Assembly (NCBI GenBank): GCA_964598425.1
Contig: CAZRBV010000005.1
Span: 1-64,000 of the forward strand
DNA: 64,000 nucleotides
Source: an uncultured Isosphaeraceae bacterium
GTDB lineage: Bacteria > Planctomycetota > Phycisphaerae > Phycisphaerales > SM1A02
Reading direction: 5' to 3'
The notes beneath the pieces were generated by a model. That model did no database searches. It saw only the letters and a list, made by a program, of their open reading frames with translations, and was not told the origin of the DNA. Positions 1 through 64,000 of this stretch are shown one piece after another. A program made the translations under genes and the position numbers. Numbering within the stretch: the first letter of the stretch is position 1; each line of letters begins with the position of its first letter.

Positions 1-4
1 CTTG

Positions 5-54
5 CGACGCTGAACTCTCTCACTTAGCGTGGACCTAAGAACGGGGTAAGGTCA
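5..54. repeat. Terminal inverted repeat of an IS3-type element whose body lies upstream of the window (ends ...GGTCA at position 54)
   Basis: Positions 5-54 are the reverse complement of 10336-10385 with 3 mismatches in 50 nt. The outer terminus is TGACC..., typical of an IS3-family TG...CA end. The similarity stops at 54/55 and at 10335/10336. Confidence 0.5.
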
Positions 55-150
55 GTTACATGATGTTGGTATGATGCGTTGTCCCCATGGTGCATGTCTG
101 GTGCGCCGGATGGACAAGTCACGTTGAGACGAATCAGGAAAGGCAGAGAG

Positions 151-2607
151 ATGAACAAATCTCATGGTGCTGCGTGGCGAGGGCGATTCCTTGGTCGCAG
201 GAGTCTCATGATTATCGGGGGCAGTGCGATGCTTTGTGCTGGTGGCTGTAGCGTGTCACGCTGGGTAGCAATTTCAGCAAGCCAAGGTGGCGCTGCGGAC
301 GTTATGGTGGATGGCTCCCCCGTTGGATCGGCTGGGAGGAACCGACCTTCGATACAGAAGCTTGTGTGGGGTAGTGAGTCGGCGGAACATACGATCCGGG
401 TCACCTCCCGCGCTACCAACTACGGGTGGGCAGAAAAGACCTTGACGCAGGCTGACGCAAAGGGCTGGCGCGATGGGATTTCTCAAGAGACGCCGCACGA
501 GGAGTTCTTGGAGCCACTTCAGTTGAGGAGCACGGTCCCACTTGAAGTCACGGGGCATATTGAGGGTGGCAAAGACGACTCGCTGAAATGGAGAATTGAC
601 GGCGAGCCGAATCCAGGGGACGTGACCTTTACGCGGCGCCAGCAGGGTGATGGTAAACCGGCCTCTTGGAAAGCTCCCTCGCTCACTGTCATCAAGGAGT
701 ACTACAAGCCGAAATCGATCATAGTTAACTCGGATCAAGTGGACGAGGTCTGGTCCGAGAATGAGAATGACGTTGAACTCAAATACAACCAATCCGGTGT
801 GGATGTCTTTGTGGAGCTTAGTGGCATCAAGCGAAATGTGCCAATCGACGTGACGCCTCGATCCACCACGGTTACCGTGAAAGACGCCAAGGGGTCAAGA
901 CTTCAGAGGACTGATGGGCAAATCGAGTTGACGTGGACTGACGACGCCGAGACCGCCATGATTGAGTTGAGCAAGGAAGACTTCTTTTCAGAGAAGATAA
1001 AGCTCCACCGGTCACGGGCTCAGAATAGAAAATCAGAGCTTGAGGTCAAGCAGAGTCTCACCAAGCAATTCGAGCGGCCCACATTGAAGTTGAATATTGA
1101 GATGGCCGAGCGGATAGGGGCTTGGGTCGATTTGGTAGATATCAACACGAAGAAGTTGGAGAGCGATCGCATTACAGTTCTGTTGGATTCCAAGCCCCTG
1201 AGCGGGGATTGGGAGGTCAAAGAGGACGATCCAAATACTGTAGACGTAGATGAATCAGAGCTCGTCTTTACGACCGAACTTCTGTTTGAGCGAAAGGCAA
1301 GGCGCGATCGCAAGTATGGGGATCGAGCTTTGGAAATCCTTGTATCCGACCATTACCCATATCAGTCGGGCATCGGTGCCAAAAAAGCCACAGCATTGAA
1401 GCCGCATCGTGTCGAGACGCCGTGGCGCGGTGACATCTCATATTCAGCAGTGCTAGGCCCGAAGAACACGATCCCGGTCAATATTGGTTTCACGCCAGTT
1501 ACTGCGATGCAAACGATTGGTCACCATATCGATTGGTCCGGAGACGGCGCAGATGTCGTTTCCAAGGACTATTGGATCAACCTCCGGGACACGGAGTACC
1601 GGGATTGGAGTCTCATCTTGGCGTTGGGAGAAGGCAGGAGGGAAGATCTCATTGTTGGCCGAATGGCGATTCGCCCAAACCCGGATGGCTCTAGGGATGC
1701 AGCTACGGAAGTTGCATACAACTATCGCCCGCACGATACGAAAGGTGCCTCGCCAAGCGATTCTACGCGTGTGAGCGTGGGTGTTATCAAGGATGCCGCT
1801 GGTGAGTCGCCGGTGACTGCCGACTTCAGGAACAAGGAGGCGATAGGGCCATGGTACTCAAGTGACGGCGAGAAGATCTACGCAGTATCGCGGTCACATC
1901 CCACACCGAATTACGGGTACCAGCCCAAACATCGCAACGCAGATATGACTGCCGATGCCCTTAAGGCTGTTTTTCCACTATATGGTGCCCAGCCTCATGT
2001 CGCGGAGTTTAGTGAGGGTGGGAATGGGGGACGGGTGTGTACCGAGGTAAAATGGGGCCCTGCCAAGGTGTCGACGAACAAGGGGATTGCCTACTATGAG
2101 CCTGGCTCAGTTGGTAAAGTCGAGCTCGCTACTCAACGCGAGAATGGCAATCATTGGGGGCCTGCTTTGTGGGAGGACAGGGGCGGCAGCGGCTTTTGGG
2201 TCGCCTACAAAGCTCGCCATGGAGTGTACGGTGACATGTACACGATTTGGGTTGAGAATGATTTGGGGGAGAGCCATGAGATTACTGACGAGAAGCCGAT
2301 GCGATCTATCGACGGCATGTGTTGGGGCCCCAAGGGCGAATATCTGATTTACGCAGGCGTCGAGAAGAACGCGCCTCGAGACGGAGTGACTCAGGACTAT
2401 GACTGCAGCCTGTGGGCGGTCCGCTTGCGTACCGGCGAGCACCGTCAGCTGACTACGTGGACCGGTTACGAGGGCTTCCCCCAGATGAACGAAGAGGGAG
2501 ATAAAATCTACTTCATCTCGAATGCAACTGCTGTTGATGCAGCCGACTCTGATTCGCCCCCATGGACGCACTGGGGCATTTACCGCATTGATTGGGAGCC
2601 GGAATGA
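151..2607 (+). CDS. Large exported lipoprotein with a C-terminal TolB-like beta-propeller (WD40-like) region; function unknown
   Basis: ORF 79..2607. The likely true start is ATG 151 (MNKSHG...) after a GGAAAGG/AGAGAG purine-rich stretch. The N-terminus has a basic n-region, a hydrophobic core and a Cys lipobox-like motif (LMIIGGSAMLCAGGCS). The C-terminal third has repeated W/Y-rich TolB-like propeller motifs (GEYLIYAG...GDKIYFIS). Confidence 0.55.
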   Translation: MNKSHGAAWRGRFLGRRSLMIIGGSAMLCAGGCSVSRWVAISASQGGAADVMVDGSPVGSAGRNRPSIQKLVWGSESAEHTIRVTSRATNYGWAEKTLTQADAKGWRDGISQETPHEEFLEPLQLRSTVPLEVTGHIEGGKDDSLKWRIDGEPNPGDVTFTRRQQGDGKPASWKAPSLTVIKEYYKPKSIIVNSDQVDEVWSENENDVELKYNQSGVDVFVELSGIKRNVPIDVTPRSTTVTVKDAKGSRLQRTDGQIELTWTDDAETAMIELSKEDFFSEKIKLHRSRAQNRKSELEVKQSLTKQFERPTLKLNIEMAERIGAWVDLVDINTKKLESDRITVLLDSKPLSGDWEVKEDDPNTVDVDESELVFTTELLFERKARRDRKYGDRALEILVSDHYPYQSGIGAKKATALKPHRVETPWRGDISYSAVLGPKNTIPVNIGFTPVTAMQTIGHHIDWSGDGADVVSKDYWINLRDTEYRDWSLILALGEGRREDLIVGRMAIRPNPDGSRDAATEVAYNYRPHDTKGASPSDSTRVSVGVIKDAAGESPVTADFRNKEAIGPWYSSDGEKIYAVSRSHPTPNYGYQPKHRNADMTADALKAVFPLYGAQPHVAEFSEGGNGGRVCTEVKWGPAKVSTNKGIAYYEPGSVGKVELATQRENGNHWGPALWEDRGGSGFWVAYKARHGVYGDMYTIWVENDLGESHEITDEKPMRSIDGMCWGPKGEYLIYAGVEKNAPRDGVTQDYDCSLWAVRLRTGEHRQLTTWTGYEGFPQMNEEGDKIYFISNATAVDAADSDSPPWTHWGIYRIDWEPE

Positions 2608-2675
2608 CTCAGATGCCGATTCACCAGGACCAGGCACCCTGCCGATCGCTCGGACTGGCAGTCTCTCCGGGCCTG

Positions 2676-3581
2676 TTACGCATCAGTTCCGACAGGCGGA
2701 GCCCACTCGAAGAGTCGATCTAGCGTGAGTGTGCCCTGTTTATGCATGGCGGCGATCCAATGACGTGCGCTATAGGTCTGCTGACTCCGGTCGCCACCAA
2801 TGCGAATCCATGTTCCCGCGTTGTTATGGGGTTGGCCGATTTGTATTCGTACCCACGCATCGATGACATCGACGTTCTCGCCCGTGCAGGGTGGCGGCGA
2901 TGCGCAATCGGAGGCAGTGTCGTCATTGCATGGTGATTGCAAGACGAGAAGCAGCTGCGCGTATTCGGCAAACAAAGCAGTGGACGACGGATTGCCGGGC
3001 GCGGGCTCAGCGAGAAGCCACATGTGTGGCCGCGCAGCGTTGGACGCCGATGCGTCGTGCAGCATGACGTCCATGTCGCCCTGAAGTGTGCTGGCCGTCA
3101 TCCATGGCGCGTGCCGCGTAGCATCAGTTCGCGCGCCGATTGAGGCGGCAACAGGGCAGAAGACAACATCGAGTCCACTTGCCGCCGCTTGAATCAGTTG
3201 ATTGACAACATCATCCTGGTTGCTGTGTGTGGGAAAGCCGCGGCCGGAGATCCACATCGCCCACTGGCGAATGGCGGGGTCGTCAGCCTGGCTGGCTCGA
3301 AGCGCAGCGAGCGAATCGCTCAGAGAATCGGCGGGAGGGGGGCCGCCGCCCTGCGATGCCCGGTCGTGTTTGAGGAGCCGCAGAAGATCGTCTGCTTGCA
3401 GGTCCAAGGCCGTAGCCAGTTCGACAATCACATCCTCGTTGGTGAGCCGAGTGCCGGTTTCAATCTGTGAGACCCACTGCAGGGTCCGGCCGACCTCGCT
3501 GGCCAGACGGCTCTGGGTCCATCGAAGAACCTTTCGGCGGCGGCGGACCGCTGTGCCAAGTTGGGTTGTAGGCTTTCGCAT
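2676..3581 (-). CDS. XRE-family helix-turn-helix transcriptional regulator with a ~220-aa uncharacterised C-terminal domain
   Basis: N-terminal LRWTQSRLASEVGRTLQWVSQIETGTRLTNEDVIVELATALD is a canonical HTH_3/Cro-C1 motif. No peptidase HEXXH or other recognisable motif was found in the C-terminal 220 aa. Confidence 0.7.
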   Translation of the reverse strand: MRKPTTQLGTAVRRRRKVLRWTQSRLASEVGRTLQWVSQIETGTRLTNEDVIVELATALDLQADDLLRLLKHDRASQGGGPPPADSLSDSLAALRASQADDPAIRQWAMWISGRGFPTHSNQDDVVNQLIQAAASGLDVVFCPVAASIGARTDATRHAPWMTASTLQGDMDVMLHDASASNAARPHMWLLAEPAPGNPSSTALFAEYAQLLLVLQSPCNDDTASDCASPPPCTGENVDVIDAWVRIQIGQPHNNAGTWIRIGGDRSQQTYSARHWIAAMHKQGTLTLDRLFEWAPPVGTDA

Positions 3582-3906
3582 GGCTCGATTCTACTCTCGC
3601 CCAAAATTCAATGCAACATGTAGAATAATGTGCCAAGCCATGAGTATTGCTCGCCTGGCAAATGGAAAAACAGGAATTGTGCTTCAATGACAGGCTGTCT
3701 CTTGGGTCCATGGGCCGATTTCAACAAAATCAACTCAAATGACCGTGCAATATGTTGACATAGCGAGAATCGCTTGAGATAGTTCGCCAAGCTGACCGAA
3801 GGGGCGGGGAGTGTCTTGGCCTGGGGGCGACCCTGGGGCACCCCTCGTTCCCGGCCAGTCAACAGGACATGGGCCACGGTGAGGCCCAACGTGGAGACAC
3901 AATGCA

Positions 3907-4287
3907 ATGAAACACCTTCTTACCTCCATTTCAATTGCCGCGATGTCGCTGGTGGTTGGGTGCACCCGGTCGCCAGAGGTGATCGGTACAAGTCCCGCAC
4001 TGTGGCACCAGGCCACATCGGGGTACATCGACGGAATCGCAACAGGCGAGGCTGATGCCAGTGCCATGTCCGACGCGGCAGACACGCCGTCTCGCCGTAT
4101 GACGTCGAGCGATTTGCAGGCTGCAAATGATGCCCTCGTCGCAGCGAGGGGTGGCAACTGGTCTGAAATGAACTCCGCCATTACGGCCATTCATGACGCG
4201 GACATACGCAAGGCAACCGTCGACTCGCTCTCGGACTCAGGCTTTCCCGTCTCCGAGGCATTGGCCATGAAAGGAAGCCAGCGATGA
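3907..4287 (+). CDS. Small lipoprotein, function unknown
   Basis: Signal peptide with lipobox (SLVVGCTRS). Its stop overlaps the next start (ATGA at 4284-4287). Confidence 0.5.
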   Translation: MKHLLTSISIAAMSLVVGCTRSPEVIGTSPALWHQATSGYIDGIATGEADASAMSDAADTPSRRMTSSDLQAANDALVAARGGNWSEMNSAITAIHDADIRKATVDSLSDSGFPVSEALAMKGSQR

Positions 4288-5123
4288 CATTACTACAACG
4301 AACAATCCTGCCCTTGATCACGACCGCCTCAGCATTTGCAGCAGATGGTCCTGTGACCGACACCAGTCGGCTCCAGCTTCAGCGAGACATGCAGTTCAGC
4401 AGAACGCAAGCAGCGATGATTGAACAGGAGGCGGCGCCTATCAACGAGGCCGTGCGCCTGATCAACGAAGCAGTGTCGCAGCGACAGGCGGGGAACCTCC
4501 ACGCGGCAGCTGATCTGCAGGTTCAGGCCTATCAGCAATTTGAGGCTGCGTATCCATCGGTTCGATCGGGCCTCAACTCATTGGGGAAGAGCCTGCTTGG
4601 GATGTACTCGTCGAGCTACGGAGATCCAGATGTGGCGGCCGACAAACGGCGGCGGCTTCAATCACTCGCGCGTGCGAAGGCCTCAGAGCTTATGGCTGCG
4701 CGAGCAACCGGTGACGAGTTCCGCTCCAAAATGCTAGAGATGCAGGCGAGGACCCTCCGGCTTGAGCTTGAGGGTGTCAAGGCACTTGGTCGCGGCGAAG
4801 GTGGCATTGCAAGGATTCGCGGTGGTATCGAACGTGCTGTTCTGATCAACCAGAAGCGACTGCTTGAGCTTGAGTACGCGCGGCTCACGTTGGAAACGGT
4901 TTCTACGCTCGCGGGTATTGGTCGCGTTCCAGGCGTAGATCTGGACTTCAGTGAACTCGGCCCGGACCGGCTCTGGCAGGTGCTCGATGACACGATCGAC
5001 GATCTGGCACTCAGCGACGAGGAATTCGATTCGGACCCGCTGCTTGGCGGAAGTGCCAGTGTGATCGATGACGATTTCGAGAACTGGATTATGGCCAACA
5101 ACGAAACAGGAGTAGTGAAATGA
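4284..5123 (+). CDS. Secreted coiled-coil protein, function unknown
   Basis: N-terminal signal peptide (LPLITTASAFAADG), heptad-like Q/A/L/R-rich middle region and an acidic C-terminus. Start/stop coupled to both flanking genes. Confidence 0.5.
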   Translation: MTLLQRTILPLITTASAFAADGPVTDTSRLQLQRDMQFSRTQAAMIEQEAAPINEAVRLINEAVSQRQAGNLHAAADLQVQAYQQFEAAYPSVRSGLNSLGKSLLGMYSSSYGDPDVAADKRRRLQSLARAKASELMAARATGDEFRSKMLEMQARTLRLELEGVKALGRGEGGIARIRGGIERAVLINQKRLLELEYARLTLETVSTLAGIGRVPGVDLDFSELGPDRLWQVLDDTIDDLALSDEEFDSDPLLGGSASVIDDDFENWIMANNETGVVK

Positions 5124-5551
5124 AAGCGATCACAACAACGATTCTGATGCTGCTGCTCTCAGCGACAGCCGTTCACGGTCAGGTTGTGCCGCAAGACCAG
5201 GTTGAGGCCTATCAAGCGGCATCGGCTGAAGAAGCTCGGCTCTCTGACATCATCGTCGAGCGTCTCGCGGATCTGGCGAGTGCTGAGTCCAAGGGTTTCG
5301 AGAAACAGGCAGCGGACATACGTGAGCAGCTTCGCGTGCTGCGAATTCGACGAGATCAGGAAGTGTGGCAGGTAGAGCTGCTTGTTGGTCGACATGGCGA
5401 CGCCATTCGCCGCGAGGGAAATCAGCCAAAGATCCCGCCGACAGCCGATATCGAATCGAATTGGCGCGTCCGAAATGCCGCCAATGCTCGAGCGGCGCTT
5501 GCCCGCCGGCTGCGCTCTATTGAACACACATGGATCAAACAGACACACTGA
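5120..5551 (+). CDS. Small secreted protein, function unknown
   Basis: Signal peptide MKAITTTILMLLLSATAVHGQ. Its start overlaps the previous stop. Confidence 0.5.
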   Translation: MKAITTTILMLLLSATAVHGQVVPQDQVEAYQAASAEEARLSDIIVERLADLASAESKGFEKQAADIREQLRVLRIRRDQEVWQVELLVGRHGDAIRREGNQPKIPPTADIESNWRVRNAANARAALARRLRSIEHTWIKQTH

Positions 5552-5562
5552 GGAGCTGAACT

Positions 5563-6273
5563 ATGTTTCGAACGAAGACCTATCACAGTGTTCCGGCAGT
5601 AGCGTTGCTCGGGAGCATTCTTCTGACCAGTCCTGGATGCGATCAGCAGTCTCCGGAAGTGGACATTACGCGTGTCCCACTTCCACCGCCGGTGGCGATG
5701 GTGCCTGTTTCCAAGATCGAGCCGGTGAAGCAATCTGAACCCGAGGCGGCGCCGGAACTGTCCGCCGAACCAGAGCCGGATCCGGAGCCGATCGCAACGC
5801 CGACTCCGGCGCCAACCCCTTCCGAAACAGCTGTCAAGGACGGCGTTGACGGCGAGGTTTGGCAATGGGATATCAACGTGCACGATCTACGAAGCCTCAT
5901 TTCAGATGGCGACATTGCGCTGATCCGCGCCAAGGATGCGATGAGCCCCGAGTACAAACTGAAGCGATTCACCTATCTCAATGGCAGGTGGCGACCAGGC
6001 GGCGGTGATCTCTCGTCTTATTCTCTGGATTGCCGGATCCTCAACACCACCTGGGGCAGTTTGTACAACGACCTTCCCGGACTGAAGTCAAGCACGGACC
6101 GGTGGCTGATCGCCATGCCAAGCAGCTTCATGGCGATTGTTGGTGATCTTCGCGCATCCCACGGCGAAGAAGGTTTTGAAGTGCAACTCCATACCAGTCC
6201 AGGAGGACTGATCGCCTCCTTCACCGATTCCTCGGGCATGCCGATTCGCACTCCCATCACAATTGGAGGGTGA
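5563..6273 (+). CDS. Lipoprotein with a Pro/Glu-rich linker, function unknown
   Basis: Lipobox LLTSPGCDQQ. A PEPEPDPEPIATPTPAPTP linker is followed by a globular C-terminal domain. Confidence 0.5.
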   Translation: MFRTKTYHSVPAVALLGSILLTSPGCDQQSPEVDITRVPLPPPVAMVPVSKIEPVKQSEPEAAPELSAEPEPDPEPIATPTPAPTPSETAVKDGVDGEVWQWDINVHDLRSLISDGDIALIRAKDAMSPEYKLKRFTYLNGRWRPGGGDLSSYSLDCRILNTTWGSLYNDLPGLKSSTDRWLIAMPSSFMAIVGDLRASHGEEGFEVQLHTSPGGLIASFTDSSGMPIRTPITIGG

Positions 6274-6277
6274 TTCT

Positions 6278-6685
6278 ATGCATGACTTGATCAGTTTCAT
6301 TCAGCAGTATGCCCGGGGCACTGACATCATCATCGTCGTGCTCCAGGCGCTACTCTTAGCGATGGCAGTCGGCTGCCTCGCAGCCGGCGTGTGGACACGC
6401 ATCTCGGCCACTGTTGGTGGTCCAGCGGCCTGTCGACTGGCCGGGGCAGCCGACTTCATCGCGACGATCGGCCCACTCATTGGTGTTCTTGGAACGGTAT
6501 TGGGTGCGCGCGGCCTTGTGCCTGCGATGACCAACGGTGCTCTGGCAAACGCGAGCATGTCAATGGCGGAGGCTCTCGGTACGACAGCAGTCGGCATTAC
6601 AACCGCCGTCATTGCGCTTGGCGGCGCGGCCCTGCTTGTTCGCCGGGGCAAGCCCGCCGCCGAGGAGGTGCTGCGTGGGTCGTAA
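6278..6685 (+). CDS. MotA/TolQ/ExbB-family proton-channel protein (short form)
   Basis: Family-signature segment ATIGPLIGVLGTVLG ... MAEALGTTAVGITTAVIALGGAAL. GGAGGG sits 7 nt upstream of ATG 6278. The track ORF begins at 6263. Confidence 0.55.
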   Translation: MHDLISFIQQYARGTDIIIVVLQALLLAMAVGCLAAGVWTRISATVGGPAACRLAGAADFIATIGPLIGVLGTVLGARGLVPAMTNGALANASMSMAEALGTTAVGITTAVIALGGAALLVRRGKPAAEEVLRGS

Positions 6686-6695
6686 CGGCACGGTC

Positions 6696-7049
6696 ATGGC
6701 GGATCTGTTCTTTCTACTTTTCCTCGCGGCGTTTCTTAGTGTTGGAAGCGGCGGTACCTGGGAGGGGGAGCCACTGCGCAGGCCAGACATCGGCATTCGC
6801 AACGTTGCCATGGAAAGCGACGCACTGGATGTCCAAGTTGGCGAGAGTGCATGCATGGCACTTGGTCGCCAATGGGACTTCGATGCGATCCCTTCGCTGG
6901 TGACTGCGCTTGCATCCAGAGATTCCCAGACCATCGTTCTGCGAGGTCGCGACGAAGCCTCGTATGGCGCCTATCAGAAACTCGAGCAAGCCCTGCAAGC
7001 TCAGGGACTCACATATGTCCGCCTTGCGGGCGCAGGAGATGAACAATGA
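6696..7049 (+). CDS. ExbD/TolR-family biopolymer transport protein
   Basis: Single N-terminal TM (MADLFFLLFLAAFLSV) followed by a periplasmic domain ending TIVLRGRDEASYGAYQKLEQALQAQGLTYVRLA, the ExbD pattern. Internal ATG at 6696 within track ORF 6537..7049. Confidence 0.6.
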   Translation: MADLFFLLFLAAFLSVGSGGTWEGEPLRRPDIGIRNVAMESDALDVQVGESACMALGRQWDFDAIPSLVTALASRDSQTIVLRGRDEASYGAYQKLEQALQAQGLTYVRLAGAGDEQ

Positions 7050-7570
7050 AGGTACGGAACAACTTGACGTGGTGGCTGTTTGCAGGCGGAACGATTGGTG
7101 TACTTCTCACCGCAGCCATTGTGAGTGCGATGCCAGCATCGAGCGCTGCAGCGAAGCCTGAATCAGTAGGTCTGCGCGTCGAGAACCTCGGTATTTCCGA
7201 TGTTGCAACGCTGGCCGGGGGTCACTTTGTGATCGCTGATTCAACGATTACTTTCGAGCTGAGCGACGGCGTTGTGCCGGCGTGGCGCCAACTCGATGCT
7301 GGTGCCAGACCGGTTCGGAGTCCTGCGTTTGCAGTCAAAGAGATCGGCAATGAGACACCACCGCTTACCGTCTTGATGCGCGCCGACTCGCCAATTGCTG
7401 AGGAATGGAATGCCGCCGTAGATCGAATTCTTCGCCGCGCAGACGATGGGCTGATTGAACTTGTATTGATTCCAGATGGCGACGGAGCTGCCACGTGCTA
7501 CGGCTTGTTTGCTCCAGCCAATGGTGCTGCGGCGACCGTCATGCTTGCAAGTGTCGCCGATGGGATCTGA
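7046..7570 (+). CDS. Membrane-anchored periplasmic protein, possibly a second ExbD/TolR-like subunit
   Basis: Start overlaps the ExbD stop (ATGA). N-terminal TM (LTWWLFAGGTIGVLLTAAIV). C-terminal PLTVLMRADSPI...LIELVLIPDG loosely resembles ExbD. Confidence 0.35.
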   Translation: MKVRNNLTWWLFAGGTIGVLLTAAIVSAMPASSAAAKPESVGLRVENLGISDVATLAGGHFVIADSTITFELSDGVVPAWRQLDAGARPVRSPAFAVKEIGNETPPLTVLMRADSPIAEEWNAAVDRILRRADDGLIELVLIPDGDGAATCYGLFAPANGAAATVMLASVADGI

Positions 7571-7620
7571 AGACAGATGGCAACAGCGAGCGAGTGGAGC
7601 GCTGTTGCGGGAGCGGACTC

Positions 7621-7929
7621 ATGATTCGATACATCATCAAAGGAATCTTGGTGCTGATCACATTCGCTATCGGTCTCAGTGGAGCCTGGTGGATTTGGTG
7701 CGAACCGATCGGCGATCTTGCGTCGTCTGTCGTTCAAGGAGATCCATGTACCATCGTTGGCCGAGTTGTGGAGCGAGCGCCGCAGGCCTTTGCGGTCGCG
7801 GATCTCTCCGGCACCACGTGGGTGTTGACAAACGATCCGATCTCCCCTGGATCGTTTGTCGTCGTTCATGGCATCGTGGCTGGTAACGCGATCGTCACGG
7901 AGTCGTGGAGGCTTGCAGCGGGGTACTGA
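7621..7929 (+). CDS. Small membrane-anchored protein, function unknown
   Basis: Internal ATG (MIRYIIKGILVLITFAIGLSGAWW) gives a TM anchor plus a ~80-aa domain. The upstream part of the track ORF overlaps the previous gene. Confidence 0.35.
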   Translation: MIRYIIKGILVLITFAIGLSGAWWIWCEPIGDLASSVVQGDPCTIVGRVVERAPQAFAVADLSGTTWVLTNDPISPGSFVVVHGIVAGNAIVTESWRLAAGY

Positions 7930-8235
7930 TTGATATCACTACGGCATATGCACGTTCGTTCCTTTGGTTGAGAGCCGTGGCTCGGGCCCCCGACCAGTTT
8001 TGTCAGACGCTGCCCTCGCTCGGAGCGGATCGCTGCCGTGTGACGATATTGGCTGAATCATGAATTCGGCCACGGGGAGCCACCGCGAGGGCTGATAGAA
8101 CCGCTGCGGCACGACTTTGAGTTCTCGGCAGTCTGTCTAAGCCATGTCGCGGTTTGACATCAGGGGATGGAGTGGCGAGTAAACCGTTTGCATTGAATCA
8201 GCACGTATGGCGGTGCTCCAGCGAGGCAATATGCG

Positions 8236-10212
8236 ATGAGTGGACACTGGGATCGCATCCAAGATCTCTTTCACCGCGCCACAGCAATGGATGTTGATTC
8301 GAGGGAGTCGTTCCTGAAAGAGGAATGCGGTGACGACCATGTGGTGTTGTCAGAAGTCCTTTCGCTGCTGCACGCGGGTGAAGAAGTCGAAGATGCGGCG
8401 CCAACGACACCCATGCCTGTGCCACCATCCCCACGCGACTCAATGATTGGCACGAAGGTCGCGCGTTACACAATCAAGCGAGTCATCGGCAGCGGCGGCA
8501 TGGGAGTCGTATACGATTCTGTTCAAGAATCGCCCCGGCGTGCTGTGGCGATCAAGATGCTCAAAAGAGGCGTTGCTTCAAGAAGCGAGCTGCGGCGGTT
8601 TCAGCGTGAGTCACAGACGCTGGGCCGCCTTCGCTATGAGGGCATCGCGCATATCTACGAAGCGGGCACGTGGGATGATGGTGCAGGTAGTCAACCGTGG
8701 TTTGCGATGGAGTATCTGCCAGGTGCCAAGACGAACACACGGTATTGCAATGACAAGGTACTTGGAATTCGCGACCGTCTTGTTGTCTTCCAGCATGTGT
8801 GCGCGGCCGTACATCATGGTCACCAGAAGGGCGTCATCCATCGCGATCTCAAGCCGGACAACATCCTTGTCACATCCAACGGTGAGCCCAAGATCATCGA
8901 CTTCGGTGTCGCCCGCAGCACAGACAGTGATTTGGTTGTTACGACATTGCAAACTGATGTAGGGTCGTTGATAGGCACCCTTCAATACATGAGTCCGGAA
9001 CAATGCGACGCCGACCCCAACGATATCGATGCTCGAAGCGACGTCTATGCCCTCGGCGTCGTTCTCTATGAACTGCTTTGCGGGCAACCCCCGTACGATC
9101 TCAATAGCGCCGCAATTCACGAAGCGGTGAGGGTTATCAAGGAAGAAGATCCAACGAAGCCTTCAGCCATCAACAGGCGCCTCCGAGGCAGCCTTGAGAC
9201 GATCACACTCAAGGCCCTGGACAAAGATCGCGATCACCGATACCGAGACGCCTCGGCGCTTGAATCGGACATCGAATGCTGGCTCCACGGTCGTCCAATC
9301 TCGGCCAGGGGCCGTTCAGTGTGGGATCGTGGAAAGCGGCTCCTTATGCGGAATCCGGCGAAGGTTGCCACGGTGTTGGTGGTGTGTCTGCTATTGGTGG
9401 TGATCTGGCAGTTGAGAGCCGAAACGGATGCGACTGCATCCGCCTTGCGCGGTCCGCAAGCAGGCGATACGCAGGAAATCTCCCTTGGCGACGATCGGTT
9501 CATAGTGCTTGTGGGTGTCCCAAAAGGTGGGTATTGGATGGGCTCACCCGACACAGATGAAGATCGCCGCATGCCAGAGTGGCCGCCGCATCACGTGCTG
9601 TTCGATCGGGGGTTTTGGATCGGTCAAACCGAAGTGACTCAGGAGGCATATAACGCTGTGATGAGCGCGAATCCGAGCAGGTCCATCGGAGAGAGAGAGC
9701 TGAGCAATCCAGTCGAGCAGATTACGTGGGATGACGCTGTGGGATTCTGCGAGAAACTCACTTTGCAGCAGCGCGCCGCAGAGGCGATTGGGCCTGAGCA
9801 ACGGTTTCGCCTTCCAAGCGAGGCGGAGTGGGAGTATGCGTGCCGCGCTGGGAGTACGAGCTGGTATTGCTTTGGCGAATCTGAGAGTGATCTGGGTGAT
9901 TACGCGTGGCAAGACCACAATTCCGCGAACGCAACCTATCCGGTTGCCCAGAAACAACCCAACGCGTGGGGACTCTACGACATGCACGGCAATGTATTGG
10001 AGTGGTGTGAGGATCCGTGGCATACCGATTATGAACACTCACCGGCGGACGGCAGTGTGTGGGAGACTGGCGGGAATCCTGATAGCCGAGTTGTTCGCGG
10101 AGGCAGTTGGCGTACCGCTCCATGGGCCTGCCGATCTGCCTACCGCAGTGGGAATTGCCCTGACGGCCGGTACTTCGACGTCGGGTTCCGTGTCGTCCTG
10201 GACTCAAGGTAA
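8236..10212 (+). CDS. Ser/Thr protein kinase fused to a C-terminal formylglycine-generating-enzyme (FGE-sulfatase/SUMF1-like) domain
   Basis: Kinase motifs: GSGGMGVVY (Gly loop), AIKML (VAIK), HRDLKPDNILV, DFGVA, SPEQ. A TM segment (VATVLVVCLLLVVIW) follows. The C-terminus has FGE-family motifs (ITWDDAVGFCEKLT, GLYDMHGNVLEWCEDPWH, RVVRGGSW...AYRSG). Confidence 0.85.
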   Translation: MSGHWDRIQDLFHRATAMDVDSRESFLKEECGDDHVVLSEVLSLLHAGEEVEDAAPTTPMPVPPSPRDSMIGTKVARYTIKRVIGSGGMGVVYDSVQESPRRAVAIKMLKRGVASRSELRRFQRESQTLGRLRYEGIAHIYEAGTWDDGAGSQPWFAMEYLPGAKTNTRYCNDKVLGIRDRLVVFQHVCAAVHHGHQKGVIHRDLKPDNILVTSNGEPKIIDFGVARSTDSDLVVTTLQTDVGSLIGTLQYMSPEQCDADPNDIDARSDVYALGVVLYELLCGQPPYDLNSAAIHEAVRVIKEEDPTKPSAINRRLRGSLETITLKALDKDRDHRYRDASALESDIECWLHGRPISARGRSVWDRGKRLLMRNPAKVATVLVVCLLLVVIWQLRAETDATASALRGPQAGDTQEISLGDDRFIVLVGVPKGGYWMGSPDTDEDRRMPEWPPHHVLFDRGFWIGQTEVTQEAYNAVMSANPSRSIGERELSNPVEQITWDDAVGFCEKLTLQQRAAEAIGPEQRFRLPSEAEWEYACRAGSTSWYCFGESESDLGDYAWQDHNSANATYPVAQKQPNAWGLYDMHGNVLEWCEDPWHTDYEHSPADGSVWETGGNPDSRVVRGGSWRTAPWACRSAYRSGNCPDGRYFDVGFRVVLDSR

Positions 10213-10335
10213 CGTTATTGCGATTCGGTCTTCTACCTTGTGTCTACGAGAGCGGGCCAGGGTCCACTCTTGGAGGGAGAGAACGCGAACGTGTTTCGGT
10301 GCGCCGCTTGGCCTTGGGCTGGCATCTGAACGTGT

Positions 10336-10385
10336 TGACCTTACCCCGTTCTTAGGTCAACCCTAAGTGAGAGAGCTCAGCGTCG
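10336..10385. repeat. Terminal inverted repeat of an IS3-family element (starts TGACCTTACCCCG...)
   Basis: Reverse complement of positions 5-54 (47/50). Transposase orfB fragments begin immediately to its right. Confidence 0.5.
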
Positions 10386-10991
10386 TGCGCCCGTACCCAT
10401 TTCGAGTCCAACCCGTGAGCAAGGTTTCGAGCTCATTCGGTCGTAACCACCTGGCCGTTGGACGCAGGGAATTCCCCCGGGGGTAGAAGTCGGGGGCCAA
10501 ATACCCAGGAACGCTGTGGGGGCGATCCCCATTGCAGTGACGACGCCACATTGCACCGCGCATCTTCCATTGACAAGAACCAGGCTTCGTTCAAACACTC
10601 GGCGCGAAGGGGGGCCATTGAATGCCTCGATGAGGGGCGTTGTCCGTGGGCTTTCCGCGCCGAGAGGATTCCAGGTTGACGCTTCTTGAGTATGCCCATT
10701 GACCCAAGACCTTGCTGGTGAACTCTGTGCCGTTGTCGGCGCGAATGCGTGCGGGCAAACCACGACATGCTCGGATGTCCTCGAGCGTCCGCGCCACATT
10801 CCTTCCCGTCGCAACTGCACCCAGACGCGTGGCTAGCCCCAACTCACCCGAGTCAACGCGATCTCTCGAATGCGCCGCCGCAGTGCCGCTTGATCATCCG
10901 CTTGACTCTTGCAGCGAACGGTGGCGCGCGGCACACGAAACACGCGACACGCGCGTCGTTCACTGACGGCCCACATCACTTGGCTTTTTGA
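10377..10991 (-). pseudogene. IS3-family transposase OrfB (DDE integrase core) split over three reading frames; N-terminal catalytic part missing
   Basis: Frame 1 has RIRADNGTEFTSKVLGQWA...ESSRRGKPTDNAPHRG (DNGxEF...GKPxDNA). Frame 2 has ECLNEAWFLSMEDARCNVASSLQ. The tail has LIEAFNG. All are IS3 OrfB C-terminal signatures but in different frames. Confidence 0.7.
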
Positions 10992-11287
10992 CACCAACGA
11001 ACGCTTCCCCGTCGGTGTCGGCGCACTTTCCCCAAAGCGTCCTGGAGCATCGCCTTATCCAAACTCAGGTCCGCGACAAGACGCTTGAGCTTGCGATTCT
11101 CATCCTCCAGCAGCTTCAGCCGACGGACTTCCGCAATCCCAAGTCCCTCGAACTTCTTCTTCCACCAATAGAACCATAGCCCCTCGCTGATCTGCATCTT
11201 CCGACAGACCTCCTCCACCGGCGCGCCACTCTCCGCCTGCCGCAATGCATGCGTGATCTGCTCGTCCGCAGATCGCTTGTGCTTCAT
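10976..11287 (-). CDS. IS3-family transposase OrfA (HTH, IS3/IS911-type)
   Basis: MKHKRSADEQITHALRQAESGAPVEEVCRKMQISEGLWFYWWKKKFEGLGIAEVRRLKLLEDENRKLKRLVADLSLDKAMLQDAL is a typical IS3 OrfA with a leucine zipper. The 3' end runs into the orfB overlap region. Confidence 0.65.
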   Translation of the reverse strand: MKHKRSADEQITHALRQAESGAPVEEVCRKMQISEGLWFYWWKKKFEGLGIAEVRRLKLLEDENRKLKRLVADLSLDKAMLQDALGKVRRHRRGSVRWCQKAK

Positions 11288-11461
11288 GAGAGTCGTCTCC
11301 CGAACAGAGACCGAAATCGACTCGAATGCTTGCACTGCGTTTGGATCAGGATTTCGGTCTAAGCGCACGTTGACGCGTTCAAAGTACCTCTGGCTTTCAA
11401 ATGTGAATCACATGAGCGCGGCTCGAAAGGATCGCCGTGAGCCGCTTCGCACAGCTCGATC

Positions 11462-11797
11462 GTGGGCGATCAAGGACTCGGCCACGCTGCCGAGGTCCTA
11501 CGGGTCACGGGGCTGGTCCAGCGTGGTTGGCGAAAGTGGTTGGCATGGGCAAGCCGCAGCAGACTTGCGCTAATGGTCAAGGCGGCGCGAACGATACGCA
11601 AGCACCTCTGGGGCATCATCAGTGCCGTCGTGCTGCACACAACCAACGCCAGGGCAGAATCAATGAACAGCAAGATTCAACGGATCAAGGGCCGGGCATG
11701 CGGCTATCGAAACCGCACCAGATTTCGCCACGCGATCTTGTTTCATCTGGGCGGATTGGATCTCTATCCGGCTGCGGCGACCCACACGAAACACTGA
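11462..11797 (+). pseudogene. ISL3-family transposase, C-terminal fragment only
   Basis: ...KWLAWASRSRL...ISAVVLHTTNARAESMNSKIQRIKGRACGYRNRTRFRHAILFHLGGLDLYP matches the conserved ISL3 C-terminus (TNgxxEgxNnKIKxikRxayGfRn...GGLDL). No N-terminal portion is present. Confidence 0.6.
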
Positions 11798-11866
11798 AGC
11801 GCCAAAAAGTCTTGCGAGTTGTTCAGGGGGTTCGGGCGAGCGGCCGCGAGGCTCCAATTGCCGATG

Positions 11867-13228
11867 TCACCCGTTCTTGTTGGGCGAGGCAGCTTCGAGC
11901 ATCTCAAGTGACTGGACCCACTCCCCAACTTGCAGGCGGCGGGGTGGTGGACCGATGGCGTCGTCGATGAGCATTGGCGCGGCGAAGTTCGCAGGGATCA
12001 TGCGGCCGGCGAGATCAATCGAGGCGGTTCCAGTCAGCGGAAATGCGTGGAGCCGAGGCATGGCGGCGATGCCGAACTGCGGTGGATCGGCGGTTTGATG
12101 GTGCTTGCCGATTTCCGGCATCGCGACAACCGACAGAACCCATAAGTAGTACTCGTGATCGGCAAGCACGTCACTGCGGCGAATCAGGAGCCCACCAATC
12201 CCGGTACGACGCGACCATTCGCAGTTGCTGCGGAAGCTCGGGGGCGCGGCGTCCTTCCATGTATTCAGGGTGGCTTCAGGCACTTCGGCCATGGGCAACG
12301 GAAGCAGATGCAGTCGTTGGTTACCAGGCAACATGAGCTCTCGCATCCGTCCCAGCTTGATCTGCTGGGCAGTCAGAACGGTGCGTTTATCGAGGCGTGT
12401 GGGATTGATGGCCGAGAGATGCTGAAGCGCGAGGTGCTCGCTGGTGCGGACCAGCCGGCACTGCTTACCTGAGACCTTGCGAGACTCGTGATCGTTTGCT
12501 TCGCAGCGAGGCATTTTCCAGGTGACAACATCTGCTTCGATCCGATCTTTGCCAAGTGTCATGGAGTCGCCTGTCAGAACGAGTACCCGTATAGCCGCGG
12601 CAGGGTTTTCGATGGCGCACCTTTCAAGTGCGTCACCGGGCCGCGCAAGTAGCGGTGAGGGGCAATCTTCAACAGCACCCTCGTAGAAGAGGTCAATCGT
12701 TACGAATCGCGGTGATCGTTCCTGTGTGATGAGATCATTGACGGAGATGGTGTCGGGCAACTTGATCAGGTTGCTCAGGTCAATCTCGTTGATTGCACCC
12801 ATGCCAGCGCGATCGCCACCGTGTTCAATGAGGCGGCTGATGTTGACGTTGACGTCCTGGCGACTGTCCGTATAGGCCAGCACGGCAAGGGTCCATTCGC
12901 CACTAAACCGATGGCGCCCGTCATCGCCGGCATCGACGATGACTTCAATGTCCAGCCTGGCGTCCCCTGCACTACCGAGAGCGGCTTCGGTTGCTCGCGG
13001 GAGATGGAGCTCGATGGTCTGGGATCTGGTGCCGTTGGGGTGGAGGCGGACCTGCCTCCGTTCGGGCATATTGAGTACCCGGCTGTCAAGGCAGACCTCA
13101 ATGCCAAAGTGCTCATCTTCGCTGAGATTCTGGAATTGGAGATCCAAAACCGCGTGCAGCCCCTCCATGAGAAGGCGGCTGGTGTTGATGGCAACTCGAA
13201 TTGGTGAGTCAAAACCGGTCATCGGCAT
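11867..13228 (-). CDS. Hypothetical protein (453 aa), no recognisable domain
   Basis: Longest ORF in the interval, with only short competing ORFs on the other strand. Starts 17 nt beyond the ISL3 remnant and is divergent from the kinase gene at 13456. Confidence 0.45.
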   Translation of the reverse strand: MPMTGFDSPIRVAINTSRLLMEGLHAVLDLQFQNLSEDEHFGIEVCLDSRVLNMPERRQVRLHPNGTRSQTIELHLPRATEAALGSAGDARLDIEVIVDAGDDGRHRFSGEWTLAVLAYTDSRQDVNVNISRLIEHGGDRAGMGAINEIDLSNLIKLPDTISVNDLITQERSPRFVTIDLFYEGAVEDCPSPLLARPGDALERCAIENPAAAIRVLVLTGDSMTLGKDRIEADVVTWKMPRCEANDHESRKVSGKQCRLVRTSEHLALQHLSAINPTRLDKRTVLTAQQIKLGRMRELMLPGNQRLHLLPLPMAEVPEATLNTWKDAAPPSFRSNCEWSRRTGIGGLLIRRSDVLADHEYYLWVLSVVAMPEIGKHHQTADPPQFGIAAMPRLHAFPLTGTASIDLAGRMIPANFAAPMLIDDAIGPPPRRLQVGEWVQSLEMLEAASPNKNG

Positions 13229-13455
13229 TCCTGTTGGAGTCGGCGGATCGCCATAACTGGTTGAGGATACTGGATAGATGGCAAATCGAGTACAGAATCG
13301 TGCTCGGGTGCCGTGGCAGGCCGCATAGCACCCCGAACACGTAATGCGTGAGTCGATCGACGGCGGCGCACACTTTTTCTATGCGGAATCAATGTCTGGA
13401 TGTGTGAGAATTCACCGCTCGGCGCAAGGGCGCCCCTTGGTAGCATCCAGCGTTC

Positions 13456-15894
13456 ATGACTCGCCATCCGGATGAATTCGAACACACGGTTCTCTCGTTC
13501 GATGCCGGGGAAACGCTGTCTGGTCGGTATCGCCTGCAGCGTGAAATCGGCCGCGGCGGGATGAGCGTCATTTGGTTGGCGGCGGACATGCGACTAGATG
13601 ATCTGCAGGTTGCCATCAAGCTGCTGCCGACGGCCTTGACGATGAATGCCCACGCCATCGCGCGGCTCAAACAGGAGGCAAAGACGCTGCTGGACCTGAG
13701 CCACCCACACATCGTGCGGCTTATGACGTTTGAGCAGGATTCATCACGGCGGGGTGTTGCCTTTCTGGTCATGCAGTACGTCGATGGGTGGACACTTGAA
13801 GAGTTGTTGGCCGAGAATCCAGACGGCCTTCAGGTTGATCGGGTGATTCGGTGGGCGGGGCAGGTTGCCGAGAGCATCGACTACGCGCACGAACGCGGCA
13901 TCCTGCATCGCGATATCAAACCATCGAACATCATCGTTGATCGGGATGACAACGCATACCTCATGGACTTCGGTATCGCGAGGGATGCCAAGGACACGAT
14001 GACCCGCCTGACTGGCCGCGATTCGTCCGGCACGTTGCCCTACATGAGCCCGCAACAATTGCGTGGCATGAATAGCCGGGCCAATGACATTTATTCCTTT
14101 GCTGCCACGCTCTACGAAGCGATTTCAGGCTCGCCGCCGTTTTCGACAGGTGATATGCAGTATCAGATCATGCATACACGTCCTCGGGTTCTGGATGGCC
14201 AGTCCGACAGATTGAATCGGGGCTTGCAGGCAGGGCTTGCAAAGGAACCACGAGATCGCCCTGTATCAGCCCGAGGCCTTGTGGCAGCATCCTTTATGCA
14301 GACGCCGCTGGCTCAACGCTCCCGCCCACGGTGGTCGTGGTGGCGGGTGACTGCGGGCGCTGCCTGTGTTGCGTTGAGTGCAGCCGGAGCGATTCTGGCC
14401 GTGAGCTACCAAGGTGACGGGCAGAAACCGGTGCCGATCCCCGCAAAAGGCGCGTGTGTGCGTGAGGGTGGCTGCTCTGTGACAACCAGGAAGGACTGCT
14501 CCGATGGTAAGTGGACGGAAGGCACGGTATGCGACAAGGCGACCGGCGCGTGCATGCGGCACAGTGGTTGTTTAGTCACGACCAGAGATGAGTGCGAGAA
14601 TGGGGAATGGACTGAGGGGGGGGACTGCCCTCAGGTTTCTCCGGTTCCCATAGATCCAAGCCCACAGAGCATTTCGTGGGAACAGGCCCGCCCAAGACTG
14701 TACGCCCCCGTCATGGAGCATGAGTCCTTTGGGGCGGCGCTCGCCGTGGGTCGACAGGGTGGAACCCTATGCGTTCTTGCCGGGGCACCTGAGTGGAAGA
14801 GTGCGCGGAACGAGCCCGACGGATGTGTGTTTATTGATGTATCTCCCCGAGGGGGGTGGTCAGGAGAGAAGCTGATACTTGGTAAGGCAGCGAGAAAGAC
14901 AAGGCAAGAAGCATCAGGTGCCGCAATCGACATCGATGCCGAGGCTGGCGTGGCGGTTATCGGTGATCCGAAGGGAGCCTGGGATGAGGGGGGCCCCCGA
15001 GATGCTGGAATCGCGTGGCTCCTGCACCTGTCTGAAGGCAAGCCTCAGGTGAAGCCGTTGTTGCGGCCCAAGAACTTGCAACCGGGGGCCCGTTTCGGCG
15101 AAGCGGTGGCGGTCTGCGGCCGATGGATTGTGGTAGGAGCGCCTGGGGCTGGGAAGGCTTGGCTCTATGATCGCAAGCGTCTTACTGCTGCCAGCGTGAA
15201 GCCTGTTGCCGAGCTGATGCCGCGGAATGAGGATGGCGTCATAGGTTTTGGGAGCACGGTTGCCGTTAGCAATACTCGGGCTGTCGTGGGGGCACCGGGT
15301 GAGTTTACAGACAAACACTCCGGCTCGGTCTGTGTTTTTGATGATCTCCCTGGGGCGGTTGAATCTAAAATCACAGCGATAGAGCGAAGCCGATTGGTGA
15401 GACCGGAGGGTGTTTCTTTCAAGGGAGCGACTACGTTTGGTCGCGCTGTTGCGCTGGGAGAGCGATATCTGGTCATCGGTGCGCCGAACGTGGGGCATGG
15501 CGACGACAACGATGACTTTGGCATGGGGCAGGTTTTTGTCTACGAGATCAACGAAGATTCAGGCGGTGACAGGCCAATTGATGTTATCCGAAGACTCCGC
15601 GCCCCAAAGGATGCGAAGGGCTACGGGTACTCGCTGTCCTTGGACGAACCCAATAACAGTGTTGCGGTAGGGGCGCCCTGGAAGCATGAGCATGCCAGGC
15701 ATGGTCAGGCCTTTGTCGTTTCGCTGTTGGACAGTGGCGCTCGGGATCGATCGGTGCCGTTGAGCATTCCCGTAGAGCAATCGGAGGATGCGGCTAAGTT
15801 TGGGGCAAGCGTGGCACTGGACGGGGAAGATCTGTTTGTGGGGGCACCGGGCTGGGGCACGGCCGTTCACTTCCGTGGCAAGCGGGGCGGCTAG
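13456..15894 (+). CDS. Membrane Ser/Thr protein kinase with an extracellular Cys-rich repeat region and FG-GAP (integrin-alpha-like) beta-propeller repeats
   Basis: Kinase motifs: GRGGMSVIW, AIKLL, HRDIKPSNIIV, DFGIA. A TM segment (VTAGAACVALSAAGAILAV) follows. Tandem Cys-rich repeats: CVREGGCSVTTRKDCSDGKWTEG / CMRHSGCLVTTRDECENGEWTEG. Repeated FG-GAP motifs: FGSTVAVSNTRAVVGAPG, FGRAVALGERYLVIGAP, YGYSLSLD...VAVGAPW, FGASVALDGEDLFVGAPGW. Confidence 0.8.
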   Translation: MTRHPDEFEHTVLSFDAGETLSGRYRLQREIGRGGMSVIWLAADMRLDDLQVAIKLLPTALTMNAHAIARLKQEAKTLLDLSHPHIVRLMTFEQDSSRRGVAFLVMQYVDGWTLEELLAENPDGLQVDRVIRWAGQVAESIDYAHERGILHRDIKPSNIIVDRDDNAYLMDFGIARDAKDTMTRLTGRDSSGTLPYMSPQQLRGMNSRANDIYSFAATLYEAISGSPPFSTGDMQYQIMHTRPRVLDGQSDRLNRGLQAGLAKEPRDRPVSARGLVAASFMQTPLAQRSRPRWSWWRVTAGAACVALSAAGAILAVSYQGDGQKPVPIPAKGACVREGGCSVTTRKDCSDGKWTEGTVCDKATGACMRHSGCLVTTRDECENGEWTEGGDCPQVSPVPIDPSPQSISWEQARPRLYAPVMEHESFGAALAVGRQGGTLCVLAGAPEWKSARNEPDGCVFIDVSPRGGWSGEKLILGKAARKTRQEASGAAIDIDAEAGVAVIGDPKGAWDEGGPRDAGIAWLLHLSEGKPQVKPLLRPKNLQPGARFGEAVAVCGRWIVVGAPGAGKAWLYDRKRLTAASVKPVAELMPRNEDGVIGFGSTVAVSNTRAVVGAPGEFTDKHSGSVCVFDDLPGAVESKITAIERSRLVRPEGVSFKGATTFGRAVALGERYLVIGAPNVGHGDDNDDFGMGQVFVYEINEDSGGDRPIDVIRRLRAPKDAKGYGYSLSLDEPNNSVAVGAPWKHEHARHGQAFVVSLLDSGARDRSVPLSIPVEQSEDAAKFGASVALDGEDLFVGAPGWGTAVHFRGKRGG

Positions 15895-15949
15895 CAGGCT
15901 CGTCGACTGCCGAAGCCGTGGGTTGAAACCACACCTGCATCCCATCCAG

Positions 15950-16110
15950 GAGAACAAAGTCTGCATTGTTTGGGTGTAGTGCCATCTTTTTTGCTGCTAC
16001 GCGGAGTCGATTATCGGACATGCAGTAATTTTGAAGACATTGCGGGAATAGTAAAGGAAAGAGAGGGCAAAACAGGGTAGCTATGGTATGATGGGGCCAG
16101 CGAAACGGAG
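15950..16110. promoter_or_regulatory. Locally AT-rich intergenic segment, candidate promoter/regulatory region for the 16119-19795 gene string
   Basis: About 160 nt that are much more AT-rich than the surroundings (ctgcattgtttgggtgtagtgccatcttttttgctg...gtaattttgaagacattgcgggaatagtaaaggaaagagag) lie directly upstream of the HTH gene at 16119. Confidence 0.25.
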
Positions 16111-16118
16111 TACCGCGC

Positions 16119-16487
16119 ATGGCACCGTTCCTCAATCTCAACCAGGTCTCCGAGATACTTGGCGTGGAATACAAGACCGTGTACCGGCTGGTTCGCGGTG
16201 GTGATTTGCCTGCGGCGAGGATTGGCCGGGTGTACCGGGTAAAACAGGACGACCTTGATGCCTACTTTGAGGCCAGCAAGCAGAGGCTGGCGGCCGAAAC
16301 ATCACGGGATATCACGCCGCTTGAGGGATTGCGGTGTTGTGTGAGCGGGAAACGGATAATCAGTGACCTCGACATAGGTGGCTACGCATCAGATACCGGC
16401 GAGCCTATTAGTCGGGCGGTCTGGGACAAGGGTGTTCGAGAGTCAGCCCGAAGTGGTGCGGGCAGAGATCGCGGAGGTGCACGATGA
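16119..16487 (+). CDS. Excisionase/MerR-like helix-turn-helix DNA-binding protein
   Basis: LNLNQVSEILGVEYKTVYRLVRGGDLPAARIGRVYRVKQDDLDAYF is the HTH_17 (excisionase-family) signature. Confidence 0.6.
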   Translation: MAPFLNLNQVSEILGVEYKTVYRLVRGGDLPAARIGRVYRVKQDDLDAYFEASKQRLAAETSRDITPLEGLRCCVSGKRIISDLDIGGYASDTGEPISRAVWDKGVRESARSGAGRDRGGAR

Positions 16488-17476
16488 GGATGTGGAATCT
16501 GGCTGTGCTGACAGTAATGGTGGTTGGTGCGGCGGGTGTTGCCGGGTGTAACTGCCGCTGCAAAACGACTGGCATCACGTGGGGAGTCGATGGTACATGT
16601 GAATGTGGGCAGTCCAGCTGCAAGTGCCCAAGCACTCGACCTCCCTCCGACCCCACGCGAAATACTGTTGAGAGACGAAATGGCAAGCAGTCAGCTCCGG
16701 AGCAGGAAAGACCTCAAGAGTCAGAGGGCAAGGGACCACCTACGCCAAGTCGCGTGGCCCATGCCCGATTGGATGAATGCCATATGGTTGTGGTGCCAGG
16801 TCCCGGCGTAGCGCATACGGGCAACGCCAGAGTGGCCCAATCGCATATGGAGAGTTACTTCAACACGCTGGGTATCCCGCTTCGCAACCCGAATGGCGTA
16901 AAGCTGGAGGATGCATCACGCTATGGCGTGAGAGCGATGGCCCAAAGCGAGGACGCCGATCTGGTCGCCGTTGTGCTGGTAGACGCAGTTGAGATCGACC
17001 GACTCGGCTACAGTGTGCGAATCCGGGCCGAAGTCAGATGCAAGATTTACGATGCCGAAGGGGACATATTCGTGGCTGCCAAGGCCGTTGACTATGCCCG
17101 CGACAGCGATGCGAGAGCAGCCACCGACGCTGCGGTCGCTGGTGCACTGGAGGCCCTTGGCGAATCCGTTGCAGATCAGATGATTGCTCGTGTTGGCAAA
17201 ACCGCGATCACGCGGAGGGTGACAATCAGTGGCCTTGACAACTTGCGGTCGCTGACTGAGTTGCAGCGGAGCCTTCGGGCGCAGCGGGGGATCAGCGAGG
17301 TTCGCACTGTGGCGTGGAGTGGTGGATCGGGCGTGGCGAAGATGACGGTGTATATGACGCCAGAGGTCGTTGATAACCTCGGAAGCTATATCGTGGGCGC
17401 ACCGGGACTCGGCATTGATATCACCTACGACGGCGATGGTGTGATTGTCGGACAAGGTGGGGAGGTGACGCAATGA
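16484..17476 (+). CDS. Lipoprotein, function unknown
   Basis: Signal peptide plus Cys cluster (VAGVAGCNCRC). The start overlaps the upstream stop and the stop overlaps the next start. Confidence 0.5.
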   Translation: MRMWNLAVLTVMVVGAAGVAGCNCRCKTTGITWGVDGTCECGQSSCKCPSTRPPSDPTRNTVERRNGKQSAPEQERPQESEGKGPPTPSRVAHARLDECHMVVVPGPGVAHTGNARVAQSHMESYFNTLGIPLRNPNGVKLEDASRYGVRAMAQSEDADLVAVVLVDAVEIDRLGYSVRIRAEVRCKIYDAEGDIFVAAKAVDYARDSDARAATDAAVAGALEALGESVADQMIARVGKTAITRRVTISGLDNLRSLTELQRSLRAQRGISEVRTVAWSGGSGVAKMTVYMTPEVVDNLGSYIVGAPGLGIDITYDGDGVIVGQGGEVTQ

Positions 17477-18201
17477 GTCGCTATAGAAGTCTCTGTGGAA
17501 TCCTGGTATCGGCGGTGTGTGTCAGCAGTGGTCCTGTGCTGGCGAGCCCATCGGAAACTCCTATGGCACAGACAGCCATGCAGGAAGCGCTTGGCCTAGC
17601 AGCTACGCAGGCAGCTCGCGGACTGTTGGATGCTTTGCCGCCCGGCTTGTCAATCAAGACCATTGCGGTCATGGAGTTTGAGGGTGACACTGACGGACGC
17701 GCTCGCCATGCATTTGAAGAGGCGGTCGTTCAAGAAAGTCTGCCCTACGGTGTCAGCTTGGTGGTTCCAAACCCGACACTGGGAAATGAAACCGAGAATA
17801 GAGATTGGCAGGCGATTACTCAAGAGTGGTCGAGTTCGACCCGTGACGACATCACTGCTCCAGACGAGGTGCCCTTGGAACTATTGCGGACTGCAATGGT
17901 GGTTCAGGGTGGACTCACGGGCCTTTCGATGAACGACACCGGGTTCAAGGCGGAGGCCACGATTGAGGTCACGGGTTTGGTGTGCAAGACTCGCCAGAAG
18001 ATTCCCGCCAGCGGGCGTGGAGAGGCTTGGGTTCCGGGTGGCGAGACGCTGTTGTCATATGTCCGTGTGTGGATTGAACAGCCCGTATTCTGGATTGTCA
18101 TCGGGTCCATCGCGGTGGTGTTCATCGCCGGGTGCGTTGGCGTTGTGCCGGTTCTGCGCAAAGTCATTCTGGCGGGTAAGCCGCGTCGGATCAAACGCTG
18201 A
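17473..18201 (+). CDS. Exported protein with a C-terminal membrane anchor, function unknown
   Basis: Signal peptide (ILVSAVCVSSGPVLASP). C-terminal TM (VFWIVIGSIAVVFIAGCVGVVPVL) with a KPRRIKR tail. Confidence 0.45.
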   Translation: MSRYRSLCGILVSAVCVSSGPVLASPSETPMAQTAMQEALGLAATQAARGLLDALPPGLSIKTIAVMEFEGDTDGRARHAFEEAVVQESLPYGVSLVVPNPTLGNETENRDWQAITQEWSSSTRDDITAPDEVPLELLRTAMVVQGGLTGLSMNDTGFKAEATIEVTGLVCKTRQKIPASGRGEAWVPGGETLLSYVRVWIEQPVFWIVIGSIAVVFIAGCVGVVPVLRKVILAGKPRRIKR

Positions 18202-18223
18202 GAAGCAGCGAGGAGAAACACCT

Positions 18224-19795
18224 ATGGGGTGGTTCAACAAGAAGAGTGATCATTGGACGCGAACGACCGGGAGTATTGCGACGCGCATTGAATCGAAGGA
18301 TGTCAAGTCAAGACTCGGCAACAAACCGTTTGTCGTGTACGACGGGACTGCGGCCCTCATTTTTGAGCGCGGTCGACTTCTTGGAAAGCTGAATTCCGGC
18401 AAGCACGATATCGATGGTGCGATTCGACGGTATCTCGCTGGTGACAAGCCGACCGTGCTGGTCATCGTCGATGATGGTGATATTCTTCTCGATCTTGATG
18501 TGCATTCGCTTGTCAGCGAAGAAGACATATCGCTCGATATGCACTTGCGGTTGACTGTCCGGCTTGGCGACACCGAGGCGTTCTATCGCAATGTCCTGAA
18601 GGACAAGGCTGAGTATCACCGCGATGAGTTGTCTGGCCACCTTCGCGCTGAACTGCACGACGCGCTCATGGCGTTTACATCTGTAAAGCCCATTGAGGCG
18701 CTCTATCACGAGCCACACTTGCGGGAACAGGCCATCGAGCAGATCCGCAGTCGTACGGGGGAGAGTCTCTCAAGAATGGGCCTCGAACTGATCGCGATCA
18801 ATGTGGTGCAGGTCCGATCCGTGGCCTACGACGCGCATCGCGGCAAGAAATCCGGCGTGGTCATGGAGGGAAGCGACGCTGCGGTGAAGGCGGCGAGGCT
18901 TGCGGTGCTTCGGCGCACCCGAGAGGATCAGGCGGGCGATGCGCGGCACAAGATTGGGACGCAAAGCGACTTGCGTGATGCGCTGCGACAATCGGTCCAC
19001 GAACTTGGCTTGAAGGATACGCTTCGGTCGGATGAGATGGCGCGGCTTGAGTCGAGGCTTGAACAAGACGCGCTGGACTTCACGCAGGAGCGTCGCGAGG
19101 ACCGTGAGCGAGCATCGGTGGATCATGACTCGCAGATCGATGCGGCAAAGCGTGCGCACGAACGCGAACAGGCAGATCTCGCTCTCACGACGTTTCTCGA
19201 CCAACGTATTCAGACAGCCGGAGTAGATGCGGAAGTTCGCGATGTTGAGCGTTGTGGCGATGAGAAGGACTGGGACCTTGCTCGCAAGATGCGTGATGAT
19301 GCCTTGGAAGCCAAGCGGAAGAAGGGTTTGCAGGACGTAGAGATTGAGTCCGAGCGGATCGCTTCGGTTTCAAAAGCTGATACGGCAACAAAGGTTGCGC
19401 TTGGGCTCGGCGATGCCGAGGCGCTTGTGGAATTGGAGCGATTGGCCCAACAGAAGAGCCTTTCGCCGGACCAGATGCTCATCGCGGCTGCCGAGAAGAG
19501 CGGCGCTGCAGCGGCAGCGCTCGCGGAGCGGTACAAGGCGGAGGGACGATTGAGCGAGGATGTCTTGGAGCAAATGCGCAAACAACTGGAACATCAACGC
19601 CAATCCGATTGCGAGCATGCGGATCGGTTGGAGAAGGTGTTGCAGCAGGCCTTATCGCAAATGGGCAGAGTTGCAGAGGCCAAGGCTGAGAGTCAGGGGC
19701 CGGGCAATCAGACAGTCATTGCCCCGGGCTCAGGTGGAGCAACAGTTGTCAATCCAAACGCGAACGACGCGCGGCCAAAGGGCGATGGATCCTAA
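18224..19795 (+). CDS. SPFH (band-7/flotillin-like) domain protein with a long charged coiled-coil C-terminal region
   Basis: AGGAGA sits 8 nt before ATG 18224. The N-terminal ~190 aa are SPFH-like (FVVYDGTAALIFERGRLLGKL...ELIAINVVQVRS). The remainder is an E/R/A/K/D-rich coiled coil. The track ORF starts at 17963 inside the previous gene. Confidence 0.6.
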   Translation: MGWFNKKSDHWTRTTGSIATRIESKDVKSRLGNKPFVVYDGTAALIFERGRLLGKLNSGKHDIDGAIRRYLAGDKPTVLVIVDDGDILLDLDVHSLVSEEDISLDMHLRLTVRLGDTEAFYRNVLKDKAEYHRDELSGHLRAELHDALMAFTSVKPIEALYHEPHLREQAIEQIRSRTGESLSRMGLELIAINVVQVRSVAYDAHRGKKSGVVMEGSDAAVKAARLAVLRRTREDQAGDARHKIGTQSDLRDALRQSVHELGLKDTLRSDEMARLESRLEQDALDFTQERREDRERASVDHDSQIDAAKRAHEREQADLALTTFLDQRIQTAGVDAEVRDVERCGDEKDWDLARKMRDDALEAKRKKGLQDVEIESERIASVSKADTATKVALGLGDAEALVELERLAQQKSLSPDQMLIAAAEKSGAAAAALAERYKAEGRLSEDVLEQMRKQLEHQRQSDCEHADRLEKVLQQALSQMGRVAEAKAESQGPGNQTVIAPGSGGATVVNPNANDARPKGDGS

Positions 19796-19991
19796 TCAGC
19801 CAACAAGCCGGAGAGTAGTGAAGTCCACTGTGCGGCATCGGGCTATCTCAGTAGCTTGCTTGCCTTGCGGTACGCTCAGCGGCTGCGACGTCAGGCGGTG
19901 GAGGCCGTGAGCACCTCAACACGATGCACTATTCTGAGACTACGGTGGCTCGGCTCCCGGGTTGTGTGCGTTGTGCCGTCGTCATTTCACT

Positions 19992-21047
19992 TCAGGCTGC
20001 GCGGAAGTACCGCCTGCGAATCCAGAACGCCACGCTGACCAGGCCGATCAGGACCGGGACTTCGACGAGCGGTCCGATGACGGCGGCGAAGGCTGCGCCA
20101 TTGCTGATGCCGAAGACGCCAACAGCGACTGCGATCGCGAGTTCAAAGTTATTGCTCGCTGCGGTGAATGAGAGCGTTGCGCTCTGCGGGTAGTTCGCTC
20201 CGGCGAGCTTGCTCATGAAGAAGCTCAGCGCAAACATCACAACGAAGTAGATGAGAAGTGGAATGGCGATAAGTAGGACATCAACGGGCCTGTCGATAAT
20301 CGTTTCGCCCTGCATCGAGAACATCACAATGATTGTGAACAGCAGCGCCATCAGCGTGACTGGTGAAATCAACGGTATAAATACGCCGTGGTACCAATCC
20401 TTGCCCCGCATCCTGACGAGCACAAGCCGAGTCAACGCTCCCGCAAGGAAGGGGATGCCGAGATAGATGAACACCGTGACTGCGATCTCGCCCATGCTGA
20501 TCGCCACTTTGCTTCCGCTGAGTCCAAAGAGGGGTGGGAGCACCGTGACAAAGAGCCATGCGTAGAGGCTGTAGAACAGCACCTGGAAGATCGAGTTGAA
20601 TGCCACCAGTCCTGCGGCGTACTCGGTGTCGCCTTCGGCAAGGTCATTCCAGACGATGACCATCGCGATGCAGCGGGCGAGTCCGATCATGATGAGTCCG
20701 ATCATGAACTCGGGGTGATCACGCAAGAACAGAACAGCCAGTATGAACATGAGAATCGGGCCGATGATCCAATTCTGAATCAGTGAGAGGCCGAGAATCT
20801 TGAAGTTTCGAAAGACATCTCCGAGCTCCTCATACTTCACCTTTGCCAGCGGCGGATACATCATGAGGATGAGCCCAATAGCGATTGGCACGCTGGTGTT
20901 GGATCCCTCCGGGTGTAGCGAAGCGACCCATGTGCCAAAGGCTGGCGTGAAGTATCCGAGCGCGACGCCGATCCCCATCGCAAGAAAGATCCACAGCGTC
21001 AGGAAGCGGTCGAGAAAGCCCAATTGCTTTGTGAGGAGATTGGCCAC
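19992..21047 (-). CDS. acr3: ACR3-family arsenite efflux transporter
   Basis: Full-length ten-TM protein. It begins [33 protein letters not shown], as ACR3/ArsB-type transporters do, and the length (351 aa) fits. Confidence 0.9.
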
Positions 21048-21589
21048 TCGGAATCTATCTCGTGCTCAGCAGTGTGGCCCCATGGGGATGGTGAGGCATG
21101 GGTGTCGAGGATTGGAACGGGGACCGCTCATGGCTACCTTTGTGCAAGGCGCGTTCGAATCGACCCGAAAACACACTACTTCTTGCGTCTCTTGAACCCC
21201 TTGGTGGGAGCCTTAGTCTTCGTCGAGCCCTTCCGCGACTCATTCGGTTCATTGCCGCGGGTGTTGCCGTAGGCAGACTCTTTGGTCTTCGGTCCCTTCG
21301 TGTGCCGTTGGGTAAGGCCCCGGCTGCCGGGCTTTCGTTCGGTGGTCATGCGTACGGGTCCGTTCGTGGGTGCGAGGTTGGTGAATCAGGGGTACATGAG
21401 GCCGAGCGGCGATGGTATTCAATGTTGATCCCTGAATGTTGCGGTATTCGACTCATGATGGAGGGTTGGGAGCATTGCGTGGGGCATCAGAACTCCAACT
21501 TCCCCTGGATAGGCCTTCTCAGGAGAACCAGGGCGGCCCTTGAAACGTATGCTTCAGGCCGGAGCCCGAGTCTTGGTGACCAGATTCAC

Positions 21590-23083
21590 ATGAGTGCACC
21601 TCCCACCACATGTTCGCTGCTTGCTGCTACGTGCCTCGTGGCGACCGTCGCAGGAGCTGCAGTTACCAAGGGCCATCTTCCGCTCCAAGCCGTGCAGAGA
21701 ATCGAACTGGCCGGTCCGGACTACGACCGGCTCGGACGGGAAGATGCTGCCCGCGCTGCTGCCGGGGCACCCGCCCGCATCGCAGTTCCAAATGCGGTCA
21801 GCCTGATTCCGGAGACAACCGGGACATGGGAGCACCTTGACGGTGATCGCATGATGTGGCGACTCCGGGTGCTGTCTCCAGGTGCAGCGCACATCAATAT
21901 CGGTTTCGATCGGCTTGCGCTACCCTCGTCGGCGGAGATGCGGATTGAGTCGCTTGATGGCCTGGATGCCACCGACACAATCACCGCTTCGACCCCGTTG
22001 GCGGAGGGTGAGTACTGGAGTCCTGTCATCTGGGGCGACGAGGTGATTGTCGAGTTCACCGTCGACGCAGATCAGCGGCGCGAACTGGAACAGGGCGTGT
22101 CGCTTTCCTCCATCAACGAGGGGTACCGAGGGCTCGGCGGTTATCGAGACGGGCCGTTTCATACCTCAGGATCCTGCAATGTCGATGCGGCCTGCGCATC
22201 GGGCGATGCTTGGACGTGTGAGATTCCGTCAGTCGGTGTCTACACGGTGAACGGCACGTGGACGTGTACCGGCGCCATGGTCAACAACACCAGCGAGGAT
22301 GGCACACCCTACTTTCTGACAGCCGAGCACTGCGGCGTGACGGCGGCCAACGATCAGTCGGTCGTGATCTACTGGAACTATGAGAACTCGTCGTGCCGAA
22401 CGCCGGGTAGTGCTGCAAGCGGCATGGCCGGTGATGGTCCATTGAGCGACACAAGCACCGGAACGCTTCTTCGAGCATTTGATGACAACACGGACTTCAC
22501 GCTGCTGGAGCTCGTGTCGAGCCCGTCGGAGTCGTACGGCGTGGCGTATGCGGGATGGTCGCGCAGCGCATCGTTGCCGACGGTTGGCGCGGGGATTCAC
22601 CACCCCAATACCGCCGAGAAGCGGATATCCACACCCGCCTCCGTGCAGCACGATTCAGATCCCTTCTACGCCGACTCCTTCTGGGAAGTCGCATGGGCCG
22701 AGGGTGTCACGCAACCAGGGTCATCGGGCTCCCCGCTCTTCAACGGCGAGCATCAGATCATCGGTCAATTGTGCTGCGGCAATTCGTTCTGCAGTGCGCC
22801 GAATGAAGTTGATTGGTACGGCAAGTCATTCGCGAGTACATGGTCGAAGTTGTCGCCCTATCTCGACCCGACGAATACCGGGCAATTGACCGTCGACACG
22901 CTGTGCGGCAGCGGACCTTGCCCGTGGGATCTGGGCGGAACTGGTACTGTCGATCAAGCAGCACTTCTGGCACTGATCGCCTTGTGGGGGCAGGCCAGCG
23001 CGACCGCAGACTTCGACGGAAGCGGCACTGTTGATGTGCTCGACCTGCTGGACTTGCTGGAGCATTGGGGATCTTGCCCCTGA
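21590..23083 (+). CDS. Secreted trypsin-fold (S1) serine protease, lysyl-endopeptidase-like, with N-terminal propeptide-like region and C-terminal dockerin-like module
   Basis: Signal peptide (MSAPPTTCSLLAATCLVATVAGAAV). Catalytic motifs TAEHC (His) and GSSGSPLF (Ser). Cys pairs consistent with disulfides. C-terminal DFDGSGTVDVLDLLDLLEHWGSC dockerin-like repeat. Track ORF is 21098..23083; 21590 is the in-frame ATG preceding the signal peptide. Confidence 0.7.
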   Translation: MSAPPTTCSLLAATCLVATVAGAAVTKGHLPLQAVQRIELAGPDYDRLGREDAARAAAGAPARIAVPNAVSLIPETTGTWEHLDGDRMMWRLRVLSPGAAHINIGFDRLALPSSAEMRIESLDGLDATDTITASTPLAEGEYWSPVIWGDEVIVEFTVDADQRRELEQGVSLSSINEGYRGLGGYRDGPFHTSGSCNVDAACASGDAWTCEIPSVGVYTVNGTWTCTGAMVNNTSEDGTPYFLTAEHCGVTAANDQSVVIYWNYENSSCRTPGSAASGMAGDGPLSDTSTGTLLRAFDDNTDFTLLELVSSPSESYGVAYAGWSRSASLPTVGAGIHHPNTAEKRISTPASVQHDSDPFYADSFWEVAWAEGVTQPGSSGSPLFNGEHQIIGQLCCGNSFCSAPNEVDWYGKSFASTWSKLSPYLDPTNTGQLTVDTLCGSGPCPWDLGGTGTVDQAALLALIALWGQASATADFDGSGTVDVLDLLDLLEHWGSCP

Positions 23084-23121
23084 CGGAGAAAGCCTCGCCG
23101 GCCTGCGAAGTGTCGAGCAGG

Positions 23122-23925
23122 CTACGAGCGGGTGCTGCCATCCGGCGGCGCCGCTGCTGGTGGATTCGCGTCTCCCTGGCCAATGGCGCGGCGGACGGCG
23201 GCTCTGATGGTTCGGCGTGTTGCGCGGGTGAGCGACTTGGTGGCCCTGCGAATGTCGTTGCCGGGGACCTTGTCGAGGTACATCAACGGATGCACGAGAT
23301 CAAGCACGCCGCAGTCTTCAACGATCGACACCGAACCGATGTTTGGATGACTCTGGTGCATGAACAACACTGTGTTTTGGCGATACCAGGTAGCAACGCT
23401 GTTGTCGCACCAGATGAGTGGGCGAATGCAATCGATGGCGGCAAAGTCGTGAGCAGCGAACAAACTCGCCCACCAACTCGGCCACCGCTCGTTGAGATGT
23501 CCGACACCACCCTGAAGCGGAATAGCCGCGCTGAACATGACGGCAGGGGCTCGTGCGCATAGATCTTCGATAAAGGTGGCCGCTCGTGATGGCGGCAGGT
23601 GCTCTGCGACTTCCAGGCTGATGGCGAGATCAAACATCCCGACGTCCGGCAGTGGCTCACGAAGATCATGCTGTGTCAGGTCTGACCGGTCAATGATGAG
23701 GTCCTCGGGATCGAGCCAGTCACCTTCCAGCCCCCTGACGGTAGCGGTGCCGTTTGCTTGGCACACTTCCAGAAAGGTCCCGACCCCGCAGCCAACGTCC
23801 AGAACGCTTCTGGGGGTCCCTCCGATTGCCTCAAAGGTGGCTGCAGTCATTCGGCACGCGGCGTGGTGTGTTCGTCGGTGGCGTTCGGTGAAGAAGCCGG
23901 GGCGTCGGCGGTAGATGGACTTCAT
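23122..23925 (-). CDS. Class I SAM-dependent methyltransferase
   Basis: Motif I VLDVGCGVGTF, followed by an acidic motif II and DLAISLEVAEHL (post-I/II). Start taken at MKSIYRR (ATG 23925) within the longer track ORF. Confidence 0.7.
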   Translation of the reverse strand: MKSIYRRRPGFFTERHRRTHHAACRMTAATFEAIGGTPRSVLDVGCGVGTFLEVCQANGTATVRGLEGDWLDPEDLIIDRSDLTQHDLREPLPDVGMFDLAISLEVAEHLPPSRAATFIEDLCARAPAVMFSAAIPLQGGVGHLNERWPSWWASLFAAHDFAAIDCIRPLIWCDNSVATWYRQNTVLFMHQSHPNIGSVSIVEDCGVLDLVHPLMYLDKVPGNDIRRATKSLTRATRRTIRAAVRRAIGQGDANPPAAAPPDGSTRS

Positions 23926-24033
23926 GAATGCGATCCTGCAACGAGAGAAGTTGAGGTCGCATGCTATCAAGCCAGCACCGAGACTCACCGATCCCGGCTG
24001 GCTCCTGTGTGTTCCAGGACGCAGGCTGTGCCC

Positions 24034-24753
24034 TCAGAGGGCTGGGGGGTGCTCGCGAAGCGAGGGCGTCCGCTGTGCCCGCCGTCGGGATACAACCAAC
24101 GCACAGGCGAAGAGCACCAGACTTCCTGGGGCCGGGATGACACCGAATCCACCGTTGAACATGACAGAGGTTCCCGCGCCGAGCTCGAACTGCCAATGCG
24201 CTTGCAATGAGTCTGCAAACGTGAGTATCACAGCGCCGCCAGCTGATTCGGATCCGGCGGCAGTGCTTCCCCCGGTCGCCCCAAGCTCGAAGGGGGCGGC
24301 GAACATGGAGCCGAGCGAGTCTGCGCCAGCGAGCGCCTCGAAGATCGAGAGGTCCATGACGGACGTCAGAAGCGCATTCTCGCCCGAGATCGAGGCAGCC
24401 ATCGATCCTTGCCAACTTCGGGGGCCTGTGAGCGATTCGACGAGTGGCATCGTGAATGAGATGTCGTAGGCCATTGCCTCGGCGGTTTGATTGGATGCTT
24501 GCAAGACCGTACCGAGCGAGGCATCCTCGGGCGATCCGTACATGGATGCGGACACCGAGATTCCATCGTCAACGATGTCGGCAGACCAATACTCCCCTCC
24601 ATCGAGAGTCGCTTCGCTATCCAGCGTCGTGGTCCATTCCAGCCCAGTGGATGTTGTGACATTCAGAATGCCCGAATAGCCCGCGACCGCAACGCCGCTG
24701 GCAGGCACTGTGATGGCCGCAGAGGTTATGAGAATGATTGTCTTGAGATTCAT
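24034..24753 (-). CDS. Secreted protein with C-terminal PEP-CTERM-like sorting tag (IPAPGS + TM + RRR)
   Basis: Signal peptide MNLKTIILITSAAITVPASG. The C-terminus reads FGVIPAPGSLVLFACALVVSRRRAQ. Its start overlaps the stop of the upstream paralog (ATGA). Confidence 0.55.
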   Translation of the reverse strand: MNLKTIILITSAAITVPASGVAVAGYSGILNVTTSTGLEWTTTLDSEATLDGGEYWSADIVDDGISVSASMYGSPEDASLGTVLQASNQTAEAMAYDISFTMPLVESLTGPRSWQGSMAASISGENALLTSVMDLSIFEALAGADSLGSMFAAPFELGATGGSTAAGSESAGGAVILTFADSLQAHWQFELGAGTSVMFNGGFGVIPAPGSLVLFACALVVSRRRAQRTPSLREHPPAL

Positions 24754-25550
24754 GTGTATCGACTCCGTGAGAGCAACCCGCCTCGCCGCCGATGGGGAAG
24801 TCCCACGAGGGTGGCGAGTATGGGCAAGGCTGATGGACTCGGGATCGCGCTCAGATTGGAAGAGATATGGATCGTCGCTGTGTCGCCAGCGGAGAGGCTG
24901 AATGCAGCTGCGGATGTCCACGATGTCCCTCCTCCGGTGAGCACGCTGGTCATTGCAGCGTCAGTGGCTGTGGAGAATGGTCCAAATGCCGTAAGGCCGT
25001 AGACAGGTGCAAACAGGGTGGCGCGATCGTTCTCACCGAGTGCTACAGCGACAAGGGGCGTGTCTTCGGTCGTCTCGATTGAGGCGGAACCCGAGAATTG
25101 AAGGTTCATGACCGTCAGCGCGGCTGCGGTGGTCAGCATGGATTGATCAGGCACATCAAACCACGGCTCCACAATTGTCTCGGAACCGAATACCTGCACC
25201 CCGGCCGAGGTGTTGGTCACTGAGAGCAGTAGATCGAAAACGGGATCTGGCCCGGGATCGACTGTAGCCGTCCAGCCAAGTTGCCACTGGGGCTGAAAGA
25301 GGCTTCCTGTGTACACCCTGACGCCACTCTCCAACTCCGCCCACGAACCGGCGTCGGCGAGGTCAAATGTGATGGGTGTTGACGAATCCGCCGAGGCTGA
25401 CCACGTCATGGTCACCCCATCCGACGCCGTGGCCGCTGCAATCATCAGCAGGGTTGTGGTGGCAGCGACCCACTGCGTGGTGGGGGGCAGGCGCAGTCTT
25501 TGCGGTAAGGCGGTCATTGGGGGCCGCGTATTCCTCAATAGATCAAACAT
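24750..25550 (-). CDS. Secreted protein with C-terminal PEP-CTERM-like sorting tag (IPSPSA + TM + RRR)
   Basis: The C-terminus reads SAIPSPSALPILATLVGLPHRRRGG. The N-terminus has a hydrophobic signal-like segment (WVAATTTLLMIAAATA). The start could be ATG 25550 or 25517. Confidence 0.5.
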   Translation of the reverse strand: MFDLLRNTRPPMTALPQRLRLPPTTQWVAATTTLLMIAAATASDGVTMTWSASADSSTPITFDLADAGSWAELESGVRVYTGSLFQPQWQLGWTATVDPGPDPVFDLLLSVTNTSAGVQVFGSETIVEPWFDVPDQSMLTTAAALTVMNLQFSGSASIETTEDTPLVAVALGENDRATLFAPVYGLTAFGPFSTATDAAMTSVLTGGGTSWTSAAAFSLSAGDTATIHISSNLSAIPSPSALPILATLVGLPHRRRGGLLSRSRYT

Positions 25551-26192
25551 CGCGATGGAGTAGGGCTGACGCGTACAACGGATCATCGGTTCGGGTGATT
25601 TGAGGCTTGAGGCGGTCCTTTTGCGGCCTTCGAGTTTTTCTCCATGCAAGAGGGGCTCCAATCCCCCCAGACGGAATGGGCCGCGCGAGCGGAACCTGCG
25701 ACCGCTGTACCCCCGGTGATGGCAATGAGAATGCGACTTCATCCGAGCGAATGGGGCGGTCTCGTGGATTGCAGAGAGAGGGTCGAGACCCCGCCGTCTC
25801 ACTGGACCCCACCGGCAACCTACGTATGACAAGGAGCAAGGCCATGATTCCCATGTGCGCGATTGCTGTACTGACGATTTCGAATTCGATCAACACACCG
25901 GCTTCTCAGTGCTCTCGCACGAGCCTTGCAGTTGGCGATGTACTGGGGCTTCAGATGGTTGAGGTGCAAGGATTACCCACACCGCCCGCAATACGGGCGC
26001 GAGCGGCGCGATTGGCCCAAGCCAGCCAGACTGGCAGTTGGTGGCAGCTGCCCGACGAAAGCACTGTTGTCGCGCGTGGGATCGATCGATGAATCACTGA
26101 TTGGTGTCCGGACTTCGTTCGGGGTTGCCAGATCAGCTGAAGACAGGCAGTGAGCTCTATGACCGCTCCACCTCTTCGGCAGGATCCGACCC

Positions 26193-27803
26193 ATGAACAA
26201 CGCCATGACGCGTACCGCAACAGCAGCCTGTGTGATCACGCTGTGTTCTCTGGCCATCGAGACAGCCCATGCAGAAATGACTTGGGGGGGATGGCACCAT
26301 GGAGATGACCGGTTGGAGTTCTGGCTTGGGGATACCGAAGTCGGTCCTGTCGAATCCCTCTGGATCGCGCCGACAGATCGCATGCCGGGGCGGAATGTTC
26401 AGGTCTCGTTGGCCGCCGATGCAGCGAGCGGTACGCAGCACATGGCAGTGGTGTGGAGCGACGCGTCGGGCACGCCGCAATCGGCGAGGCTCATGCTTGA
26501 TGGAGTCGTGCCTGCCGGGTGGAACCCGCGAATGGTGTCGATGTCGTATCAGGGGATGGTGACTGAGGCAGAAACCGGTGTGATCGACCTGCCGGGCTTT
26601 GTCGCCAGGATGCTGATTACGCCGAGTGAGACGAACTACGCAAGGCGCACACTCTTTGAGGTGCAGGAGGAAGCGACGGAGCAGTCGGATCCCACAGAGT
26701 TCCTGCCTGGGGATACGGACAGCACCTTCACGGTTGATGCCAACGACATTCTTCAGGTCCTGACTCACTACGGCACCGATTGCGAAGGGATGATTCCGTG
26801 CCCTGGAGACGGGGATGCCAGCGGAGCGGTCAACATTGAGGATCTTCTCGCGGTCATTCGAAACTACGGAAGGGCTCTGCTCGCTGAAGACACCGCGCCC
26901 CGGCGTCTCTTGTTCTGGCAGCCCGTGGGCGGTTCGTGGCATGAAGAGGGCTTTCCCAATCACATCCATCCGCAGGTCTTTACGGATGAGGCAGGCTGGC
27001 AGGTGAACATCGATAAGCGAATCGGCCCGGTTGTAGACGAAATCGGAGCGGGGTCGTTTGACATGTGGTTTCATAACATTGCCGGATACTGGTATGACCA
27101 CGATCAGGTGTGGCCATCAGGCAATCTGCAATCGATGCTGTTCGAACAACTCGAGAAGGCGCGGCAGCAACGCCCCGGGCTCGTGCAGGATCTCCCCACG
27201 CTGGTCGAGTTTCTGCGACGAAACGACATCAACTACTACGCGTATCTCGGGATTCCTCGGTGCTGGGTCTCTCCCTGGGGAGTAGGCGGCTGGACGCCTC
27301 AGGAGGATCACGGAGACCCCGAAGCGATCAACCGGTTCTATGGTGAACTGTTGCAGCTTGGATTCAGTGGGATTGGGCACGATGCTGGGAAGCATGTTCC
27401 AGAAGACGCTCCATGGATGGCAGATGTCGTGCCCGAGCTTCATCGGCGCGGCACCGAGCTCTTCGTGGAAGCGATTCCAATGCGATCTCAGACACATCTT
27501 CTCGGCTTCAGTGTTGTGGCGGAACACCGCATGTGGGACCGCATGCCCGGCAACAATCCTGAAACGTATCTCACCGAAGAGGAAATCGTGGCCGCTGGCG
27601 GGCGGGCGATTCATATCATGACGTGGCCGCTTGACATGGCTCCTGGCGATGATGGCTACGATCCCGGGTTCGACTATACCCAGTGGCGGTGGGACACCGC
27701 CATGCAGTTGCTCTCGGAAGGCAAGACGGTTGCAATCGGACTTCGTGGCCTGCAGAACGCCGGATACCCGCTCGGCGATCTGGTCGCTGCTGCTCAGAAC
27801 TGA
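26193..27803 (+). CDS. Secreted protein with an internal dockerin-like repeat and a C-terminal ~350-aa domain of unknown function
   Basis: Signal peptide (TATAACVITLCSLAIETAHA). Dockerin-like DANDILQVLTHYG...GDGDASGAVNIEDLLAVIRNYG. The long minus-strand ORF 26157..27101 overlapping it has no such features. Confidence 0.55.
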   Translation: MNNAMTRTATAACVITLCSLAIETAHAEMTWGGWHHGDDRLEFWLGDTEVGPVESLWIAPTDRMPGRNVQVSLAADAASGTQHMAVVWSDASGTPQSARLMLDGVVPAGWNPRMVSMSYQGMVTEAETGVIDLPGFVARMLITPSETNYARRTLFEVQEEATEQSDPTEFLPGDTDSTFTVDANDILQVLTHYGTDCEGMIPCPGDGDASGAVNIEDLLAVIRNYGRALLAEDTAPRRLLFWQPVGGSWHEEGFPNHIHPQVFTDEAGWQVNIDKRIGPVVDEIGAGSFDMWFHNIAGYWYDHDQVWPSGNLQSMLFEQLEKARQQRPGLVQDLPTLVEFLRRNDINYYAYLGIPRCWVSPWGVGGWTPQEDHGDPEAINRFYGELLQLGFSGIGHDAGKHVPEDAPWMADVVPELHRRGTELFVEAIPMRSQTHLLGFSVVAEHRMWDRMPGNNPETYLTEEEIVAAGGRAIHIMTWPLDMAPGDDGYDPGFDYTQWRWDTAMQLLSEGKTVAIGLRGLQNAGYPLGDLVAAAQN

Positions 27804-27819
27804 TTCGCGCTCTCAGTGA

Positions 27820-29232
27820 TCAAGCCAGCTGCTCAGAACCTGCGGCTGGTGCGGCGTCATCATCCCAATCCTCCTCGGGGAAGAGCGGGTCCCAGGATTC
27901 CTCGGGATCGGTCTGGTACATCGCGCCAAAGAACATGGCGATGAATCCTGCAATGCGCATGCCGTAGAAGGCACCAATGAAGGCCATGAGTCCATTCCAC
28001 AAGAAGAGCGCCGCTTCGCCGCGCGAAAAGGCGATGGTCTGTCCAAGTGCGCAACCGCATGGAATGATGATGAACGGCCGATGCAGCGCTGTCACAGTTC
28101 TTTCATCGAGGGCCCTGACGATAAGGCCCATAACGATGGCGTAAAACGGTAGCGCAAGCCACGGGAAGTCGTGGGCGATGTGACCGATGATGCCAGGACC
28201 GACGTTGAATACATCGCCGGATCCCTTTCGCCGAATGGCGCCATCGTGCACCATGTCCTTGGCCAATGGATAGGGTTTGTTGGGCCAGATGACGCGGGGG
28301 ATCGGCATGGCGACCAGAAACTTCACCTGGTGCATGAAAACATACGGATAGGCATGACCGTACGTTTCGATTGCCCACATGCTGAGGGGGCCGGCATTCT
28401 GCCCGGTGAGCACTGCCGTCAGGCCCGAAGTGATGTCCTCGACATTGAGCTCGGTGAGCCGTGTGATTCGGTCGCCAATACTCTGATGCTCGTATGCACC
28501 ACCACTTCGCCGCGTCGCCGTGTAGGCGGTCAGCACAAACAGACCGATCAGCCCGAAGATGGTGACCTTGCGAATGAGCGTGTGCAGCGGAAACCGCCGC
28601 CAGTATGCGTAGTAAATCGCCCAGCCGAATCCCAGTGGAACACCGATCGTGCCTCGGCGGCCGAAGGATTGATACGACACCGCCGTCAGGGCGAGCAGGA
28701 GAATGCCGAACGCCAGCCCGATGTAGATCGGGTTGCGGAAGTCTCTCGACCAGGCCCATGCCGCCGTCGCAGCGCACGCCGTCAGGACGCCAGCGCCTGC
28801 TTGCGAGGCGAGGATGCCGATGAGCGGGATCCACATCAGCACCATTTTCATAAACGCCCCGATGCCGAGCAGAAGCAGCGACAAGGCAAACCACCCACCG
28901 GCTGCCCCGTCCCAGTCTCCCTTTCCGATTCCGCGGACGTAACGCAGGACGCCCCAGTCGCGGGCGTATGACCACTCGAAAAGGATCAGGAACAGGGTCG
29001 CCATGAAGGCGAAGATCATCGGCGTGATCGTCTTGTCATCTGGCTCCAGATTGCCGTAAATGCTGAAGGCCAGGCCGAGAATGCTGCTGGTCAGCTGGAA
29101 GATTGTGAAACCAGCCAGGAACACCGTGTGAATGCTGAGCAGCTCAGCGCGGCGCCGAGCCGCCAGCTTGATAACCCGGACAACGATCCAGACGATGAGG
29201 CAGGCGAGATAGAGGGAAACGATGAATCGCAT
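27820..29232 (-). CDS. Polytopic inner-membrane protein (>=10 TM), possibly an oligosaccharide-repeat polymerase/ligase (Wzy/O-antigen-ligase-like)
   Basis: Hydrophobic segments run throughout, with a large loop near the C-terminal third and an acidic cytoplasmic tail (EEDWDDDAAPAAGSE). The function call is by architecture only. Confidence 0.4.
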   Translation of the reverse strand: MRFIVSLYLACLIVWIVVRVIKLAARRRAELLSIHTVFLAGFTIFQLTSSILGLAFSIYGNLEPDDKTITPMIFAFMATLFLILFEWSYARDWGVLRYVRGIGKGDWDGAAGGWFALSLLLLGIGAFMKMVLMWIPLIGILASQAGAGVLTACAATAAWAWSRDFRNPIYIGLAFGILLLALTAVSYQSFGRRGTIGVPLGFGWAIYYAYWRRFPLHTLIRKVTIFGLIGLFVLTAYTATRRSGGAYEHQSIGDRITRLTELNVEDITSGLTAVLTGQNAGPLSMWAIETYGHAYPYVFMHQVKFLVAMPIPRVIWPNKPYPLAKDMVHDGAIRRKGSGDVFNVGPGIIGHIAHDFPWLALPFYAIVMGLIVRALDERTVTALHRPFIIIPCGCALGQTIAFSRGEAALFLWNGLMAFIGAFYGMRIAGFIAMFFGAMYQTDPEESWDPLFPEEDWDDDAAPAAGSEQLA

Positions 29233-29291
29233 GGTGAGATGCCCTGGCGGGGAAAGATCATATGCGGATCGACCAAGCGGGCACGATTGGA

Positions 29292-30560
29292 TCAGGGAAT
29301 GCGGCGTACGGCGAGAATTGTTCGATCGTCCTGCGGCGGCTGGCCATTTCGGAAGGTCTCGATGTCGCCTCGCAGCTCCTCCAGCGTCTCGACGATCGGC
29401 CGCGAGGGCTCATCCGCGAGCAGGTCCGCCAGTCTTTCGATTCCGTAAAAGCCCCCGTCCGCATCGAGTGCCTCGAAAATCCCATCGCTCGGAATGGCGA
29501 GGATGTCGCCCGGCTTCATGTCGATGCGAGTCGTGGCATCTGCATCAATCTGCTCCAACACACCCAGTGGGGGAACGTCTGCGTCGTACGTGACCACTTC
29601 GCCATCAGCGCGAACCAGCAACATCGGACCGTGTCCCGCCGCCAGCGAGTGCACGGCTCCGCCTGCGGCATCGAGTTGTCCAAACCAACCGGTGACGAAC
29701 TGCATCGGAGATGTGTCCTGCCACAGCTGGGTATTGAGCTCTGAGACCATGTCCAGAAGGGGGGCGTTCAGACGAACGGCCATACGAAGCATGGATCGCA
29801 CTTGCGTGACCGAAATGGCAGGGCCGATTCCGTGACCGGTTGCGTCTCCGACCATGAGCATCGCGCCGCCATCGATATCGATTGCATCGTAGGCATCGCC
29901 TCCGGTCGCATCGGCGGGCATACTCCATCCGTGGATTTCCCAGCCATCCAACTCTGGAAACGTGTTCGGGAAGGTTGCTGCCTGGATCTTTCTCGCGATG
30001 TCCAGATCATGTTGGAGCTTGACCAGTTCGAGTCGGTCTGCGAGGAGTCGTGACCGGCGCATCGCGACGGCCGATTGGGCAGCAAGTGCCGAAGCGATGT
30101 TTTCGCATTCTTCTCCGAATGGACCGGCTCGTCTATTGAGAACCTGCGCGACGCCCACGAGCTCACCGACGTCGGTGGCGACCAGTGGAATCGTCAGCAG
30201 ATTACGGGTTCGGTATCCCGTTTTCTCGTCGACACCTCGATAGAAACGGTCATCGGCATAGGCATCCGAAATGTTGATGATCTCTCGTGACTCGCCCGCC
30301 GCCCCGGCGATTCCCGTTCCAAGGGGGACGCGAATATCATCTAACGACTCCATCAACACGCCGTCTGGACCGTGTCCTGCAACTGCAACGAGTTCGTTGT
30401 CCTTCGCGCGAAACTCAAACACGGTAGCCCGTTCAGCTTCAAGAATGTCACGAAGGCAGTCTGCGACGCGGCAAATGACAGCCTGCGGTTCGTCGGTGCT
30501 GCCAAGTACGCGGCTGACTTCGAGAATGCAATCGATTTGTTCGCGTGAGATATCCGGCAT
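29292..30560 (-). CDS. GAF-domain / PP2C-family (SpoIIE/RsbU-type) serine phosphatase
   Basis: N-terminal GAF-like region (ILEVSRVLGSTDEPQAVICRVADCLRDIL...ATVFEF). C-terminal PP2C motifs GGDAYDAIDIDGG, MVGDATGHGIGPA, DGIFEA. Confidence 0.8.
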   Translation of the reverse strand: MPDISREQIDCILEVSRVLGSTDEPQAVICRVADCLRDILEAERATVFEFRAKDNELVAVAGHGPDGVLMESLDDIRVPLGTGIAGAAGESREIINISDAYADDRFYRGVDEKTGYRTRNLLTIPLVATDVGELVGVAQVLNRRAGPFGEECENIASALAAQSAVAMRRSRLLADRLELVKLQHDLDIARKIQAATFPNTFPELDGWEIHGWSMPADATGGDAYDAIDIDGGAMLMVGDATGHGIGPAISVTQVRSMLRMAVRLNAPLLDMVSELNTQLWQDTSPMQFVTGWFGQLDAAGGAVHSLAAGHGPMLLVRADGEVVTYDADVPPLGVLEQIDADATTRIDMKPGDILAIPSDGIFEALDADGGFYGIERLADLLADEPSRPIVETLEELRGDIETFRNGQPPQDDRTILAVRRIP

Positions 30561-30580
30561 GTGGAGTCCTGTTGGAGAGA

Positions 30581-33250
30581 CTACTTCTCTTGCAGCCGCA
30601 GCGCGTGTGGCATCGGGTCCGACGCATCCCGTACGACCTCGGCAAACCTTCTGGTAATCGCTGTGGTGCCGCCAATCGCCTCGAGATCCTCCAGAGACGC
30701 TCGTGCGGCCGCTCGGTTTCCTTCTCGGATTGCGGCGGCAAGCGCTGCCCGCCGTGTGACTACCTCGGCCGATTCCGTCGGGATCGAGAGGGTCCAGGAA
30801 TCAACGATGGCTCTTTTTCCAACGACCTGAATCGGCCCGACCTCGATGAAGGGCAGGTCGGCATCGGCTGCCAATACCTGCGTTCGACCATCCAGCAGGA
30901 TGGACGTTCCCAATTGTTTGTTGGCCGACTCCAACCGAGCGGCGAGATTGGCTACGTCGCCGATGACGGTGTAGTCATTCAGCCGTGGTGGGGCGCCGCA
31001 GTCTCCAACCAGCGCCTCGCCAGTGGCGATACCGATCCGCAAGCCGAGTTGAGGTTGATTCAGCGCTGGATCTGCGTTGATCGTAGTCATGAACTCCTGA
31101 CACTCAATGGCCGCGTGGCAGGCGAGCGCTGCCTGATCCGACTGGATTCCAAAGGCCGACCAGAAGGCAAGGAATCCGTCGCCGAGAAACTTGTTGAGAT
31201 AGGCATCACGTGATGTGACGCGATCGGTCAGGCCAGCCATACAGCGATTGAGAAGTGCGACTGTTTGCTCGCTTCCGAGCCGCTCGCTGATCTGGGTGAA
31301 TCCGGCGAGGTCCCCGAACATGACGCACACCTCGCGGCGAACACCGAGCATGCTGAGCGCATTCGGGTCTCGGGCCAGCTCGTCAACGAGGGCCTCTGGG
31401 ACGCGGGCCCGGAACTGTCGTGTGACTCGCCGTTTCTCTTGCTGCACCAGCATCGCTCGAGATCCGGTTCCGGTTGCCCACGAGAGCGTCATGGCGACAA
31501 TGGGAGCAGCAGCGGGAAGCACAACCGATTCGTACGAGAACATCGCGATCAGGCTGATGACCCACAGTGCCAGGAGGCCACACGATGCCGCTGTAGCGGG
31601 CCACGGCCCGAGTGAGGCGACAAGGATTGCAATGAGAAGGCCGAGTCCTGCCGAGGCGGCCGGTGACCACCACCGCGGCCCTTCACGCAAGGAGCGATCT
31701 TGAAGCACCATGTCTGCGAGGGCCGCATGAACCATGACGCCCGGCGTTCGCGGACCGGCAGCCGTTGGGATGAAGTCAGCGACCGTACCGGTTGCCGTCC
31801 AGCCGACGAAAACGAGTCGATCCTGCACGGCATCGCGAAGCGTTTGTTCAACCTGCGTGATGCGTTCGGTCGCCTCTCGTGCCGCTTCGCCCGCGATGCG
31901 CCAATCAAGCATGCGGGTGAGAAGATCACGCTCCGCCTCATCGAGGTGCTCGAGCTCAGACTCAAGGGCCTTACGGCTGCGGATGTCGCCGAGGGTGAAG
32001 TCGACCTCATCGGCAACTTCCCGCTGCAGTTCTTCCGAGAGCCAGTCATCGGCCTCCATTGCCGGGTCCATGCGAATGCCCCGGATCAGATCACGCGAGG
32101 CTTCCGCTTGGAGGTCTCTGGCTTGCTCACGTGTCTGCCGAGCTCTGGCGAGAAGAACAATCTCGCCAATGGAGATGTGCCCGGTAAACCTCGCATCATC
32201 TTCGAGCGTTCGATGAAGATCTGGCCAGTCCATTCCGTGGCTGCTTCGAGGCCAGCACAGGGTGATTGCGTCGCCGCTCAGCGGAAGCCGTACATCTCCG
32301 ATGGCAACCGCATCATCTTCAACGACGTACGGAGTGTCTGCTCCGAGAAAACGCCGAACCGCCGCTATGCCGAGGGGAGGTACGCGCTCTCCGTGACCGA
32401 TGGGCTGAGTAGGAAGCAAGTGACGCACTCCGCCGTCGGAACTTCGGCGGGCGATGTTGACATACCCGGATCCTCCCGCTCCCTCACCAAACTCCGGCAG
32501 CGGGAAACGGTCACTGGGGGATGGTTGGTGTGCCGGCCCGCCGGAGATTCCTCCTGGAAGGGCCGACCGACCCTGGTGTTGCCGAAGTGCCGCGTCAATG
32601 AGCGGCTCCATCGCGCCGCGCTCGTTGCCAGCGAGTTCAAGTACACGCTGTTGATCCGCTGTCGTTGTGGCGAGGTCGAAGATGGCGCGGCGGCGAAGGA
32701 GATGCAGCGTATCGGTCGCGGCATCCGGACCACCAATCCGGGGATCACGCGAGAGGTCGCTCCGCATGCCATCAAGCGTCTGCTCAAGTATCTCTGGCGA
32801 TCCGCCGGCGGCCGTCCATCTCGCCTCAAGCTCATCGGGCATGAGCAGCACGCCCAGTACGATGTTGTGATCGATGGCGTCGGCCAGGAGTTGATCGTGA
32901 TTGGTCTGGATAGGTGGAGGCCCGGGATGCCACGTGGCCTGTTGGGGATCGGCCAGATCAAGATCAACGGCGATCGTTCGAGCTCCGGCCCGTCTGAGTT
33001 CATGCAGCGCACCGGCGAGGTCGGCTCGCGGCCAGGGCCACCGTCCCAATCGTTCCAGCGCCCGGTCATCAATGTCGGCCATGACAATCTCGGGCGACAT
33101 CGGCTCTGTGTCCCGGGGAAGATGTTGCTGTTCGAGATCCAGCAACCGCTCGTTCCAGCCGTGAAATCCTCCGGTCACATCGATCAAAACGACGATGAGG
33201 GTCGCCGTCACCGCTGAGAGAAGAACGCTGCTACTGGTGTTGCCCATCAC
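30581..33250 (-). CDS. CHASE2 sensor domain / class III adenylate-guanylate cyclase
   Basis: N-terminal TM plus periplasmic CHASE2-like region (RLGRWPWPRADLAGAL...), then three TM segments. The cyclase domain has VCVMFGDLAGFTQISE, NKFLGDGFLAFW, LRIGIATGEALVGDCGAPPRLNDYTVIGDVANLAARLE. Confidence 0.85.
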   Translation of the reverse strand: MMGNTSSSVLLSAVTATLIVVLIDVTGGFHGWNERLLDLEQQHLPRDTEPMSPEIVMADIDDRALERLGRWPWPRADLAGALHELRRAGARTIAVDLDLADPQQATWHPGPPPIQTNHDQLLADAIDHNIVLGVLLMPDELEARWTAAGGSPEILEQTLDGMRSDLSRDPRIGGPDAATDTLHLLRRRAIFDLATTTADQQRVLELAGNERGAMEPLIDAALRQHQGRSALPGGISGGPAHQPSPSDRFPLPEFGEGAGGSGYVNIARRSSDGGVRHLLPTQPIGHGERVPPLGIAAVRRFLGADTPYVVEDDAVAIGDVRLPLSGDAITLCWPRSSHGMDWPDLHRTLEDDARFTGHISIGEIVLLARARQTREQARDLQAEASRDLIRGIRMDPAMEADDWLSEELQREVADEVDFTLGDIRSRKALESELEHLDEAERDLLTRMLDWRIAGEAAREATERITQVEQTLRDAVQDRLVFVGWTATGTVADFIPTAAGPRTPGVMVHAALADMVLQDRSLREGPRWWSPAASAGLGLLIAILVASLGPWPATAASCGLLALWVISLIAMFSYESVVLPAAAPIVAMTLSWATGTGSRAMLVQQEKRRVTRQFRARVPEALVDELARDPNALSMLGVRREVCVMFGDLAGFTQISERLGSEQTVALLNRCMAGLTDRVTSRDAYLNKFLGDGFLAFWSAFGIQSDQAALACHAAIECQEFMTTINADPALNQPQLGLRIGIATGEALVGDCGAPPRLNDYTVIGDVANLAARLESANKQLGTSILLDGRTQVLAADADLPFIEVGPIQVVGKRAIVDSWTLSIPTESAEVVTRRAALAAAIREGNRAAARASLEDLEAIGGTTAITRRFAEVVRDASDPMPHALRLQEK

Positions 33251-33321
33251 GCTGCTGGCAGCGTAGCAAGGATGGCCCCAGTGGGCTCCCCTGCGGGAAA
33301 GAGGGCTGGCTCAGGCGCGAG

Positions 33322-34845
33322 TCACGGACACCACGCGCAGTCGCCGCCATCGGGCAGCTCGTAGGTGCCATCGGCTGGACCGTACTGCAGGGCCTGCCCG
33401 TACGGAGTGAGCCCTGGCTGATAGCCCGGCGGCTGGTACTCGTTATAGAGCACCGCGTTCATTGCGTTGGCGAATGCCTCTCGGCAGACTTCAATCTTGT
33501 TGCCATCGCCATCGAAGGTTGTGACGCAGAACTCGTTGACGATGGTCATCATCGTTCGAAGATCGGTGTCACCGGTGAATGGTTGCCCGGTCCATTGCCC
33601 GTCACCGTAGTCGAGGATCGCGGCATAGGTTCCTGGAATAGGGCTGTCCCCATTGGGCAGATCAACCCCAAATGGAATGGTCATGTACTCGTGGCCGTCC
33701 TGACCCTCGTGGATGTACTCGATGCGAGATGAATCGTGAAAACCTGTTGCGTTGAAGAGTCCGGACTCAAATCTGGCCGCGACGCGGTGGCCCGCAGGAT
33801 TGTATGGGTCAAGCGGCCCGACATCCTTGAGTTTCATATCCCAGTAGAGCGCCGTTGCAACCGATCCCATGTCCTCGGGAAGCACAACACCGTTGGGAGG
33901 GAAGTACCACGAGAAGCCGTCCTGAATAAAGGGGTCGCCGAATTCCTCTTCAAGGATCTCGTCGGCGATGGCTTGCTGCTGATCGGCCAGCAAGACGCGG
34001 ACCGACTGATTGATGGGATTGGCGTTGGAAACAGCCTGCGTCGTCTGGTCAGGGGCGTCTTGTTTATCCTGTGACTCTGTGGCTTGCAGCGGGGGTGGTC
34101 CAGATGCTTCCATGGCGCCAGCAACAGCAGGATCTGGCGTCTTCTGAGTCGAGATGGCATCGCCCGACATCAGGTGGGAGACCTTGCTGCCGTAATAGCG
34201 CATGGCGATTGCGTTCATCGCATTGGTGCGGGCGCCGAAGACCTGCGTGCCGTGCAAGGCGCTATGCCCAACGGCCATGCCAGTGCCCCGCACAGCCAGG
34301 GCACCCGAAGGCGTGAGCACCGAGAAGTCGTTTGTCAGGCCGACTTGTCCGACTTCAATGTCTGCGCGTCCGCGATTGACCTGCACCATGGTCTTGAGCG
34401 TGTCGCCGGCGTGCGTGATCTGGGGAAGCGTGACACGCGATCCGCTGTCAACAAACACATGCGAGTTGATGCCGACCCGAAGCATCATCCATGAATGCAG
34501 CCCGGTGCGAATCATCGCACCTGGTTCAAGGATGTCGTCCTTGGCGGCTTTCTTCCACTTCGCCTTGTCTCCCGATCGCCACTGAACCTTTCCAGTGTGC
34601 TCCATGATGACCGCGCGAAGAATGCGCGTCTCATTGTCCGGCAGCGCCTCGGCAGCCTTGAGAGCAATCTTCTTGAGCGCCGCAAGGCGAGCTTGAATGG
34701 CGTCCTTGCTGTTTGTGGCGACGGGTTGGAGACTCTGTCCGACTGTCGTCGTTTCAACGGGAGCTTCCTGCGCGCCGACCCACAAGCCGAGTGTCAGCGA
34801 TGCAGCCATTGCTGTGGTCCACGTGATTGAGCGTGTGATCGTCAT
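33322..34845 (-). CDS. Secreted FecR-domain protein with a Cys-containing C-terminal domain
   Basis: Signal peptide (MAASLTLGLWVGAQEAP). FecR-like core (KVQWRSGDKAKWKKAAKDDILEPGAMIRTGLHSWMMLRVGINSHVFVDSGSRVTL...ADIEV). Its start overlaps the upstream stop (ATGA 34842-34845). Confidence 0.6.
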   Translation of the reverse strand: MTITRSITWTTAMAASLTLGLWVGAQEAPVETTTVGQSLQPVATNSKDAIQARLAALKKIALKAAEALPDNETRILRAVIMEHTGKVQWRSGDKAKWKKAAKDDILEPGAMIRTGLHSWMMLRVGINSHVFVDSGSRVTLPQITHAGDTLKTMVQVNRGRADIEVGQVGLTNDFSVLTPSGALAVRGTGMAVGHSALHGTQVFGARTNAMNAIAMRYYGSKVSHLMSGDAISTQKTPDPAVAGAMEASGPPPLQATESQDKQDAPDQTTQAVSNANPINQSVRVLLADQQQAIADEILEEEFGDPFIQDGFSWYFPPNGVVLPEDMGSVATALYWDMKLKDVGPLDPYNPAGHRVAARFESGLFNATGFHDSSRIEYIHEGQDGHEYMTIPFGVDLPNGDSPIPGTYAAILDYGDGQWTGQPFTGDTDLRTMMTIVNEFCVTTFDGDGNKIEVCREAFANAMNAVLYNEYQPPGYQPGLTPYGQALQYGPADGTYELPDGGDCAWCP

Positions 34846-35501
34846 GGTGTCGAGTCACCTTCCTCGGCCGTTGCCGTCGCTCCGGAGTCCTGCTCCGAGG
34901 GCGGCGGCTCAGCCGGCTGGGCGGGGCTGGGGGCGGAGCCCTCAGCCGGTAGGGATGGCACCTGGGCGTTTCGTGCCGTCCAGGCGCGATCGATCAGGAG
35001 ACGCTGTTCGGCAGCACCGAGCAGCGCAATGTATTCGGCCCCACTCAGGGCCTCATGCTCAGTTATGCCGGGTATGAGCCCCATGTGAACCAGTTCTCGG
35101 GTGCAATATCTCGGAGTCGCCCCAAAGAGCTGCATTGATAGACCACCCCGCACATCCAGTATGTGGCACAGGCAGACCGCAACAAAGCCCATTTCAACCG
35201 ATTCATTGGGGGGGAGGGCCTCCGAATCAGCCTGTATCCACCCTTGCTGGATCGCGGCCTGCCATCTTGCTGCCCATGAATCTCCTGCAGGCACCTCTGA
35301 GAGCAGAAGAAGCCCGTGCACGGCATCGTCATTGGTGGTAACGGCCTGCGTTTCCAGTGCGTCCCAGAAATCCAGTGAGTCATCGGCAGTCGGAAACTGG
35401 GCGGCGGCCGGGGAGTCAACCGTTGTGCGGTCCATGAGTCCGCATCCGGCGAGGCCCAGCATGGTTGTCAACATGGCTCCAGTCATGAATTCAGAATGCA
35501 T
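34842..35501 (-). CDS. Lipoprotein, function unknown
   Basis: Lipobox TTMLGLAGCGLMD after the internal start MHSEFMTGAM. The track ORF extends to 35588, overlapping the upstream gene. Confidence 0.45.
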   Translation of the reverse strand: MHSEFMTGAMLTTMLGLAGCGLMDRTTVDSPAAAQFPTADDSLDFWDALETQAVTTNDDAVHGLLLLSEVPAGDSWAARWQAAIQQGWIQADSEALPPNESVEMGFVAVCLCHILDVRGGLSMQLFGATPRYCTRELVHMGLIPGITEHEALSGAEYIALLGAAEQRLLIDRAWTARNAQVPSLPAEGSAPSPAQPAEPPPSEQDSGATATAEEGDSTP

Positions 35502-36993
35502 AGGTGACACCTCCATAGAGGAACTGCCGCACCTGATCGATCGGTTCCGGGTTGCCCCCATTGGGGATGAAAAGGCCGTATCGGACATTGAAACTCACAT
35601 CGCTTGTGACGCTCCAGTCCATGCGGAGATCGCACTCCCAGCCCACGAATCGGCTTGGTGTAGACGGGGCAGATATCGGGGCGCTTGCAGTTGTCTTCCC
35701 GAATGCGAAGAAATCGACGCCGACGCGAAGGTCGTCTGGCCGCCTGGGGTCAATCGGGATTGCTGTACTTGCCCCAACCCTCGCCATGAGCAGATTCGTC
35801 ATGCTCGGCGCCAGGGCGAGGCCTGTGTTGATGTAGCCGAGGCTGTTGAATGCGTTGTCGGGAGATCCGGGCCAGTTGCCGCCGATGGTTGCCGAGCTTG
35901 AAAGACGATCCCCGTCACCCGTGCCAAAGCCAAGCGTGGCTTCGATTCGCGTGCTCTGATGATCATTCAGCAGATACATCATGTTCAGAACGCCTGCCCA
36001 GGCATCGATATCTTCATCGGTCTGAAGCGGTCCACTGACCGCGACAATTGGTGTTGACTTTCCGGTACCTGTTTCGTGGCACAGCTCCAGGGTGTACAGG
36101 AACTGATTGCCGATCGATCCGTCGGTGCCGAATGAGAGGTACTGAGAGTCGTACTGAAACTCCGTAGCGCCGAAGAAGGGAAGTACCACACTGTCATTGT
36201 TGTGATCGGTCTGAGCGAAGTATGAGACGTACGGCGCGAACTCAGGGGACACCTCGTACTGACCGCGGACTCCCCAGACGTGTCGATTTGTGTCGGTGTC
36301 GTAGTTGGGGCGGCTCACATCGAAGTCGTACAGGCCACTTCGAGCTGAAACACCTACGACACCCTCGATGGAAATCGCTTCCCACTCGGCCTGGATCTTG
36401 GCTCCATAGATGTCGTTGCTCCAGACGAGCCCGGAGTTCCAACTGATGAACTGTCGACCTGCCCGAACCGTAAGCCCAAGCGGGCCTGCGGCGCCCTCGT
36501 TGGCTCGCTGCCAGTCGGCCAGATCGAACTGATACCAGTACCGGTTTCCGATCGGATCAAGCCAACCTTCGTTCGCATTGCCGCTGTTGTAATAGTCGCT
36601 GTACAGAAAGCGGAGATTGCCGAAGAAACGGTGCCCGCCAGCGATGACCGTCTGGAGATACACGTTGGCTTCATACTGCCGCAGACCGTACGGTTCGAAA
36701 TTGGCGTCATCCAACTTCGCCCACCCGAAGCGAAGTGAGGCGCCATAGTCGAGGGTCAGCTGCTCTCCGAGCGTCTGGCCTCGATGATCGGCGAGTCGCC
36801 GGTCGATTTCTTCGTCGAGCATCTGCTGCTCGATTCGATTGAGCAGAGCCGATTCGCGGTTCTGTGCGGTGGCTGGCACCGACCATGAGCCGATCAGCAG
36901 CGCCACGATGGCAGTCTGGGCTGCCGAACCTGAGAATATGACTGGTCGTTCTGGCACGTGGTCTCCTCTCGTGGTGAGGGGGGAGAGCCCCAT
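35491..36993 (-). CDS. Putative outer-membrane beta-barrel protein
   Basis: Signal peptide (TAIVALLIGSWSVPATAQ). Alternating aromatic/hydrophilic strand-like pattern throughout, rich in Y/W/G/N/D, with a C-terminal ...YGGVTYAF (terminal Phe). Confidence 0.5.
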   Translation of the reverse strand: MGLSPLTTRGDHVPERPVIFSGSAAQTAIVALLIGSWSVPATAQNRESALLNRIEQQMLDEEIDRRLADHRGQTLGEQLTLDYGASLRFGWAKLDDANFEPYGLRQYEANVYLQTVIAGGHRFFGNLRFLYSDYYNSGNANEGWLDPIGNRYWYQFDLADWQRANEGAAGPLGLTVRAGRQFISWNSGLVWSNDIYGAKIQAEWEAISIEGVVGVSARSGLYDFDVSRPNYDTDTNRHVWGVRGQYEVSPEFAPYVSYFAQTDHNNDSVVLPFFGATEFQYDSQYLSFGTDGSIGNQFLYTLELCHETGTGKSTPIVAVSGPLQTDEDIDAWAGVLNMMYLLNDHQSTRIEATLGFGTGDGDRLSSSATIGGNWPGSPDNAFNSLGYINTGLALAPSMTNLLMARVGASTAIPIDPRRPDDLRVGVDFFAFGKTTASAPISAPSTPSRFVGWECDLRMDWSVTSDVSFNVRYGLFIPNGGNPEPIDQVRQFLYGGVTYAF

Positions 36994-37104
36994 GTGGAGG
37001 CAGACCCTGGGGGGAGCATTCCACCCCTACAGGGTCGCCGGGGAGTCTAACCAGTCTGTGGAATGACGTGGCACGCGATCGGTTTCCATGCGACCATGTA
37101 CAGC

Positions 37105-37845
37105 ATGAGACTGATCGTGACCGGAATCGGAGATGCATTCAGCGCCCTGCACTACGGATCCAGCGGCATCATTGATGGTGGCTGCGGTCTGGTGGCCATC
37201 GACTGCCCCGGTGCGGTGCTTGCGATGTACCGATCTGCGGCAGCGAGAAGCGGAGTCGAGGTGACATTTGAGCACGTCGATGACATCATTCTCACCCACC
37301 TGCATGGCGACCACAGCAATGGGCTGGAGACAATTGGTTTCGCACGACGCTACGCGGCGAGCCAGATCATCCGCCCGAGATTGCACGCGCTTCCTGAGGT
37401 TCTGGATCGCGTGTGGGAGAAGCTCGCGCCAGCCATGGACGGGGCAGCTCAGGGAGGCGAGCCGAGCACACTCGAGGACTACTTCGATCCGAGGCCGCTC
37501 GATCCCGAAGGCGCGGTGCAAATCGGAGGGATGGATGTGCGATGCCGCCGAACGCAGCACTCCATACCGACGGCCGGGCTTCTATTGAGAGCCGCAACCG
37601 GCACGCTGGGCTGGAGTGGCGACACGCAGTTTGAACAGGCCCATATCGACTGGCTGGCCGAGGCAGATTGCATTGTGCACGAGTGCGGAGGGGGCGATAC
37701 GCATACGAAGTGGGAGGAACTTGATGCCCTCCCAGCCGAGATCAAGTCTCGGATCCGTCTCATTCATCGGCCCGACTCTGCCGTGGATCCGGGGGGCGTT
37801 ATGAGGCCCCTCACCGAGGGCGAGGTGATCGACATCCACGGGTGA
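37105..37845 (+). CDS. MBL-fold metallo-hydrolase
   Basis: MRLIVTGIGDAFS... and the THLHGDH (HxHxDH) zinc motif. The gene ends 13 nt before the gcvP start. Confidence 0.7.
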   Translation: MRLIVTGIGDAFSALHYGSSGIIDGGCGLVAIDCPGAVLAMYRSAAARSGVEVTFEHVDDIILTHLHGDHSNGLETIGFARRYAASQIIRPRLHALPEVLDRVWEKLAPAMDGAAQGGEPSTLEDYFDPRPLDPEGAVQIGGMDVRCRRTQHSIPTAGLLLRAATGTLGWSGDTQFEQAHIDWLAEADCIVHECGGGDTHTKWEELDALPAEIKSRIRLIHRPDSAVDPGGVMRPLTEGEVIDIHG

Positions 37846-37858
37846 ACATGGCTGGGGT

Positions 37859-40813
37859 TTGACTACAATGGGTCGCTTTCAGGATGAACCAGCGACTCAT
37901 CGGGAGAACCCAATGGAGCAGTGTATGGCCGAGGAATTGAACCACCACCAACGCGACGCTGCAGGCCGCGGTGACGATGCTGTGTTTCTCGATCGTCACG
38001 TCGGCCCCGACGCGCGGGACCTGGCCACGATGCTGGAGGCCATCGGGTGCGCGTCTCTCGATGAGGTGATGTATGGCGCCATGCCCGATGACATCCGCAC
38101 GGCACCCGAACCATCCGCGCCTCCGTGGTCTGAAACCGAAGCGTTGAGCATGATCCGTGCCTGCGCCGATCGCAATCAGGTCGTCCGCTCGGCGATCGGA
38201 ATGGGCTATCACGACACGATCGTCCCGCCGGTGATTCAACGATCGATTCTTGAGAATCCAAATTGGTATACGCAGTACACGCCGTATCAGAGTGAGATCT
38301 CACAAGGTCGGCTGGAGGCCCTGCTGAACTACCAGACGATGGTCGCCGATCTCACCGGCCTGCCTGTTGCAAACGCATCGCTACTCGATGAGTCGACCGC
38401 TGCAGCAGAGGCAATGCTGATGTGCCGGCAGATAGCGGGCAGCAATCGATCGAAGTTCATTGTTTCGAGTACTTGCCATACACAGACTTTGGCAGTGCTG
38501 CGCGGACGCGCTGCGCCGCTCGGCATTGAGCTGCTGGAGGTGGATCTCTCGGCAGCGCTTCCCAGCTTCGACGATGCCTTCGGTGTCCTGGTGCAGTCCC
38601 CCGACACATTCGGCATCGTGCATGACTGGCGGGCACTGACGGCCGCGGCGGCCCAAGCTGGCGCCGTCCCGGTGATGTCTGCAGACCCACTCTCCCTCAC
38701 GCTGATGAGGCCCCCTGGTGAGATGGGGTTCGACATCGCGGTTGGATCAATGCAGCGGTTTGGGGTTCCGATGGGTTTCGGCGGCCCCCACGCAGCCTAT
38801 ATGGCAGTGCGGCAGCCGTACGTCCGCAAGATGCCGGGGCGACTGATCGGTGTCTCACGCGACGCCGTCGGAACGATGGCGCTTCGCATGGCGATTCAGA
38901 CTCGGGAACAGCACATTCGCCGAGATCGGGCGACAAGCAATATCTGCACCGCTCAGGTGCTGCTCGCCATCATGGCGGGGATGTACGCGGTATGGCACGG
39001 CCCCTCGGGGCTCCGTCGGATCGCCGAACGTGTGCGTACGCACACCGGGCGTTTGGCCTCCGGGCTTGAAGGGTGTGGCATATCGATCGAACAGGGGACT
39101 CGGTTCGACACGGTCACAGTTCACGCCAGCAGCGACGCAGAGGCCGATGGCATGGTGCAGCGGGCGCTTGATTCCGGATTCAATATCCGTCGGTACACGA
39201 ACCAGCCATCGATCGGTGTCTCGCTGGATGAGACGACGGTAGATCAGGACGTCGAGGCGATTTTGACTGCCATTGCACCCGGCGCGGTTCCTGGAACATG
39301 TGAACCTCTTGAAGAAGGCATGTCTCGCTCCAGCGGGTATCTGATCGATGAAGTCTTCAATTCACACCATAGTGAGACTGAGATGCTGCGCTACATCACG
39401 AGACTGCAGTCGCGTGATCTGTCGCTGGCGCACTCAATGATCCCGCTTGGGTCCTGCACCATGAAACTCAATGCAACCTCAGAGTTGATCCCGGTCAGTT
39501 GGCCTGAGTTTGCCCGCATGCACCCCTTCGCACCCCGCTCGCAGTGGTCTGGCTACGAGGAATTGATCAGCGGGCTTGAGCAGCGACTGCTGGATCTCAC
39601 AGGCTTTGACGGTGTTTCGCTGCAGCCCAACGCGGGTTCGCAGGGCGAGTATGCGGGGCTGCTGACAATCAGCGCCTGGCATCGTTCCCGCGGAGACGAT
39701 GACCGCCGTGTGTGCCTGATTCCCATGTCGGCGCACGGAACGAACCCCGCAAGCGCTGTGATGGCCGGGTTTGAAGTTGTTCCGGTGTCGTGCGATGACG
39801 GTGATATCTCACTTGTCGATCTTGAAGCGAAGATAGAGGTCCACCGTGATCGACTCGGCGCCATCATGATCACCTACCCATCGACACACGGTGTGTTTGA
39901 GGGGACGATTCGCCACATTTGCGAACGTGTGCATGAGGCTGGCGGGCAGGTCTATCTGGACGGGGCCAATCTCAATGCGATGCTTGGGCACGCAAGGCCG
40001 GGCGATATCGGTGCGGATGTGTGCCATCTGAATCTCCACAAGACGTTTGCCATTCCGCATGGCGGCGGGGGCCCTGGCGTCGGGCCAATTGTCGCGGCGG
40101 CGCATTTGTGCCCATTCCTGCCGGGCCATCCGGTCGTGTCGCCGTCCAGGTCGGAGGGTCAGGCGATCGAACCGGTCTCTGGGGCACCGTGGGGCAGTGC
40201 CAGCATCCTTCCGGTGTCATGGATGTACATCATGATGATGGGGGACATTGGTCTGGCCCACGCCTCTTCGGTGGCCGTGCTTGCGGCAAACTACATGGCA
40301 AAGCGACTGGAGTCGCACTACGACGTGTTGTTCCGCAACGAGGTTGGTTTCTGCGCTCATGAATTCATCATCGACCTTCGTCCGTTTGATCGCAGTGCCG
40401 GCATCAAGCCCGACGATGTCGCGAAGCGGCTCATGGATTATGGATTCCACGCGCCGACCATGTCGTGGCCTGTCGCGGGGACGCTCATGATTGAGCCGAC
40501 AGAGAGCGAATCGCTCGCCGAACTTGATCGATACTGTGACGCCTTGATCGCGATCCGCGGCGAGATCGCGGCGATTGAATCCGGTGAAGCCGACCGAGAA
40601 GACAATGTTCTACGGAACGCGCCGCACTCGCTTCAGGTGATGACGGCCGATACATGGTCGCACCCGTACAGCAGATCCCAGGCAGCGTGGCCTTTGTCCT
40701 GGCTGCGGCAGCGCAAGTTCTGGCCGCCGGTAGCGCGAGTAGACAATCCGTGGGGTGATCGCAATCTGGCATGCACGTGTGCCGGAATGGCAGAGTACGA
40801 GTCGACTGAGTGA
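37859..40813 (+). CDS. gcvP: Glycine dehydrogenase (decarboxylating), glycine cleavage system P protein, single-chain form
   Basis: Collinear with GcvP along its whole length: FLDRHVGPD, NPNWYTQYTPYQSEISQGRLEALLNYQTM, the PLP-Lys region NLHKTFAIPHGGGGPGVGPI, and the C-terminal ACTCAG...E. The true start may be ATG 37913 or 37925. Confidence 0.92.
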   Translation: MTTMGRFQDEPATHRENPMEQCMAEELNHHQRDAAGRGDDAVFLDRHVGPDARDLATMLEAIGCASLDEVMYGAMPDDIRTAPEPSAPPWSETEALSMIRACADRNQVVRSAIGMGYHDTIVPPVIQRSILENPNWYTQYTPYQSEISQGRLEALLNYQTMVADLTGLPVANASLLDESTAAAEAMLMCRQIAGSNRSKFIVSSTCHTQTLAVLRGRAAPLGIELLEVDLSAALPSFDDAFGVLVQSPDTFGIVHDWRALTAAAAQAGAVPVMSADPLSLTLMRPPGEMGFDIAVGSMQRFGVPMGFGGPHAAYMAVRQPYVRKMPGRLIGVSRDAVGTMALRMAIQTREQHIRRDRATSNICTAQVLLAIMAGMYAVWHGPSGLRRIAERVRTHTGRLASGLEGCGISIEQGTRFDTVTVHASSDAEADGMVQRALDSGFNIRRYTNQPSIGVSLDETTVDQDVEAILTAIAPGAVPGTCEPLEEGMSRSSGYLIDEVFNSHHSETEMLRYITRLQSRDLSLAHSMIPLGSCTMKLNATSELIPVSWPEFARMHPFAPRSQWSGYEELISGLEQRLLDLTGFDGVSLQPNAGSQGEYAGLLTISAWHRSRGDDDRRVCLIPMSAHGTNPASAVMAGFEVVPVSCDDGDISLVDLEAKIEVHRDRLGAIMITYPSTHGVFEGTIRHICERVHEAGGQVYLDGANLNAMLGHARPGDIGADVCHLNLHKTFAIPHGGGGPGVGPIVAAAHLCPFLPGHPVVSPSRSEGQAIEPVSGAPWGSASILPVSWMYIMMMGDIGLAHASSVAVLAANYMAKRLESHYDVLFRNEVGFCAHEFIIDLRPFDRSAGIKPDDVAKRLMDYGFHAPTMSWPVAGTLMIEPTESESLAELDRYCDALIAIRGEIAAIESGEADREDNVLRNAPHSLQVMTADTWSHPYSRSQAAWPLSWLRQRKFWPPVARVDNPWGDRNLACTCAGMAEYESTE

Positions 40814-40831
40814 GCGGCGCGGCCGGTGAAT

Positions 40832-42040
40832 CTACCCGTGCAGGATCCGCAACCGGATCGTTTCAGGCATTGCGGAGATTCGTTTCTCCATGACGCTTCG
40901 ATCAATCGGATCGACATCGAGAATGACGTACGACAGTTCGCCCTGACTCTGAAGGTATTCGGCGTGAATGTTCGCGCCTGACTCGGCGATGATTGCGTGC
41001 AGGCCGCTGAGTACGCCCGGCACATTCTTATGAAAGTGCAGGATCCGGCAGTGGTCCGGATGATGGTCCGGGAGATCAACTTCTGGAATATTGACCGCCG
41101 AAGTCGTGGTCCCGGTTTCTTTGAACCGCTGCAGCTTGCGAGCAACGTCCTCTGCGATCTGAGCCTGCGCTTCTTCGGTGCTGCCACCGACGTGGGGCGT
41201 GAGAATCACATTGGGAATCCCTGCAAGGGGGCAGGCAAAGGCTTCGTCGTTGGAGCGGGGCTCCTCTGGGAAAACGTCCAGGGCGGCGCCGCCAACATGA
41301 CCCGATGAAATGGACTCGGCAAGGGCATCGAGATCGACCACACTTCCCCTCGCATTGTTGATGATGGACGCGCCGGGTTTCATTTTCTGCAGCTGAGCAG
41401 GGCCGATGAGATGACGCGTCACTGGCGTGGCAGGCACATGCAGAGTGACAACATCGGACGAAGCGAGCAACTCGTCAAGCGAGGCGCATGCCTGTGCGTT
41501 CCCCAGTGCCATGCGGGGAAGGATGTCGTAGTACATCACCCGCATACCGAATGCTTCAGCGAGCACCGAGACTTGCGAACCAATGTGGCCGTACCCGACG
41601 ATCCCGACTGTGCGGCCCCGCACTTCGTGGGCACCAGAGGCGGACTTGCGCCAATGACCGCCGTGAAGCTCCATCGATCGATCAATCAGCTTGCGGTTCA
41701 GGGCGATGATTTCTGCGATCGTGATCTCGGCGACGCTTCTGGTATTTGAAAAGGGCGAGTTGAATACTGCGATACCTGCAGCCGCGGCCGCGTTGAGGTC
41801 CACCTGATTGGTTCCGATGCAGAAACATCCGATTGCCTCAAGGGACGGCACCGCGGCGACTACTTCGGCGGGAACACGGCTCTTGGATCGAATCCCCAGA
41901 AATCGAACGCCCTGCAGCGCATCGATCAGGGCGTCGCCAGTCAGTGCGGTGTCGATTCGCTCAACTGTCATTCCTGCGACGGACAGTCCATCGTCGGCGT
42001 GCGAATGGATGCGTTCAAGAAGCAGCGCGTCGGCGGCCAT
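40832..42040 (-). CDS. serA: D-3-phosphoglycerate dehydrogenase with C-terminal ACT domain
   Basis: 2-hydroxyacid dehydrogenase NAD-binding region (GIVGYGHIGSQV). The ~400-aa length and ACT-like C-terminus (ILHFHKNVPGVLSGLHAIIAESGANI) match the long SerA form. Confidence 0.88.
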   Translation of the reverse strand: MAADALLLERIHSHADDGLSVAGMTVERIDTALTGDALIDALQGVRFLGIRSKSRVPAEVVAAVPSLEAIGCFCIGTNQVDLNAAAAAGIAVFNSPFSNTRSVAEITIAEIIALNRKLIDRSMELHGGHWRKSASGAHEVRGRTVGIVGYGHIGSQVSVLAEAFGMRVMYYDILPRMALGNAQACASLDELLASSDVVTLHVPATPVTRHLIGPAQLQKMKPGASIINNARGSVVDLDALAESISSGHVGGAALDVFPEEPRSNDEAFACPLAGIPNVILTPHVGGSTEEAQAQIAEDVARKLQRFKETGTTTSAVNIPEVDLPDHHPDHCRILHFHKNVPGVLSGLHAIIAESGANIHAEYLQSQGELSYVILDVDPIDRSVMEKRISAMPETIRLRILHG

Positions 42041-42041
42041 G

Positions 42042-43997
42042 TCAGGAATGCTCCCTCAGTCGTGTGCATGCAGCGAGGGCGTCTTCACCCAGTACCGTGG
42101 CATCGATTCCGGACCCCACAGCTATTCGCATCCAGGCATCCGGCGTGACTTGCCCGATGGCGCAGATGCGATGGGTTTCTGCTGACAGATCCCGACCATG
42201 CACATGTGTCCGAATCTGGTGGCTGATGATGTGTCCAAGCGCATAGTCGGCCAAGTAAAGCGGATACCCGATCATGTGCTGGTATGCGGCGAGTGTTGCG
42301 TAGGGGTCCGCTCCGAGGTACTCGGCGTAGTACCGCGTCCACAGGTCATCAGCGATGCGGAGCACTTCTTCGCGGAGCGACTCGGCACGTGCTGTCGGGT
42401 TTGCGTAGAGCCATCTCCATGCGTGCAGTTCCAGCAGCGCCGGACCAGCAATCTGGCAGGCCTCGAGCATTGTCTGGGCAGCGGCATAATCGGCATCGCG
42501 CTGCGAGTCGACTTCGATACCGAGAACCCGTGGTGCCAGCGCTTGGTACAAGAACGCGAATGCCTCGGTACAGGCAGTGTTTGGAACGCCGCGAAGCGCG
42601 GGCCGGGGAACAAAGTGGGTGGAGCAGAGTTGTTCCAGATTATGCCCAAGCTCGTGCATGGCCGTATCGAAACCATCCCATCCGAGTTGATCATCGAGGC
42701 TGTTTGTTCGAAGCCATGCGTTGTATTCAGGGAGACGGGGCCTCATGGCATGGCCCGCTCCACGGGCGATCTCCACTTGAACACGGCTTCCAAGGAAGTT
42801 GGCAGCGCCAAGGGGGAATCCGAGCCCGGTCAGCACCTCGGGCAGCGCGAGTTGGAGGCCTCGGTGATCACCGAACTTCGCCTTGACTAAGGCGTTCAAC
42901 TCGTCAACGGGCTGTGATGGCACGATCTCATCGAAGTAGATGTCATGGGCTTCCGGTTGGCGGCCGAGTCGATCGGCGACCAGCTCAGTCAAGGGTCCAC
43001 GGGCGGGCGACTCAAGCAGGTCGAGCAGGAGACGCTCAACTGTCATCTCAGGAATCTCCCGGTTCAGATCGAACTTCCGCGCGATGGCGGTCGGATGCTC
43101 TGTGTAATGTTCGTCGTACGCCTTGGCGACGGTAAACATGTCGATCCATCGTTCGTATCGTTCGAGTCCGACCAACTCGCCGGGATCGCTTCCAGCGACT
43201 GTGTTGTCCTTTGGATTCCAGTCGCCAGTGTCCTCGCCATCCATGACGGATTTTGGAATTGTCCCGTCGATGTGACGCCGCATCACCCACATGAGTGCCC
43301 GCTGCGTTTCGAGACCACTGTCATCGGCGTAGCCGCCGCGAATCTCCTCACGAATAAGCCAGTGGGCGAGAAGCTTCCTGTCAGGCTCGAAGGATCGTGT
43401 TCCGTCCGCTGTGACGAGTGTGCCTACCGGAACGTGGAAACCGGATACGAATGTGTCCGCGCGGTGCCCGAGTTCACGGGCGAGATCCGCGACATCTGCC
43501 GGAATGCGAGGACCGAATGATCGGCAGATACGTACAGCGGCCCACTGATCGGCGTCCCATGAGTCGCCGTCTGCCAGCATCGTGTCGAGGTCCGGTCGGT
43601 CGAGATTCAACAGGGCCACAAATGCCAGCTGTTGACGATACAACTGATCGCTCAGATCTGGAGCCGGGTCGAAGGTCGCCAGAATGTCGTCAACCTCGTC
43701 CATTCGCTCGCCTCGGAGATCGGACCAGCGGCGGAGGGTGCGGCGCATTTCGTAGAGGTGGCCGCCGATCTGATCCAAGGCGATCTCCAGCCGATCAACC
43801 AGCGCCTCCAGCTTGCATGCATCGGCGACGAAGTGGTCAAGGCAAAACGCACGCATGGCTTTTTCGTCGCCGTCTTCATCACGCCACCGCTGGCGAACGC
43901 GGTCTATTCCCCTGGATGCCCGCTCTCGGGAGGCTTCGCCATGCCTGGAGACCATCTCATCGAGCAGTGTGGTGGTTGTCGCTGTGCCTGTTGTCAT
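42042..43997 (-). CDS. Zinc metallopeptidase with HEXXH motif (M2/M3-like dipeptidyl-carboxypeptidase/oligopeptidase fold)
   Basis: A single HELGH is followed ~26 aa later by TEAFAF (candidate third Zn ligand Glu), spacing reminiscent of the M2 family. The 650-aa size fits. The stop is 1 nt from the serA start. Confidence 0.6.
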   Translation of the reverse strand: MTTGTATTTTLLDEMVSRHGEASRERASRGIDRVRQRWRDEDGDEKAMRAFCLDHFVADACKLEALVDRLEIALDQIGGHLYEMRRTLRRWSDLRGERMDEVDDILATFDPAPDLSDQLYRQQLAFVALLNLDRPDLDTMLADGDSWDADQWAAVRICRSFGPRIPADVADLARELGHRADTFVSGFHVPVGTLVTADGTRSFEPDRKLLAHWLIREEIRGGYADDSGLETQRALMWVMRRHIDGTIPKSVMDGEDTGDWNPKDNTVAGSDPGELVGLERYERWIDMFTVAKAYDEHYTEHPTAIARKFDLNREIPEMTVERLLLDLLESPARGPLTELVADRLGRQPEAHDIYFDEIVPSQPVDELNALVKAKFGDHRGLQLALPEVLTGLGFPLGAANFLGSRVQVEIARGAGHAMRPRLPEYNAWLRTNSLDDQLGWDGFDTAMHELGHNLEQLCSTHFVPRPALRGVPNTACTEAFAFLYQALAPRVLGIEVDSQRDADYAAAQTMLEACQIAGPALLELHAWRWLYANPTARAESLREEVLRIADDLWTRYYAEYLGADPYATLAAYQHMIGYPLYLADYALGHIISHQIRTHVHGRDLSAETHRICAIGQVTPDAWMRIAVGSGIDATVLGEDALAACTRLREHS

Positions 43998-44040
43998 ATG
44001 GCGGATTCTACGGTCCGCAGCGATTCAGTACACTCGGGCG

Positions 44041-44496
44041 ATGAAGACTCCTCGCAGCGTTTCCACCCTGGTCGTCGGTCTGCTGATCTCGATGCTCTAC
44101 GGGAGTTGTCTCGTGGCATGTAGCTCAGGTTCGGGTCGTTCCGGAACCTCGCGGCATCGCGGCGGGAATGAAGTCGTGGTCGGGCTTGCTGAGGGTGGCG
44201 GTGTGATCGAACTCTCGATTGGGCAGCTGCTGCTCGTGGAGCTTCCCGAGTCACCAAGCTCGGGCCGGGTTTGGCAGATGGTGCGCCGCCCTGATCCCGC
44301 CGTCCTGATGGCGGATGGAAACAGGTACGAGCAGACCGAGGCGGAGAAAGCGGCCGGGGATCTTGTTGGCACGCAGCAGCTTCGGTTCAAGGCGGTTGGG
44401 CCGGGTGAGGCCATTCTCAGTCTGGCCATGGTGCGGCCAGGCGCCGGGCTCGCGCCAAGTGATGAGCGATGGATGGGGCAGATAATCGTCCGGTGA
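44041..44496 (+). CDS. Chagasin-family (MEROPS I42-like) cysteine-peptidase inhibitor lipoprotein
   Basis: Lipobox LVACSSG. LSIGQLLLVELPESPSSGRVWQMV parallels chagasin's VAVGELVEIQLPSNPTTGFAWYF. LRFKAVGPGEAILSLAMVRPGAG...SDERWMGQIIV parallels HFHVTVKAAGTHAVNLTYMRPWTGPSHDSERFTVYL. Confidence 0.5.
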   Translation: MKTPRSVSTLVVGLLISMLYGSCLVACSSGSGRSGTSRHRGGNEVVVGLAEGGGVIELSIGQLLLVELPESPSSGRVWQMVRRPDPAVLMADGNRYEQTEAEKAAGDLVGTQQLRFKAVGPGEAILSLAMVRPGAGLAPSDERWMGQIIVR

Positions 44497-44499
44497 TGC

Positions 44500-46080
44500 T
44501 CACTCGTCTGGGGAGCGGTGCACCATGGAGTCGAGCATCGTGCCAATGAGCGCCGTGGTTTCACCGGTTGATCCCTGCGTGTCACCTACGACCATGACAC
44601 GCGGCGTGATTTCGATGTTGCCCTCACCGATGATCTGAAGCAGTTCCAGCAGCGCGGCGTTCTGCTTGCCGATTTCCATCGCGAGTTTGCGGAACTGCTC
44701 TGCCTGCGCTTCCGCCTTGATGCGAATGGCCTCGGCTTCAGCGCTTGCTTCGATGAGACGCTTCTCCTTGGCTTGCTCGGCGATTTTCACGCCGTACGTG
44801 GCAGTTGCCAGGTTGGACTCCTCGTCGGCTTCCTGCTGCGTTCGGCTCAGTGCCTTTTGCTGCTCGGCAGCTCGTTGCTGTTCTTGGAACGTCATCTGTT
44901 CCTGCAGCGCGATTTCTCGATCGGTCTGTGTCTTGAGTAGCTCTCCCAGAGACGCCTCGTCGCCAATCTGGCCGATCCGGACGGCATTGACCGACACGCC
45001 GACCTTGCCCATGGCTTCGCGGATCGTGCCGGTGCTTGCGGCCTCCTGTTGGGAGCGCTGCTGCACGTAGTCGAGTGCTTTGACGTTCTCCGCGTTGTTG
45101 CGGAAGATCGCCCGAACCACCGAGGCGAGATACTGCTGCAACTTCGAGTCATCGCCACCGAATTCCGCGACAACCTGTGCGGCATCCAGAGGTCTGATCT
45201 GAAACTCGACACGAACATCGACGGGAAAGGTGAAACCATCAGACGTGCGGACCTCGATCTCGCGACCATCTGAGCCCTGCACGGCCTCTGCAGTGATGCC
45301 GTATCGGATGATCTGCTGCTCTGTTGAGATCATCGTGACCTCATAGGCCTTGCTGTTCAGATAGATTTTGTTCGGCAGCAGCGGATCTCGCCAGATCCCC
45401 CGTTGACCACGATTGACGATGGCGGCGCTGCCGTCCTCTGCGGAGTCAGCGGCGTCGCCGACGTTGGACTTGACGATGCCAACGGTTGCCTTCGGAATAT
45501 TTGTGGCGTCGGTGAGTTCGATGTCAAAGAGTCTCGTGTTGAGTCGATAATTGCCCGGCTTCAGGACTGAAGCCTGGGGGCCGCGATTGCCGGCACCGGC
45601 GCCGAGAAAGTGCTCGGCGAGAAGCATCTTGCCGGGTTCGTCCCACTCTGCTGCAAAGGCTTGCCCGGTTGGCAGAGGCTGTCCGTCGAGCGCGGTAATC
45701 AGCCCAACCTGATCACTGCCGACCTGCACGATCGGTACAACCTCGATGTCATAGAGCCCGGGCCACAACCAGAAGTGCCAGCCCGGGCCGAGGACACGTG
45801 CTTGCGGTCCTTTCTGGCCGTCGGTTGCGATGATCGTTCCGCCCGGAAGCTCTGGCCCATAGTGTTTGATGACGACGCCGACTTCGTCTTCAGAGACATG
45901 TCGTACTGAGCTGAACAACACGAACAGGAACAGCACGAGGAGCGCCCCGACCGACCCGGCGATCTTGACTCCGGGACTGGAAGACGACATGGCCCATACA
46001 AAGACAGCAATTGCAGCGACGATACCGATGAGCAACAGCAACATGGCCATGTGGATTCTCCTCCTGTGAGGCGTCCGCAA
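44500..46080 (-). CDS. SPFH/band-7 family protein, flotillin-like, with C-terminal coiled coil
   Basis: N-terminal TM, then an SPFH core (VRHVSEDEVGVVIKHYGPEL...), then an EA-rich coiled coil (QEQQRAAEQQKALSRTQQEADEE...AEAEAIRIKAEAQAEQFRKLA). The likely start is ATG 46050 (MAMLLLLIG). Confidence 0.7.
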   Translation of the reverse strand: MRTPHRRRIHMAMLLLLIGIVAAIAVFVWAMSSSSPGVKIAGSVGALLVLFLFVLFSSVRHVSEDEVGVVIKHYGPELPGGTIIATDGQKGPQARVLGPGWHFWLWPGLYDIEVVPIVQVGSDQVGLITALDGQPLPTGQAFAAEWDEPGKMLLAEHFLGAGAGNRGPQASVLKPGNYRLNTRLFDIELTDATNIPKATVGIVKSNVGDAADSAEDGSAAIVNRGQRGIWRDPLLPNKIYLNSKAYEVTMISTEQQIIRYGITAEAVQGSDGREIEVRTSDGFTFPVDVRVEFQIRPLDAAQVVAEFGGDDSKLQQYLASVVRAIFRNNAENVKALDYVQQRSQQEAASTGTIREAMGKVGVSVNAVRIGQIGDEASLGELLKTQTDREIALQEQMTFQEQQRAAEQQKALSRTQQEADEESNLATATYGVKIAEQAKEKRLIEASAEAEAIRIKAEAQAEQFRKLAMEIGKQNAALLELLQIIGEGNIEITPRVMVVGDTQGSTGETTALIGTMLDSMVHRSPDE

Positions 46081-46170
46081 ACGCCCTGCATGCTCGCAGG
46101 ATACTTGGGATTCGATCGAGGCCGCTTTCAGCTCCGAATGGTCAGCAGGGGCTGCTCGGGGGGCTGAAAC

Positions 46171-47124
46171 TCAGGGAATTGACGGCGCCCAATCGGGATG
46201 GGTTGCCGCATCGGCCCATCGCTGCATATCGCTGAGCGCCTCAAATGGCTGCACCGCCACATGGCCGTCTGGGGCGGCGATGAGACACTTGCCGTTGTGT
46301 CTCGTGGAGAGAAAGCCGCCGACTTGCTCGGGCGACGATCCTGAGGTTGGATGTTGAAATGTGCCGTTGGGTGCGACGCTCCATCGCGGAGCACTTCCAC
46401 CTGCTGCCGGTTTCCACGGTGGCGCGAGTCGCCAATAGCCCTCGACGGTGCGTTCGGCGGCGTTGTCCTGGAACAAGCCTCGGCTTGACGCAAAGGCGAT
46501 GAGCTGAGCGGGCTGCCGCAATCTGGAAATGGACTCGGCATAGAACGGGCGGGCGCCATCGTCCTGCGAGCGGACGTACTCGCTGAGTGTCCACGTATCG
46601 CACGCATTGGACTGACGTCCACCGAGATAGTCGGTGTTCAATCCAAAGGACGGGTGTAGCGTCGTGATGTACACGCCGTCAGCAGGGTCGGGCGCATGAG
46701 CGATCGTGTTTTCCCAGAATTGCTGCTGCGCGCCTGCCCACAGCGTGTGTCCCGGATCGTCGAGGTACGGAGTGAGCCGCCAGATCCACCGCCGCCGAGC
46801 GATGTCTGGAATGGGCGTGCCATTCCAGACAGTCGGCGACTCAGACCCCGGCAAGGGCTCGGAATTGTGAAGTTGACCCGGAAGCAATCGGCCGGAGTGA
46901 TCCGTACTCCATGCTCGCCATGCTGCCACGACGCCACGCGCCGCGCTCCGCTCTTCGGTGCTGGCGGCGGACTGCGAGATTGAGTTGGCAGCGGGCAGAA
47001 TGATGGCTGCCAGGGTGCCGAGGATCGCAACAACCACCATCAGCTCGATGAGGGTGAAGCCGCCGCGGCACCGCATCCGAAGATTCACCTGATACATAGA
47101 TCTGCAACTCCCTGTTATCCCCAA
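46171..47124 (-). CDS. Prepilin-type N-terminal cleavage/methylation domain protein with DUF1559-like C-terminal domain (planctomycete pseudopilin-like family)
   Basis: GFTLIELMVVVAILG is the class III signal / N-methylation motif. The C-terminal LSTRHNGKCLIAAPDGHV resembles the H-x-GG-N-x-x-F-x-DGHV motif of DUF1559 proteins. Confidence 0.75.
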   Translation of the reverse strand: MGITGSCRSMYQVNLRMRCRGGFTLIELMVVVAILGTLAAIILPAANSISQSAASTEERSAARGVVAAWRAWSTDHSGRLLPGQLHNSEPLPGSESPTVWNGTPIPDIARRRWIWRLTPYLDDPGHTLWAGAQQQFWENTIAHAPDPADGVYITTLHPSFGLNTDYLGGRQSNACDTWTLSEYVRSQDDGARPFYAESISRLRQPAQLIAFASSRGLFQDNAAERTVEGYWRLAPPWKPAAGGSAPRWSVAPNGTFQHPTSGSSPEQVGGFLSTRHNGKCLIAAPDGHVAVQPFEALSDMQRWADAATHPDWAPSIP

Positions 47125-47219
47125 TTCTAGCGGATCACTGGCGGATGGTATTGCTATTGCGAGCCAATTGCAATAGGATCCCCATCTTGATCAGGAGTTT
47201 TTGAGGACACCAACCCCCC

Positions 47220-48215
47220 ATGATTACACCAATCCTCGTCCCGATGCTGCTGGGCAGCCCTGCTGAAATCACCTTCGCGACCCCCGACTTTGATCGGTGG
47301 AATTACGGATTCAACACAGCCGATGGAACGCGAAGCGTTGGCTCGACCTTCAGTGCCTTTCAGAGTGGCTATCCGTTCGATGACCGCGATGGTCAGGTCC
47401 TGCTCGGGTTCGTGACGGGAAGCCAGATCGAGCAGGGGCTTCCGCCTCAGGCGTATCACATCACGGGATGCCATCTTGAGCTCTCGCTTGCATCTGATGA
47501 CATTCCCTACGACCCGACGCTCGACTCGTGGCAGACGCATCTGGGCGAAGGCGAAGAAGACGCCGATGCTGGACGACCTACGCACCTTTCGGGTGTTGCA
47601 TTTCGAAACGGCTGGGACGGTTGGTCGTTCGGAGAAGACGGCGCATTCGGCGAAGTCATGGCAAACGGAGTACGAAACTGTTACCCGATTGACTTTGATG
47701 AAACCGGAGCTGCTCGCGACATCTCCAACAATCTGACTCAGGAGTTTGAACCACATGTCTGGGCGGTCGGAGTGACGAATGAGGTTGAGCCGGGAGAGAT
47801 CATTCCTGCGTACACAGAACTGCTGTTCACCATCGATGTGAGTGATCCCGACGTCAGCTGCTATGTGAAGCAGGCGATCGCCGAGGGATTGCTTGAGTTC
47901 ATGGTGTCTTCGCTTCACCCAGCATCGGAACCAGGCTCCGGCGGAGAGTCCAACTACCCGGATTGGGTGCTGAAGGAAAACCCGCTTGTGGAACTCGGGG
48001 TGACGTCGGCCGCGTCACTTGTGGTCACACTCGAGATCACCCCTCCGAGTGGCGTAGGAGGCGATGTGACAGGTGACGGCCTGGTAGACGTGGAAGATCT
48101 TCTCGCCATTCTCGAAGCATTTGGCCGCTGCCCGTGCTGCGAGGCTGATCTTGATCAGTCGGGCGTTGTCGATGTCAACGATCTGTTGGCGGTGATTGGT
48201 GGTTGGGGAGGTTGA
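47220..48215 (+). CDS. Secreted protein with two C-terminal dockerin-like repeats
   Basis: C-terminal GDVTGDGLVDVEDLLAILEAFGRCP...ADLDQSGVVDVNDLLAVIGGWGG. Function otherwise unknown. Confidence 0.55.
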   Translation: MITPILVPMLLGSPAEITFATPDFDRWNYGFNTADGTRSVGSTFSAFQSGYPFDDRDGQVLLGFVTGSQIEQGLPPQAYHITGCHLELSLASDDIPYDPTLDSWQTHLGEGEEDADAGRPTHLSGVAFRNGWDGWSFGEDGAFGEVMANGVRNCYPIDFDETGAARDISNNLTQEFEPHVWAVGVTNEVEPGEIIPAYTELLFTIDVSDPDVSCYVKQAIAEGLLEFMVSSLHPASEPGSGGESNYPDWVLKENPLVELGVTSAASLVVTLEITPPSGVGGDVTGDGLVDVEDLLAILEAFGRCPCCEADLDQSGVVDVNDLLAVIGGWGG

Positions 48216-48269
48216 CGTGCGGTGCGTGTGAGGGGTTGGAACAACAACGGCCCGATACGAGGGCATTTC

Positions 48270-48965
48270 ATGGAGACGAGAGATATGTTGCGATTGAAAC
48301 TGACGGCTTCGGCAGCCATTGTGCTCTCAACAACGGCGCTGGCCGGATACGAGGTTGAGGAAGTGCCTGCATGGCGAGGCGATGCAGGAACCGTTCTGTA
48401 TGAGTGGGAGAGTTTCACTTCCGCTTCGGCCGAAACGGGACCGAACTTCCCAGGCAATGAACCGTTTCCGAGTGGGAACGCTGTGTTGTTCAACTTCGGA
48501 ACTGGGGCTGTCATCAGCGGAGATCAGAACATCTACGGATACGGTGGCCCTCTCAACATTCATGCATACGCCTACACGGCTTCCGACACGCAGGACGTCG
48601 TTGCCAACATCTCGATGCACGGCACCGAGACGCTCTATGACCAAGTCATGCTGGTGTGGACCGACGGTGTCGAGGGCGGCGAAGAGGGTGCCATCTTTGG
48701 CACACGATCCATCAACTACTGGGAAGAAGTTGACTATGGCGGCGGAAACATCGGCGCCGTTGCCAATGTGAGTTACACCTTCGATCTCAGTGGCATCGCT
48801 GCCGACGTTCTTGAGGTCGGCGTGATCGCGGGCACCGCAGGGCCGCACTCCAGTCTGGATGCACTGACCCTTGATATTCGGCTGGGGAGCATCCCTGCTC
48901 CGGGAGCCCTGGCGGTGCTGGCGATTGCAGGTGTTGTCTCCGGGCGAGTGCGACGGCGAATCTGA
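48270..48965 (+). CDS. Secreted protein with C-terminal PEP-CTERM-like sorting tag (IPAPGA + TM + RRRI)
   Basis: Signal peptide (LTASAAIVLSTTALAG). The C-terminus reads GSIPAPGALAVLAIAGVVSGRVRRRI. Confidence 0.55.
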   Translation: METRDMLRLKLTASAAIVLSTTALAGYEVEEVPAWRGDAGTVLYEWESFTSASAETGPNFPGNEPFPSGNAVLFNFGTGAVISGDQNIYGYGGPLNIHAYAYTASDTQDVVANISMHGTETLYDQVMLVWTDGVEGGEEGAIFGTRSINYWEEVDYGGGNIGAVANVSYTFDLSGIAADVLEVGVIAGTAGPHSSLDALTLDIRLGSIPAPGALAVLAIAGVVSGRVRRRI

Positions 48966-48974
48966 CTCCGATAC

Positions 48975-50105
48975 TCAAATGAGCATCGCGCCGAGCGTAA
49001 AGCCCACGGCGGCGGCCACCGCCAGAAGCATGGCGGTGGCCAGCGGCGTCAATTTCGCTGAATGCTCATCCTCGGCGGCAGCGCCTGCAGCCGATGGATT
49101 GAGGACTTGATTGAGCGCGTCGCCTAGATCACCAGCAGCGCGGAAACGATCACCTCGGTCATGTGCGGTTGCTCTCAGGGCGATTCCTCGGGCTTGTTCA
49201 GCCAGAGTCCCTGTGAGATCGCCGCACCAACGCAGAAGTAGTCCGCCGAGGTCAAAGACATCGATGCGTCCATCAAGTGAAACGGGCGAGAGAATGGCTC
49301 GCTCAGGTGCGCCGGGAATATTTCGAAGTTGTTCGGCGGCAGCACTATCCGGAATTGCTGTTGCGAGGGCTGGCAGCAGCCCGGGATCCGTGAGTCTCGC
49401 GTTTCCTGATTCGCAGATCACAATGCGAGCTGGAGTCAGGCGTCCATGGGCGAGACCATGAAAGTGCAGCTCCTGTACAGCCTCACACACGTCGACCATC
49501 TGGGTCATGCGCCGCCGAAGCTCTGCGGTCGATTGGGCTGGTCCATCGGCCAAGCTCCGCCCTTCGACTTTCTCGATGAGGAAGAACCCCTCGGGCCCCC
49601 GGCCGAGATCGACGGTTCCAGCTTCAAGGACGCGGGGGAGTCCGGGATGATCCAGCCGAAGCAAGGTCTCGGCGCCAAGCGAAATACGCCGAGCGTCATC
49701 TGTCGAGAGGCGTTGCCGCGCCAGTGAAAGCACGGCAGCGGGGCGATCATCGCTGTGACGGGTTGCCCACCGCTCGAACATACCGTCATCGGGCAATTGC
49801 CCGTCCAGTCTGCAGGTGCCGACCGTGAGACCCGACTCGGTACGAAGATCGACCTGCTCGACGTCGGATCGACCGCTGATACGGTGCGTCGTTCGAGTGC
49901 GAGTCAATGCGTCCTCAGCCGAAGAGTAGTGGTCGAGCAGATTCTCGACTTCGCTGCGAAGTTCTGCATCTTCACCACACGCCGACTCAATAAATGCGAG
50001 TCTGCTTGAGGGGGGGCGATCCAGTGCTTCGGTAAAGATCTGGTCCGCCCGGTGCTGATCCTTGGCTGCGTTCAAGTGGCGAACTCCGGTCGTCCCGACA
50101 CACAT
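48975..50105 (-). CDS. Membrane-anchored Ser/Thr-kinase-like protein, predicted pseudokinase
   Basis: N-terminal ADQIFTEALDRPPSSRLAFIESACGEDAELRSEVENLLDH shares its pattern with the N-terminus of the kinase at 8236. The catalytic positions are degenerate: HGLAHGRLTPARIV replaces HRDLKPxN, and TDPG replaces DFG. C-terminal TM LLAVAAAVGFTLGAMLI. Confidence 0.55.
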   Translation of the reverse strand: MCVGTTGVRHLNAAKDQHRADQIFTEALDRPPSSRLAFIESACGEDAELRSEVENLLDHYSSAEDALTRTRTTHRISGRSDVEQVDLRTESGLTVGTCRLDGQLPDDGMFERWATRHSDDRPAAVLSLARQRLSTDDARRISLGAETLLRLDHPGLPRVLEAGTVDLGRGPEGFFLIEKVEGRSLADGPAQSTAELRRRMTQMVDVCEAVQELHFHGLAHGRLTPARIVICESGNARLTDPGLLPALATAIPDSAAAEQLRNIPGAPERAILSPVSLDGRIDVFDLGGLLLRWCGDLTGTLAEQARGIALRATAHDRGDRFRAAGDLGDALNQVLNPSAAGAAAEDEHSAKLTPLATAMLLAVAAAVGFTLGAMLI

Positions 50106-50167
50106 TCCTCGTTTCCATGGGTTGAGGACCTGAGGGGATTGCCCCTAGGGTAGCGATTGGGCCGCAT

Positions 50168-51967
50168 TTGGGAAACATCCGCCCGTGGAGTCACGGCATG
50201 GCGACTGGTCTGGTTGGGGCACGGAATCTTGGGAGATTGTCGCGGCGATCCGGCGGCATCCTGACCGATGCGCTGCTGCTGGCATTGATTCTGGCGGCAC
50301 TGGGTGTGCTGCTGTTGTACGGCAGGCAGGCCACCGGCGAGTATCACCGAGCCGCCGATATCGACCTCTCTGTTGCAGCCCTTCCTGGATACGCCGCGCT
50401 CAGCCTCTCTCGATGTTTGGCGGCATTTGTGCTCTCGCTTCTCTTCACGCTCGTGTGGGGATCGATTGCGGCGCACAACCGGCGGGCGGAACGCATCATG
50501 ATTCCGGCACTGGACATTCTGCAGACGATCCCCGTGCTGTCATTCCTTCCGCCAGTCACGCTCGCCTTCATCATGCTCGTTCCAGGCAGTGAGATCGGGC
50601 TGGAGCTCGCATGTGTCATCATGATCTTCACGGGTCAGGCCTGGAACATGGCATTCGGGTTCTACCAGTCGATTCGAAGCATCCCCTCGAGCCTGTACGA
50701 GGTCGCCAGGATCAACAAGCTTGGAAGTGTCCGCACGTTCCTTCACGTCGAGCTCCCAGGGTCGATGATCGGACTGGTCTACAACTCGATGATGTCTTTT
50801 GCGGGCGGATGGTTCTTCTTGACGACCATCGAGATGTTCACGCTTGGCCAGCGGGACTTTCGCCTTCCTGGTATCGGATCCTGGTTGGCAACGGCGCAGC
50901 AGGAACATGAGTGGGGACTTGTGGCAGCCGGTAGTGGCGCGCTGATCCTCCTTATTGTCGGCACAGATCAACTTGTATTCAGACCCCTTCTCGTGTGGGC
51001 GCAGCGATTCAAGATTGAGGAACAGGAATCAAGTCAACCGCCTCGATCCTGGCTCGTGACACTTTGGCGGCGGTCGCCTGTCGTGCGTGTGCTTCGTCGC
51101 CATCGCGTTGCTCGCCTTGCCGCCCGCCACAGCTCGCAGGGTTCGAAGCCTGTGAGGCGAGCGGGAGGTCACCAGTCTGCGCTCTGGGGCCGTGCCTTCA
51201 AACTTGTTCGGTGGCTCGCGCTGCTGGCAGGGGCCGTCGCTGCTGCGTGGGGTTTGTATGAACTTGTTCGCCTTCTGATCCCCCTGGAGTGGTCGAACGA
51301 TCGGGGAAATGGATGGCGCGATGTTCTGGCAGGACTTGGTTTGTCGTTTGCGCGAGTCGTGGCGGTACTCGTGATTGGCTCGATCTGGACGATTCCGTTG
51401 GGGCTGATCATCGGGCGGAGCAGTCGACTCCGCAGCTGGCTCGGTCCCGTGGTACAGGTCATCGCGTCGTATCCGGCGCCTGCGTACTTCGTACTTCTGA
51501 CCGTGACGCTTGGCAGTATCGGTACCCCGTTCTGGTGTATTGCGCCGCTCCTGATGCTGATGGGCAGCCAGTGGTACATACTCTTCAACGCGATGGGGGG
51601 CGCGACGGCGATTCCTGCGGACCTTGTGGAGATGTCGCGCGTTCAGCAACTTGGCTGGTGGGCGAGATTCCGAAAGGTCGAGGCGCCGGCGATGTTCCCA
51701 TTCCTCATCACGGGCTGGGTGACTGCTGCGGGCGGCGCGTGGAACACGACAATCGTTGCTGAGTACGTGCAAACGAGTGCCGGGCCAGATGGTGTCCGGG
51801 AAACCCTCGGAATCGGCTCGCTGATCGCCTCGGCGACGGATCACGGAGACTACGCGCTTCTCGCGGCATCAACGCTTTCGCTTGCGGCATTCGTCATCAT
51901 TTTCAATCGGTTTGTGTGGAACCGGCTCTACGGTCTTTGCGCTACTCGATACAACCTTCAATCCTGA
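50168..51967 (+). CDS. ABC transporter permease with two fused binding-protein-dependent transmembrane domains
   Basis: Two ~280-aa halves, each with about six TM segments and an EAA-like loop region (e.g. ...SLYEVARINKLGS... and ...LVEMSRVQQLGWWARF...). Confidence 0.8.
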   Translation: MGNIRPWSHGMATGLVGARNLGRLSRRSGGILTDALLLALILAALGVLLLYGRQATGEYHRAADIDLSVAALPGYAALSLSRCLAAFVLSLLFTLVWGSIAAHNRRAERIMIPALDILQTIPVLSFLPPVTLAFIMLVPGSEIGLELACVIMIFTGQAWNMAFGFYQSIRSIPSSLYEVARINKLGSVRTFLHVELPGSMIGLVYNSMMSFAGGWFFLTTIEMFTLGQRDFRLPGIGSWLATAQQEHEWGLVAAGSGALILLIVGTDQLVFRPLLVWAQRFKIEEQESSQPPRSWLVTLWRRSPVVRVLRRHRVARLAARHSSQGSKPVRRAGGHQSALWGRAFKLVRWLALLAGAVAAAWGLYELVRLLIPLEWSNDRGNGWRDVLAGLGLSFARVVAVLVIGSIWTIPLGLIIGRSSRLRSWLGPVVQVIASYPAPAYFVLLTVTLGSIGTPFWCIAPLLMLMGSQWYILFNAMGGATAIPADLVEMSRVQQLGWWARFRKVEAPAMFPFLITGWVTAAGGAWNTTIVAEYVQTSAGPDGVRETLGIGSLIASATDHGDYALLAASTLSLAAFVIIFNRFVWNRLYGLCATRYNLQS

Positions 51968-51977
51968 GACTGAACCT

Positions 51978-53291
51978 ATGCGTATCGATCCTCCAATCTG
52001 CGAAGCGCGCGCCCTGGATGTCTCTTTTGGCAGTCCGCCTGTCGAGGTACTCCGAGGCGTAGATATCGAAGTGCGTCCGGGCGAGACCCTCGCCATTCTC
52101 GGGCCGAGCGGCTGTGGCAAGAGCACGCTGCTGCGGGCGCTGTGCGGCCTTCTGACACCCTCCGGGGGCGAGGTGCTTGCAAACGGAACTCCACTCGACG
52201 GAGTCCATCCGGGCGTATCGATCGTGTTTCAGTCCTTTGCGTTGCTGCCGTGGCTCAGCGTGCAGGACAATGTCGGTCTCGGGGTCAACGGGATCGATAT
52301 CACCGACGAACAGGCGAGACGGCGCATTTCTGAGTGCATCGAGCTTGTGGGACTCGATGGTTTCGAGCAGGCCTTCCCAAAGGAACTCTCTGGTGGCATG
52401 AAGCAGCGTGTCGGCATCGCGCGAGCCTTGGCGCGTTCGCCGCAACTCCTTTGTATGGATGAGCCTTTCAGCGCGCTCGATGTGTTTACAGCCGAAACAC
52501 TTCGCAGCGAGGTGTATCGACTTTGCCGTGAAGCCGATGCGGATCCAGATGAGTCGCGCGCGATCGAAGGGCTTCGAAGCGTGCTCATCATCACGCACAT
52601 CATTGAAGAGGCTGTCTTTCTGGCGGACAGGATCGTTGTCATGTCGGCCCGGCCGGGAGAAGTGCAGTGCATTATCGACAATACGGTGCCGCATCCACGC
52701 GAGTATCACGATCCTGCCTTTGAGGCCATGGTGCGCCGCCTTCATACGCAGATTGTGGAAGGTGAGGATCTCGACGAGTTTGATCAAGTCGTCGGAACCG
52801 CAGATGGGCGACTTGAAGTCCTTCCCGAGGTCACGATGTCGGAGATCATCGGAGTGGTTGAGGTGCTGCACGACCACGGCAATTCCATGGATCTCTTTGA
52901 TCTCGATGAAGAGACCGAAGAGGAACTCGGTCGGTTGCTGAGCCTGATCAAAGCCGGTGAGCTCCTGGATCTGGTCGATGCGAGTGGAAATCGAGTTTCG
53001 GTCACAGCGGCGGGGACGTCGCTTCTCGGGGCCGAGCCATCGGATCGAAAGGAAGTATTGGCCAGCCAGTTGCAGCGGCTCAATGTCATGCAGTGGGCGA
53101 TCGAGCAGGTGTCCAAGGCGGGCAAAGATGGATTGGACCGTGAGAGTCTGGAGTCGATGTTGGTCCAGCGGCAACCGCGTGGGGCCAGCACCCTGCATTC
53201 ACTCCTCGCATGGGCCAGATACGCCGAGGTGTTGACCTGGACCACCGAGGATGGGGTGATCACGCTTGGGGAGGCGGTTTGTAGGGGCTAA
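51978..53291 (+). CDS. ABC transporter ATP-binding protein (NitT/TauT-like) with ~190-aa C-terminal extension
   Basis: Walker A GPSGCGKST, Q-loop, signature LSGGMKQRVGIARAL, Walker B LLCMDEPFSALD, H-loop ITHII. An extra C-terminal domain has no recognised motif. Start taken at ATG 51978, 10 nt after the permease stop. Confidence 0.85.
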   Translation: MRIDPPICEARALDVSFGSPPVEVLRGVDIEVRPGETLAILGPSGCGKSTLLRALCGLLTPSGGEVLANGTPLDGVHPGVSIVFQSFALLPWLSVQDNVGLGVNGIDITDEQARRRISECIELVGLDGFEQAFPKELSGGMKQRVGIARALARSPQLLCMDEPFSALDVFTAETLRSEVYRLCREADADPDESRAIEGLRSVLIITHIIEEAVFLADRIVVMSARPGEVQCIIDNTVPHPREYHDPAFEAMVRRLHTQIVEGEDLDEFDQVVGTADGRLEVLPEVTMSEIIGVVEVLHDHGNSMDLFDLDEETEEELGRLLSLIKAGELLDLVDASGNRVSVTAAGTSLLGAEPSDRKEVLASQLQRLNVMQWAIEQVSKAGKDGLDRESLESMLVQRQPRGASTLHSLLAWARYAEVLTWTTEDGVITLGEAVCRG

Positions 53292-53531
53292 ATAGAGGTC
53301 TCACAGAGGTTTTTGTGTTTTATGTCACCGATTGAGGCCAAAGCCGCTGTGAACTTGGGCATTATGTCCCGCCCAAAGATCAGATCGGGCGATCGGTCCA
53401 GACCGCAGGACCTGTCCGTCAAAGCCTTTGGGATGCCAATCGTCGGGAATGGCAAGTGACCGCAGCTTGATGCGGAGGCATTCTGGGGGGCACGTCTGGT
53501 TGGAACCGACCGGCGGTGCGAAGCGGAGTGT

Positions 53532-54611
53532 ATGGATGTGAAGGGTTCTCTACGCACTATTCTAAGCCTACTTGCTGTGTTGGCAGGTGGATACGTCGAC
53601 GCGGGCACCCTTCGGGTCCCCGGGGATGCCGCAACGATCCAGCACGCCATTGACCTTGCTCAGATCGGGGATGTGGTTGAAGTCGGCCCAGGTGTGTGGC
53701 CCGAGGCCATCGATCTTCGAGGCAAGTCGATTCTGCTTCGCGGCCGGGATGGCGCTGAAACGACGATTATCGACGCCAAGGATCGCGGCGAGAGCGTGGT
53801 CCGGTGCATGAGCGGCGAAGGTCCGGGCACTGTCCTTGAGGGACTCACTCTGACCGGTGGTACCGGGCACGAGGGCTTGCATGGAAGCAGCACGGCAATT
53901 GGCGGCGGCCTCCTGGCAATTGGAGCGTCGCCCACGATCCGCGACTGCATCTTCAAGTCCAACACAGTCAGTCGTAACGGTGGGGGAGCCTACTGTGGCA
54001 AAGGCGGAAACGTTCGATTCGAGCGATGCCGCTTTGAAGGCAACGCTGCTGAGAAGGGTGCCGGCCTGCTGTGTGTCGGTAGCACGCCGGTATTGGATCG
54101 GTGCATCTTCACGGATAACACCGCTCGATTCAGCGGCGGCGGTTTGTATGCGGCCAAAGGCAGCTCGCCTGTCGTGCGAGAGTGCCAGTTCGTTCGAAAC
54201 CAAGCATCATTCCAGGGTGGTGGCGTGTGCTCGCTCGACTCGGCCGGCGAACTCCTTGGTGGCGTTTTTGAGCGCAATCGCGCTGGAAGCCACGGCGGGG
54301 CCGTCTACCTTGGATTCAGGACCACGATGCAGGCGGCCGCATGCCAGTTCGTGTCTCCGACGGACACGATCGATGGAACGACAGCAATCGCCCGCCGCGA
54401 TCTCCGACGCGGAGCCTGTGATCTGAGTGAAGCTGTCACCGTGCTGGCGGAAGAACACGACTGTGTTGCAGCGGGCGGGCAGTATCGCGGCGATGGCACT
54501 CGGTGCCCATCGCCTTCCGAGAGCCAACTCGCGCGAAGGCGCGGCGACCTTGATCGAGATGGCCGCGTCAGCAGACGCGATCTTGCAATCATGATGCTTC
54601 TGTGGCGCTGA
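53532..54611 (+). CDS. Secreted right-handed parallel beta-helix repeat protein with C-terminal dockerin-like motif
   Basis: Signal peptide, then repeated G-x-G/A...NxA beta-helix rungs (SRNGGGAYCGKGGNV, NAAEKGAGLLCVGS, NTARFSGGGLYAAKGS, NQASFQGGGVCS). C-terminal RRGDLDRDGRVSRRDLAIMMLLW. Confidence 0.6.
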   Translation: MDVKGSLRTILSLLAVLAGGYVDAGTLRVPGDAATIQHAIDLAQIGDVVEVGPGVWPEAIDLRGKSILLRGRDGAETTIIDAKDRGESVVRCMSGEGPGTVLEGLTLTGGTGHEGLHGSSTAIGGGLLAIGASPTIRDCIFKSNTVSRNGGGAYCGKGGNVRFERCRFEGNAAEKGAGLLCVGSTPVLDRCIFTDNTARFSGGGLYAAKGSSPVVRECQFVRNQASFQGGGVCSLDSAGELLGGVFERNRAGSHGGAVYLGFRTTMQAAACQFVSPTDTIDGTTAIARRDLRRGACDLSEAVTVLAEEHDCVAAGGQYRGDGTRCPSPSESQLARRRGDLDRDGRVSRRDLAIMMLLWR

Positions 54612-54615
54612 GCGA

Positions 54616-55983
54616 TCAATCCTCAAGCACCAACGATTCAATCAGTGATGACACCATGCTCATAGGAACCCGCGTTGGCAGGTCCAGCGACTCGCTGCAC
54701 CACAGGAGTGGGTCGAGGTCGGGATCGTTACGGCCGTGGCTTCCTTGCACCAGTGACGTATCGAGCGGGATGACATCCATGAGGGTGCGGAATCCAAGTC
54801 GGCGGCGGACAAGGCGCCAGCCGATTGCTGCAGGTGGCAAGGCGATGCGCGGATCGAGGAATAACTCCCTCGGGTCATAACCAGGCTTTCGGTGAATGTC
54901 GACGGTGCGTTGATAGTCGGGAGCGCGGTCTGGATCTGTCCACCAATCGTGGCAGAACCAGCGATCTCTGGCTGCCACGAGTACCAGATCACCGCACCGT
55001 TCGTGGGAGAGCCCTTCAGACTTGAGAGTGGTGCCCTGGAGTACACGATCGACACCGGTTGCAGTCTGAAAGAGATCAGCGACCGTGGTGGCCTGCGCAG
55101 GATCAGCGACGTACACGTGAGCGATCTGATGGTCGGGTACCGCGAAGGCGCCGCTCGCGCCAGCATCGAGCATCTCTCGCCCTTGTTCCACCCGAAGCGA
55201 GAGCAGCCCCGCTGATCGGAGGATTCGATTTGGAGCTACAGCATCGGTGACAGCGGTGATGCCGTACTCATTGACCAACAGGATGCGGCGACCGCTCGCC
55301 ATGAGCGACTCAATCAGATCGGCGGCGACGTCGTCGAGCTCGCGGCACGCACTGGGGATGTTCGGATGATCCGGGCCGAGTTTTTGAAGTCCATAGTCCA
55401 GGTGGGGCAGATAGGCGAGCAGCAGCGTGGGATTCAGCGTCTGGTCCACGAACATGGCGGCTTCCGCGATCCATGTGCTGCTGGAAATGTCCGCCGCCGG
55501 GCCCCAGAATCTGAAGAGCGGAAACTGCCCGAGTCGATGCTGCAGCTCGTCACGGAGTTCTGATGGCTGCGTCCAGACATCGGGAATCTTGCGTCCGTCC
55601 GCCGGATACACAGGGCGGGGTGTCACGGAGATGGTTGCTCCGCTGTACATCGCAAACCACCAGAAGCAATTGGCGGTCGTGACCGATGCATCTCTGGCGG
55701 CAAGCCGGTCCCATACCTTCTCGCCTTGAACGAGGCGATTGGACTGCTGCCAGAAGTGTGTTTCTGCCCGCTCGCGATCATGCCACCCGTTTCCGACGAT
55801 GCCGTGTGTTGAAGGCGCGGTCCCCGTGAGCATCGTGGACTGGCTTGTGCACGTGACTGCTGGCAGTGGGGGGTGCAGGGCGCGCTCGCTTCCCGACGAC
55901 ATCAGGGCTGTGAGTCGCGGCATGTGCGCGCGCTGCCGCTCGGTCAGTGCAACGAGATTGATAACGGCGGTGCGGTGCGGCAT
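54616..55983 (-). CDS. eboF: Alkaline-phosphatase-superfamily enzyme (type I phosphodiesterase/nucleotide pyrophosphatase-like); EboF-type member of an ebo-like cluster
   Basis: AlkP-core N-terminus (AVINLVALTERQRAHMPRL...CTSQSTMLTG) with a metal-binding Thr/Ser. The 455-aa size fits. Start ATG 55983 lies 4 nt after the upstream UbiA stop. Confidence 0.65.
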   Translation of the reverse strand: MPHRTAVINLVALTERQRAHMPRLTALMSSGSERALHPPLPAVTCTSQSTMLTGTAPSTHGIVGNGWHDRERAETHFWQQSNRLVQGEKVWDRLAARDASVTTANCFWWFAMYSGATISVTPRPVYPADGRKIPDVWTQPSELRDELQHRLGQFPLFRFWGPAADISSSTWIAEAAMFVDQTLNPTLLLAYLPHLDYGLQKLGPDHPNIPSACRELDDVAADLIESLMASGRRILLVNEYGITAVTDAVAPNRILRSAGLLSLRVEQGREMLDAGASGAFAVPDHQIAHVYVADPAQATTVADLFQTATGVDRVLQGTTLKSEGLSHERCGDLVLVAARDRWFCHDWWTDPDRAPDYQRTVDIHRKPGYDPRELFLDPRIALPPAAIGWRLVRRRLGFRTLMDVIPLDTSLVQGSHGRNDPDLDPLLWCSESLDLPTRVPMSMVSSLIESLVLED

Positions 55984-55987
55984 GCGA

Positions 55988-56881
55988 TCAGGATCCTCCA
56001 CCAAGCCGCTGCGCGCCAAGTGTGACCCCCGCAAGAATCATCGACGCGGCCGACCAGCCGACGTGTCCAGCCGCCAGGAGCATGCTGCTGTCCAGCACCG
56101 CCAGTCCAGCGATCGCCCAGCAGACGGCTTCGCTGTGGCGACCGGCCTTGATGCGGCGGTGGACGCTTGGCGTCCAGGCAATCAGCATAATCAGAATCGA
56201 TGCGCCAACGGCGCCCGCAGTCGAGTTCGGGCTCGTCCATCCAACACCAATGATGCCTACGACGGACAGAATCAACCAGACAATGCCATGCGAGATTCGT
56301 TGTTCACCACCTCGTTCACCCCGGCCGATGCAGGTGATTCCAATGGTCCAGAGTCCTACGCCAGCGGATGCCCACCACACAGCGGGGTTGACTTGATCGG
56401 TCAGCAGGAGGGCCGTCAGCACAGGCACGCAGCTTCGGCATCCAGCCATCAACGCGGTCGCAGCCAGGACGCTGTGGCGATGCGTGAATTGGTACAGGAA
56501 GATCATTGCGGTCAATACGCCAGCAGCGATCAACGATTCGATGGTGTTGGCACCAAGGAAGCTGGCAAAGCCAACGATCGAAAGACCGACGATGACAAGC
56601 AGCCCGCCGATGGAAGCGGCTTCTCGGGCTGACATGCGACCTGCTGCGACAGGTCTGGTCGACTTATTCGCGCGATCAAAATCGGCGTCACCGGCATCAT
56701 TGATCGCCATGCCACCGAGATAGAGCATCGACACGCCTGTGATTGCGCCAGCAAGGCAGGGAACGGCATTCAGCTCGAGAGCTTGCAGTGACAGCCCGGC
56801 GCCAAGCAGCACATTTGACCACACCGTCGGGAGGTTCGCCGCGCGAAGCGTCGTCCACCAGTCTCGCGTGGTGCTCACCAC
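55988..56881 (-). CDS. eboC: UbiA-family aromatic prenyltransferase; EboC-type
   Basis: Aspartate-rich motif AINDAGDADFD (NDxxDxxxD), eight or nine TM segments, and a second Asp-rich region. GTG start at 56881 with GGAGG 4 nt upstream. Confidence 0.7.
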   Translation of the reverse strand: MVSTTRDWWTTLRAANLPTVWSNVLLGAGLSLQALELNAVPCLAGAITGVSMLYLGGMAINDAGDADFDRANKSTRPVAAGRMSAREAASIGGLLVIVGLSIVGFASFLGANTIESLIAAGVLTAMIFLYQFTHRHSVLAATALMAGCRSCVPVLTALLLTDQVNPAVWWASAGVGLWTIGITCIGRGERGGEQRISHGIVWLILSVVGIIGVGWTSPNSTAGAVGASILIMLIAWTPSVHRRIKAGRHSEAVCWAIAGLAVLDSSMLLAAGHVGWSAASMILAGVTLGAQRLGGGS

Positions 56882-57957
56882 CCGACCTCCTTCATGACGC
56901 CCGCGGTCCATTCGAGTTCGCGGGCAATCTCGGCTTGCACAGTTGGAAGGCGAAACGACGCTGGCAACACATCCCAGGCGTACGTTTCCACTTCAACTGG
57001 CGGCCGCTGTCCGGAGTCGGCAACGGCGGCGAGGAGCTTCGCAATCCACGGCTGTGTCGATCCGAGCGGGCCGAAGGTCTCTCGGTGCACGGGCACATGA
57101 CAATGCGTTCGCCAGAGTCCTTCGCACGCTCGATCGCATGTCTCCGGAATATCGTCATACATGCTCAGAACGCCGCCGCTGAGTACCGAGGTCTGGTGCA
57201 TCCAGCGAGCTTCATCGAGCGACTGCAGGGCCTTGATGCCCTCGGGCGTGTCTGATTCTGGGGCCGACGAGACTTGCACGCGTCCGACGCGGATGCCAGC
57301 TTCGCGCAGCGCGCCGACTGCCGCGATCGGTTCCTCGTGTTCAACGGCGAGATGGCAGGCATCGAGACATGCGCGGAGCGTTCCCTGCTTCGCGTGCCGA
57401 TTCAGTGACGTTGCCGATACGAATCTGCCCAACGCGGCCGCTGTCGGAATCAGGCAGCACGGTTCGGGTTCAATGGCGAGGAAGATCTCTCTGCCGTGGT
57501 TCGCGCCAAGCCGTTCGAGTTCAACGCACGCCTGCCCAATCAGGTCTACGGCAGCTTCAACGTCGATGTCGTGAGCAGGCCACCCGATCGGGACCGTCGT
57601 CAGGCCAATCTCGTCGCCAGGATTGCTGAGGGCGATCAGGGCTTCGGCCGCTCGAAGTGTGTACGCAAGACGCGCGGGATCGTCCCATGCTGGTTGGTAC
57701 ACGGCATCCTTGACGCGCTTGGCGTGGAAGTTGCCTTGGGGGAAGGCATTGAGCCCGAGCAAGGGTGTTCCCATGCTGCCGAGCGCTTGGGCAATCGGAC
57801 CGACCTGTTCGGCAGGGTTGTTCCCCAGGATGTCATCGGGCAGCCAGAGCCCGACCTTGGAACCCTCCGGCATACATTCGGTCATGGCTTTCAGGGCGTC
57901 TGCAAGATCGGTGATCGTCCGAGTTGGCAGCACATTCGTGCACCAGCCGGGTCGCAC
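56875..57957 (-). CDS. eboE: Xylose-isomerase-like TIM-barrel sugar-phosphate isomerase/epimerase; EboE-type
   Basis: AP-endonuclease-2 / xylose-isomerase-like TIM-barrel family by length and conserved E/H/D pattern (EIFLAIEPEP...CLDACHLAVEHE). The stop overlaps the UbiA start region. Confidence 0.6.
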   Translation of the reverse strand: MRPGWCTNVLPTRTITDLADALKAMTECMPEGSKVGLWLPDDILGNNPAEQVGPIAQALGSMGTPLLGLNAFPQGNFHAKRVKDAVYQPAWDDPARLAYTLRAAEALIALSNPGDEIGLTTVPIGWPAHDIDVEAAVDLIGQACVELERLGANHGREIFLAIEPEPCCLIPTAAALGRFVSATSLNRHAKQGTLRACLDACHLAVEHEEPIAAVGALREAGIRVGRVQVSSAPESDTPEGIKALQSLDEARWMHQTSVLSGGVLSMYDDIPETCDRACEGLWRTHCHVPVHRETFGPLGSTQPWIAKLLAAVADSGQRPPVEVETYAWDVLPASFRLPTVQAEIARELEWTAGVMKEVGW

Positions 57958-57958
57958 G

Positions 57959-58762
57959 TCAGGCCTCTACGCGAAAGTTCGGTGATCGACCGAGGAACGC
58001 AATTGGATTGGCGAATGTCACTTTCTCGATCATCTCTGCAGGATGACGGCGTCGTTTCATTTCCATCCGGGCCTTGGGGACAGCCAGCGGGTCGGAATCA
58101 CCCCAGTCGCCGGCGGAATTCATCCAGATGCGGTCCGTGCCCCATTGCTCAAGAATGTCGACAGCTCGCTGAGGCGTGCATTTGGTATCGGGATACAGCG
58201 TCATGCCCGCCCAAAACCCACGGTCCAGAACAAGGCCAACGGTGTGTTCCTCGACGTGATCAATGAGCACCCGGTCGGGATTGAGGCCAGCGTTGTCGAC
58301 CGCGTCCAGAATCAGGCCCGTGCCCTTGTGTTTGTCTTCGAGATGCGGGGTATGGACGAGTACGAGTTGATCACGCTGCTGCGCGAGCTCAAGATGTGCC
58401 TCCAGCACAGCGAGTTCATTCTTGCTGTTCTTGTTGAGGCCGATCTCTCCAATGCCAAGGACGTTTGGGCAGTCGAGGAAGTCCGGAATAACTGACATCA
58501 CTTCCTTTGCGAACCCGGTGTCCTCGGCTTCTTTTGGATTGATGCATAACCAGCAGTGGTGTTGGATTCCGTACTGCGCTGCTCGCTTTGGTTCGGTGTC
58601 GGTCAATTGACGGTAGTAGTCACGGAACCCGTCGACGCTGCAGCGATCAAAGCCGGCCCAGAAGGCCGGTTCGGTAATCGCCACGCATCCCGCCTGTGCC
58701 ATGCGGCGATAGTCATCCGTTGTCCGAGACACCATGTGAATGTGAGGATCGATGTACCTCAC
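57959..58762 (-). CDS. eboB: TatD-family metal-dependent hydrolase; EboB-type
   Basis: N-terminal MRYIDPHIHM (the HxH metal site of TatD/amidohydrolase folds), plus downstream His/Glu/Asp ligands (LVHTPH, DHVEEH). The 267-aa size fits TatD. Confidence 0.7.
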   Translation of the reverse strand: MRYIDPHIHMVSRTTDDYRRMAQAGCVAITEPAFWAGFDRCSVDGFRDYYRQLTDTEPKRAAQYGIQHHCWLCINPKEAEDTGFAKEVMSVIPDFLDCPNVLGIGEIGLNKNSKNELAVLEAHLELAQQRDQLVLVHTPHLEDKHKGTGLILDAVDNAGLNPDRVLIDHVEEHTVGLVLDRGFWAGMTLYPDTKCTPQRAVDILEQWGTDRIWMNSAGDWGDSDPLAVPKARMEMKRRRHPAEMIEKVTFANPIAFLGRSPNFRVEA

Positions 58763-59064
58763 GGAGTTGTGTCCGGGTTTGGAGCACCGAAGGCACCTTG
58801 CATCGGCGCCGAATCAATCGGCTCACTGGAGGAATCGCTGAGCAGCATCTGGATGCGTTTCGCGCGATCACCCTCGCCATCTATCAGCAGGGCGACAGCC
58901 CTTTGGAGGTACTCGACTCGAAAGTCTTCATCGCCACCAGTGCGGTCAAGCCGATCGAAAAAGGCGGCAAGGTCGAGCACTTTGGCGCGGTGCTCGAGGA
59001 AGTAGGCGTCAACAACCTCGGTGGGGGTCATTGGGCAGTGCGGCGTATGTCTCATGGGGACCAT
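58759..59064 (-). CDS. Small conserved-position hypothetical protein inside the ebo-like cluster (candidate EboA-like)
   Basis: A 101-aa ORF with ATGA overlap to the TatD gene and a 2-nt gap from the DHQS-like gene. No recognisable domain. Confidence 0.35.
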   Translation of the reverse strand: MVPMRHTPHCPMTPTEVVDAYFLEHRAKVLDLAAFFDRLDRTGGDEDFRVEYLQRAVALLIDGEGDRAKRIQMLLSDSSSEPIDSAPMQGAFGAPNPDTTP

Positions 59065-59065
59065 G

Positions 59066-60343
59066 CTACCCCGCCCGGGTGTGCCGCTTCTCGCACCGGC
59101 CCCGGACCAGACGAATCGCCTGCCGCATCTGCTCGAGATCGACCGATGAGATTTCGCTGGATGTGCCAGCCTCGGTCACCATGGTCAATGCGAGTGTCCC
59201 GCCGAGATGTTCTCTGAATCGTTCGATCCCTTCCAGCAGCCGGTCCTCATCGCCCATGGCGTCGCTGGTCAATGGGAATCCCAGCGAAGCGAGGCAGTCG
59301 GTGATGCGGCTGACCAGTGAAGCCGATCCACCGAGACTCAGGGCCGCGTACTGCAGATCGATGAGAAGCCCGATTGCGACGGCATCACCGTGCGAGAGGC
59401 GAAATCCTGTCATCTGCTCAAGCCGGTGCGCCGACCAGTGGCCGAAATCGAGCGGGCGGGCTCGCTGTATCTCGAATGGATCGCCACCCTGGACAATGTG
59501 GGCGACATGGAGATCTGCGGTCCGTGTCACGATGCGCTCCATCGTTTCAAGATCACGACTCACAAGTGAGTCGGTGGATCTCTCGACATCGTCGAGCAAC
59601 GCGGTGTCCTTGAGCAGCGCAACCTTGAGCGACTCACTCAATCCCGCTCGCCAATCGCGTTCGGCCAGCGATGTGAGCAGTTCGGCATCGTTGACAACGG
59701 CCCATGGCGGCGCAAAGGTGCCGATGAGGTTTTTGGCGCCGAAGGCATTGATGCCATTCTTGACGCCGACACCTGCATCGGCCTGTCCGAGTGTGGTCGA
59801 CGGGAGTCGGATCAATCGAACGCCGCGGTGGGCCGTACTTGCTGCGAGCCCGACGGCGTCGAGCATCGCCCCGCCGCCGATCGCAAGGACAAAGGACTGC
59901 CGGCAAATGCGCCGATCATGAATGGCTCGGACCGTCTGATCAAAGACTGTTCGATCATTCTTGGCCCGCTCGCCACCTGGAAGGATCAGTGGTGCACTTG
60001 CGACTTTGATCCGCGATGCATGTTGCTCTGTCCACTCGATGACACGAGCAGGGAGGTCTGGTTGAGCTGCAACGAGCCCTTCGTCCATGACGCACAGAAG
60101 GCGGTGCGGACCGCCGTCATGCGGGAAGATCCCCGCAAGTGATTCGCCTTCAGTCGTAAATGCCCTCCTGCACGAAAGCACTCGGTGCCGCCACCGCACT
60201 TGAATGGTTCCGCTAGATGGCAGTTCTTGCACGCTTGGCTCCGACACACCCGCACCCATTTCCAAAGCCATGATACGGTGAACTGTGACGAATTCTCCGG
60301 AGAATGCTTCATTCTCCGGCATAGGATGCACGGCCTCTGACAT
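59066..60343 (-). CDS. eboD: 3-Dehydroquinate-synthase-like sugar-phosphate cyclase; EboD-type
   Basis: DHQS-family motifs: glycine-rich NAD site LAIGGGAMLDAVG, the Zn/substrate region GVKNGIN...K, and HGDAVAIG (His ligands). The track ORF runs to 60502. ATG 60343 (MSEAVHP) is preferred, but 60400 is also possible. Confidence 0.7.
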   Translation of the reverse strand: MSEAVHPMPENEAFSGEFVTVHRIMALEMGAGVSEPSVQELPSSGTIQVRWRHRVLSCRRAFTTEGESLAGIFPHDGGPHRLLCVMDEGLVAAQPDLPARVIEWTEQHASRIKVASAPLILPGGERAKNDRTVFDQTVRAIHDRRICRQSFVLAIGGGAMLDAVGLAASTAHRGVRLIRLPSTTLGQADAGVGVKNGINAFGAKNLIGTFAPPWAVVNDAELLTSLAERDWRAGLSESLKVALLKDTALLDDVERSTDSLVSRDLETMERIVTRTADLHVAHIVQGGDPFEIQRARPLDFGHWSAHRLEQMTGFRLSHGDAVAIGLLIDLQYAALSLGGSASLVSRITDCLASLGFPLTSDAMGDEDRLLEGIERFREHLGGTLALTMVTEAGTSSEISSVDLEQMRQAIRLVRGRCEKRHTRAG

Positions 60344-60354
60344 GGAGTATTCGC

Positions 60355-60825
60355 ATGGACAGCTTGCAAGATCGTGTTCGTCGCCTGGAAACTTCGCCAT
60401 GGCGGAGGATGATGCCGCTGGTGCTTGGCGTTGGGCTGGTTGGTGGGCTCCTCGGCGCTGGGGCTTCCGAGACCGTATCCCGCCAGTTGATGGGTGGTTC
60501 ACTTGTCATTGTGAACCAAAGTGGTCGACCGGTGATTTCGCTCGGTTCAGGTTCAGATGGTCACGGGCATATGGTCATCGCAAACGCTGACGGTACCGCG
60601 ATGCTTGTCTTGAAGGCTGGCGAGCGTAGCGGGGACATTGACGTCTTTGATGACAAGGGTCACCGGCTGGCCAAGCTCGGCAACTCTCCAAGTGGAGATG
60701 GGATGTTGCTACTCGGCGGCGAAGATGGTGATCCACTTGTCCGCGCGGGAAGATGGGATGTTGGTGCAGGTCATGGTCAATTGTGGCTTCGTGATCCGGC
60801 AGTTACCGAGCCTTCCACGCCGTGA
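60355..60825 (+). CDS. Small membrane-anchored Gly-rich protein, function unknown
   Basis: N-terminal TM (MMPLVLGVGLVGGLLGAGAS). Divergent from the ebo-like operon. No domain recognised. Confidence 0.35.
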   Translation: MDSLQDRVRRLETSPWRRMMPLVLGVGLVGGLLGAGASETVSRQLMGGSLVIVNQSGRPVISLGSGSDGHGHMVIANADGTAMLVLKAGERSGDIDVFDDKGHRLAKLGNSPSGDGMLLLGGEDGDPLVRAGRWDVGAGHGQLWLRDPAVTEPSTP

Positions 60826-62014
60826 GCCCTGCTTCCAGGATTCGCACGCTGCGCCGAAGCACATCTTTCTGGACGCAGTAGGTCATGCGCACTTCGTTGA
60901 GGCCAAGCCCTTCTGTGCGGTAAAAGCCTGCAAGTGGAGCAAGGCACACCGTTTCACCGTCAAGGTCGAACTCGCTTACGAGCCATCGACAGAATGCGTC
61001 GGCATCATCGACGGGCAATGGGATGGCGAGATAGAAGGCACCCTCCGGTGTCGGTACGTCCAGGCCGATGTTGCGAAGTCCTTCGACGAGGACGTTCCGC
61101 CGTTCCTGATACTCGGCATTGACCCGGCGGAACCACGACTCTGGTACAGAGAGTGCTGCGTGGGCCGCATACTGATCCACACTCGCGGGTGAGAGACGAG
61201 TCTGCGCGAATCGAAGGGCAGCTTCACGGAGTTCCGAGTTTCTGGTGATGAGCCAGCCGATTCTTGCGCCGCACGCGCTGTACCGCTTTGAAACGGAGTC
61301 GATGATGATTGCGTGCTCGTCCGCTGCTGGAATGTCGAGCAGCGAGGCAGCCCGGGTTCCAGGTTCGACGTCGTACACGAAGTCGCGGTAGACCTCATCG
61401 CAAATGAAGAAGATGTCCCGCTCGACGCAGATTGCCGCGATGGTTTCAAGGTCCTCCCGGCTGAGTACCGTTCCAGTCGGATTTCCAGGCGTCGGAAGAA
61501 TGAGCGCGCGGGTCTTACCGGTGATGGCCGCTGCGATGGCCTCAGGGTGAACCTTGAATCCGTCAGATGCTGAAAGCGTGACAGGAGATACTTCAACACC
61601 AAGGAGATGGCTGAAGCCGGCGTAGTTCGTGTAGTAGGGCTCGCATACGAGCACTTCGTCGCCCGGATCAGCAACGGATGCAATGGAGAAGAGGAGGGCC
61701 TCGGATCCACCGGTTGTGACGACGATGTCTTCGGCTTCAACGTCTCGGGTGATGCCTCCGTTGCTTGAATACCAGACCGCGAGATCTTGTCTGAATTCGA
61801 CAAACCCATCGCTGGGGGCATACGCAAGGACATCATCGTGGAAGGTGCGGTAGGCCTCCGTCATTTCGCACGGCGTCGAGATATCCGGCTGGCCGATATT
61901 CAGGGCGTGCACTGTCACACCGCGGTCCTGAGCCGCTCGGGCGAGCCCTGCCAGCGCGCGAATAGGAGATGCTGGCGCGTCCGAGCCGCGTCTGGAAAGT
62001 GTACATGTGGACAT
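60803..62014 (-). CDS. Class I/II pyridoxal-phosphate-dependent aminotransferase (aspartate/aromatic aminotransferase-like)
   Basis: Fold-type I motifs: LNIGQPD, GNPTG, a PLP-Lys region (SVSKRYSACGARIGW), and a C-terminal Arg. The 403-aa size fits. Confidence 0.8.
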   Translation of the reverse strand: MSTCTLSRRGSDAPASPIRALAGLARAAQDRGVTVHALNIGQPDISTPCEMTEAYRTFHDDVLAYAPSDGFVEFRQDLAVWYSSNGGITRDVEAEDIVVTTGGSEALLFSIASVADPGDEVLVCEPYYTNYAGFSHLLGVEVSPVTLSASDGFKVHPEAIAAAITGKTRALILPTPGNPTGTVLSREDLETIAAICVERDIFFICDEVYRDFVYDVEPGTRAASLLDIPAADEHAIIIDSVSKRYSACGARIGWLITRNSELREAALRFAQTRLSPASVDQYAAHAALSVPESWFRRVNAEYQERRNVLVEGLRNIGLDVPTPEGAFYLAIPLPVDDADAFCRWLVSEFDLDGETVCLAPLAGFYRTEGLGLNEVRMTYCVQKDVLRRSVRILEAGLTAWKAR

Positions 62015-62192
62015 TGGTAGATTCTCCTCTCGCCAGCGAACCCCCCCGTGGGCCTTGCCCTGAACCGAGGCAGGGTATCAGGGGGCAGCAGCGAGATCCC
62101 AGCGAGCCCTCCCGGTCACCTATACTTGTCCGCTGTCCATTGAACATACGCTCACGACTGGTTGCAAAGACCCTCGAGGGCTTCAGGAGAAG

Positions 62193-62984
62193 ATGACCAT
62201 GTTTGTTCGACCTTTGTGCTCGTTGGCTTTGCTTGGGACGCTGACTCTTACCGGGGCTGCTGCTGGTCAAGGCATGGCTGCGGATGACGCCGCCCCTGTC
62301 GATCCCGGGGTTCGCCTTCGGGCACTGGAAACGATGAACAGCGCAGCGAGCAGCAAACTGGCCGATGCCGTCGCCCATGAGAAGGAACTTCGCGGCTATG
62401 TACAGCAGCAAGGCCTCGCTTCAAGCTGCGGCGAGGCTCCGTCGAATGACACACACGACATGGCCCTGAGCTTTGACAAGGCACTTGAGATTGCTATTCA
62501 GCATGAGCAGTTGGCCCCATCGGGCCACAACACGCAGGCGACTCCAGGTGAGATCAAGGCCTACACCGATCTTGCCAGCGGAACGTGGGACAAGCTCCAG
62601 ACCGCCATGGCGAACGTTGAGCATCTCAGCGACTGCCTTCACGGCCAGAAGAAGTTCAACGACTATCTCGGATGGTCAGGTGATCAGCAGAAGGCCAAGG
62701 CCAAGGAAATGCAGGCTCGCAATGCGGAAGCCTCAAAAGAGAACACCGAGAAACTGGATGAGGCGTACAAGAAGGAAGCCGATCAGTATGCCGCCTTCAA
62801 GAAGGCCCAGCAGCAGCAGCATCAGGCCTTCCTGAATCAGGCATGGACGAAGTACCAGTTTGACCAGAAGAACGAACTCAAGGCCTATAAGTACCGCACC
62901 GAGTATGGACCGAATTCCTACTACAACAGCTACGCTGGAAGCATGTACGGCGGAGGTGGTGGATACTACGGCGGCGGTTGGTGA
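62193..62984 (+). CDS. Secreted protein with Gly/Tyr-rich low-complexity C-terminal tail
   Basis: Signal peptide (LCSLALLGTLTLTGAAAG), a K/E/Q-rich helical body, and a tail NSYYNSYAGSMYGGGGGYYGGGW. Confidence 0.5.
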   Translation: MTMFVRPLCSLALLGTLTLTGAAAGQGMAADDAAPVDPGVRLRALETMNSAASSKLADAVAHEKELRGYVQQQGLASSCGEAPSNDTHDMALSFDKALEIAIQHEQLAPSGHNTQATPGEIKAYTDLASGTWDKLQTAMANVEHLSDCLHGQKKFNDYLGWSGDQQKAKAKEMQARNAEASKENTEKLDEAYKKEADQYAAFKKAQQQQHQAFLNQAWTKYQFDQKNELKAYKYRTEYGPNSYYNSYAGSMYGGGGGYYGGGW

Positions 62985-62995
62985 TCTGACCGGCG

Positions 62996-63850
62996 CTACG
63001 CAGACCCGTGAGCCGGCTCGTCCTGACGAACCTTCGTTTGTTCCAGCTCTGCGTAGGCGTTGTGCGAGTGGATCGATTCGAAGTTCTCGCTGTGAATCCG
63101 GTACCAGTCGATTCGTGGCTCGGCGTCAAGACTGTGGGCGAGATCCCGCACGATGTCTTCGACAAACTTCGGGTTCTCAAAGGCTTGCTCGGTGACGACC
63201 TTTTCGTCGGGTCGTTTGAGCACGCTGTAGACCGGGCAACTGGCTGATGCTTCGATGAGTTCCACGAGTTCCTCGATCCACACCATGCGGTTCATGCGAA
63301 TGTCAGCCGAGATGACGCACCTCTGATTGTGCGCTCCGTATTTGGATATCTCCTTGGAGCATGGGCAGAGACTCGTTGCTGGCGCAGATACCCCCAATAC
63401 GAATGTGTCGCCCTGGCTGGAGGAATCGCATGTCATTCGGACGGCGTAGTCCATGAGTCCCGGACGGCCAGTGGCGGGCGCCATCTTGTTGATGAAGTAC
63501 GTGAACTCCATTTCGACATGTGCCCGCTCGGCGTCGAGCGCCACTCGAATACCGCGGCACAAGTCGATGATGCGGCTGGGTGACATTCCCTCGCGGTAGT
63601 CGTTGAGCATCTCCAGAAACCGGCTCATGTGTGTTCCCTTGCGATCGTCTGCAAGAGACACATACATGTTGACGGTGGCATCAACGGTTTCCTGACTGCC
63701 ATCGCGGGTGGCGACGCTGATTGGATACCGGATTCCTTTCACGCCGACCCGGTCGATAGCGACTCGCCGCTCGTCAGATCGCCCCTGGACGTCTGGGATC
63801 GATTCGGCGGTGGTATCGGTAGTCAATCTGTCGGTATGGGTGGTGGTCAT
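62996..63850 (-). CDS. folE2: GTP cyclohydrolase FolE2 (type IB, MptA/FolE2 family)
   Basis: IPDVQ...IDRVGVKGIRYPISV is the FolE2 N-terminal signature. Cys/His/Glu metal-site residues are conserved downstream. The track ORF runs to 63907, and ATG 63850 is the more likely start. Confidence 0.8.
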   Translation of the reverse strand: MTTTHTDRLTTDTTAESIPDVQGRSDERRVAIDRVGVKGIRYPISVATRDGSQETVDATVNMYVSLADDRKGTHMSRFLEMLNDYREGMSPSRIIDLCRGIRVALDAERAHVEMEFTYFINKMAPATGRPGLMDYAVRMTCDSSSQGDTFVLGVSAPATSLCPCSKEISKYGAHNQRCVISADIRMNRMVWIEELVELIEASASCPVYSVLKRPDEKVVTEQAFENPKFVEDIVRDLAHSLDAEPRIDWYRIHSENFESIHSHNAYAELEQTKVRQDEPAHGSA

Positions 63851-64000
63851 TGATATCGCCCTGTATGGGGGGGAACTTCCCATTCTACCTGAGCCTGCAT
63901 GGTCCACTCAATTGAAACTGGCCCTTCTCAGCGCGCAGGAGTGGGTGGCGGTAGCCAGGGCGTGTCGCTACTGGCCGGCGAGTCGTGAGGCGACGTGGCC

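Follow-up and report, generated by a model that had tools for sequence, protein, structure and literature searches.

Two inverted ends of one IS3-family element, one of them a stump, around a 10.3-kb segment that is probably resident planctomycete DNA

Is the 10.3 kb of DNA that lies between two inverted IS ends, at one edge of a planctomycete contig stretch of 64,000 nucleotides (the whole stretch analysed, here called the window), a composite transposon, or does it merely lie between two insertions? The initial annotation had called positions 5–54 and 10336–10385 94% identical inverted repeats, and a repeat search bears this out with two inverted 50-nt arms, 47/50 identical (94% complementary) and 10,281 nt apart, an identity far above chance. 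The terminal 23-mer TGACCTTACCCCGTTCTTAGGTC occurs in the 64-kb window, with up to three mismatches allowed, only at 32–54 (minus strand) and 10336–10358 (plus strand), and none of 100 dinucleotide shuffles contained it. The repeat ends at 5/10385 because the right side continues there into the terminus of another IS: window positions 1–4 (CTTG) are still like the element that makes up the arms, and 10386 (TGCG...) is the terminus of a different one. The features of the locus are collected in Table 1.

Table 1. Features at the left end of the window, with the evidence for each
Feature	Position	Strand	Evidence or remarks
Left ISa copy, IRR end	1–54	+	Body runs off left edge; OrfB stop codon TAA inside repeat
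Intervening segment, 10,281 bp, 11 genes	55–10335		ORFs and gene calls on sibling contigs
Orphan 818-aa protein (cargo gene 1)	151–2607	+	
XRE/HTH_31 regulator	2676–3581	-	Pfam HTH_31, E = 8.8e-9
Four small proteins without family	3907–6273	+	ORFs
Short MotA/ExbB-like protein	6278–6685	+	Pfam MotA_ExbB, 31.8 bits (cut-off 22.9)
Weak ExbD-like protein	6675–7049	+	Pfam ExbD, 17.4 bits (cut-off 25.4), sub-threshold
Two proteins without family	7046–7570, 7621–7929	+	ORFs
Ser/Thr kinase fused to FGE-sulfatase domain	8236–10212	+	Pkinase, E = 1e-44; FGE-sulfatase, E = 1e-46
Second ISa copy, 50-bp IRR stump	10336–10385	-	Inverted relative to left copy; remaining ~1,219 bp absent
ISb, defective IS3-family element of a different lineage, 982 bp	10386–11367	-	Own IRR and IRL
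ISb orfA	10979–11290	-	Open, 103 aa
ISL3-family transposase gene, 3′ fragment	11462–11797	+	C-terminal ~75 residues only; 5′ part missing

Both arms are the same end (IRR) of one IS3-family element, which we call ISa and of which full copies were taken from three metagenome contigs (L013, L017, and L018). These copies are identical or nearly so, 1,269 bp long, and have the termini TGACCTT...AAGGTCA, the IRL (TGACCTTTCCCCCT...) and IRR (TGACCTTACCCCGT...) forming imperfect inverted repeats of the form 5′-TG...CA-3′. In all three, orfA is read in frame 0, has a slippery G GGA AAC at its end, and is followed by orfB in the -1 frame. The domains are HTH_Tnp_1 in orfA and rve/DDE in orfB, and the NCBIfam transpos_IS3 model, an IS3 equivalog with a cut-off of 160 bits, gives the fused OrfAB 288.5 bits. 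ISa thus has the -1 frameshifted OrfAB with a DDE (rve) domain and the length of about 1.0–1.75 kb by which the family is recognised, and it resembles IS911, IS2, IS3, and the IS407-type elements in length, reading frames, slippery heptamer, and TG...CA ends; unlike them, both ISa and the second element described below are unnamed. The reading of the two arms as TG... termini of an IS3-family element, with their inner ends toward the enclosed segment, is therefore upheld by the alignment to full-length ISa and by the NCBIfam matches. Transposition in this family is of the copy-out-paste-in type and passes through an IRL-IRR circle junction, and ISa would be expected to follow this mode as a member of the family.

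ISa is multi-copy, with at least 16 different flanks in metagenomes. Four matches to its ends come from contigs of two MAGs assigned to Planctomycetota, and three of these lie at a contig end; its hosts are apparently marine members of that phylum. On plasmids, the closest relatives of its OrfAB reach only 63–65% identity. The flanks of the full copies in L013, L017, and L018 carry no matching target duplication. L013 and L018 have one flank in common and differ in the other, which makes chimeric joins at the repeat probable in these metagenome contigs.

The left arm is 48/50 identical to the ISa consensus, and the body of its IS was claimed to lie beyond the left edge of the window. Two sibling contigs (L005 and L001) reach past that edge, and IS3 transposase sequence, the C-terminus of OrfB, is indeed present there directly upstream of position 1. 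L005 extends 137 nt beyond position 1, and its 192 nt are 94% identical, without gaps, to the 3′ end of the 1,269-bp ISa; the 57-aa OrfB C-terminus encoded by the left copy matches the NCBIfam IS3 transposase at profile positions 344–366. Of the left ISa, no less than 192 bp of the 3′ end thus remain, and the C-terminus of OrfB is intact in them. Contigs that carry the XRE or the ExbB-like gene, retrieved by exact-protein look-ups with 10-kb flanks, all end 27–192 nt inside the left IS, and every assembly breaks at window position 1 because the left ISa has further copies in the community.

The right arm is a different matter from what was first proposed. It had been read as the terminus of a decayed IS at 10336–11400, and this assignment fails, since the defective element next to it, which we call ISb, occupies only part of that interval and has different inverted repeats of its own. 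The arm matches the ISa IRR ends on contigs L006–L025 at 49/50 positions for most full-length ends and 48/50 in four, and no other ISa-like sequence occurs elsewhere in the 64-kb window; in particular the outer end (IRL) and the transposase of the right ISa are absent from it. Judged by its sequence, the right arm is an orphan ISa stump that has been cut at nucleotide 50 by an end of ISb.

The IRR of ISb begins at 10386 (TGCGCCCGTACCCATTTCG), its IRL finishes at 11367 (reverse complement TGCGCTTAGACCGAAATCC), and the two align with each other. Its relatives are 1,231 bp long with an OrfA of 88 aa, and one of them, L035, is intact and has the termini TGCGCGTGTACCC and TGCGCTTGTCCCC. Among the others, L032 and L033 are truncated and L028–L031 are internally deleted; L030 keeps the native IRR end and was used in alignments. 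When the window, L035, and L030 are aligned, homology starts and ends at 10386 and 11367 and the three flanks diverge beyond. Over aligned bases ISb is 65.8% identical to L035, the window copy having gaps in 269 alignment columns, and L035 positions 558–787 have no counterpart in it by tblastx. The orfB of ISb is broken in keeping with this, about 230–270 bp being missing and the frame disrupted. Both the orfA and the orfB fragments match NCBIfam IS3. Relatives of the OrfA protein number in the thousands, and the best of them are 68–80% identical (leaving aside the same element in a sibling contig); the ISb OrfA is ~50% identical to the OrfA of ISa over the C-terminal 46 residues by tblastx. 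ISb is thus an IS3-family element distinct from ISa. It has no target duplication, as the flanks GTCG and CGTT do not match.

A third element is represented on the far side of ISb by the 3′ end of an ISL3-family transposase gene, which matches the NCBIfam ISL3 transposase (E = 1.4e-17) at profile positions 295–370 of 370 and Pfam DDE_Tnp_ISL3 on sibling contigs. The gap of ~95–130 nt between the two (11368–11461) is degenerate or unassigned. Nested or clustered IS remnants, or "IS scrapyards", occur in bacterial chromosomes, and the pattern here is the same: an ISa stump, a defective ISb, and an ISL3 fragment lie within 1.5 kb, target duplications are missing, and nothing notable sets this locus apart from other such sites. 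Elsewhere the window is normal chromosomal DNA that carries housekeeping genes and lacks other IS. Scans for tRNAs and Rfam families across all 64 kb gave no matches, nor did a promoter/terminator scan of positions 1–400.

The locus is probably the product of two separate ISa insertions followed by nested IS damage on the right, the segment between them being resident chromosomal DNA. ISa would have inserted twice, in opposite orientations and 10.3 kb apart in the chromosome. The right copy would then have been destroyed, an ISb terminus becoming joined exactly after ISa nucleotide 50 with the loss of the other 1,219 bp. Given that ISb lacks a target duplication and has a truncated ISL3 gene on its far side, this joint would have been made by deletion or by ISb-ISb recombination, that is, through an ISb insertion with an ISb-adjacent deletion or through recombination between two ISb copies. 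ISb would have decayed afterwards, and the 10.3 kb would merely happen to sit between the two insertions. We infer this order of events, and likewise the independence of the two ISa insertions, which is not seen directly because the left flank of the left ISa is contained in no assembly; on the other side, the outer flank of the right ISa copy has been deleted.

What lies between the arms bears on this reading. Of the labels given earlier to the enclosed genes, XRE, ExbB, and kinase-FGE have Pfam support, "TolB-like" has none, and for ExbD a match is present, as proposed, but falls below the threshold. A PADLOC scan returned only generic kinase and HTH matches, to the PD-T4-6 and mad1/mad6 models, and a defence system was not accepted on such generic matches. 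Every contig that carries the segment genes is 99.9–100% identical to the window, in one genomic context and one near-clonal population, probably of a marine planctomycete, and no second context was found in any collection searched. Cargo gene 1 had no match in a scan of GTDB species genomes, which also yielded no relative with an empty site, and neither it nor the ExbB-like protein has homologs outside this population among 5.8 billion proteins.

In composition the segment is much like its surroundings. GC3 is 0.616 within it, 0.637 over the adjoining 8 kb, and 0.671 beyond that; its RSCU correlates with that of the rest at r = 0.90, compared with 0.87 for the neighboring outside block; and a tetranucleotide dip reaches ~20 kb, past the bracket. 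GC is lowest at 1–3 kb (0.54–0.55). The GC and codon usage of 55–10335 therefore do not set the cargo apart from the DNA outside the bracket, although the orphan status of gene 1 and the ExbB-like gene, together with the low GC at 1–3 kb, would also fit imported DNA.

The initial annotation had proposed an IS-flanked composite transposon. Such a unit has two flanking IS that are the same or compatible, intact outer ends on both sides, and either more than one context or relatives from which it is absent. Here ISb differs from ISa and has different ends, the right ISa copy is a 50-bp stump whose IRL and transposase are gone from the window, the context is single with 99.9–100% identity throughout, and the composition is ordinary. 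Since both outer ends of a composite transposon must be usable and the right one has been lost here, the 10.3 kb is not a working unit of this kind, and on these grounds the segment cannot be expected to move as a unit today.

Whether it once did so is a separate question. Two complete inverted ISa copies might have moved the 10.3-kb block in, with ISb breaking the right copy later, and we regard this as unlikely. The IS-flanked compound geometry, with both inner ends (IRR) toward the cargo, speaks for it, as do the orphan cargo genes and GC and GC3 values slightly below those of the 20–64 kb core. However, the block has no second context in any collection, and the shift in composition runs on past the right arm to ~20 kb. 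With inverted copies, moreover, both outer ends would be IRL, yet the family, from what is known of it, uses an IRL-IRR circle junction. That an ISa compound transposon once brought an orphan module of envelope genes (XRE regulator, four small secreted proteins, short ExbB/ExbD-like pair, and kinase-FGE fusion) into a marine planctomycete and was then frozen by ISb is correspondingly doubtful.

Comparison with known composite elements is informative here. Tn10/IS10 and Tn5/IS50 occur in many contexts and have two complete inverted IS, whose outer ends are intact and whose transposases are of the cut-and-paste IS4 family. The likeness lies in two inverted copies of one IS with their inner ends toward passenger genes; the difference is that the right copy here is a 50-bp inner-end stump with no outer end or transposase and one known context. 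IS3-family composites do exist, an example being the 210-kb IS2-like element/megacircle of B. thailandensis, which has two intact IS and 5-bp target repeats and for which a circle of the left IS plus passenger DNA was detected experimentally, showing that a copy-out-paste-in IS can mobilize intervening DNA (PMC6350997). That element shares with our locus passenger DNA between IS3-family elements, but the right IS is destroyed here and the locus is known from sequence alone; it has, moreover, been likened to the direct-repeat IS26 units (PMC6350997). The closest analog of a decayed transposon at this locus is provided by the decayed derivatives of Tn6330 (ISApl1-mcr-1-ISApl1), in which flanking IS were lost, remnants were left, and the passenger segment became fixed (PMC5821093). 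Tn6330 is nevertheless an IS30-family transposon with directly repeated copies and a passenger of known function, occurs on many replicons, and has been shown experimentally to mobilize (PMC5821093), and the direct orientation of its copies, like the likening to IS26 units, argues against transposition of a block between inverted copies.

Inversion of the segment by homologous recombination between the inverted ISa copies, while the right one was still whole, was proposed along with the transposon, and we consider it improbable. Inverted ISa copies at a distance of 10.3 kb provide a suitable substrate, and the absence of a target duplication around ISb, with truncated IS on both its flanks, points to secondary rearrangements at this spot; ISb itself, however, is the simpler cause of these. 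An inversion should leave orientation polymorphism or reversed strand composition. All contigs that cross the right junction have one orientation, no alternative junction was recovered, and GC skew has the same positive sign in the segment and in the flanking 13–20 kb, which is weak evidence at the 10-kb scale. Because the sequence to the left of the left IS is in no assembly, a relic transposon and an old inversion both retain some small probability.

Much less probable than either is that the right arm is the native terminus of a single decayed IS3 element at 10336–11400, a diverged or hybrid version of the left IS. It is true that the arm directly adjoins the decayed IS and shares its orientation, and there is weak similarity (8/13) over the 13 nt beyond the arm. 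But the relatives of the decayed IS end in TGCGC..., exactly at window position 10386, with flanks unrelated to the 50-nt arm, its own IRL and IRR match each other, and identity to ISa falls at the boundary from 98% (49/50 for the arm) to ~55–60% in the 10386–11400 interior. The idea of a diverged or hybrid copy was dropped after the relatives of the right element had been aligned.

An assembly artefact, a chimeric join or collapsed repeat that made the arms, is hardly credible: the window does begin within a repeat, 54 nt from its end, that interrupts every assembly, and some contigs around ISa look chimeric (for example L013 vs. L018 and L010 vs. L015), but both arms recur in independent metagenome assemblies at 99.9–100% identity to the window and are therefore no artefact, the right arm and both its junctions being present base for base in assemblies from several samples and pipelines (L001, L002, and L003) and the left junction in L005 as well.

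The locus, read as two ISa insertions followed by IS damage, is an ordinary one, and its value lies mainly in annotation, as it adds two unnamed IS3-family elements and an ISL3 remnant and accounts for the breaks in the assemblies of this population at window position 1. It also gives a caution: a long inverted repeat found beside the remains of a transposase gene is not necessarily part of the same element, and here only an alignment of intact relatives revealed where the 50-bp stump of one IS gives way to the genuine terminus of the other. Were the segment a relic transposon after all, it would represent a rare capture of passenger genes by an IS3-family element outside the Proteobacteria.

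The inverted repeat around the first 10.3 kb of the window was borne out by a repeat search, its two arms (see table) being 94% complementary over 50 nt. Within the window these arms are the only sites of the terminal 23-mer TGACCTTACCCCGTTCTTAGGTC when up to three mismatches are permitted, and none of 100 shuffles contains it. The initial annotation, which read the structure as resembling a composite transposon, is partly right: the geometry of arms bracketing a segment and the IS on the left are correct, and the identity given to the right arm and the implied mobility are not.

Features of the left part of the window
Feature	Position	Strand	Remark
Left arm	5-54		end of ISa
Enclosed segment (cargo)	55-10335		about 10.3 kb
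Gene 1	151-2607		818 aa
MotA/ExbB-like gene	6278-6685		135 aa
Right arm	10336-10385		end of ISa
ISb	10386-11367		982 bp
ISb orfA	10979-11290	minus	103 aa
Left junction of ISb	10382-10389		flank GTCG
Right junction of ISb	11364-11371		flank CGTT
Kinase and HTH_17 pair	13456-16487		Ser/Thr kinase with FG-GAP repeats, then 122-aa protein

Exact-protein look-ups with the cargo genes recovered at least 13 contigs from metagenomes, all matching the window at 99.9-100% identity, and each of these sibling contigs terminates 27-192 nt within the left repeat. Two of them, L005 and L001, extend farthest past window position 1, and their DNA directly upstream of it encodes ...VLIERWRVHYNTVRPHSSLGYRPP...LSHLGWT*, the C-terminal end of an OrfB of the IS3 family; its stop codon falls within the inverted repeat. 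The IS3-like transposase predicted to lie off the left edge is therefore present, at least as this C-terminal part, and the 192 nt at that edge align without gaps, at 94% identity, to an element that we call ISa. All assemblies stop in this repeat, and the window begins 54 nt inside it, so that position 1 probably marks where a contig of the source assembly ends.

Full ISa copies, found in contigs L013, L017, and L018, are 1,269 bp long with left and right terminal inverted repeats (IRL and IRR) TGACCTTTCCCCCTAAATCC and TGACCTTACCCCGTTCTTAGG. Their orfA (92 aa) lies in frame 0 and orfB in frame -1, with the heptamer G GGA AAC just upstream of the orfA stop. On the NCBIfam profile "IS3 family transposase" (cut-off 160 bits) the conceptual OrfAB reaches 288.5 bits, and the best of its relatives on plasmids share 63-65% identity with it. 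The ISa 23-mer was located at 17 loci in metagenome contigs, among which at least 16 distinct outside flanks are represented, and a scan of one genome per GTDB species gave four matches, all within two Planctomycetota MAGs (an Isosphaeraceae bacterium and Phycisphaerales ETNP7_MAG_7). We also note that L013 and L018 have a common flank at IRL and differing flanks at IRR, so at least one of them is chimeric or rearranged, which obscures any target duplication of ISa in the metagenome contigs. In L010 (142, minus), L015 (94, plus), and L019 (1249, minus), the first two with an outside flank in common, IRR gives way to unrelated DNA after only 26-72 nt; such contigs hold additional ISa stumps or were joined chimerically at the repeat during assembly. 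Near position 1024 (minus strand) L020 carries an ISa variant that, judged by eye, agrees with the consensus at about 90% across its first ~700 nt; TTGACCT, which repeats the variant's own first bases, directly precedes it, and its homology to the consensus stops ~700-750 nt from the IRR end.

The right arm had been taken for the terminus of the decayed IS beside it, and this proved wrong. When the left IS end is aligned to 10336-10600 in reverse complement, the two are nearly identical across 50 nt and then fall to ~55-60% identity with indels. The neighboring element, ISb, encodes an OrfA with thousands of relatives, the best of which are 68-80% identical (a 99% copy in a sibling contig excluded) and nearly all 88 aa long; it is ~50% identical to ISa OrfA across the C-terminal 46 residues (tblastx). 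An intact relative, L035/L036, is 1,231 bp long with termini TGCGCGTGTACCCGAATCC and TGCGCTTGTCCCCTTATCGG. In a three-way alignment of the window element, L035, and a second relative, L030, homology starts at TGCGCTTAGACCGAAATCC (window 11367, minus strand) and stops at ...GGGTACGGGCGCA, which is plus-strand TGCGCCCGTACCC from 10386; outside these points the three sequences are unrelated, which sets the limits of ISb. It carries its own matching inverted repeats, and the 50 nt of the right arm fall outside it, agreeing with the ISa IRR at 49 of 50 positions in most full-length ISa ends examined and at 48 in four. The limits of the inverted repeat are thereby explained, as window 1-4 is still ISa and the ISb terminus begins at 10386. 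ISa nucleotides 51-63 (CAAGCCCATTCCC) and the ISb terminus are alike at 8 of 13 positions, which could reflect ISb targeting of end-like sequences, or chance.

ISb itself is decayed. Across aligned bases it shares 65.8% identity with L035, with 269 gap columns; by tblastx it lacks a counterpart of L035 558-787 (the N-terminal part of the catalytic region), and its leftover orfB pieces occupy different frames. Several ISb-type copies among L028-L033, from unrelated metagenomes, are also internally deleted, with orfA kept and most of orfB gone, and short derivatives reduced to orfA may be frequent in this lineage. No target duplication was found around ISb in its two flanks. To its right, beyond ~95-130 nt that are unassigned, an ISL3 transposase is represented by its final ~75 codons (profile positions 295-370 of 370), with the 5′ part absent. 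Truncated IS elements adjoin ISb on both sides, and the break in the ISa stump coincides exactly with the ISb end. Such a junction is characteristic of a joint made by a transposase that then lost one side, through either an ISb-adjacent deletion or recombination of one ISb copy with another. Taken as a whole, the right-hand cluster is an unremarkable nest of IS remnants.

The simplest history would have four steps: ISa inserts at 54/55 and, oppositely oriented, at 10335/10336; the right copy acquires an ISb end at its nucleotide 50; the remainder of that copy is lost with part of the neighboring ISL3; and ISb subsequently decays. With neither outer end nor transposase in the right ISa, the block cannot transpose now. 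Independent insertion of the two copies is favored because ISa is multi-copy, the cargo has a single known context, and composition is continuous across the right arm. IS3-family transposition runs via an IRL-IRR circle junction, whereas inverted copies put IRL at both outer ends, which again favors independent insertion. Joint arrival as a compound transposon, or inversion of the segment between the two copies since, is less favored. The outer flanks are unassembled on the left and deleted on the right, and of the marks of a compound transposon we found neither two usable IS copies, nor intact outer ends, nor more than one genomic context among the recovered contigs. Tn6330, a composite element of a circle-forming IS, has directly repeated copies (PMC5821093), and the Burkholderia thailandensis IS2-like composite element is likened by its authors to direct-repeat IS26 units (PMC6350997). 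Our locus resembles the "demise"-type decayed compound transposon of Tn6330 in outline only.

Among the cargo genes, Pfam supports the XRE regulator (HTH_31), a short MotA/ExbB-like protein, and the kinase-FGE fusion, as initially labeled; the ExbD match exists and is below threshold (17.4 bits, cut-off 25.4). Gene 1, called TolB-like, and the four small proteins have no family match. Neither gene 1 nor the MotA/ExbB-like gene has a homolog beyond this near-clonal population among 5.8 billion proteins. In sibling contig L002 (= L041) a single-base indel, due to strain variation or to a mistake in assembly, breaks gene 1 into ORFs of 613 and 190 aa. Outside the segment, the kinase and HTH_17 pair matches the PADLOC MADS defense models mad6 (E = 4e-58) and mad1 (E = 6e-10), as does the enclosed kinase; this is probably generic kinase and HTH domain similarity.

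The GC and codon check for a distinct block found a shift that the IS arms do not bound. GC3 rises from 0.616 within the segment to 0.637 in the six genes next to it (11.8-20 kb) and 0.671 at 20-64 kb; RSCU values correlate with those of the core at 0.90 for the segment and 0.87 for the outside neighbors; the tetranucleotide dip (lower correlation with the rest of the window) extends to ~20 kb; and GC skew is positive within the segment and beyond it alike. Any peculiarity thus belongs to the first ~20 kb. The remaining 44 kb holds housekeeping genes (GcvP, a SerA-like dehydrogenase, DHQ synthase, FolE2, and ABC transporter parts) and no further IS. Both ISa and ISb add new elements to the IS3 family. 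The XRE, small-protein, ExbB/ExbD-like, and kinase-FGE genes may form a lineage-specific module of unassigned function, and the contig edge may be where a flexible region, wider than the IS bracket, starts (1-20000).

Follow-up and report, generated by a model that had tools for sequence, protein, structure and literature searches.

In S. meliloti, an outer-membrane barrel, NsrA, is needed for signalling via CHASE2 cyclases (PMC7529298, PMC13001267). The pathway runs from NsrA through the inner-membrane CHASE2 adenylate cyclases CyaD1, CyaD2 and CyaK to Clr, with cAMP as output, and a FecR-domain periplasmic protein, SMc02177, has been studied there too (PMC7529298, PMC13001267, PMC5498481). 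The FecR-domain neighbour of cyaD1 was dispensable for perception of the plant signal, a result that counts against the pathway we propose below (PMC5498481). NsrA is a barrel of about 1200 aa, apparently of another type than the barrel described here. We take SMc02177 to be encoded beside cyaD1, and to our knowledge NsrA is not in an operon with the cyclases.

Two further systems have a CHASE2 protein beside a FecR-domain protein. Mo et al. (2022) found genes for a CHASE2 cyclase, a cAMP phosphodiesterase, a FecR-domain protein of the outer membrane as well as a TPR protein clustered in Campylobacterota, and proposed, on clustering alone, that they form one pathway (PMC9239204). In the BiofilmReg operon (COG4254) of Burkholderia, a secreted LysM-FecR protein is paired with a CHASE2 sensor kinase (PMC5192318). 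The Rcs system (RcsF lipoprotein, OMP and IgaA) and the FecA-FecR-FecI systems embody the same concept, in that information on the envelope is carried across the periplasm to an inner-membrane transducer by an outer-membrane protein or by a lipoprotein together with a barrel; in the Fec systems it is the FecR domain that acts as relay in the periplasm.

How does the present locus compare? The window, the whole stretch of 64,000 nt analysed from contig CAZRBV010000005.1, carries five genes on the minus strand between 29292 and 36993. In the order of transcription these encode an AlgE-like barrel of the Alginate_exp family (35491-36993), an SLH-like lipoprotein (ORF 34842-35588, true start 35501), a FecR-domain protein (33322-34845), a CHASE2 receptor class III adenylate cyclase (30581-33250) and a GAF-PP2C phosphatase (29292-30560). 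An Apyc1-like phosphodiesterase is encoded divergently, on the plus strand, at 37063-37845. The five ORFs had been described in an earlier note, and its junctions and domain assignments are borne out by the ORF list, direct reading and Pfam. The barrel gene ends ...TAT GCA TTC TGA and overlaps the lipoprotein gene, which begins with the ATG at 35501, by 11 nt, and the lipoprotein and FecR genes overlap in an ATGA at 34842-34845. A gap of 71 nt separates the FecR gene from the CHASE2 GTG at 33250 (an ATG is at 33247), and 20 nt, with an AGGA among them, precede the ATG of the phosphatase gene; all these junctions were read directly. Because the gene upstream is divergent, the operon begins at about 36993. 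The true start of the barrel is likely the GTG at 36957, which fits the 488-aa database protein P0001.

Is this order of genes more than an accident of one chromosome? It was followed in 80 species-level Phycisphaerae genomes, all of them uncultured metagenome-assembled genomes, with barrel identities of 32-90%. The lipoprotein gene comes after the barrel in all 74 testable loci, the FecR-domain gene is next in 64 of 65, and the CHASE2 gene follows in 45 of 45, with a cyclase-domain match in 44 of these. Since the arrangement is kept at 32-50% protein identity in 80 species-representative genomes, it is beyond chance. The 11-nt overlap is itself preserved in 74 of 79 loci; one frame reads YAF-stop and the other M-[RHP]-S-[ED]. 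This conservation speaks for synthesis of the two products that is coupled and stoichiometric; the lipoprotein is thus probably translationally coupled to the barrel. Distant barrel homologues and the most distant lipoprotein homologues, used as anchors, led to the same cassette, and all source-given names among the 101 barrel homologues are Phycisphaerales or Phycisphaerae. It seems clear that these genes are a real functional unit, and that the cassette spans marine and freshwater Phycisphaerae. It has a core of four genes (barrel, lipoprotein, FecR protein and CHASE2 cyclase) and two frequent accessories. Of the five-gene operon claimed earlier the core stands, but the GAF-PP2C gene is a looser member: it lies within 10 kb in 32 of 45 loci, where it is convergent in 20 of the 32, and is absent from that range in the other 13. 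The phosphodiesterase gene is adjacent and divergent in 53 of 66 loci and missing from the neighbourhood in 13. These absences of the two accessories count against the scheme proposed below.

We read these genes, with a probability of roughly 0.6, as a Phycisphaerae-specific envelope-to-cytoplasm cyclic-nucleotide signalling cassette. The barrel and lipoprotein would form a complex at the outer membrane and cell wall. The FecR protein, which in some lineages is joined to the lipoprotein in one chain, would pass on the state of the envelope to the CHASE2 domain in the periplasm; that state might be a ligand let in through the pore, or else an alteration of the wall or the outer membrane. CHASE2 would in turn control the rate of cAMP synthesis, and cAMP, bound by the GAF domain, would switch the PP2C phosphatase, which would remove phosphate from a phosphoprotein encoded elsewhere. 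The phosphodiesterase would reset the signal. The cellular locations, physical contacts, direction of signalling, nucleotide and output in this scheme are those that we infer; what the sequences and models themselves show is the order of the genes and its conservation, their domains and folds, the conserved catalytic residues, the preserved overlap and the natural fusions.

The product of the 500-aa ORF is predicted to be an outer-membrane-type, AlgE-like β-barrel. It matches Pfam Alginate_exp (PF13372) at 35.3 bits (cut-off 25.2), its AF2 model has 18 strands (pLDDT 80, pTM 0.77), and Foldseek places AlgE at the top of the PDB matches (E 2e-17, TM 0.6-0.73). The N-terminus is signal-peptide-like and the C-terminus is YAF, so that the barrel on which the earlier proposal had been staked is upheld by model, fold match and C-terminus alike. 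The lipoprotein has no Pfam match. Its lipobox Cys is found in at least 90% of 52 homologues and is invariant in the 19 closer ones; two methods agree on an all-helical fold like that of SLH domains, which are of the cell-wall-binding type, and the tail is acidic, Pro-rich and disordered. The SLH likeness is at the level of fold only, as none of the 52 family members is matched by Pfam SLH. Inspection by eye finds the TRAE arginines mostly swapped for acidic residues, and therefore any ligand of the lipoprotein would differ from pyruvylated wall polymer. Thermotogae likewise join an SLH module to an outer-membrane β-barrel, in one chain or two, in OmpM and Omp-alpha/Omp-beta (bioRxiv 10.1101/2021.05.31.446380, PMC10628300). 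In OmpM, however, the SLH domain can be told from its sequence, and its ligand is polyamine-modified peptidoglycan or else pyruvylated wall polymer, whereas the module of the cassette is a fold-only match and lipid-anchored, the barrel is 18-stranded and AlgE-like, and the operon is a signalling one.

Might the barrel and lipoprotein stand at the other end of the pathway? They could be an output or structural partner and not an input, that is, an AlgE-type polymer exporter or a tether from outer membrane to wall, whose activity or assembly the cAMP module would regulate, as c-di-GMP does in the secretion of alginate, Pel and cellulose. The AlgE fold and Alginate_exp membership of the barrel agree with this, as does the SLH-like fold, which suggests wall attachment, and a polytopic membrane protein of 470 aa (27820-29232) is encoded 59 nt after the operon. 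In P. aeruginosa, too, the 18-strand Alginate_exp barrel AlgE is encoded beside an outer-membrane lipoprotein, AlgK, with which it works. AlgK is however a TPR protein, and the synthase, co-polymerase and modifying enzymes of the alg operon are all absent from the cassette; no conserved glycosyltransferase, polymerase or co-polymerase occurs in some 80 neighbourhoods, and the 470-aa membrane protein is retained in the three closest relatives only. Moreover, 33 of 252 family members examined are natural fusions of the lipoprotein domain to the FecR domain (E 1e-6 to 4e-32), the usual partner of CHASE2 sensors, which connects the lipoprotein with the cyclase's input. With this evidence we hold a role in output to be unlikely, though worth keeping in view. 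The same fusions, with the synteny in 80 genomes, support the earlier claim that the genes are functionally linked.

The FecR protein matches Pfam FecR at aa 112-193 (~34267-34512; 27.7 bits, cut-off 24). By inspection its N-terminus is signal-peptide-like, and there is no 19-residue hydrophobic segment and no TM segment; it is therefore probably not cytoplasmic, and its earlier description as secreted holds. The N-terminal half is conserved in 64 of 65 loci, while the C-terminal part is variable and lineage-specific, so that whole proteins range from 293 to 2549 aa. Ala makes up 22-31% of the extensions inspected, which look helical and carry no Pfam domain besides FecR. Such hypervariable extensions are typical of surface fibrils, and the FecR region resembles the model of the Leptospira surface adhesin Lsa33. 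One might think therefore that the FecR protein is a surface-exposed sensor or adhesin, its variable extension exported or displayed by the barrel with the lipoprotein as assembly factor. This is quite improbable: we know of no AlgE-type 18-strand barrel that secretes protein, the C-terminal domain in the window is compact (217 aa) and no fibril, and in the fusion proteins a lipid anchor holds the FecR domain on the periplasmic side. As a presumed periplasmic relay, the FecR protein finds its parallel in Burkholderia, where LysM-FecR beside CHASE2 recalls the cassette's SLH-like lipoprotein, which is either a neighbour of the FecR domain or joined to it in one chain. In Burkholderia, however, the wall module is LysM, a histidine kinase with a response regulator takes the place of the cyclase as output, and there is no outer-membrane barrel. 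From Rcs and Fec the cassette differs in having no RcsF or IgaA homology, no TonB-dependent receptor and no ECF sigma factor; neither the anti-sigma domain nor the TM helix is present in its FecR-like protein, and its output is a cyclic nucleotide.

The cyclase, presumably an inner-membrane protein, matches Pfam CHASE2 (109 bits; ~31664-33169, periplasmic) and Guanylate_cyc (62.8 bits; catalytic domain ~30806-31333), with TM segments at 9-27, 530-548, 553-571 and ~576-594, and among solved structures it is closest to Cya2 and P. aeruginosa CyaB. Every catalytic residue checked is there: two Asp that bind metal, the Lys of NKFLGDG, the Thr of NDYTVIG, and the Asn and Arg of ANLAARL, a set that is invariant in 54 of 54 orthologues. 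The Lys/Thr pair is typical of adenylate cyclases and so favours cAMP as the probable product. The cyclase domain also matches the PADLOC PycC model PDLC00734 (87.8 bits), a signal set aside as Pycsar evidence, as the controls CyaB (adenylate, 104.6 bits) and Cya2 (guanylate, 82 bits) are equally strong. A Pycsar-like anti-phage system, with a pyrimidine cyclase and a cNMP-activated effector, is scarcely credible in spite of that match and the likeness of the neighbouring gene to the anti-Pycsar enzyme Apyc1, since the specificity pair fits adenylate cyclases and the cassette keeps its place beside gcvP on the chromosome of related genomes; no Pycsar-type effector was found in the cassette, and its other proteins have no PADLOC match.

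What would read and erase the signal? The phosphatase, presumably cytoplasmic, carries a GAF domain (~30063-30488; 50.7 bits) and a PP2C domain of the SpoIIE/RsbU type (~29301-29873; Pfam SpoIIE 140 bits). The closest solved relatives of the GAF domain are PDE2A GAF-B (E 8e-25), CyaB2 and PDE10A, and along the segment FYRGVDxxTGxRTRN it has nearly the same sequence as PDE2A. Of 38 orthologues, 37-38 retain the residues checked that align with the pocket, and likewise the metal-ligand Asp residues of the PP2C domain. The GAF domain thus appears to belong to the cNMP-binding clade (cAMP/cGMP-binding type), as had been suggested, but two positions that we take to be base contacts deviate, PDE2A Asp439 being an invariant His and Glu512 an invariant Gln. 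The further suggestion that the phosphatase acts on nearby Ser/Thr kinases finds no support, as the two kinases lie 13-21 kb off, and the phosphatase is of SpoIIE/RsbU type; a rough test found no STAS or partner-switching substrate in the neighbourhood.

The divergent gene product scores 45.2 bits with Pfam Anti-Pycsar_Apyc1 (cut-off 50) and 44.6 bits with Lactamase_B_2, and phmmer aligns it nearly full length to the solved Apyc1 7u2r (E 1.4e-20). HxHxDH, H206, H214 and D187 are present in 61-62 of 62 orthologues. We propose that it is a metallo-β-lactamase-fold (class II) cNMP phosphodiesterase, the putative eraser of the signal; bacterial Apyc1-like enzymes break down cNMPs (PMC9117128). It would complete a set of writer, reader and eraser. 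Neither this sixth gene nor the SLH-like fold of the lipoprotein was part of the earlier note.

Where, then, does the cassette belong? In S. meliloti the reader is the CRP-type transcription factor Clr, whereas here it would be the GAF-PP2C phosphatase, and no SLH-like lipoprotein or Apyc1-like phosphodiesterase is encoded with that system. The Campylobacterota cluster has the CHASE2 cyclase, phosphodiesterase and FecR-domain protein as here, but a TPR protein in place of the SLH-like lipoprotein; it lacks both GAF-PP2C and a separate barrel of AlgE type, and its phosphodiesterase is not stated to be Apyc1-like (PMC9239204). The extension outward to an outer-membrane protein, put forward in the earlier note, was partly anticipated by NsrA (PMC7529298) and by the Campylobacterota clusters (PMC9239204). 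The cassette is a variant within the poorly understood CHASE2 sensor family and not a wholly new system.

The five minus-strand genes that the earlier note had read as an operon, running from 36993 down to 29292, are present exactly as it claimed, both by ORF calling and when the junctions are read base by base. The barrel gene ends at 35491 on the minus strand with TAT GCA TTC TGA (Y-A-F-stop), and the lipoprotein ATG at 35501 lies inside its last codons, an overlap of 11 nt. A longer lipoprotein ORF starting at 35588 was rejected, as the family consensus M-R-S-E corresponds to M-H-S-E of the window at 35501; after that start comes a lipobox, L-A-G-C, whose Cys is nearly invariant in the family alignments. 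On the same strand, the lipoprotein stop and the start of the FecR gene share ATGA at 34842-34845, a gap of 71 nt precedes the CHASE2 gene, and 20 nt containing AGGA precede the GAF-PP2C gene. Simple scans found no internal promoters or terminators above background within the operon, and we place its start at about 36993 because the upstream gene, 37063-37845, is divergent. For the barrel itself GTG 36957 is the likelier start codon, since it agrees with a 488-aa database protein and, on inspection, gives a signal-peptide-like N-terminus. All of the assigned Pfam domains (Alginate_exp; FecR; CHASE2 and Guanylate_cyc; GAF and SpoIIE) exceed their curated cut-offs.

The flanks of the operon deserve brief mention. 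A gene for a polytopic membrane protein of 470 aa that matches no Pfam family (27820-29232, minus strand) lies 59 nt 3' of the GAF-PP2C gene in the same direction, and a gene for a 536-aa secreted-looking protein (26193-27803, plus strand) is convergent to it. Both were rejected as cassette members, being kept only in the three closest relatives (loci L006, L011 and L012). On the other side, the plus-strand glycine dehydrogenase (GcvP) gene at 37859-40813 directly follows the divergent gene, a predicted phosphodiesterase gene. GcvP is kept as neighbor in those relatives whose barrels are at least about 50% identical, which shows that the cassette holds a stable chromosomal position. Farther out are genes for two large SPFH/Band 7 domain proteins (17963-19795, plus strand; 44500-46080, minus strand), the first of which adjoins a group of ORFs without Pfam matches at 16484-18201.

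How widely is this gene set kept? Wherever the source names an organism, barrel homologues come from Phycisphaerales or Phycisphaerae metagenome bins, and gene maps show the same set already around homologues with only 32-38% identity. We searched 80 loci from species-representative genomes by tblastn with the window proteins, counting only loci with enough flanking sequence. The lipoprotein gene lies directly 3' of the barrel gene at all 74 testable loci, the FecR N-domain gene is present at 64 of 65, the CHASE2 gene at 45 of 45, and the cyclase domain at 44 of 45, the exception running off its contig. A GAF-PP2C gene occurs within 10 kb at 32 of 45 testable loci, co-directional at 12 and convergent directly after the cyclase at 20, and the phosphodiesterase gene is adjacent and divergent at 53 of 66. 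When the most distant lipoprotein homologues serve as the anchor the cassette is found again, sometimes with the order of CHASE2 and FecR swapped. The overlap of 11 nt in which the barrel gene ends and the lipoprotein gene begins is itself kept in 74 of 79 loci, the two frames reading YAF-stop and M-[RHP]-S-[ED]. Such conservation argues strongly that the two genes are translationally coupled, so that the barrel and lipoprotein would be a stoichiometric pair. The carriers identified are all uncultured genome bins, which is the main weakness of the finding.

One related locus, L001 (3067-15002 on the 1.19-Mb ENA contig ctg172043), holds a rearranged cassette inside a type I restriction-modification locus, between hsdM/hsdS and hsdR and close to a DDE transposase. 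The genes there run CHASE2 cyclase, a 1243-aa FG-GAP protein, barrel, a 666-aa lipoprotein::FecR fusion and GAF-SpoIIE; a phosphodiesterase gene is absent. This copy suggests that the module can move as a unit. Large FG-GAP/VCBS-repeat proteins lie beside the cassette in several distant relatives (L001:6182-9913, L004:9761-12028, L086:2214-7280 and L087:17355-18582).

What might such a cassette do? The reading with the best support is a cAMP pathway that leads from the envelope to the cytoplasm. In this scenario the barrel and the SLH-like lipoprotein would sit at the outer membrane and wall, the FecR-domain protein would pass the signal on to the periplasmic domain of CHASE2, the cyclase would make cAMP, cAMP would bind the GAF domain and switch the PP2C phosphatase, and an Apyc1-like phosphodiesterase would reset the signal. 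The stimulus could be a ligand admitted by the pore or the state of the wall or outer membrane. Much of this was proposed in the earlier note, and its domains and their linkage are borne out by Pfam and synteny; its Ser/Thr kinase target is not. What is inferred is the direction in which the signal flows, as well as the location of the products, their contacts, the nature of the stimulus, the nucleotide and the phosphatase substrate.

At the outer end of the proposed pathway, the barrel protein matches Pfam Alginate_exp (PF13372) over aa 222-477 with 35.3 bits (cut-off 25.2), and most of its homologues carry a precomputed match to the same family. An AF2 model built with 30 homologues (pLDDT 80, pTM 0.77) has 18 strands after a short N-terminal helix, and in a Foldseek search of the PDB its top 17 matches are AlgE structures (E about 1e-17, TM 0.56-0.73). 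A profile-versus-PDB sequence search gave no match, so the AlgE likeness comes from the fold search. The model thus goes against the refuting case named in the earlier note, a protein that is not a beta-barrel. The likeness to AlgE also brings to mind the strongest rival reading, in which barrel and lipoprotein form a regulated exporter or a tether and are the output of the cassette, not its input. Neither polysaccharide synthase genes nor genes for AlgK-type TPR lipoproteins were found in the window flanks or the annotated related loci.

Neither Pfam nor NCBIfam gave a match for the lipoprotein. Its AF2 model, built with 52 homologues (pLDDT 88), is all-helical and ends in a disordered tail that is acidic and rich in Pro, and 15 SLH structures rank first in Foldseek, the model having the three-motif helical SLH fold. 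SLH family membership by sequence was rejected: none of the 52 family members matches Pfam SLH (PF00395) at E<=1, and a profile-versus-PDB sequence search gave no SLH match, so that the likeness is one of fold only. Inspection of the family alignments picks out one invariant T-R-E (134-136) and further conserved blocks at N-D-D-A (57-60) and E-S (100-101). By our own inspection, which is not an alignment result, the positions of the SLH TRAE motif are mostly acidic here, save for that one T-R-E. As modeled, the lipoprotein is therefore SLH-like in fold without belonging to the SLH family, and any wall ligand that it has would probably differ from the pyruvylated polymer of classical SLH domains.

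An exhaustive profile search found 1101 cluster representatives of the lipoprotein family. Among 252 family members scanned with a custom HMM, 33 have a lipoprotein domain followed immediately by a FecR domain of the cassette type (E 1e-6 to 4e-32), including all 29 that are longer than 450 aa. The rearranged locus L001 has this fusion layout, as the tblastn matches of the lipoprotein and of the FecR N-domain both fall within its 666-aa ORF. The occurrence of such fusions in nature argues for joint action of the lipoprotein and the FecR protein within one compartment.

The FecR-like protein scores 27.7 bits against PF04773 (cut-off 24), and the domain is also found in the six long orthologues scanned (25.1-35.6 bits). 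It has a signal-peptide-like N-terminus on inspection and no hydrophobic segment of 19 residues, and it is therefore predicted to be exported. A FecR-type anti-sigma factor of Fec signalling is rejected on the same two features, which leave no cytoplasmic anti-sigma domain and no TM helix, and neither a sigma factor gene nor one for a TonB-dependent receptor is conserved near the cassette in the window flanks or annotated loci. Only the N-terminal part of about 260 aa, FecR domain included, is conserved in the family, and total length runs from 293 to 2549 aa. In the six long forms no Pfam domain other than FecR was found, and the extensions of the four inspected are 22-31% alanine with a helical, low-complexity look; they are possibly fibrous or spacer-like. 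Examples of long forms are found at L048:12053-19702, L054:5259-11264 and L045:12111-17357 and at other loci. The C-terminal part of the window protein is instead a compact domain of about 217 aa that only close relatives have in common with it, and no solved relatives of the protein, this domain included, were found. A further rival reading is that the barrel displays this variable FecR protein on the cell surface.

In the proposed cAMP pathway the FecR protein would meet the periplasmic part of the cyclase (CHASE2 109 bits, Guanylate_cyc 62.8 bits). Hydropathy gives the canonical topology: a transmembrane segment at 9-27, a periplasmic domain of about 500 aa, transmembrane segments at 530-548, 553-571 and 576-594, and a cytoplasmic cyclase domain. 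The CHASE2 match (gene 30581-33250, minus strand) covers aa 18-544, or 527 residues, as against 257 positions in the Pfam model, leaving some 270 extra residues; on inspection, a stretch at about aa 370-490 has many charged residues and a helical look. No solved relatives of the CHASE2 domain were found. The catalytic domain aligns best with Cya2 (2w01) and P. aeruginosa CyaB (3r5g) and has the two metal-binding Asp residues, the Lys of NKFLGDG, the Thr of NDYTVIG and the Asn and Arg of ANLAARL; these six residues (D, K, D, T, N, R) are kept in 54 of 54 orthologues. We take this pattern, with Lys and Thr as the adenine-specifying pair, to be that of class IIIb adenylate cyclases such as CyaB. 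By residues and topology the protein is a predicted CHASE2-receptor class III adenylate cyclase.

Would the cell have a local reader for the cAMP? Among solved structures the GAF domain is closest to PDE2A GAF-B (E 8e-25) and then to CyaB2, PDE10A, PDE5 and PDE6, all of them cNMP-binding GAFs. The segment FYRGVD-EK-TGYRTRN is almost identical to its PDE2A counterpart, which carries the cGMP-contacting residues Y481, D485, T488 and T492. For comparison we took I458, A459, D485, T488 and T492 as PDE2A contact residues; the window GAF keeps the residues aligned with all five. Among 38 orthologues the A459, D485, T488 and T492 equivalents are kept in 37-38, the I458 equivalent is I or L, the Y481 equivalent is mostly Asn, and the residue aligned with S424 is essentially invariant. 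The GAF domain, checked for cNMP-binding residues as the earlier note proposed, thus likely contains a conserved nucleotide pocket. The positions aligned with D439 and E512, which we take to be base-contact positions in PDE2A, are an invariant His and an invariant Gln, so that a cAMP or cGMP preference is not readable from the GAF sequence.

The phosphatase half is of the SpoIIE/RsbU/SiaA type (SpoIIE domain 140 bits), with SiaA, Rv1364c, SpoIIE and RssB as nearest solved relatives, and its metal-binding aspartates D239, D359, D411 and D412 are kept in 38 of 38 orthologues. A rough tblastn search with two approximate STAS query sequences, a weak test, found no STAS substrate in the window or in 85 loci, and no STAS-type substrate or switch kinase is listed in the annotated related loci. 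The suggestion that the phosphatase acts on many nearby Ser/Thr kinases found no support, as the window has only two, 13-21 kb away and outside the conserved block. These kinases (8236-10212 and 13456-15894, both plus strand) have unusual C-terminal domains that are FGE-sulfatase-like in one and made of FG-GAP_2 repeats in the other.

The divergent gene at 37063-37845, which we count as a sixth member of the cassette, encodes a metallo-beta-lactamase-fold protein that scores 45.2 bits against Pfam Anti-Pycsar_Apyc1, slightly below the cut-off of 50; phmmer aligns it over nearly its full length with Apyc1 crystal structures (E 1.4e-20 and 1e-14). In 61-62 of 62 orthologues the HxHxDH di-zinc site and the remaining metal ligands are conserved. 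Hobbs et al. (PMC9117128) showed that Apyc1-like enzymes of bacteria act on a broad range of cyclic mononucleotides, hydrolysing them, and that YhfI, a related enzyme, has a preference for cAMP and cGMP; these authors raised a possible host role in cNMP signalling and left it open. A Pycsar or defence reading of the cassette fails: the PADLOC PycC model match (87.8 bits) is non-specific, the canonical controls CyaB and Cya2 scoring as well or better, and no Pycsar-type effector is present in the cassette.

The general idea of an outer-membrane element acting with FecR, a CHASE2 cyclase and a phosphodiesterase is already published. The closest experimental precedent is that of S. meliloti, where the outer-membrane barrel NsrA is needed for signalling via the CHASE2 cyclases CyaK, CyaD1 and CyaD2 (PMC7529298, PMC13001267), and where the same cAMP pathway has among its targets a FecR-domain protein, SMc02177, that is dispensable for perception of the plant signal (PMC5498481). 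LysM-FecR proteins are encoded beside CHASE2 kinases in Burkholderia (PMC5192318) and resemble the lipoprotein::FecR fusions in joining a wall-binding-type module, SLH-like by fold in the cassette, to FecR next to CHASE2. What is new here is the obligatory pairing of an AlgE-type barrel with an SLH-fold lipoprotein, the lipoprotein::FecR fusions, a predicted cNMP-type GAF-PP2C as local reader, and a predicted Apyc1-type phosphodiesterase in a CHASE2 cassette. In the literature searched we found no description of a writer/reader/eraser cassette in Planctomycetota.

Witwinowski et al. report no known outer-membrane tether in Planctomycetes and find SLH and CsaB practically absent from Gracilicutes; they also describe Omp-alpha/Omp-beta of the Thermotogae as a split SLH-plus-porin system. 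It is speculative, but the barrel and SLH-like lipoprotein might be read by analogy as such a tether. In this reading they would form a split OmpM-like link between outer membrane and wall, whose state is read by FecR and the CHASE2 cyclase, making the cassette a cAMP-based envelope-integrity sensor functionally analogous to Rcs, with a highly diverged SLH module in Gracilicutes. We consider this reading improbable, at roughly one chance in eight.

For CHASE2 neither a ligand nor a mechanism of input is known (PMC5192318), and none was found in the later literature searched. The cassette offers a concrete, testable architecture for CHASE2 input, in a well-defined and widely conserved model. 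Across phyla the CHASE2 partner is a FecR-domain protein fused to or beside a wall-binding-type module, LysM in Burkholderia and the SLH-like lipoprotein here, and in Phycisphaerae a dedicated outer-membrane barrel is coupled to it as well. The Planctomycetota cassette further provides a compact predicted set of writer (the cyclase), reader (the cNMP-type GAF on PP2C) and eraser (the phosphodiesterase), as well as a chromosomal, non-phage context for predicted Apyc1-like phosphodiesterases. If the SLH-like lipoprotein does bind the wall, the system would also be relevant to the way in which the outer membrane of Planctomycetes is attached.

Follow-up and report, generated by a model that had tools for sequence, protein, structure and literature searches.

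A probable eboG-type ebo operon from a marine, uncultured planctomycete of the order Phycisphaerales

Introduction

Ebo clusters with the gene order D-G-B-E-C-F (DGBECF), in which eboG is present, have been listed for Deinococcus geothermalis, D. apachensis, D. peraridilitoris, D. swuensis, and Herpetosiphon aurantiacus DSM 785 (Yurchenko 2016, Open Biol 6:160249, PMC5133447 Table S2). The same survey sampled just three Planctomycetia, in which no clustering was recorded and for which EboA was listed (PMC5133447). Parts of the pathway have since been described. EboD has been reported to be a DEI synthase (Tanoeyadi 2024, as cited in PMC12904256), and quinolines are farnesylated by EboC homologues (PMC9235831). 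A May 2026 preprint reports that ebo genes track the production of thallusin, an algal growth signal, across five phyla, and defines a core of eboB, C, E, and F; single deletions of any of these four genes in Stieleria maiorica abolish thallusin, and aspartate is incorporated into the molecule (10.64898/2026.05.21.724671). The preprint describes the ebo genes of planctomycetes as scattered, and its main text does not mention eboG, noting no more than the lack of eboA in Planctomycetota (10.64898/2026.05.21.724671). In view of the DEI synthase, the farnesylation of quinolines, and the thallusin link, the statement in an earlier note on this DNA that the chemistry is unsolved in every organism is outdated.

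Here, we analyzed a gene block in a stretch of 64,000 nucleotides (the window) from an uncultured bacterium. The earlier note had taken this block for a complete eboA-F cluster in a planctomycete-like genome, and a Phycisphaerales-type host is indeed indicated by the nearest relatives.

Results

Organization of the gene block

Six co-directional open reading frames occupy the minus strand at 54616–60343. In the direction of transcription, these are eboD (59066–60343; Pfam DHQ_synthase and DHQS_C, a DHQS-like sugar-phosphate cyclase; start codon uncertain), eboG (58759–59064; 101 aa, predicted to be a small helical protein, without a Pfam or NCBIfam family, and translationally coupled to eboB), eboB (57959–58762; Pfam TatD_DNase, a TatD-like metal-dependent hydrolase), eboE (56875–57957; NF035939 TIM_EboE, a xylose-isomerase-like TIM-barrel protein), eboC (55988–56878; Pfam UbiA, a UbiA-like membrane prenyltransferase), and eboF (54616–55983; Pfam Phosphodiest, a nucleotide pyrophosphatase/phosphodiesterase of the alkaline-phosphatase superfamily). 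The reading frames and domains match the earlier description of six tightly packed genes with these enzyme types.

All five junctions consist of gaps of at most 4 nt or of 4-nt overlaps. A single nucleotide separates the eboD stop from the eboG ATG and the eboB stop from the eboE GTG, while 4 nt lie between the eboC stop and the eboF ATG. The eboG stop and the eboB GTG start overlap in GTGA, as do the eboE stop and the eboC GTG start, the latter with a GGAGG a few bases upstream. The overlaps noted earlier are real, but they are GTGA rather than ATGA, and in place of the 2 and 4 nt given earlier, the gaps measure 1, 1, and 4 nt. Judged by their spacing, the six genes most likely form a single transcription unit that begins upstream of eboD. 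Scans for consensus promoters and terminators detected neither, and no sigma-70-like consensus was found upstream of the block. Upstream of the block there is a single non-coding gap, the presumed promoter region (60272–60354, between eboD and a divergent 156-aa ORF); it gave no Rfam match, and its extent depends on the true start of eboD.

There are four candidate start codons for eboD, at 60343, 60322, 60271, and 60259. The ATG at 60271 or 60259 is favored over 60343 because conservation among homologues starts at EPSVQEL in the N-terminal alignment; the gene callers on the source contigs placed the start at 60322. For eboG, the 101-aa start is favored over a 90-aa gene call because a conserved CP[LM] motif lies upstream of Met12. 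In the source contigs, eboF was called as a 455-aa gene with its start at 55983.

Profile and homology searches

The EboD protein scores 459.9 bits against NF004852 (cutoff 333) and only 196.5 bits against the aroB model TIGR01357 (cutoff 305) in NCBIfam. Deinococcus, Roseivivax, and Gloeothece EboD proteins encoded within ebo clusters show the same pattern, scoring 552–594 bits with NF004852 and 202–232 bits with aroB; the identity to in-cluster Deinococcus EboD is 43–46%. EboE exceeds the cutoff of its own equivalog model, NF035939 (274.9 bits against 250), with residues 5–351 aligned end to end on positions 3–378 of the 379 in the model.

The UbiA-like protein (Pfam UbiA, 65.5 bits) has NF035940, the EboC model, as its top NCBIfam match, at 83.7 bits, which is below the cutoff of 250. 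Bona fide in-cluster EboC proteins of Roseivivax (85.8 bits) and Deinococcus (106.9 bits) also fall below this cutoff, so the model does not cover EboC proteins from clusters other than the ABCDEF type. Eight ebo-linked EboC proteins all keep the Asp-rich Mg-binding motif NDxxDxxxD (N60, D61, D64, and D68) without change. EboF scores 183.8 bits with Pfam Phosphodiest and is 48–54% identical to in-cluster Deinococcus EboF.

The earlier note had named housekeeping families as the reading that would undo the ebo assignment, and the profile search went against them: EboD fails the aroB model, the best match of the UbiA-like protein is EboC and neither UbiA (TIGR01474, ubiA_proteo, 30.2 bits against a cutoff of 275) nor MqnP (19.2 against 375), and the TatD-like protein reaches 23 bits with TIGR00010 (cutoff 206). 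No XylA match was obtained for EboE, and its AP_endonuc_2 score (16.3 bits) is below the threshold of 31.1. The ebo call itself thus stood, on EboE, on the EboD pattern, and on the top match of EboC.

Two Deinococcus plasmid clusters contain matches to all six proteins, with order and orientation preserved (tblastn, E 2e-7 to 3e-140); these DGBECF clusters carry an eboE annotation. With such a six-for-six collinear match, the arrangement is not due to chance. The identity to the plasmid-cluster proteins is 54–55% for EboB, 30–35% for EboE, and 28–29% for in-cluster EboC. The order D-G-B-E-C-F is identical in three of the loci compared (L007, L089, and L090), and the block also recurs in L008. 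Of the 54 planctomycete genome loci that were informative, 24 share the collinear DGBECF order, which is therefore not a rare one.

The small protein is EboG

The earlier note had counted the 101-aa gene within an eboA-F set. It is not eboA: the EboA models NF035937 and NF035938, which detect Roseivivax EboA at 214 and 153 bits, match nothing in the block, and the set is eboDGBECF. The 101-aa protein matched no Pfam or NCBIfam model, those of EboA included, and neither did any of 20 members of its family match the two EboA models. Direct comparison with EboA gave a BLASTP E value of 3.1 and hhalign probabilities of 0.13% and 0.05%, and this assignment was rejected. The protein shares 40–41% identity with the hypothetical protein whose gene separates eboD from eboB in two DGBECF clusters of Deinococcus (BLASTP, E 4e-18 and 5e-20), in strains that differ from those listed in 2016, so that the equivalence is drawn by genus and gene position. 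Judged by this homology, the 101-aa protein is EboG.

The EboG family comprises at least 6,582 sequence clusters. An AF2 model of the protein predicts three helices (pLDDT 82), a fold for which no match was found in the PDB. Its gene immediately precedes eboB at 75 of the 80 planctomycete loci, even where other ebo genes were not found nearby, and the two genes share a 4-nt overlap in 42 of 79 loci. In the Planctomycetia-type loci examined, only the G-B pair was found within the available flanks. The adjacency of eboG and eboB in planctomycetes is new here, although it is a small point.

EboB is 70–89% identical across the 80 planctomycete genomes. It is closer to the eboG-linked EboB proteins of Deinococcus and Gemmatirosa (54–62% identity) than to EboA-linked or other EboB proteins (43–48%), and it groups with the eboG-linked proteins in a neighbor-joining tree (without bootstrap) that separates an eboG-linked from an eboA-linked group.

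Neighboring genes

A folE2 gene (NF010200, 280 bits; cutoff 215) and a class-I aminotransferase gene (NF005744, 485 bits; cutoff 389) are present, as noted earlier. Relative to the direction in which the cluster is transcribed, they lie upstream and not downstream, as had been stated, and a conserved ORF on the opposite strand separates them from eboD. Their synteny with ebo genes was seen in close relatives only. Among the larger ORFs scanned in the window, none encoded a polyprenyl-diphosphate synthase or a ring-cleaving oxygenase, and the scanned genes of the window included no scytonemin genes.

Discussion

The block is very probably a chromosomal ebo operon of the eboG type (DGBECF), belonging to a marine, uncultured planctomycete of the order Phycisphaerales. 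The gene identities, their order, their tight coupling, and their orthology to known ebo clusters are direct results of the analysis; the enzymatic steps and the final product we infer from the literature on homologues. The thallusin core eboB, C, E, and F, together with eboD, is present in full. In the proposed route, EboB (probably with the coupled EboG), EboE (of the isomerase/dehydratase type), and EboF (of the phosphatase/pyrophosphatase type) would convert a cyclitol and L-aspartate into a hydroxylated quinaldic-acid core. The membrane enzyme EboC would farnesylate this core and may also cyclize it, giving a meroterpenoid of the saccharoquinoline/thallusin type. By analogy with characterized homologues, the chances that the product is specifically thallusin or saccharoquinoline may be put at about even.

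The eboG-eboB adjacency and overlaps, the large family without a model, the lack of a PDB match, and the silence of the preprint on eboG leave room for a further, tentative proposal, to which we give somewhat less than even chances: EboB could depend on EboG as an obligatory subunit or chaperone, so far overlooked, in the thallusin/ebo pathway of bacteria that lack eboA. If so, the core of eboB, C, E, and F would be incomplete, and the split between A-type and G-type clusters might mark two mechanistic solutions for one step.

The alternative that survives best is that the block is an ebo operon whose end product differs, being another prenylated cyclitol-derived or quinoline-type compound, with the presence of EboG instead of EboA deciding the outcome. 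According to a 2016 proposal, the products might differ between the EboA and EboG variants (PMC5133447), and, in line with this, profile comparison shows no relationship between EboG and EboA, and EboB splits into eboG-linked and eboA-linked groups. EboC and EboE could also act on a substrate, or yield a product, differing from those of known systems, because they are highly divergent (28–35% identity to Deinococcus) and EboC scores far below the NCBIfam cutoff. Moreover, no eboG-type organism from outside Planctomycetota is among the thallusin producers that the preprint describes as tested (10.64898/2026.05.21.724671). However, thallusin is reported there from planctomycetes without eboA, and the quinaldic-acid substrate that the Bacteroidota enzyme farnesylates was also farnesylated by EboC from a planctomycete, Stieleria neptunia (10.64898/2026.05.21.724671). 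Loci of Pirellulaceae, Pirellula, and Fuerstiella carry eboG-eboB pairs with EboB proteins 72–73% identical to that of the window. The planctomycete producers of the preprint are presumably eboG-type themselves; this is our own reading, since the preprint never mentions eboG and reports scattered ebo genes. On balance, a different end product seems rather unlikely.

Considerably less probable is a role of the ebo products mainly in metabolite traffic, as a lipid-linked carrier that would take other metabolites through the inner membrane, as suggested for scytonemin monomers in Nostoc, instead of as a secreted signal. This role was proposed by Klicki 2018 (PMC6282210); it agrees with the NCBI name of EboE (metabolite traffic protein) and with EboC being a membrane prenyltransferase. 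Against it, the window genes scanned lack scytonemin genes, and the preprint suggests that the scytonemin effect may be indirect and reports thallusin in Nostoc punctiforme (10.64898/2026.05.21.724671). A chance adjacency of housekeeping shikimate, quinone, and sugar genes (AroB, UbiA/MenA, xylose isomerase, and TatD DNase), which the Pfam names DHQ_synthase, UbiA, and TatD_DNase alone would permit, is effectively refuted by the NCBIfam scores (EboE passing its own equivalog model among them), by the collinearity with Deinococcus and a six-gene order kept across phyla, and by the scores of in-cluster homologues.

The eboG-type ebo operon favored here belongs to a system that is already known, its gene order and eboG having been catalogued in 2016. 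The departure from the canonical order observed in the earlier note is correct, but it is not novel, having been listed as DGBECF (PMC5133447 Table S2). Nor is the compact version special as an expression target, with the same block occurring in 24 of the 54 informative planctomycete loci and in cultured Deinococcus strains.

Among related systems, the Pseudomonas fluorescens NZI7 EDB cluster has six ebo homologues, including DHQS-like and UbiA-like genes needed for its phenotype (Burlinson 2013, via PMC12904256). As described in that source, EDB is homologous to eboA-F, has three extra genes, and is associated both with the repelling of nematodes and with tryptophan catabolites (PMC12904256); the likeness is drawn from this description. 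Families B, C, D, E, and F are shared with canonical eboABCDEF (eustigmatophyte plastids, Bacteroidota, and Cyanobacteria) and with the thallusin genes of Maribacter, and the predicted chemistry would be common to them, from a DEI synthase through a quinoline core to farnesylation. The block differs from canonical eboABCDEF in its order (D-G-B-E-C-F), in the absence of eboA, in an EboB only 43–48% identical to the EboA-linked or other EboB proteins compared, and in an EboC far below the NF035940 cutoff. The Planctomycetia thallusin producers Stieleria maiorica Mal15 and Rhodopirellula sp. UH5 belong to the same phylum, but their ebo genes are reported as dispersed, whereas the block is compact and co-directional; in Pirellulales, Planctomycetaceae, and Fuerstiella MAGs, an EboB 70–75% identical to that of the window is preceded by eboG. 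All six families, their order, and their orientation are shared with the Deinococcus/Herpetosiphon DGBECF operon, in which eboG likewise lies between eboD and eboB and replaces eboA. From this operon, the block is set apart by its uncultured marine host, of the phylum Planctomycetota and class Phycisphaerae, and by its strongly diverged EboE and EboC.

The six-gene block is an eboG-type ebo operon

The block consists of six minus-strand genes packed into positions 54616-60343. In transcription order, they encode a DHQS-like protein (eboD, 59066-60343; Pfam DHQ_synthase and DHQS_C), a 101-aa protein without a Pfam or NCBIfam match (eboG, 58759-59064), a TatD-like protein (eboB, 57959-58762; Pfam TatD_DNase), a TIM-barrel protein (eboE, 56875-57957), a UbiA-like protein (eboC, 55988-56878; Pfam UbiA), and a phosphodiesterase (eboF, 54616-55983; Pfam Phosphodiest, 183.8 bits). 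The tight packing described in an earlier note on this DNA held up apart from details: read from the sequence, the G/B and E/C junctions are GTGA rather than ATGA overlaps, with GGAGG upstream at E/C, and the gaps at D/G, B/E, and C/F are 1, 1, and 4 nt. The position of the eboD start codon is uncertain. Gene calls on identical metagenome contigs place it at 60322; an ATG at 60271 or 60259 is more likely, as conservation in the alignment of EboD homologues starts only at EPSVQEL. In the case of EboG, the gene calls on five metagenome contigs matching the window (L001-L005) start at 59031 and give 90 aa, while the window ORF starts at 59064. The latter start, or Met4, is more likely, because a family-conserved CP[LM] motif lies upstream of the Met at 59031. 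Consensus scans returned 0 promoter-like and 4 terminator-like sites, no excess over shuffled sequence, and are uninformative for planctomycetes.

The DHQS-like protein passed the NF004852 model (459.9 bits, cutoff 333) and failed that of housekeeping aroB (196.5 bits, cutoff 305), a pattern shared with the in-cluster EboD proteins of Deinococcus, Roseivivax, and Gloeothece (552-594 and 202-232 bits, respectively). The TIM-barrel protein passed the EboE equivalog model NF035939 (274.9 bits, cutoff 250). The best match of the UbiA-like protein was EboC (83.7 bits), followed by UbiA (30 bits) and MqnP (19 bits). This score falls short of the EboC model cutoff of 250 bits. Genuine EboC proteins encoded within ebo clusters do so too (106.9 bits in Deinococcus, 85.8 in Roseivivax), and the coverage of the model is evidently limited to the ABCDEF-type clade. 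The NDxxDxxxD motif was invariant in the 8 ebo-linked EboC proteins aligned. Family-model scores thus did not place the DHQS-like, TIM-barrel, and UbiA-like proteins with their housekeeping relatives, and the reading of the block as an ebo cluster in a planctomycete stands. All six proteins also matched the clusters of two Deinococcus plasmids in the same order and orientation (E 2e-7 to 3e-140), which puts the arrangement far beyond chance.

The window cluster is an already described eboG/DGBECF-type ebo operon. It had been taken for a complete eboA-F set in a departing gene order; the 101-aa gene is, however, eboG, unrelated to EboA by BLASTP, hhalign, and the EboA models, and the order was catalogued in 2016 (PMC5133447 Table S2). 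A second ebo operon variant, without eboA and with an unrelated short gene, eboG, was described by Yurchenko et al. 2016 (PMC5133447). In Table S2 of that paper, Herpetosiphon aurantiacus and several species of Deinococcus carry the arrangement DGBECF; an acidobacterium and Thermithiobacillus carry CDGBEF. The 101-aa protein is 40% identical to the hypothetical proteins encoded at the same place in the two Deinococcus plasmid clusters over ~90 residues (BLASTP, E 4e-18 and 5e-20). We rejected an EboA identity: NF035937/NF035938 gave no match to the protein at E up to 10, BLASTP against Roseivivax EboA gave an E of 3.1, and with hhalign the EboG profile reached a probability of 0.13% with a single EboA and 0.05% with a profile of three EboA sequences. 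None of 20 EboG family members matched the EboA models, on which Roseivivax EboA scores 214 and 153 bits. The EboB of the window is 54-62% identical to the eboG-linked EboBs of Deinococcus and Gemmatirosa versus 43-48% to EboA-linked and other EboBs, and it groups with the eboG-linked proteins, apart from the EboA-linked ones, in an NJ tree. A matching division of taxa with eboA and taxa with eboG had been reported in 2016 (PMC5133447).

Source genome and neighbouring genes

The EboE sequence of the window also occurs in the metagenomes of samples SAMN10231911-14 and of run SRR8062322, on contigs whose neighbouring genes match those of the window at 99-100%. The nearest genomes are MAGs with the label Phycisphaerae or Phycisphaerales, whose EboB is 84-89% identical and whose isolate names (SI075, Arabian9, ALOHA) point to marine water-column sites. 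In the two closest (L009 and L011), synteny runs over folE2, the aminotransferase, the ebo block, the beta-helix gene, and the ABC transporter. These MAGs and their synteny support the proposed planctomycete-like origin at the level of the class Phycisphaerae. Otherwise, the window shows an ordinary chromosomal setting, with genes for signalling proteins, Ser/Thr kinases, a SerA-like dehydrogenase, and a glycine dehydrogenase; neither tRNAs nor Rfam elements were found in the whole 64 kb. One gene unrelated to the ebo block (8236-10212, plus strand) encodes a Ser/Thr protein kinase fused to an FGE-sulfatase (sulfatase-modifying-factor-like) domain.

The folE2 (62996-63907, minus strand) and class-I aminotransferase (60803-62014, minus strand) genes, which the earlier note had just downstream of the block, lie upstream of eboD on the same strand, separated from it by an opposite-strand 156-aa ORF (60355-60825, plus strand). 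This ORF has no family match; conserved copies with 37-46% identity are present in 4 relatives (L009, L010, L011, and L013). The ORF shares 23 nt with the 3' end of the aminotransferase gene, and its start lies within ~12-95 nt of the possible eboD starts. A link between the aminotransferase and the ebo genes is tempting, as L-aspartate is a precursor of thallusin. However, synteny of folE2 and the aminotransferase with the block is seen in only 5-7 close relatives and at variable distance, both genes are absent from the Deinococcus clusters and from the related clusters L007 and L008, and the conserved opposite-strand ORF intervenes before eboD. We found no support for a functional link and place the two genes outside the ebo system. 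A link of the ABC transporter (50168-53291) to the block was also rejected, synteny being found in 2 relatives only. As for accessory thallusin genes elsewhere, no polyprenyl synthase or dioxygenase was detected among the larger window ORFs scanned. On the other side of the block, a gene for a right-handed beta-helix/Chlamydia-PMP-repeat protein (53532-54611, plus strand) converges on eboF, with 4 nt between the stop codons. This tail-to-tail arrangement is found in 11 related Phycisphaerae loci (35-63% identity), deeper than for any other neighbour.

Distribution in planctomycetes and pairing of eboG with eboB

An EboB-profile scan of species-representative genomes yielded, as its best 80 loci (L009-L088), planctomycetes only; the Deinococcus, Gemmatirosa, and EboA-type clusters were taken from a plasmid collection. 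Collinear DGBECF was found in 24 of the 54 planctomycete loci with enough flank, a few with a ~2.2 kb insertion between B and E. Another 16/54 showed the G-B pair only, mostly in MAGs labelled Pirellulales, Planctomycetaceae, or Fuerstiella, and the rest were partial. Among the planctomycete loci examined, DGBECF operons in one compact block are common, chiefly in MAGs labelled Phycisphaerae or Phycisphaerales. This qualifies the statement of a recent preprint that planctomycete ebo genes are scattered; the preprint also gives eboA as absent (bioRxiv 10.64898/2026.05.21.724671). No description of a clustered Phycisphaerae ebo operon was found in the literature searched; the supplementary cluster census of the preprint may include some.

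Several side observations were made in these loci. Insertions of ~1.3-2.8 kb separate eboB and eboE in the Phycisphaerae-type clusters L021, L049, L050, and L055 (also L067 and L084). Evolutionary rates inside the cluster are very uneven: across the 80 loci, EboB is 70-89% identical versus 29-59% for EboE and 22-51% for EboC from the same loci. For three Planctomycetia, an "EboA" (e.g., WP_002651829) is given in the 2016 table, adjoining eboB only in Blastopirellula (PMC5133447 Table S2). This is at odds with the preprint, according to which Planctomycetota lack eboA; in the Planctomycetia-type loci examined here (L023, L028, L032, L053, etc.), eboG lies directly upstream of eboB.

The eboG gene is directly upstream of eboB in 75/80 planctomycete loci; in 42/79, its stop and the eboB start share 4 nt, and in 66/79 the two lie within 30 nt of each other. 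The pairing is kept where the flanking sequence at hand shows no other ebo gene. Near-universal and often overlapping, this pairing points to EboG acting together with EboB, perhaps through direct contact. The EboG family is large: a profile search scored at least 6,582 sequence clusters at E <= 0.01 among 8,000 candidates examined. Every named protein among 120 listed was annotated as hypothetical, and the family has no Pfam or NCBIfam model. An AlphaFold2 model built from a 45-sequence alignment has three helices (mean pLDDT 82, pTM 0.65) and is confident over the helical core; a Foldseek search of the PDB with this fold brought up no significant match, all E values being 4 or higher. As a conserved and uncharacterised partner of eboB, the eboG gene has so far been passed over in work on thallusin; the main text of the preprint mentions neither eboG nor Phycisphaerae (bioRxiv 10.64898/2026.05.21.724671).

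Predicted product and comparison with known clusters

The chemistry of the pathway, which had been called unsolved in every organism, is now partly assigned. Its first enzymatic step received an assignment in 2024, with EboD reported to be a DEI synthase (cited in PMC12904256), and EboC homologues of Flavobacteria farnesylate quinoline carboxylic acids (PMC9235831). A preprint of May 2026 ties the pathway to thallusin, an algal morphogen whose quinoline core incorporates L-aspartate. According to the same preprint, ebo genes are present in 27 thallusin producers and absent from 8 non-producers, EboC from three phyla including a planctomycete farnesylates a 6,7,8-trihydroxyquinaldic acid ester, and single deletion of eboB, C, E, or F abolishes thallusin in the planctomycete Stieleria maiorica (bioRxiv 10.64898/2026.05.21.724671). 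Based on the published EboC, thallusin, and other ebo results, the window operon most likely functions in the synthesis of a saccharoquinoline/thallusin-type meroterpenoid. Uncultured marine Phycisphaerales would then be potential thallusin producers, if the preprint holds.

Three further plasmid clusters are of note. Plasmid 2 of Gemmatirosa kalamazoonensis (NZ_CP007130.1), a member of the Gemmatimonadota, has e*-G-B-F-C, a further eboG-type order in which eboE is read from the other strand, and encodes the closest non-planctomycete match to the window EboB (62%). A plasmid of the haloarchaeon Halobaculum salinum (NZ_CP058580.1) encodes TatD/EboB, sugar-phosphate isomerases, a UbiA prenyltransferase, a phosphodiesterase, and inositol-3-phosphate synthase. 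In the stretch shown, none of its genes is annotated as DHQS-like, and the layout is similar to the "ino" arrangement without eboD that has been reported for Actinomycetota. The ebo-type cluster of a Streptomyces sp. NBC_00019 plasmid (NZ_CP108303.1) comprises ino1, an SCO3242-family prenyltransferase, an isomerase, EboA, TatD, EboE, and a phosphodiesterase. Its flanks encode a ScyD/ScyE-family protein and a multicopper oxidase, possible candidates for late oxidative steps.

For the field, little changes: the cluster type, its order, and eboG have been known since 2016, the first step since 2024, and the thallusin link since 2026. What these data add is mainly that compact DGBECF operons are common in planctomycete loci and that eboG is a conserved partner of eboB, to which it is tightly coupled in a planctomycete pathway of which the literature says only that "eboA is absent". 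The compact block, proposed as a good target for heterologous expression, is no better in this respect than the clusters of identical order carried by cultured Deinococcus or Herpetosiphon. Two PLSDB Deinococcus plasmids (L089 and L090) have exactly the layout of the window cluster, annotated in order as 3-dehydroquinate synthase, hypothetical protein, TatD hydrolase, eboE, UbiA prenyltransferase, and phosphodiesterase.
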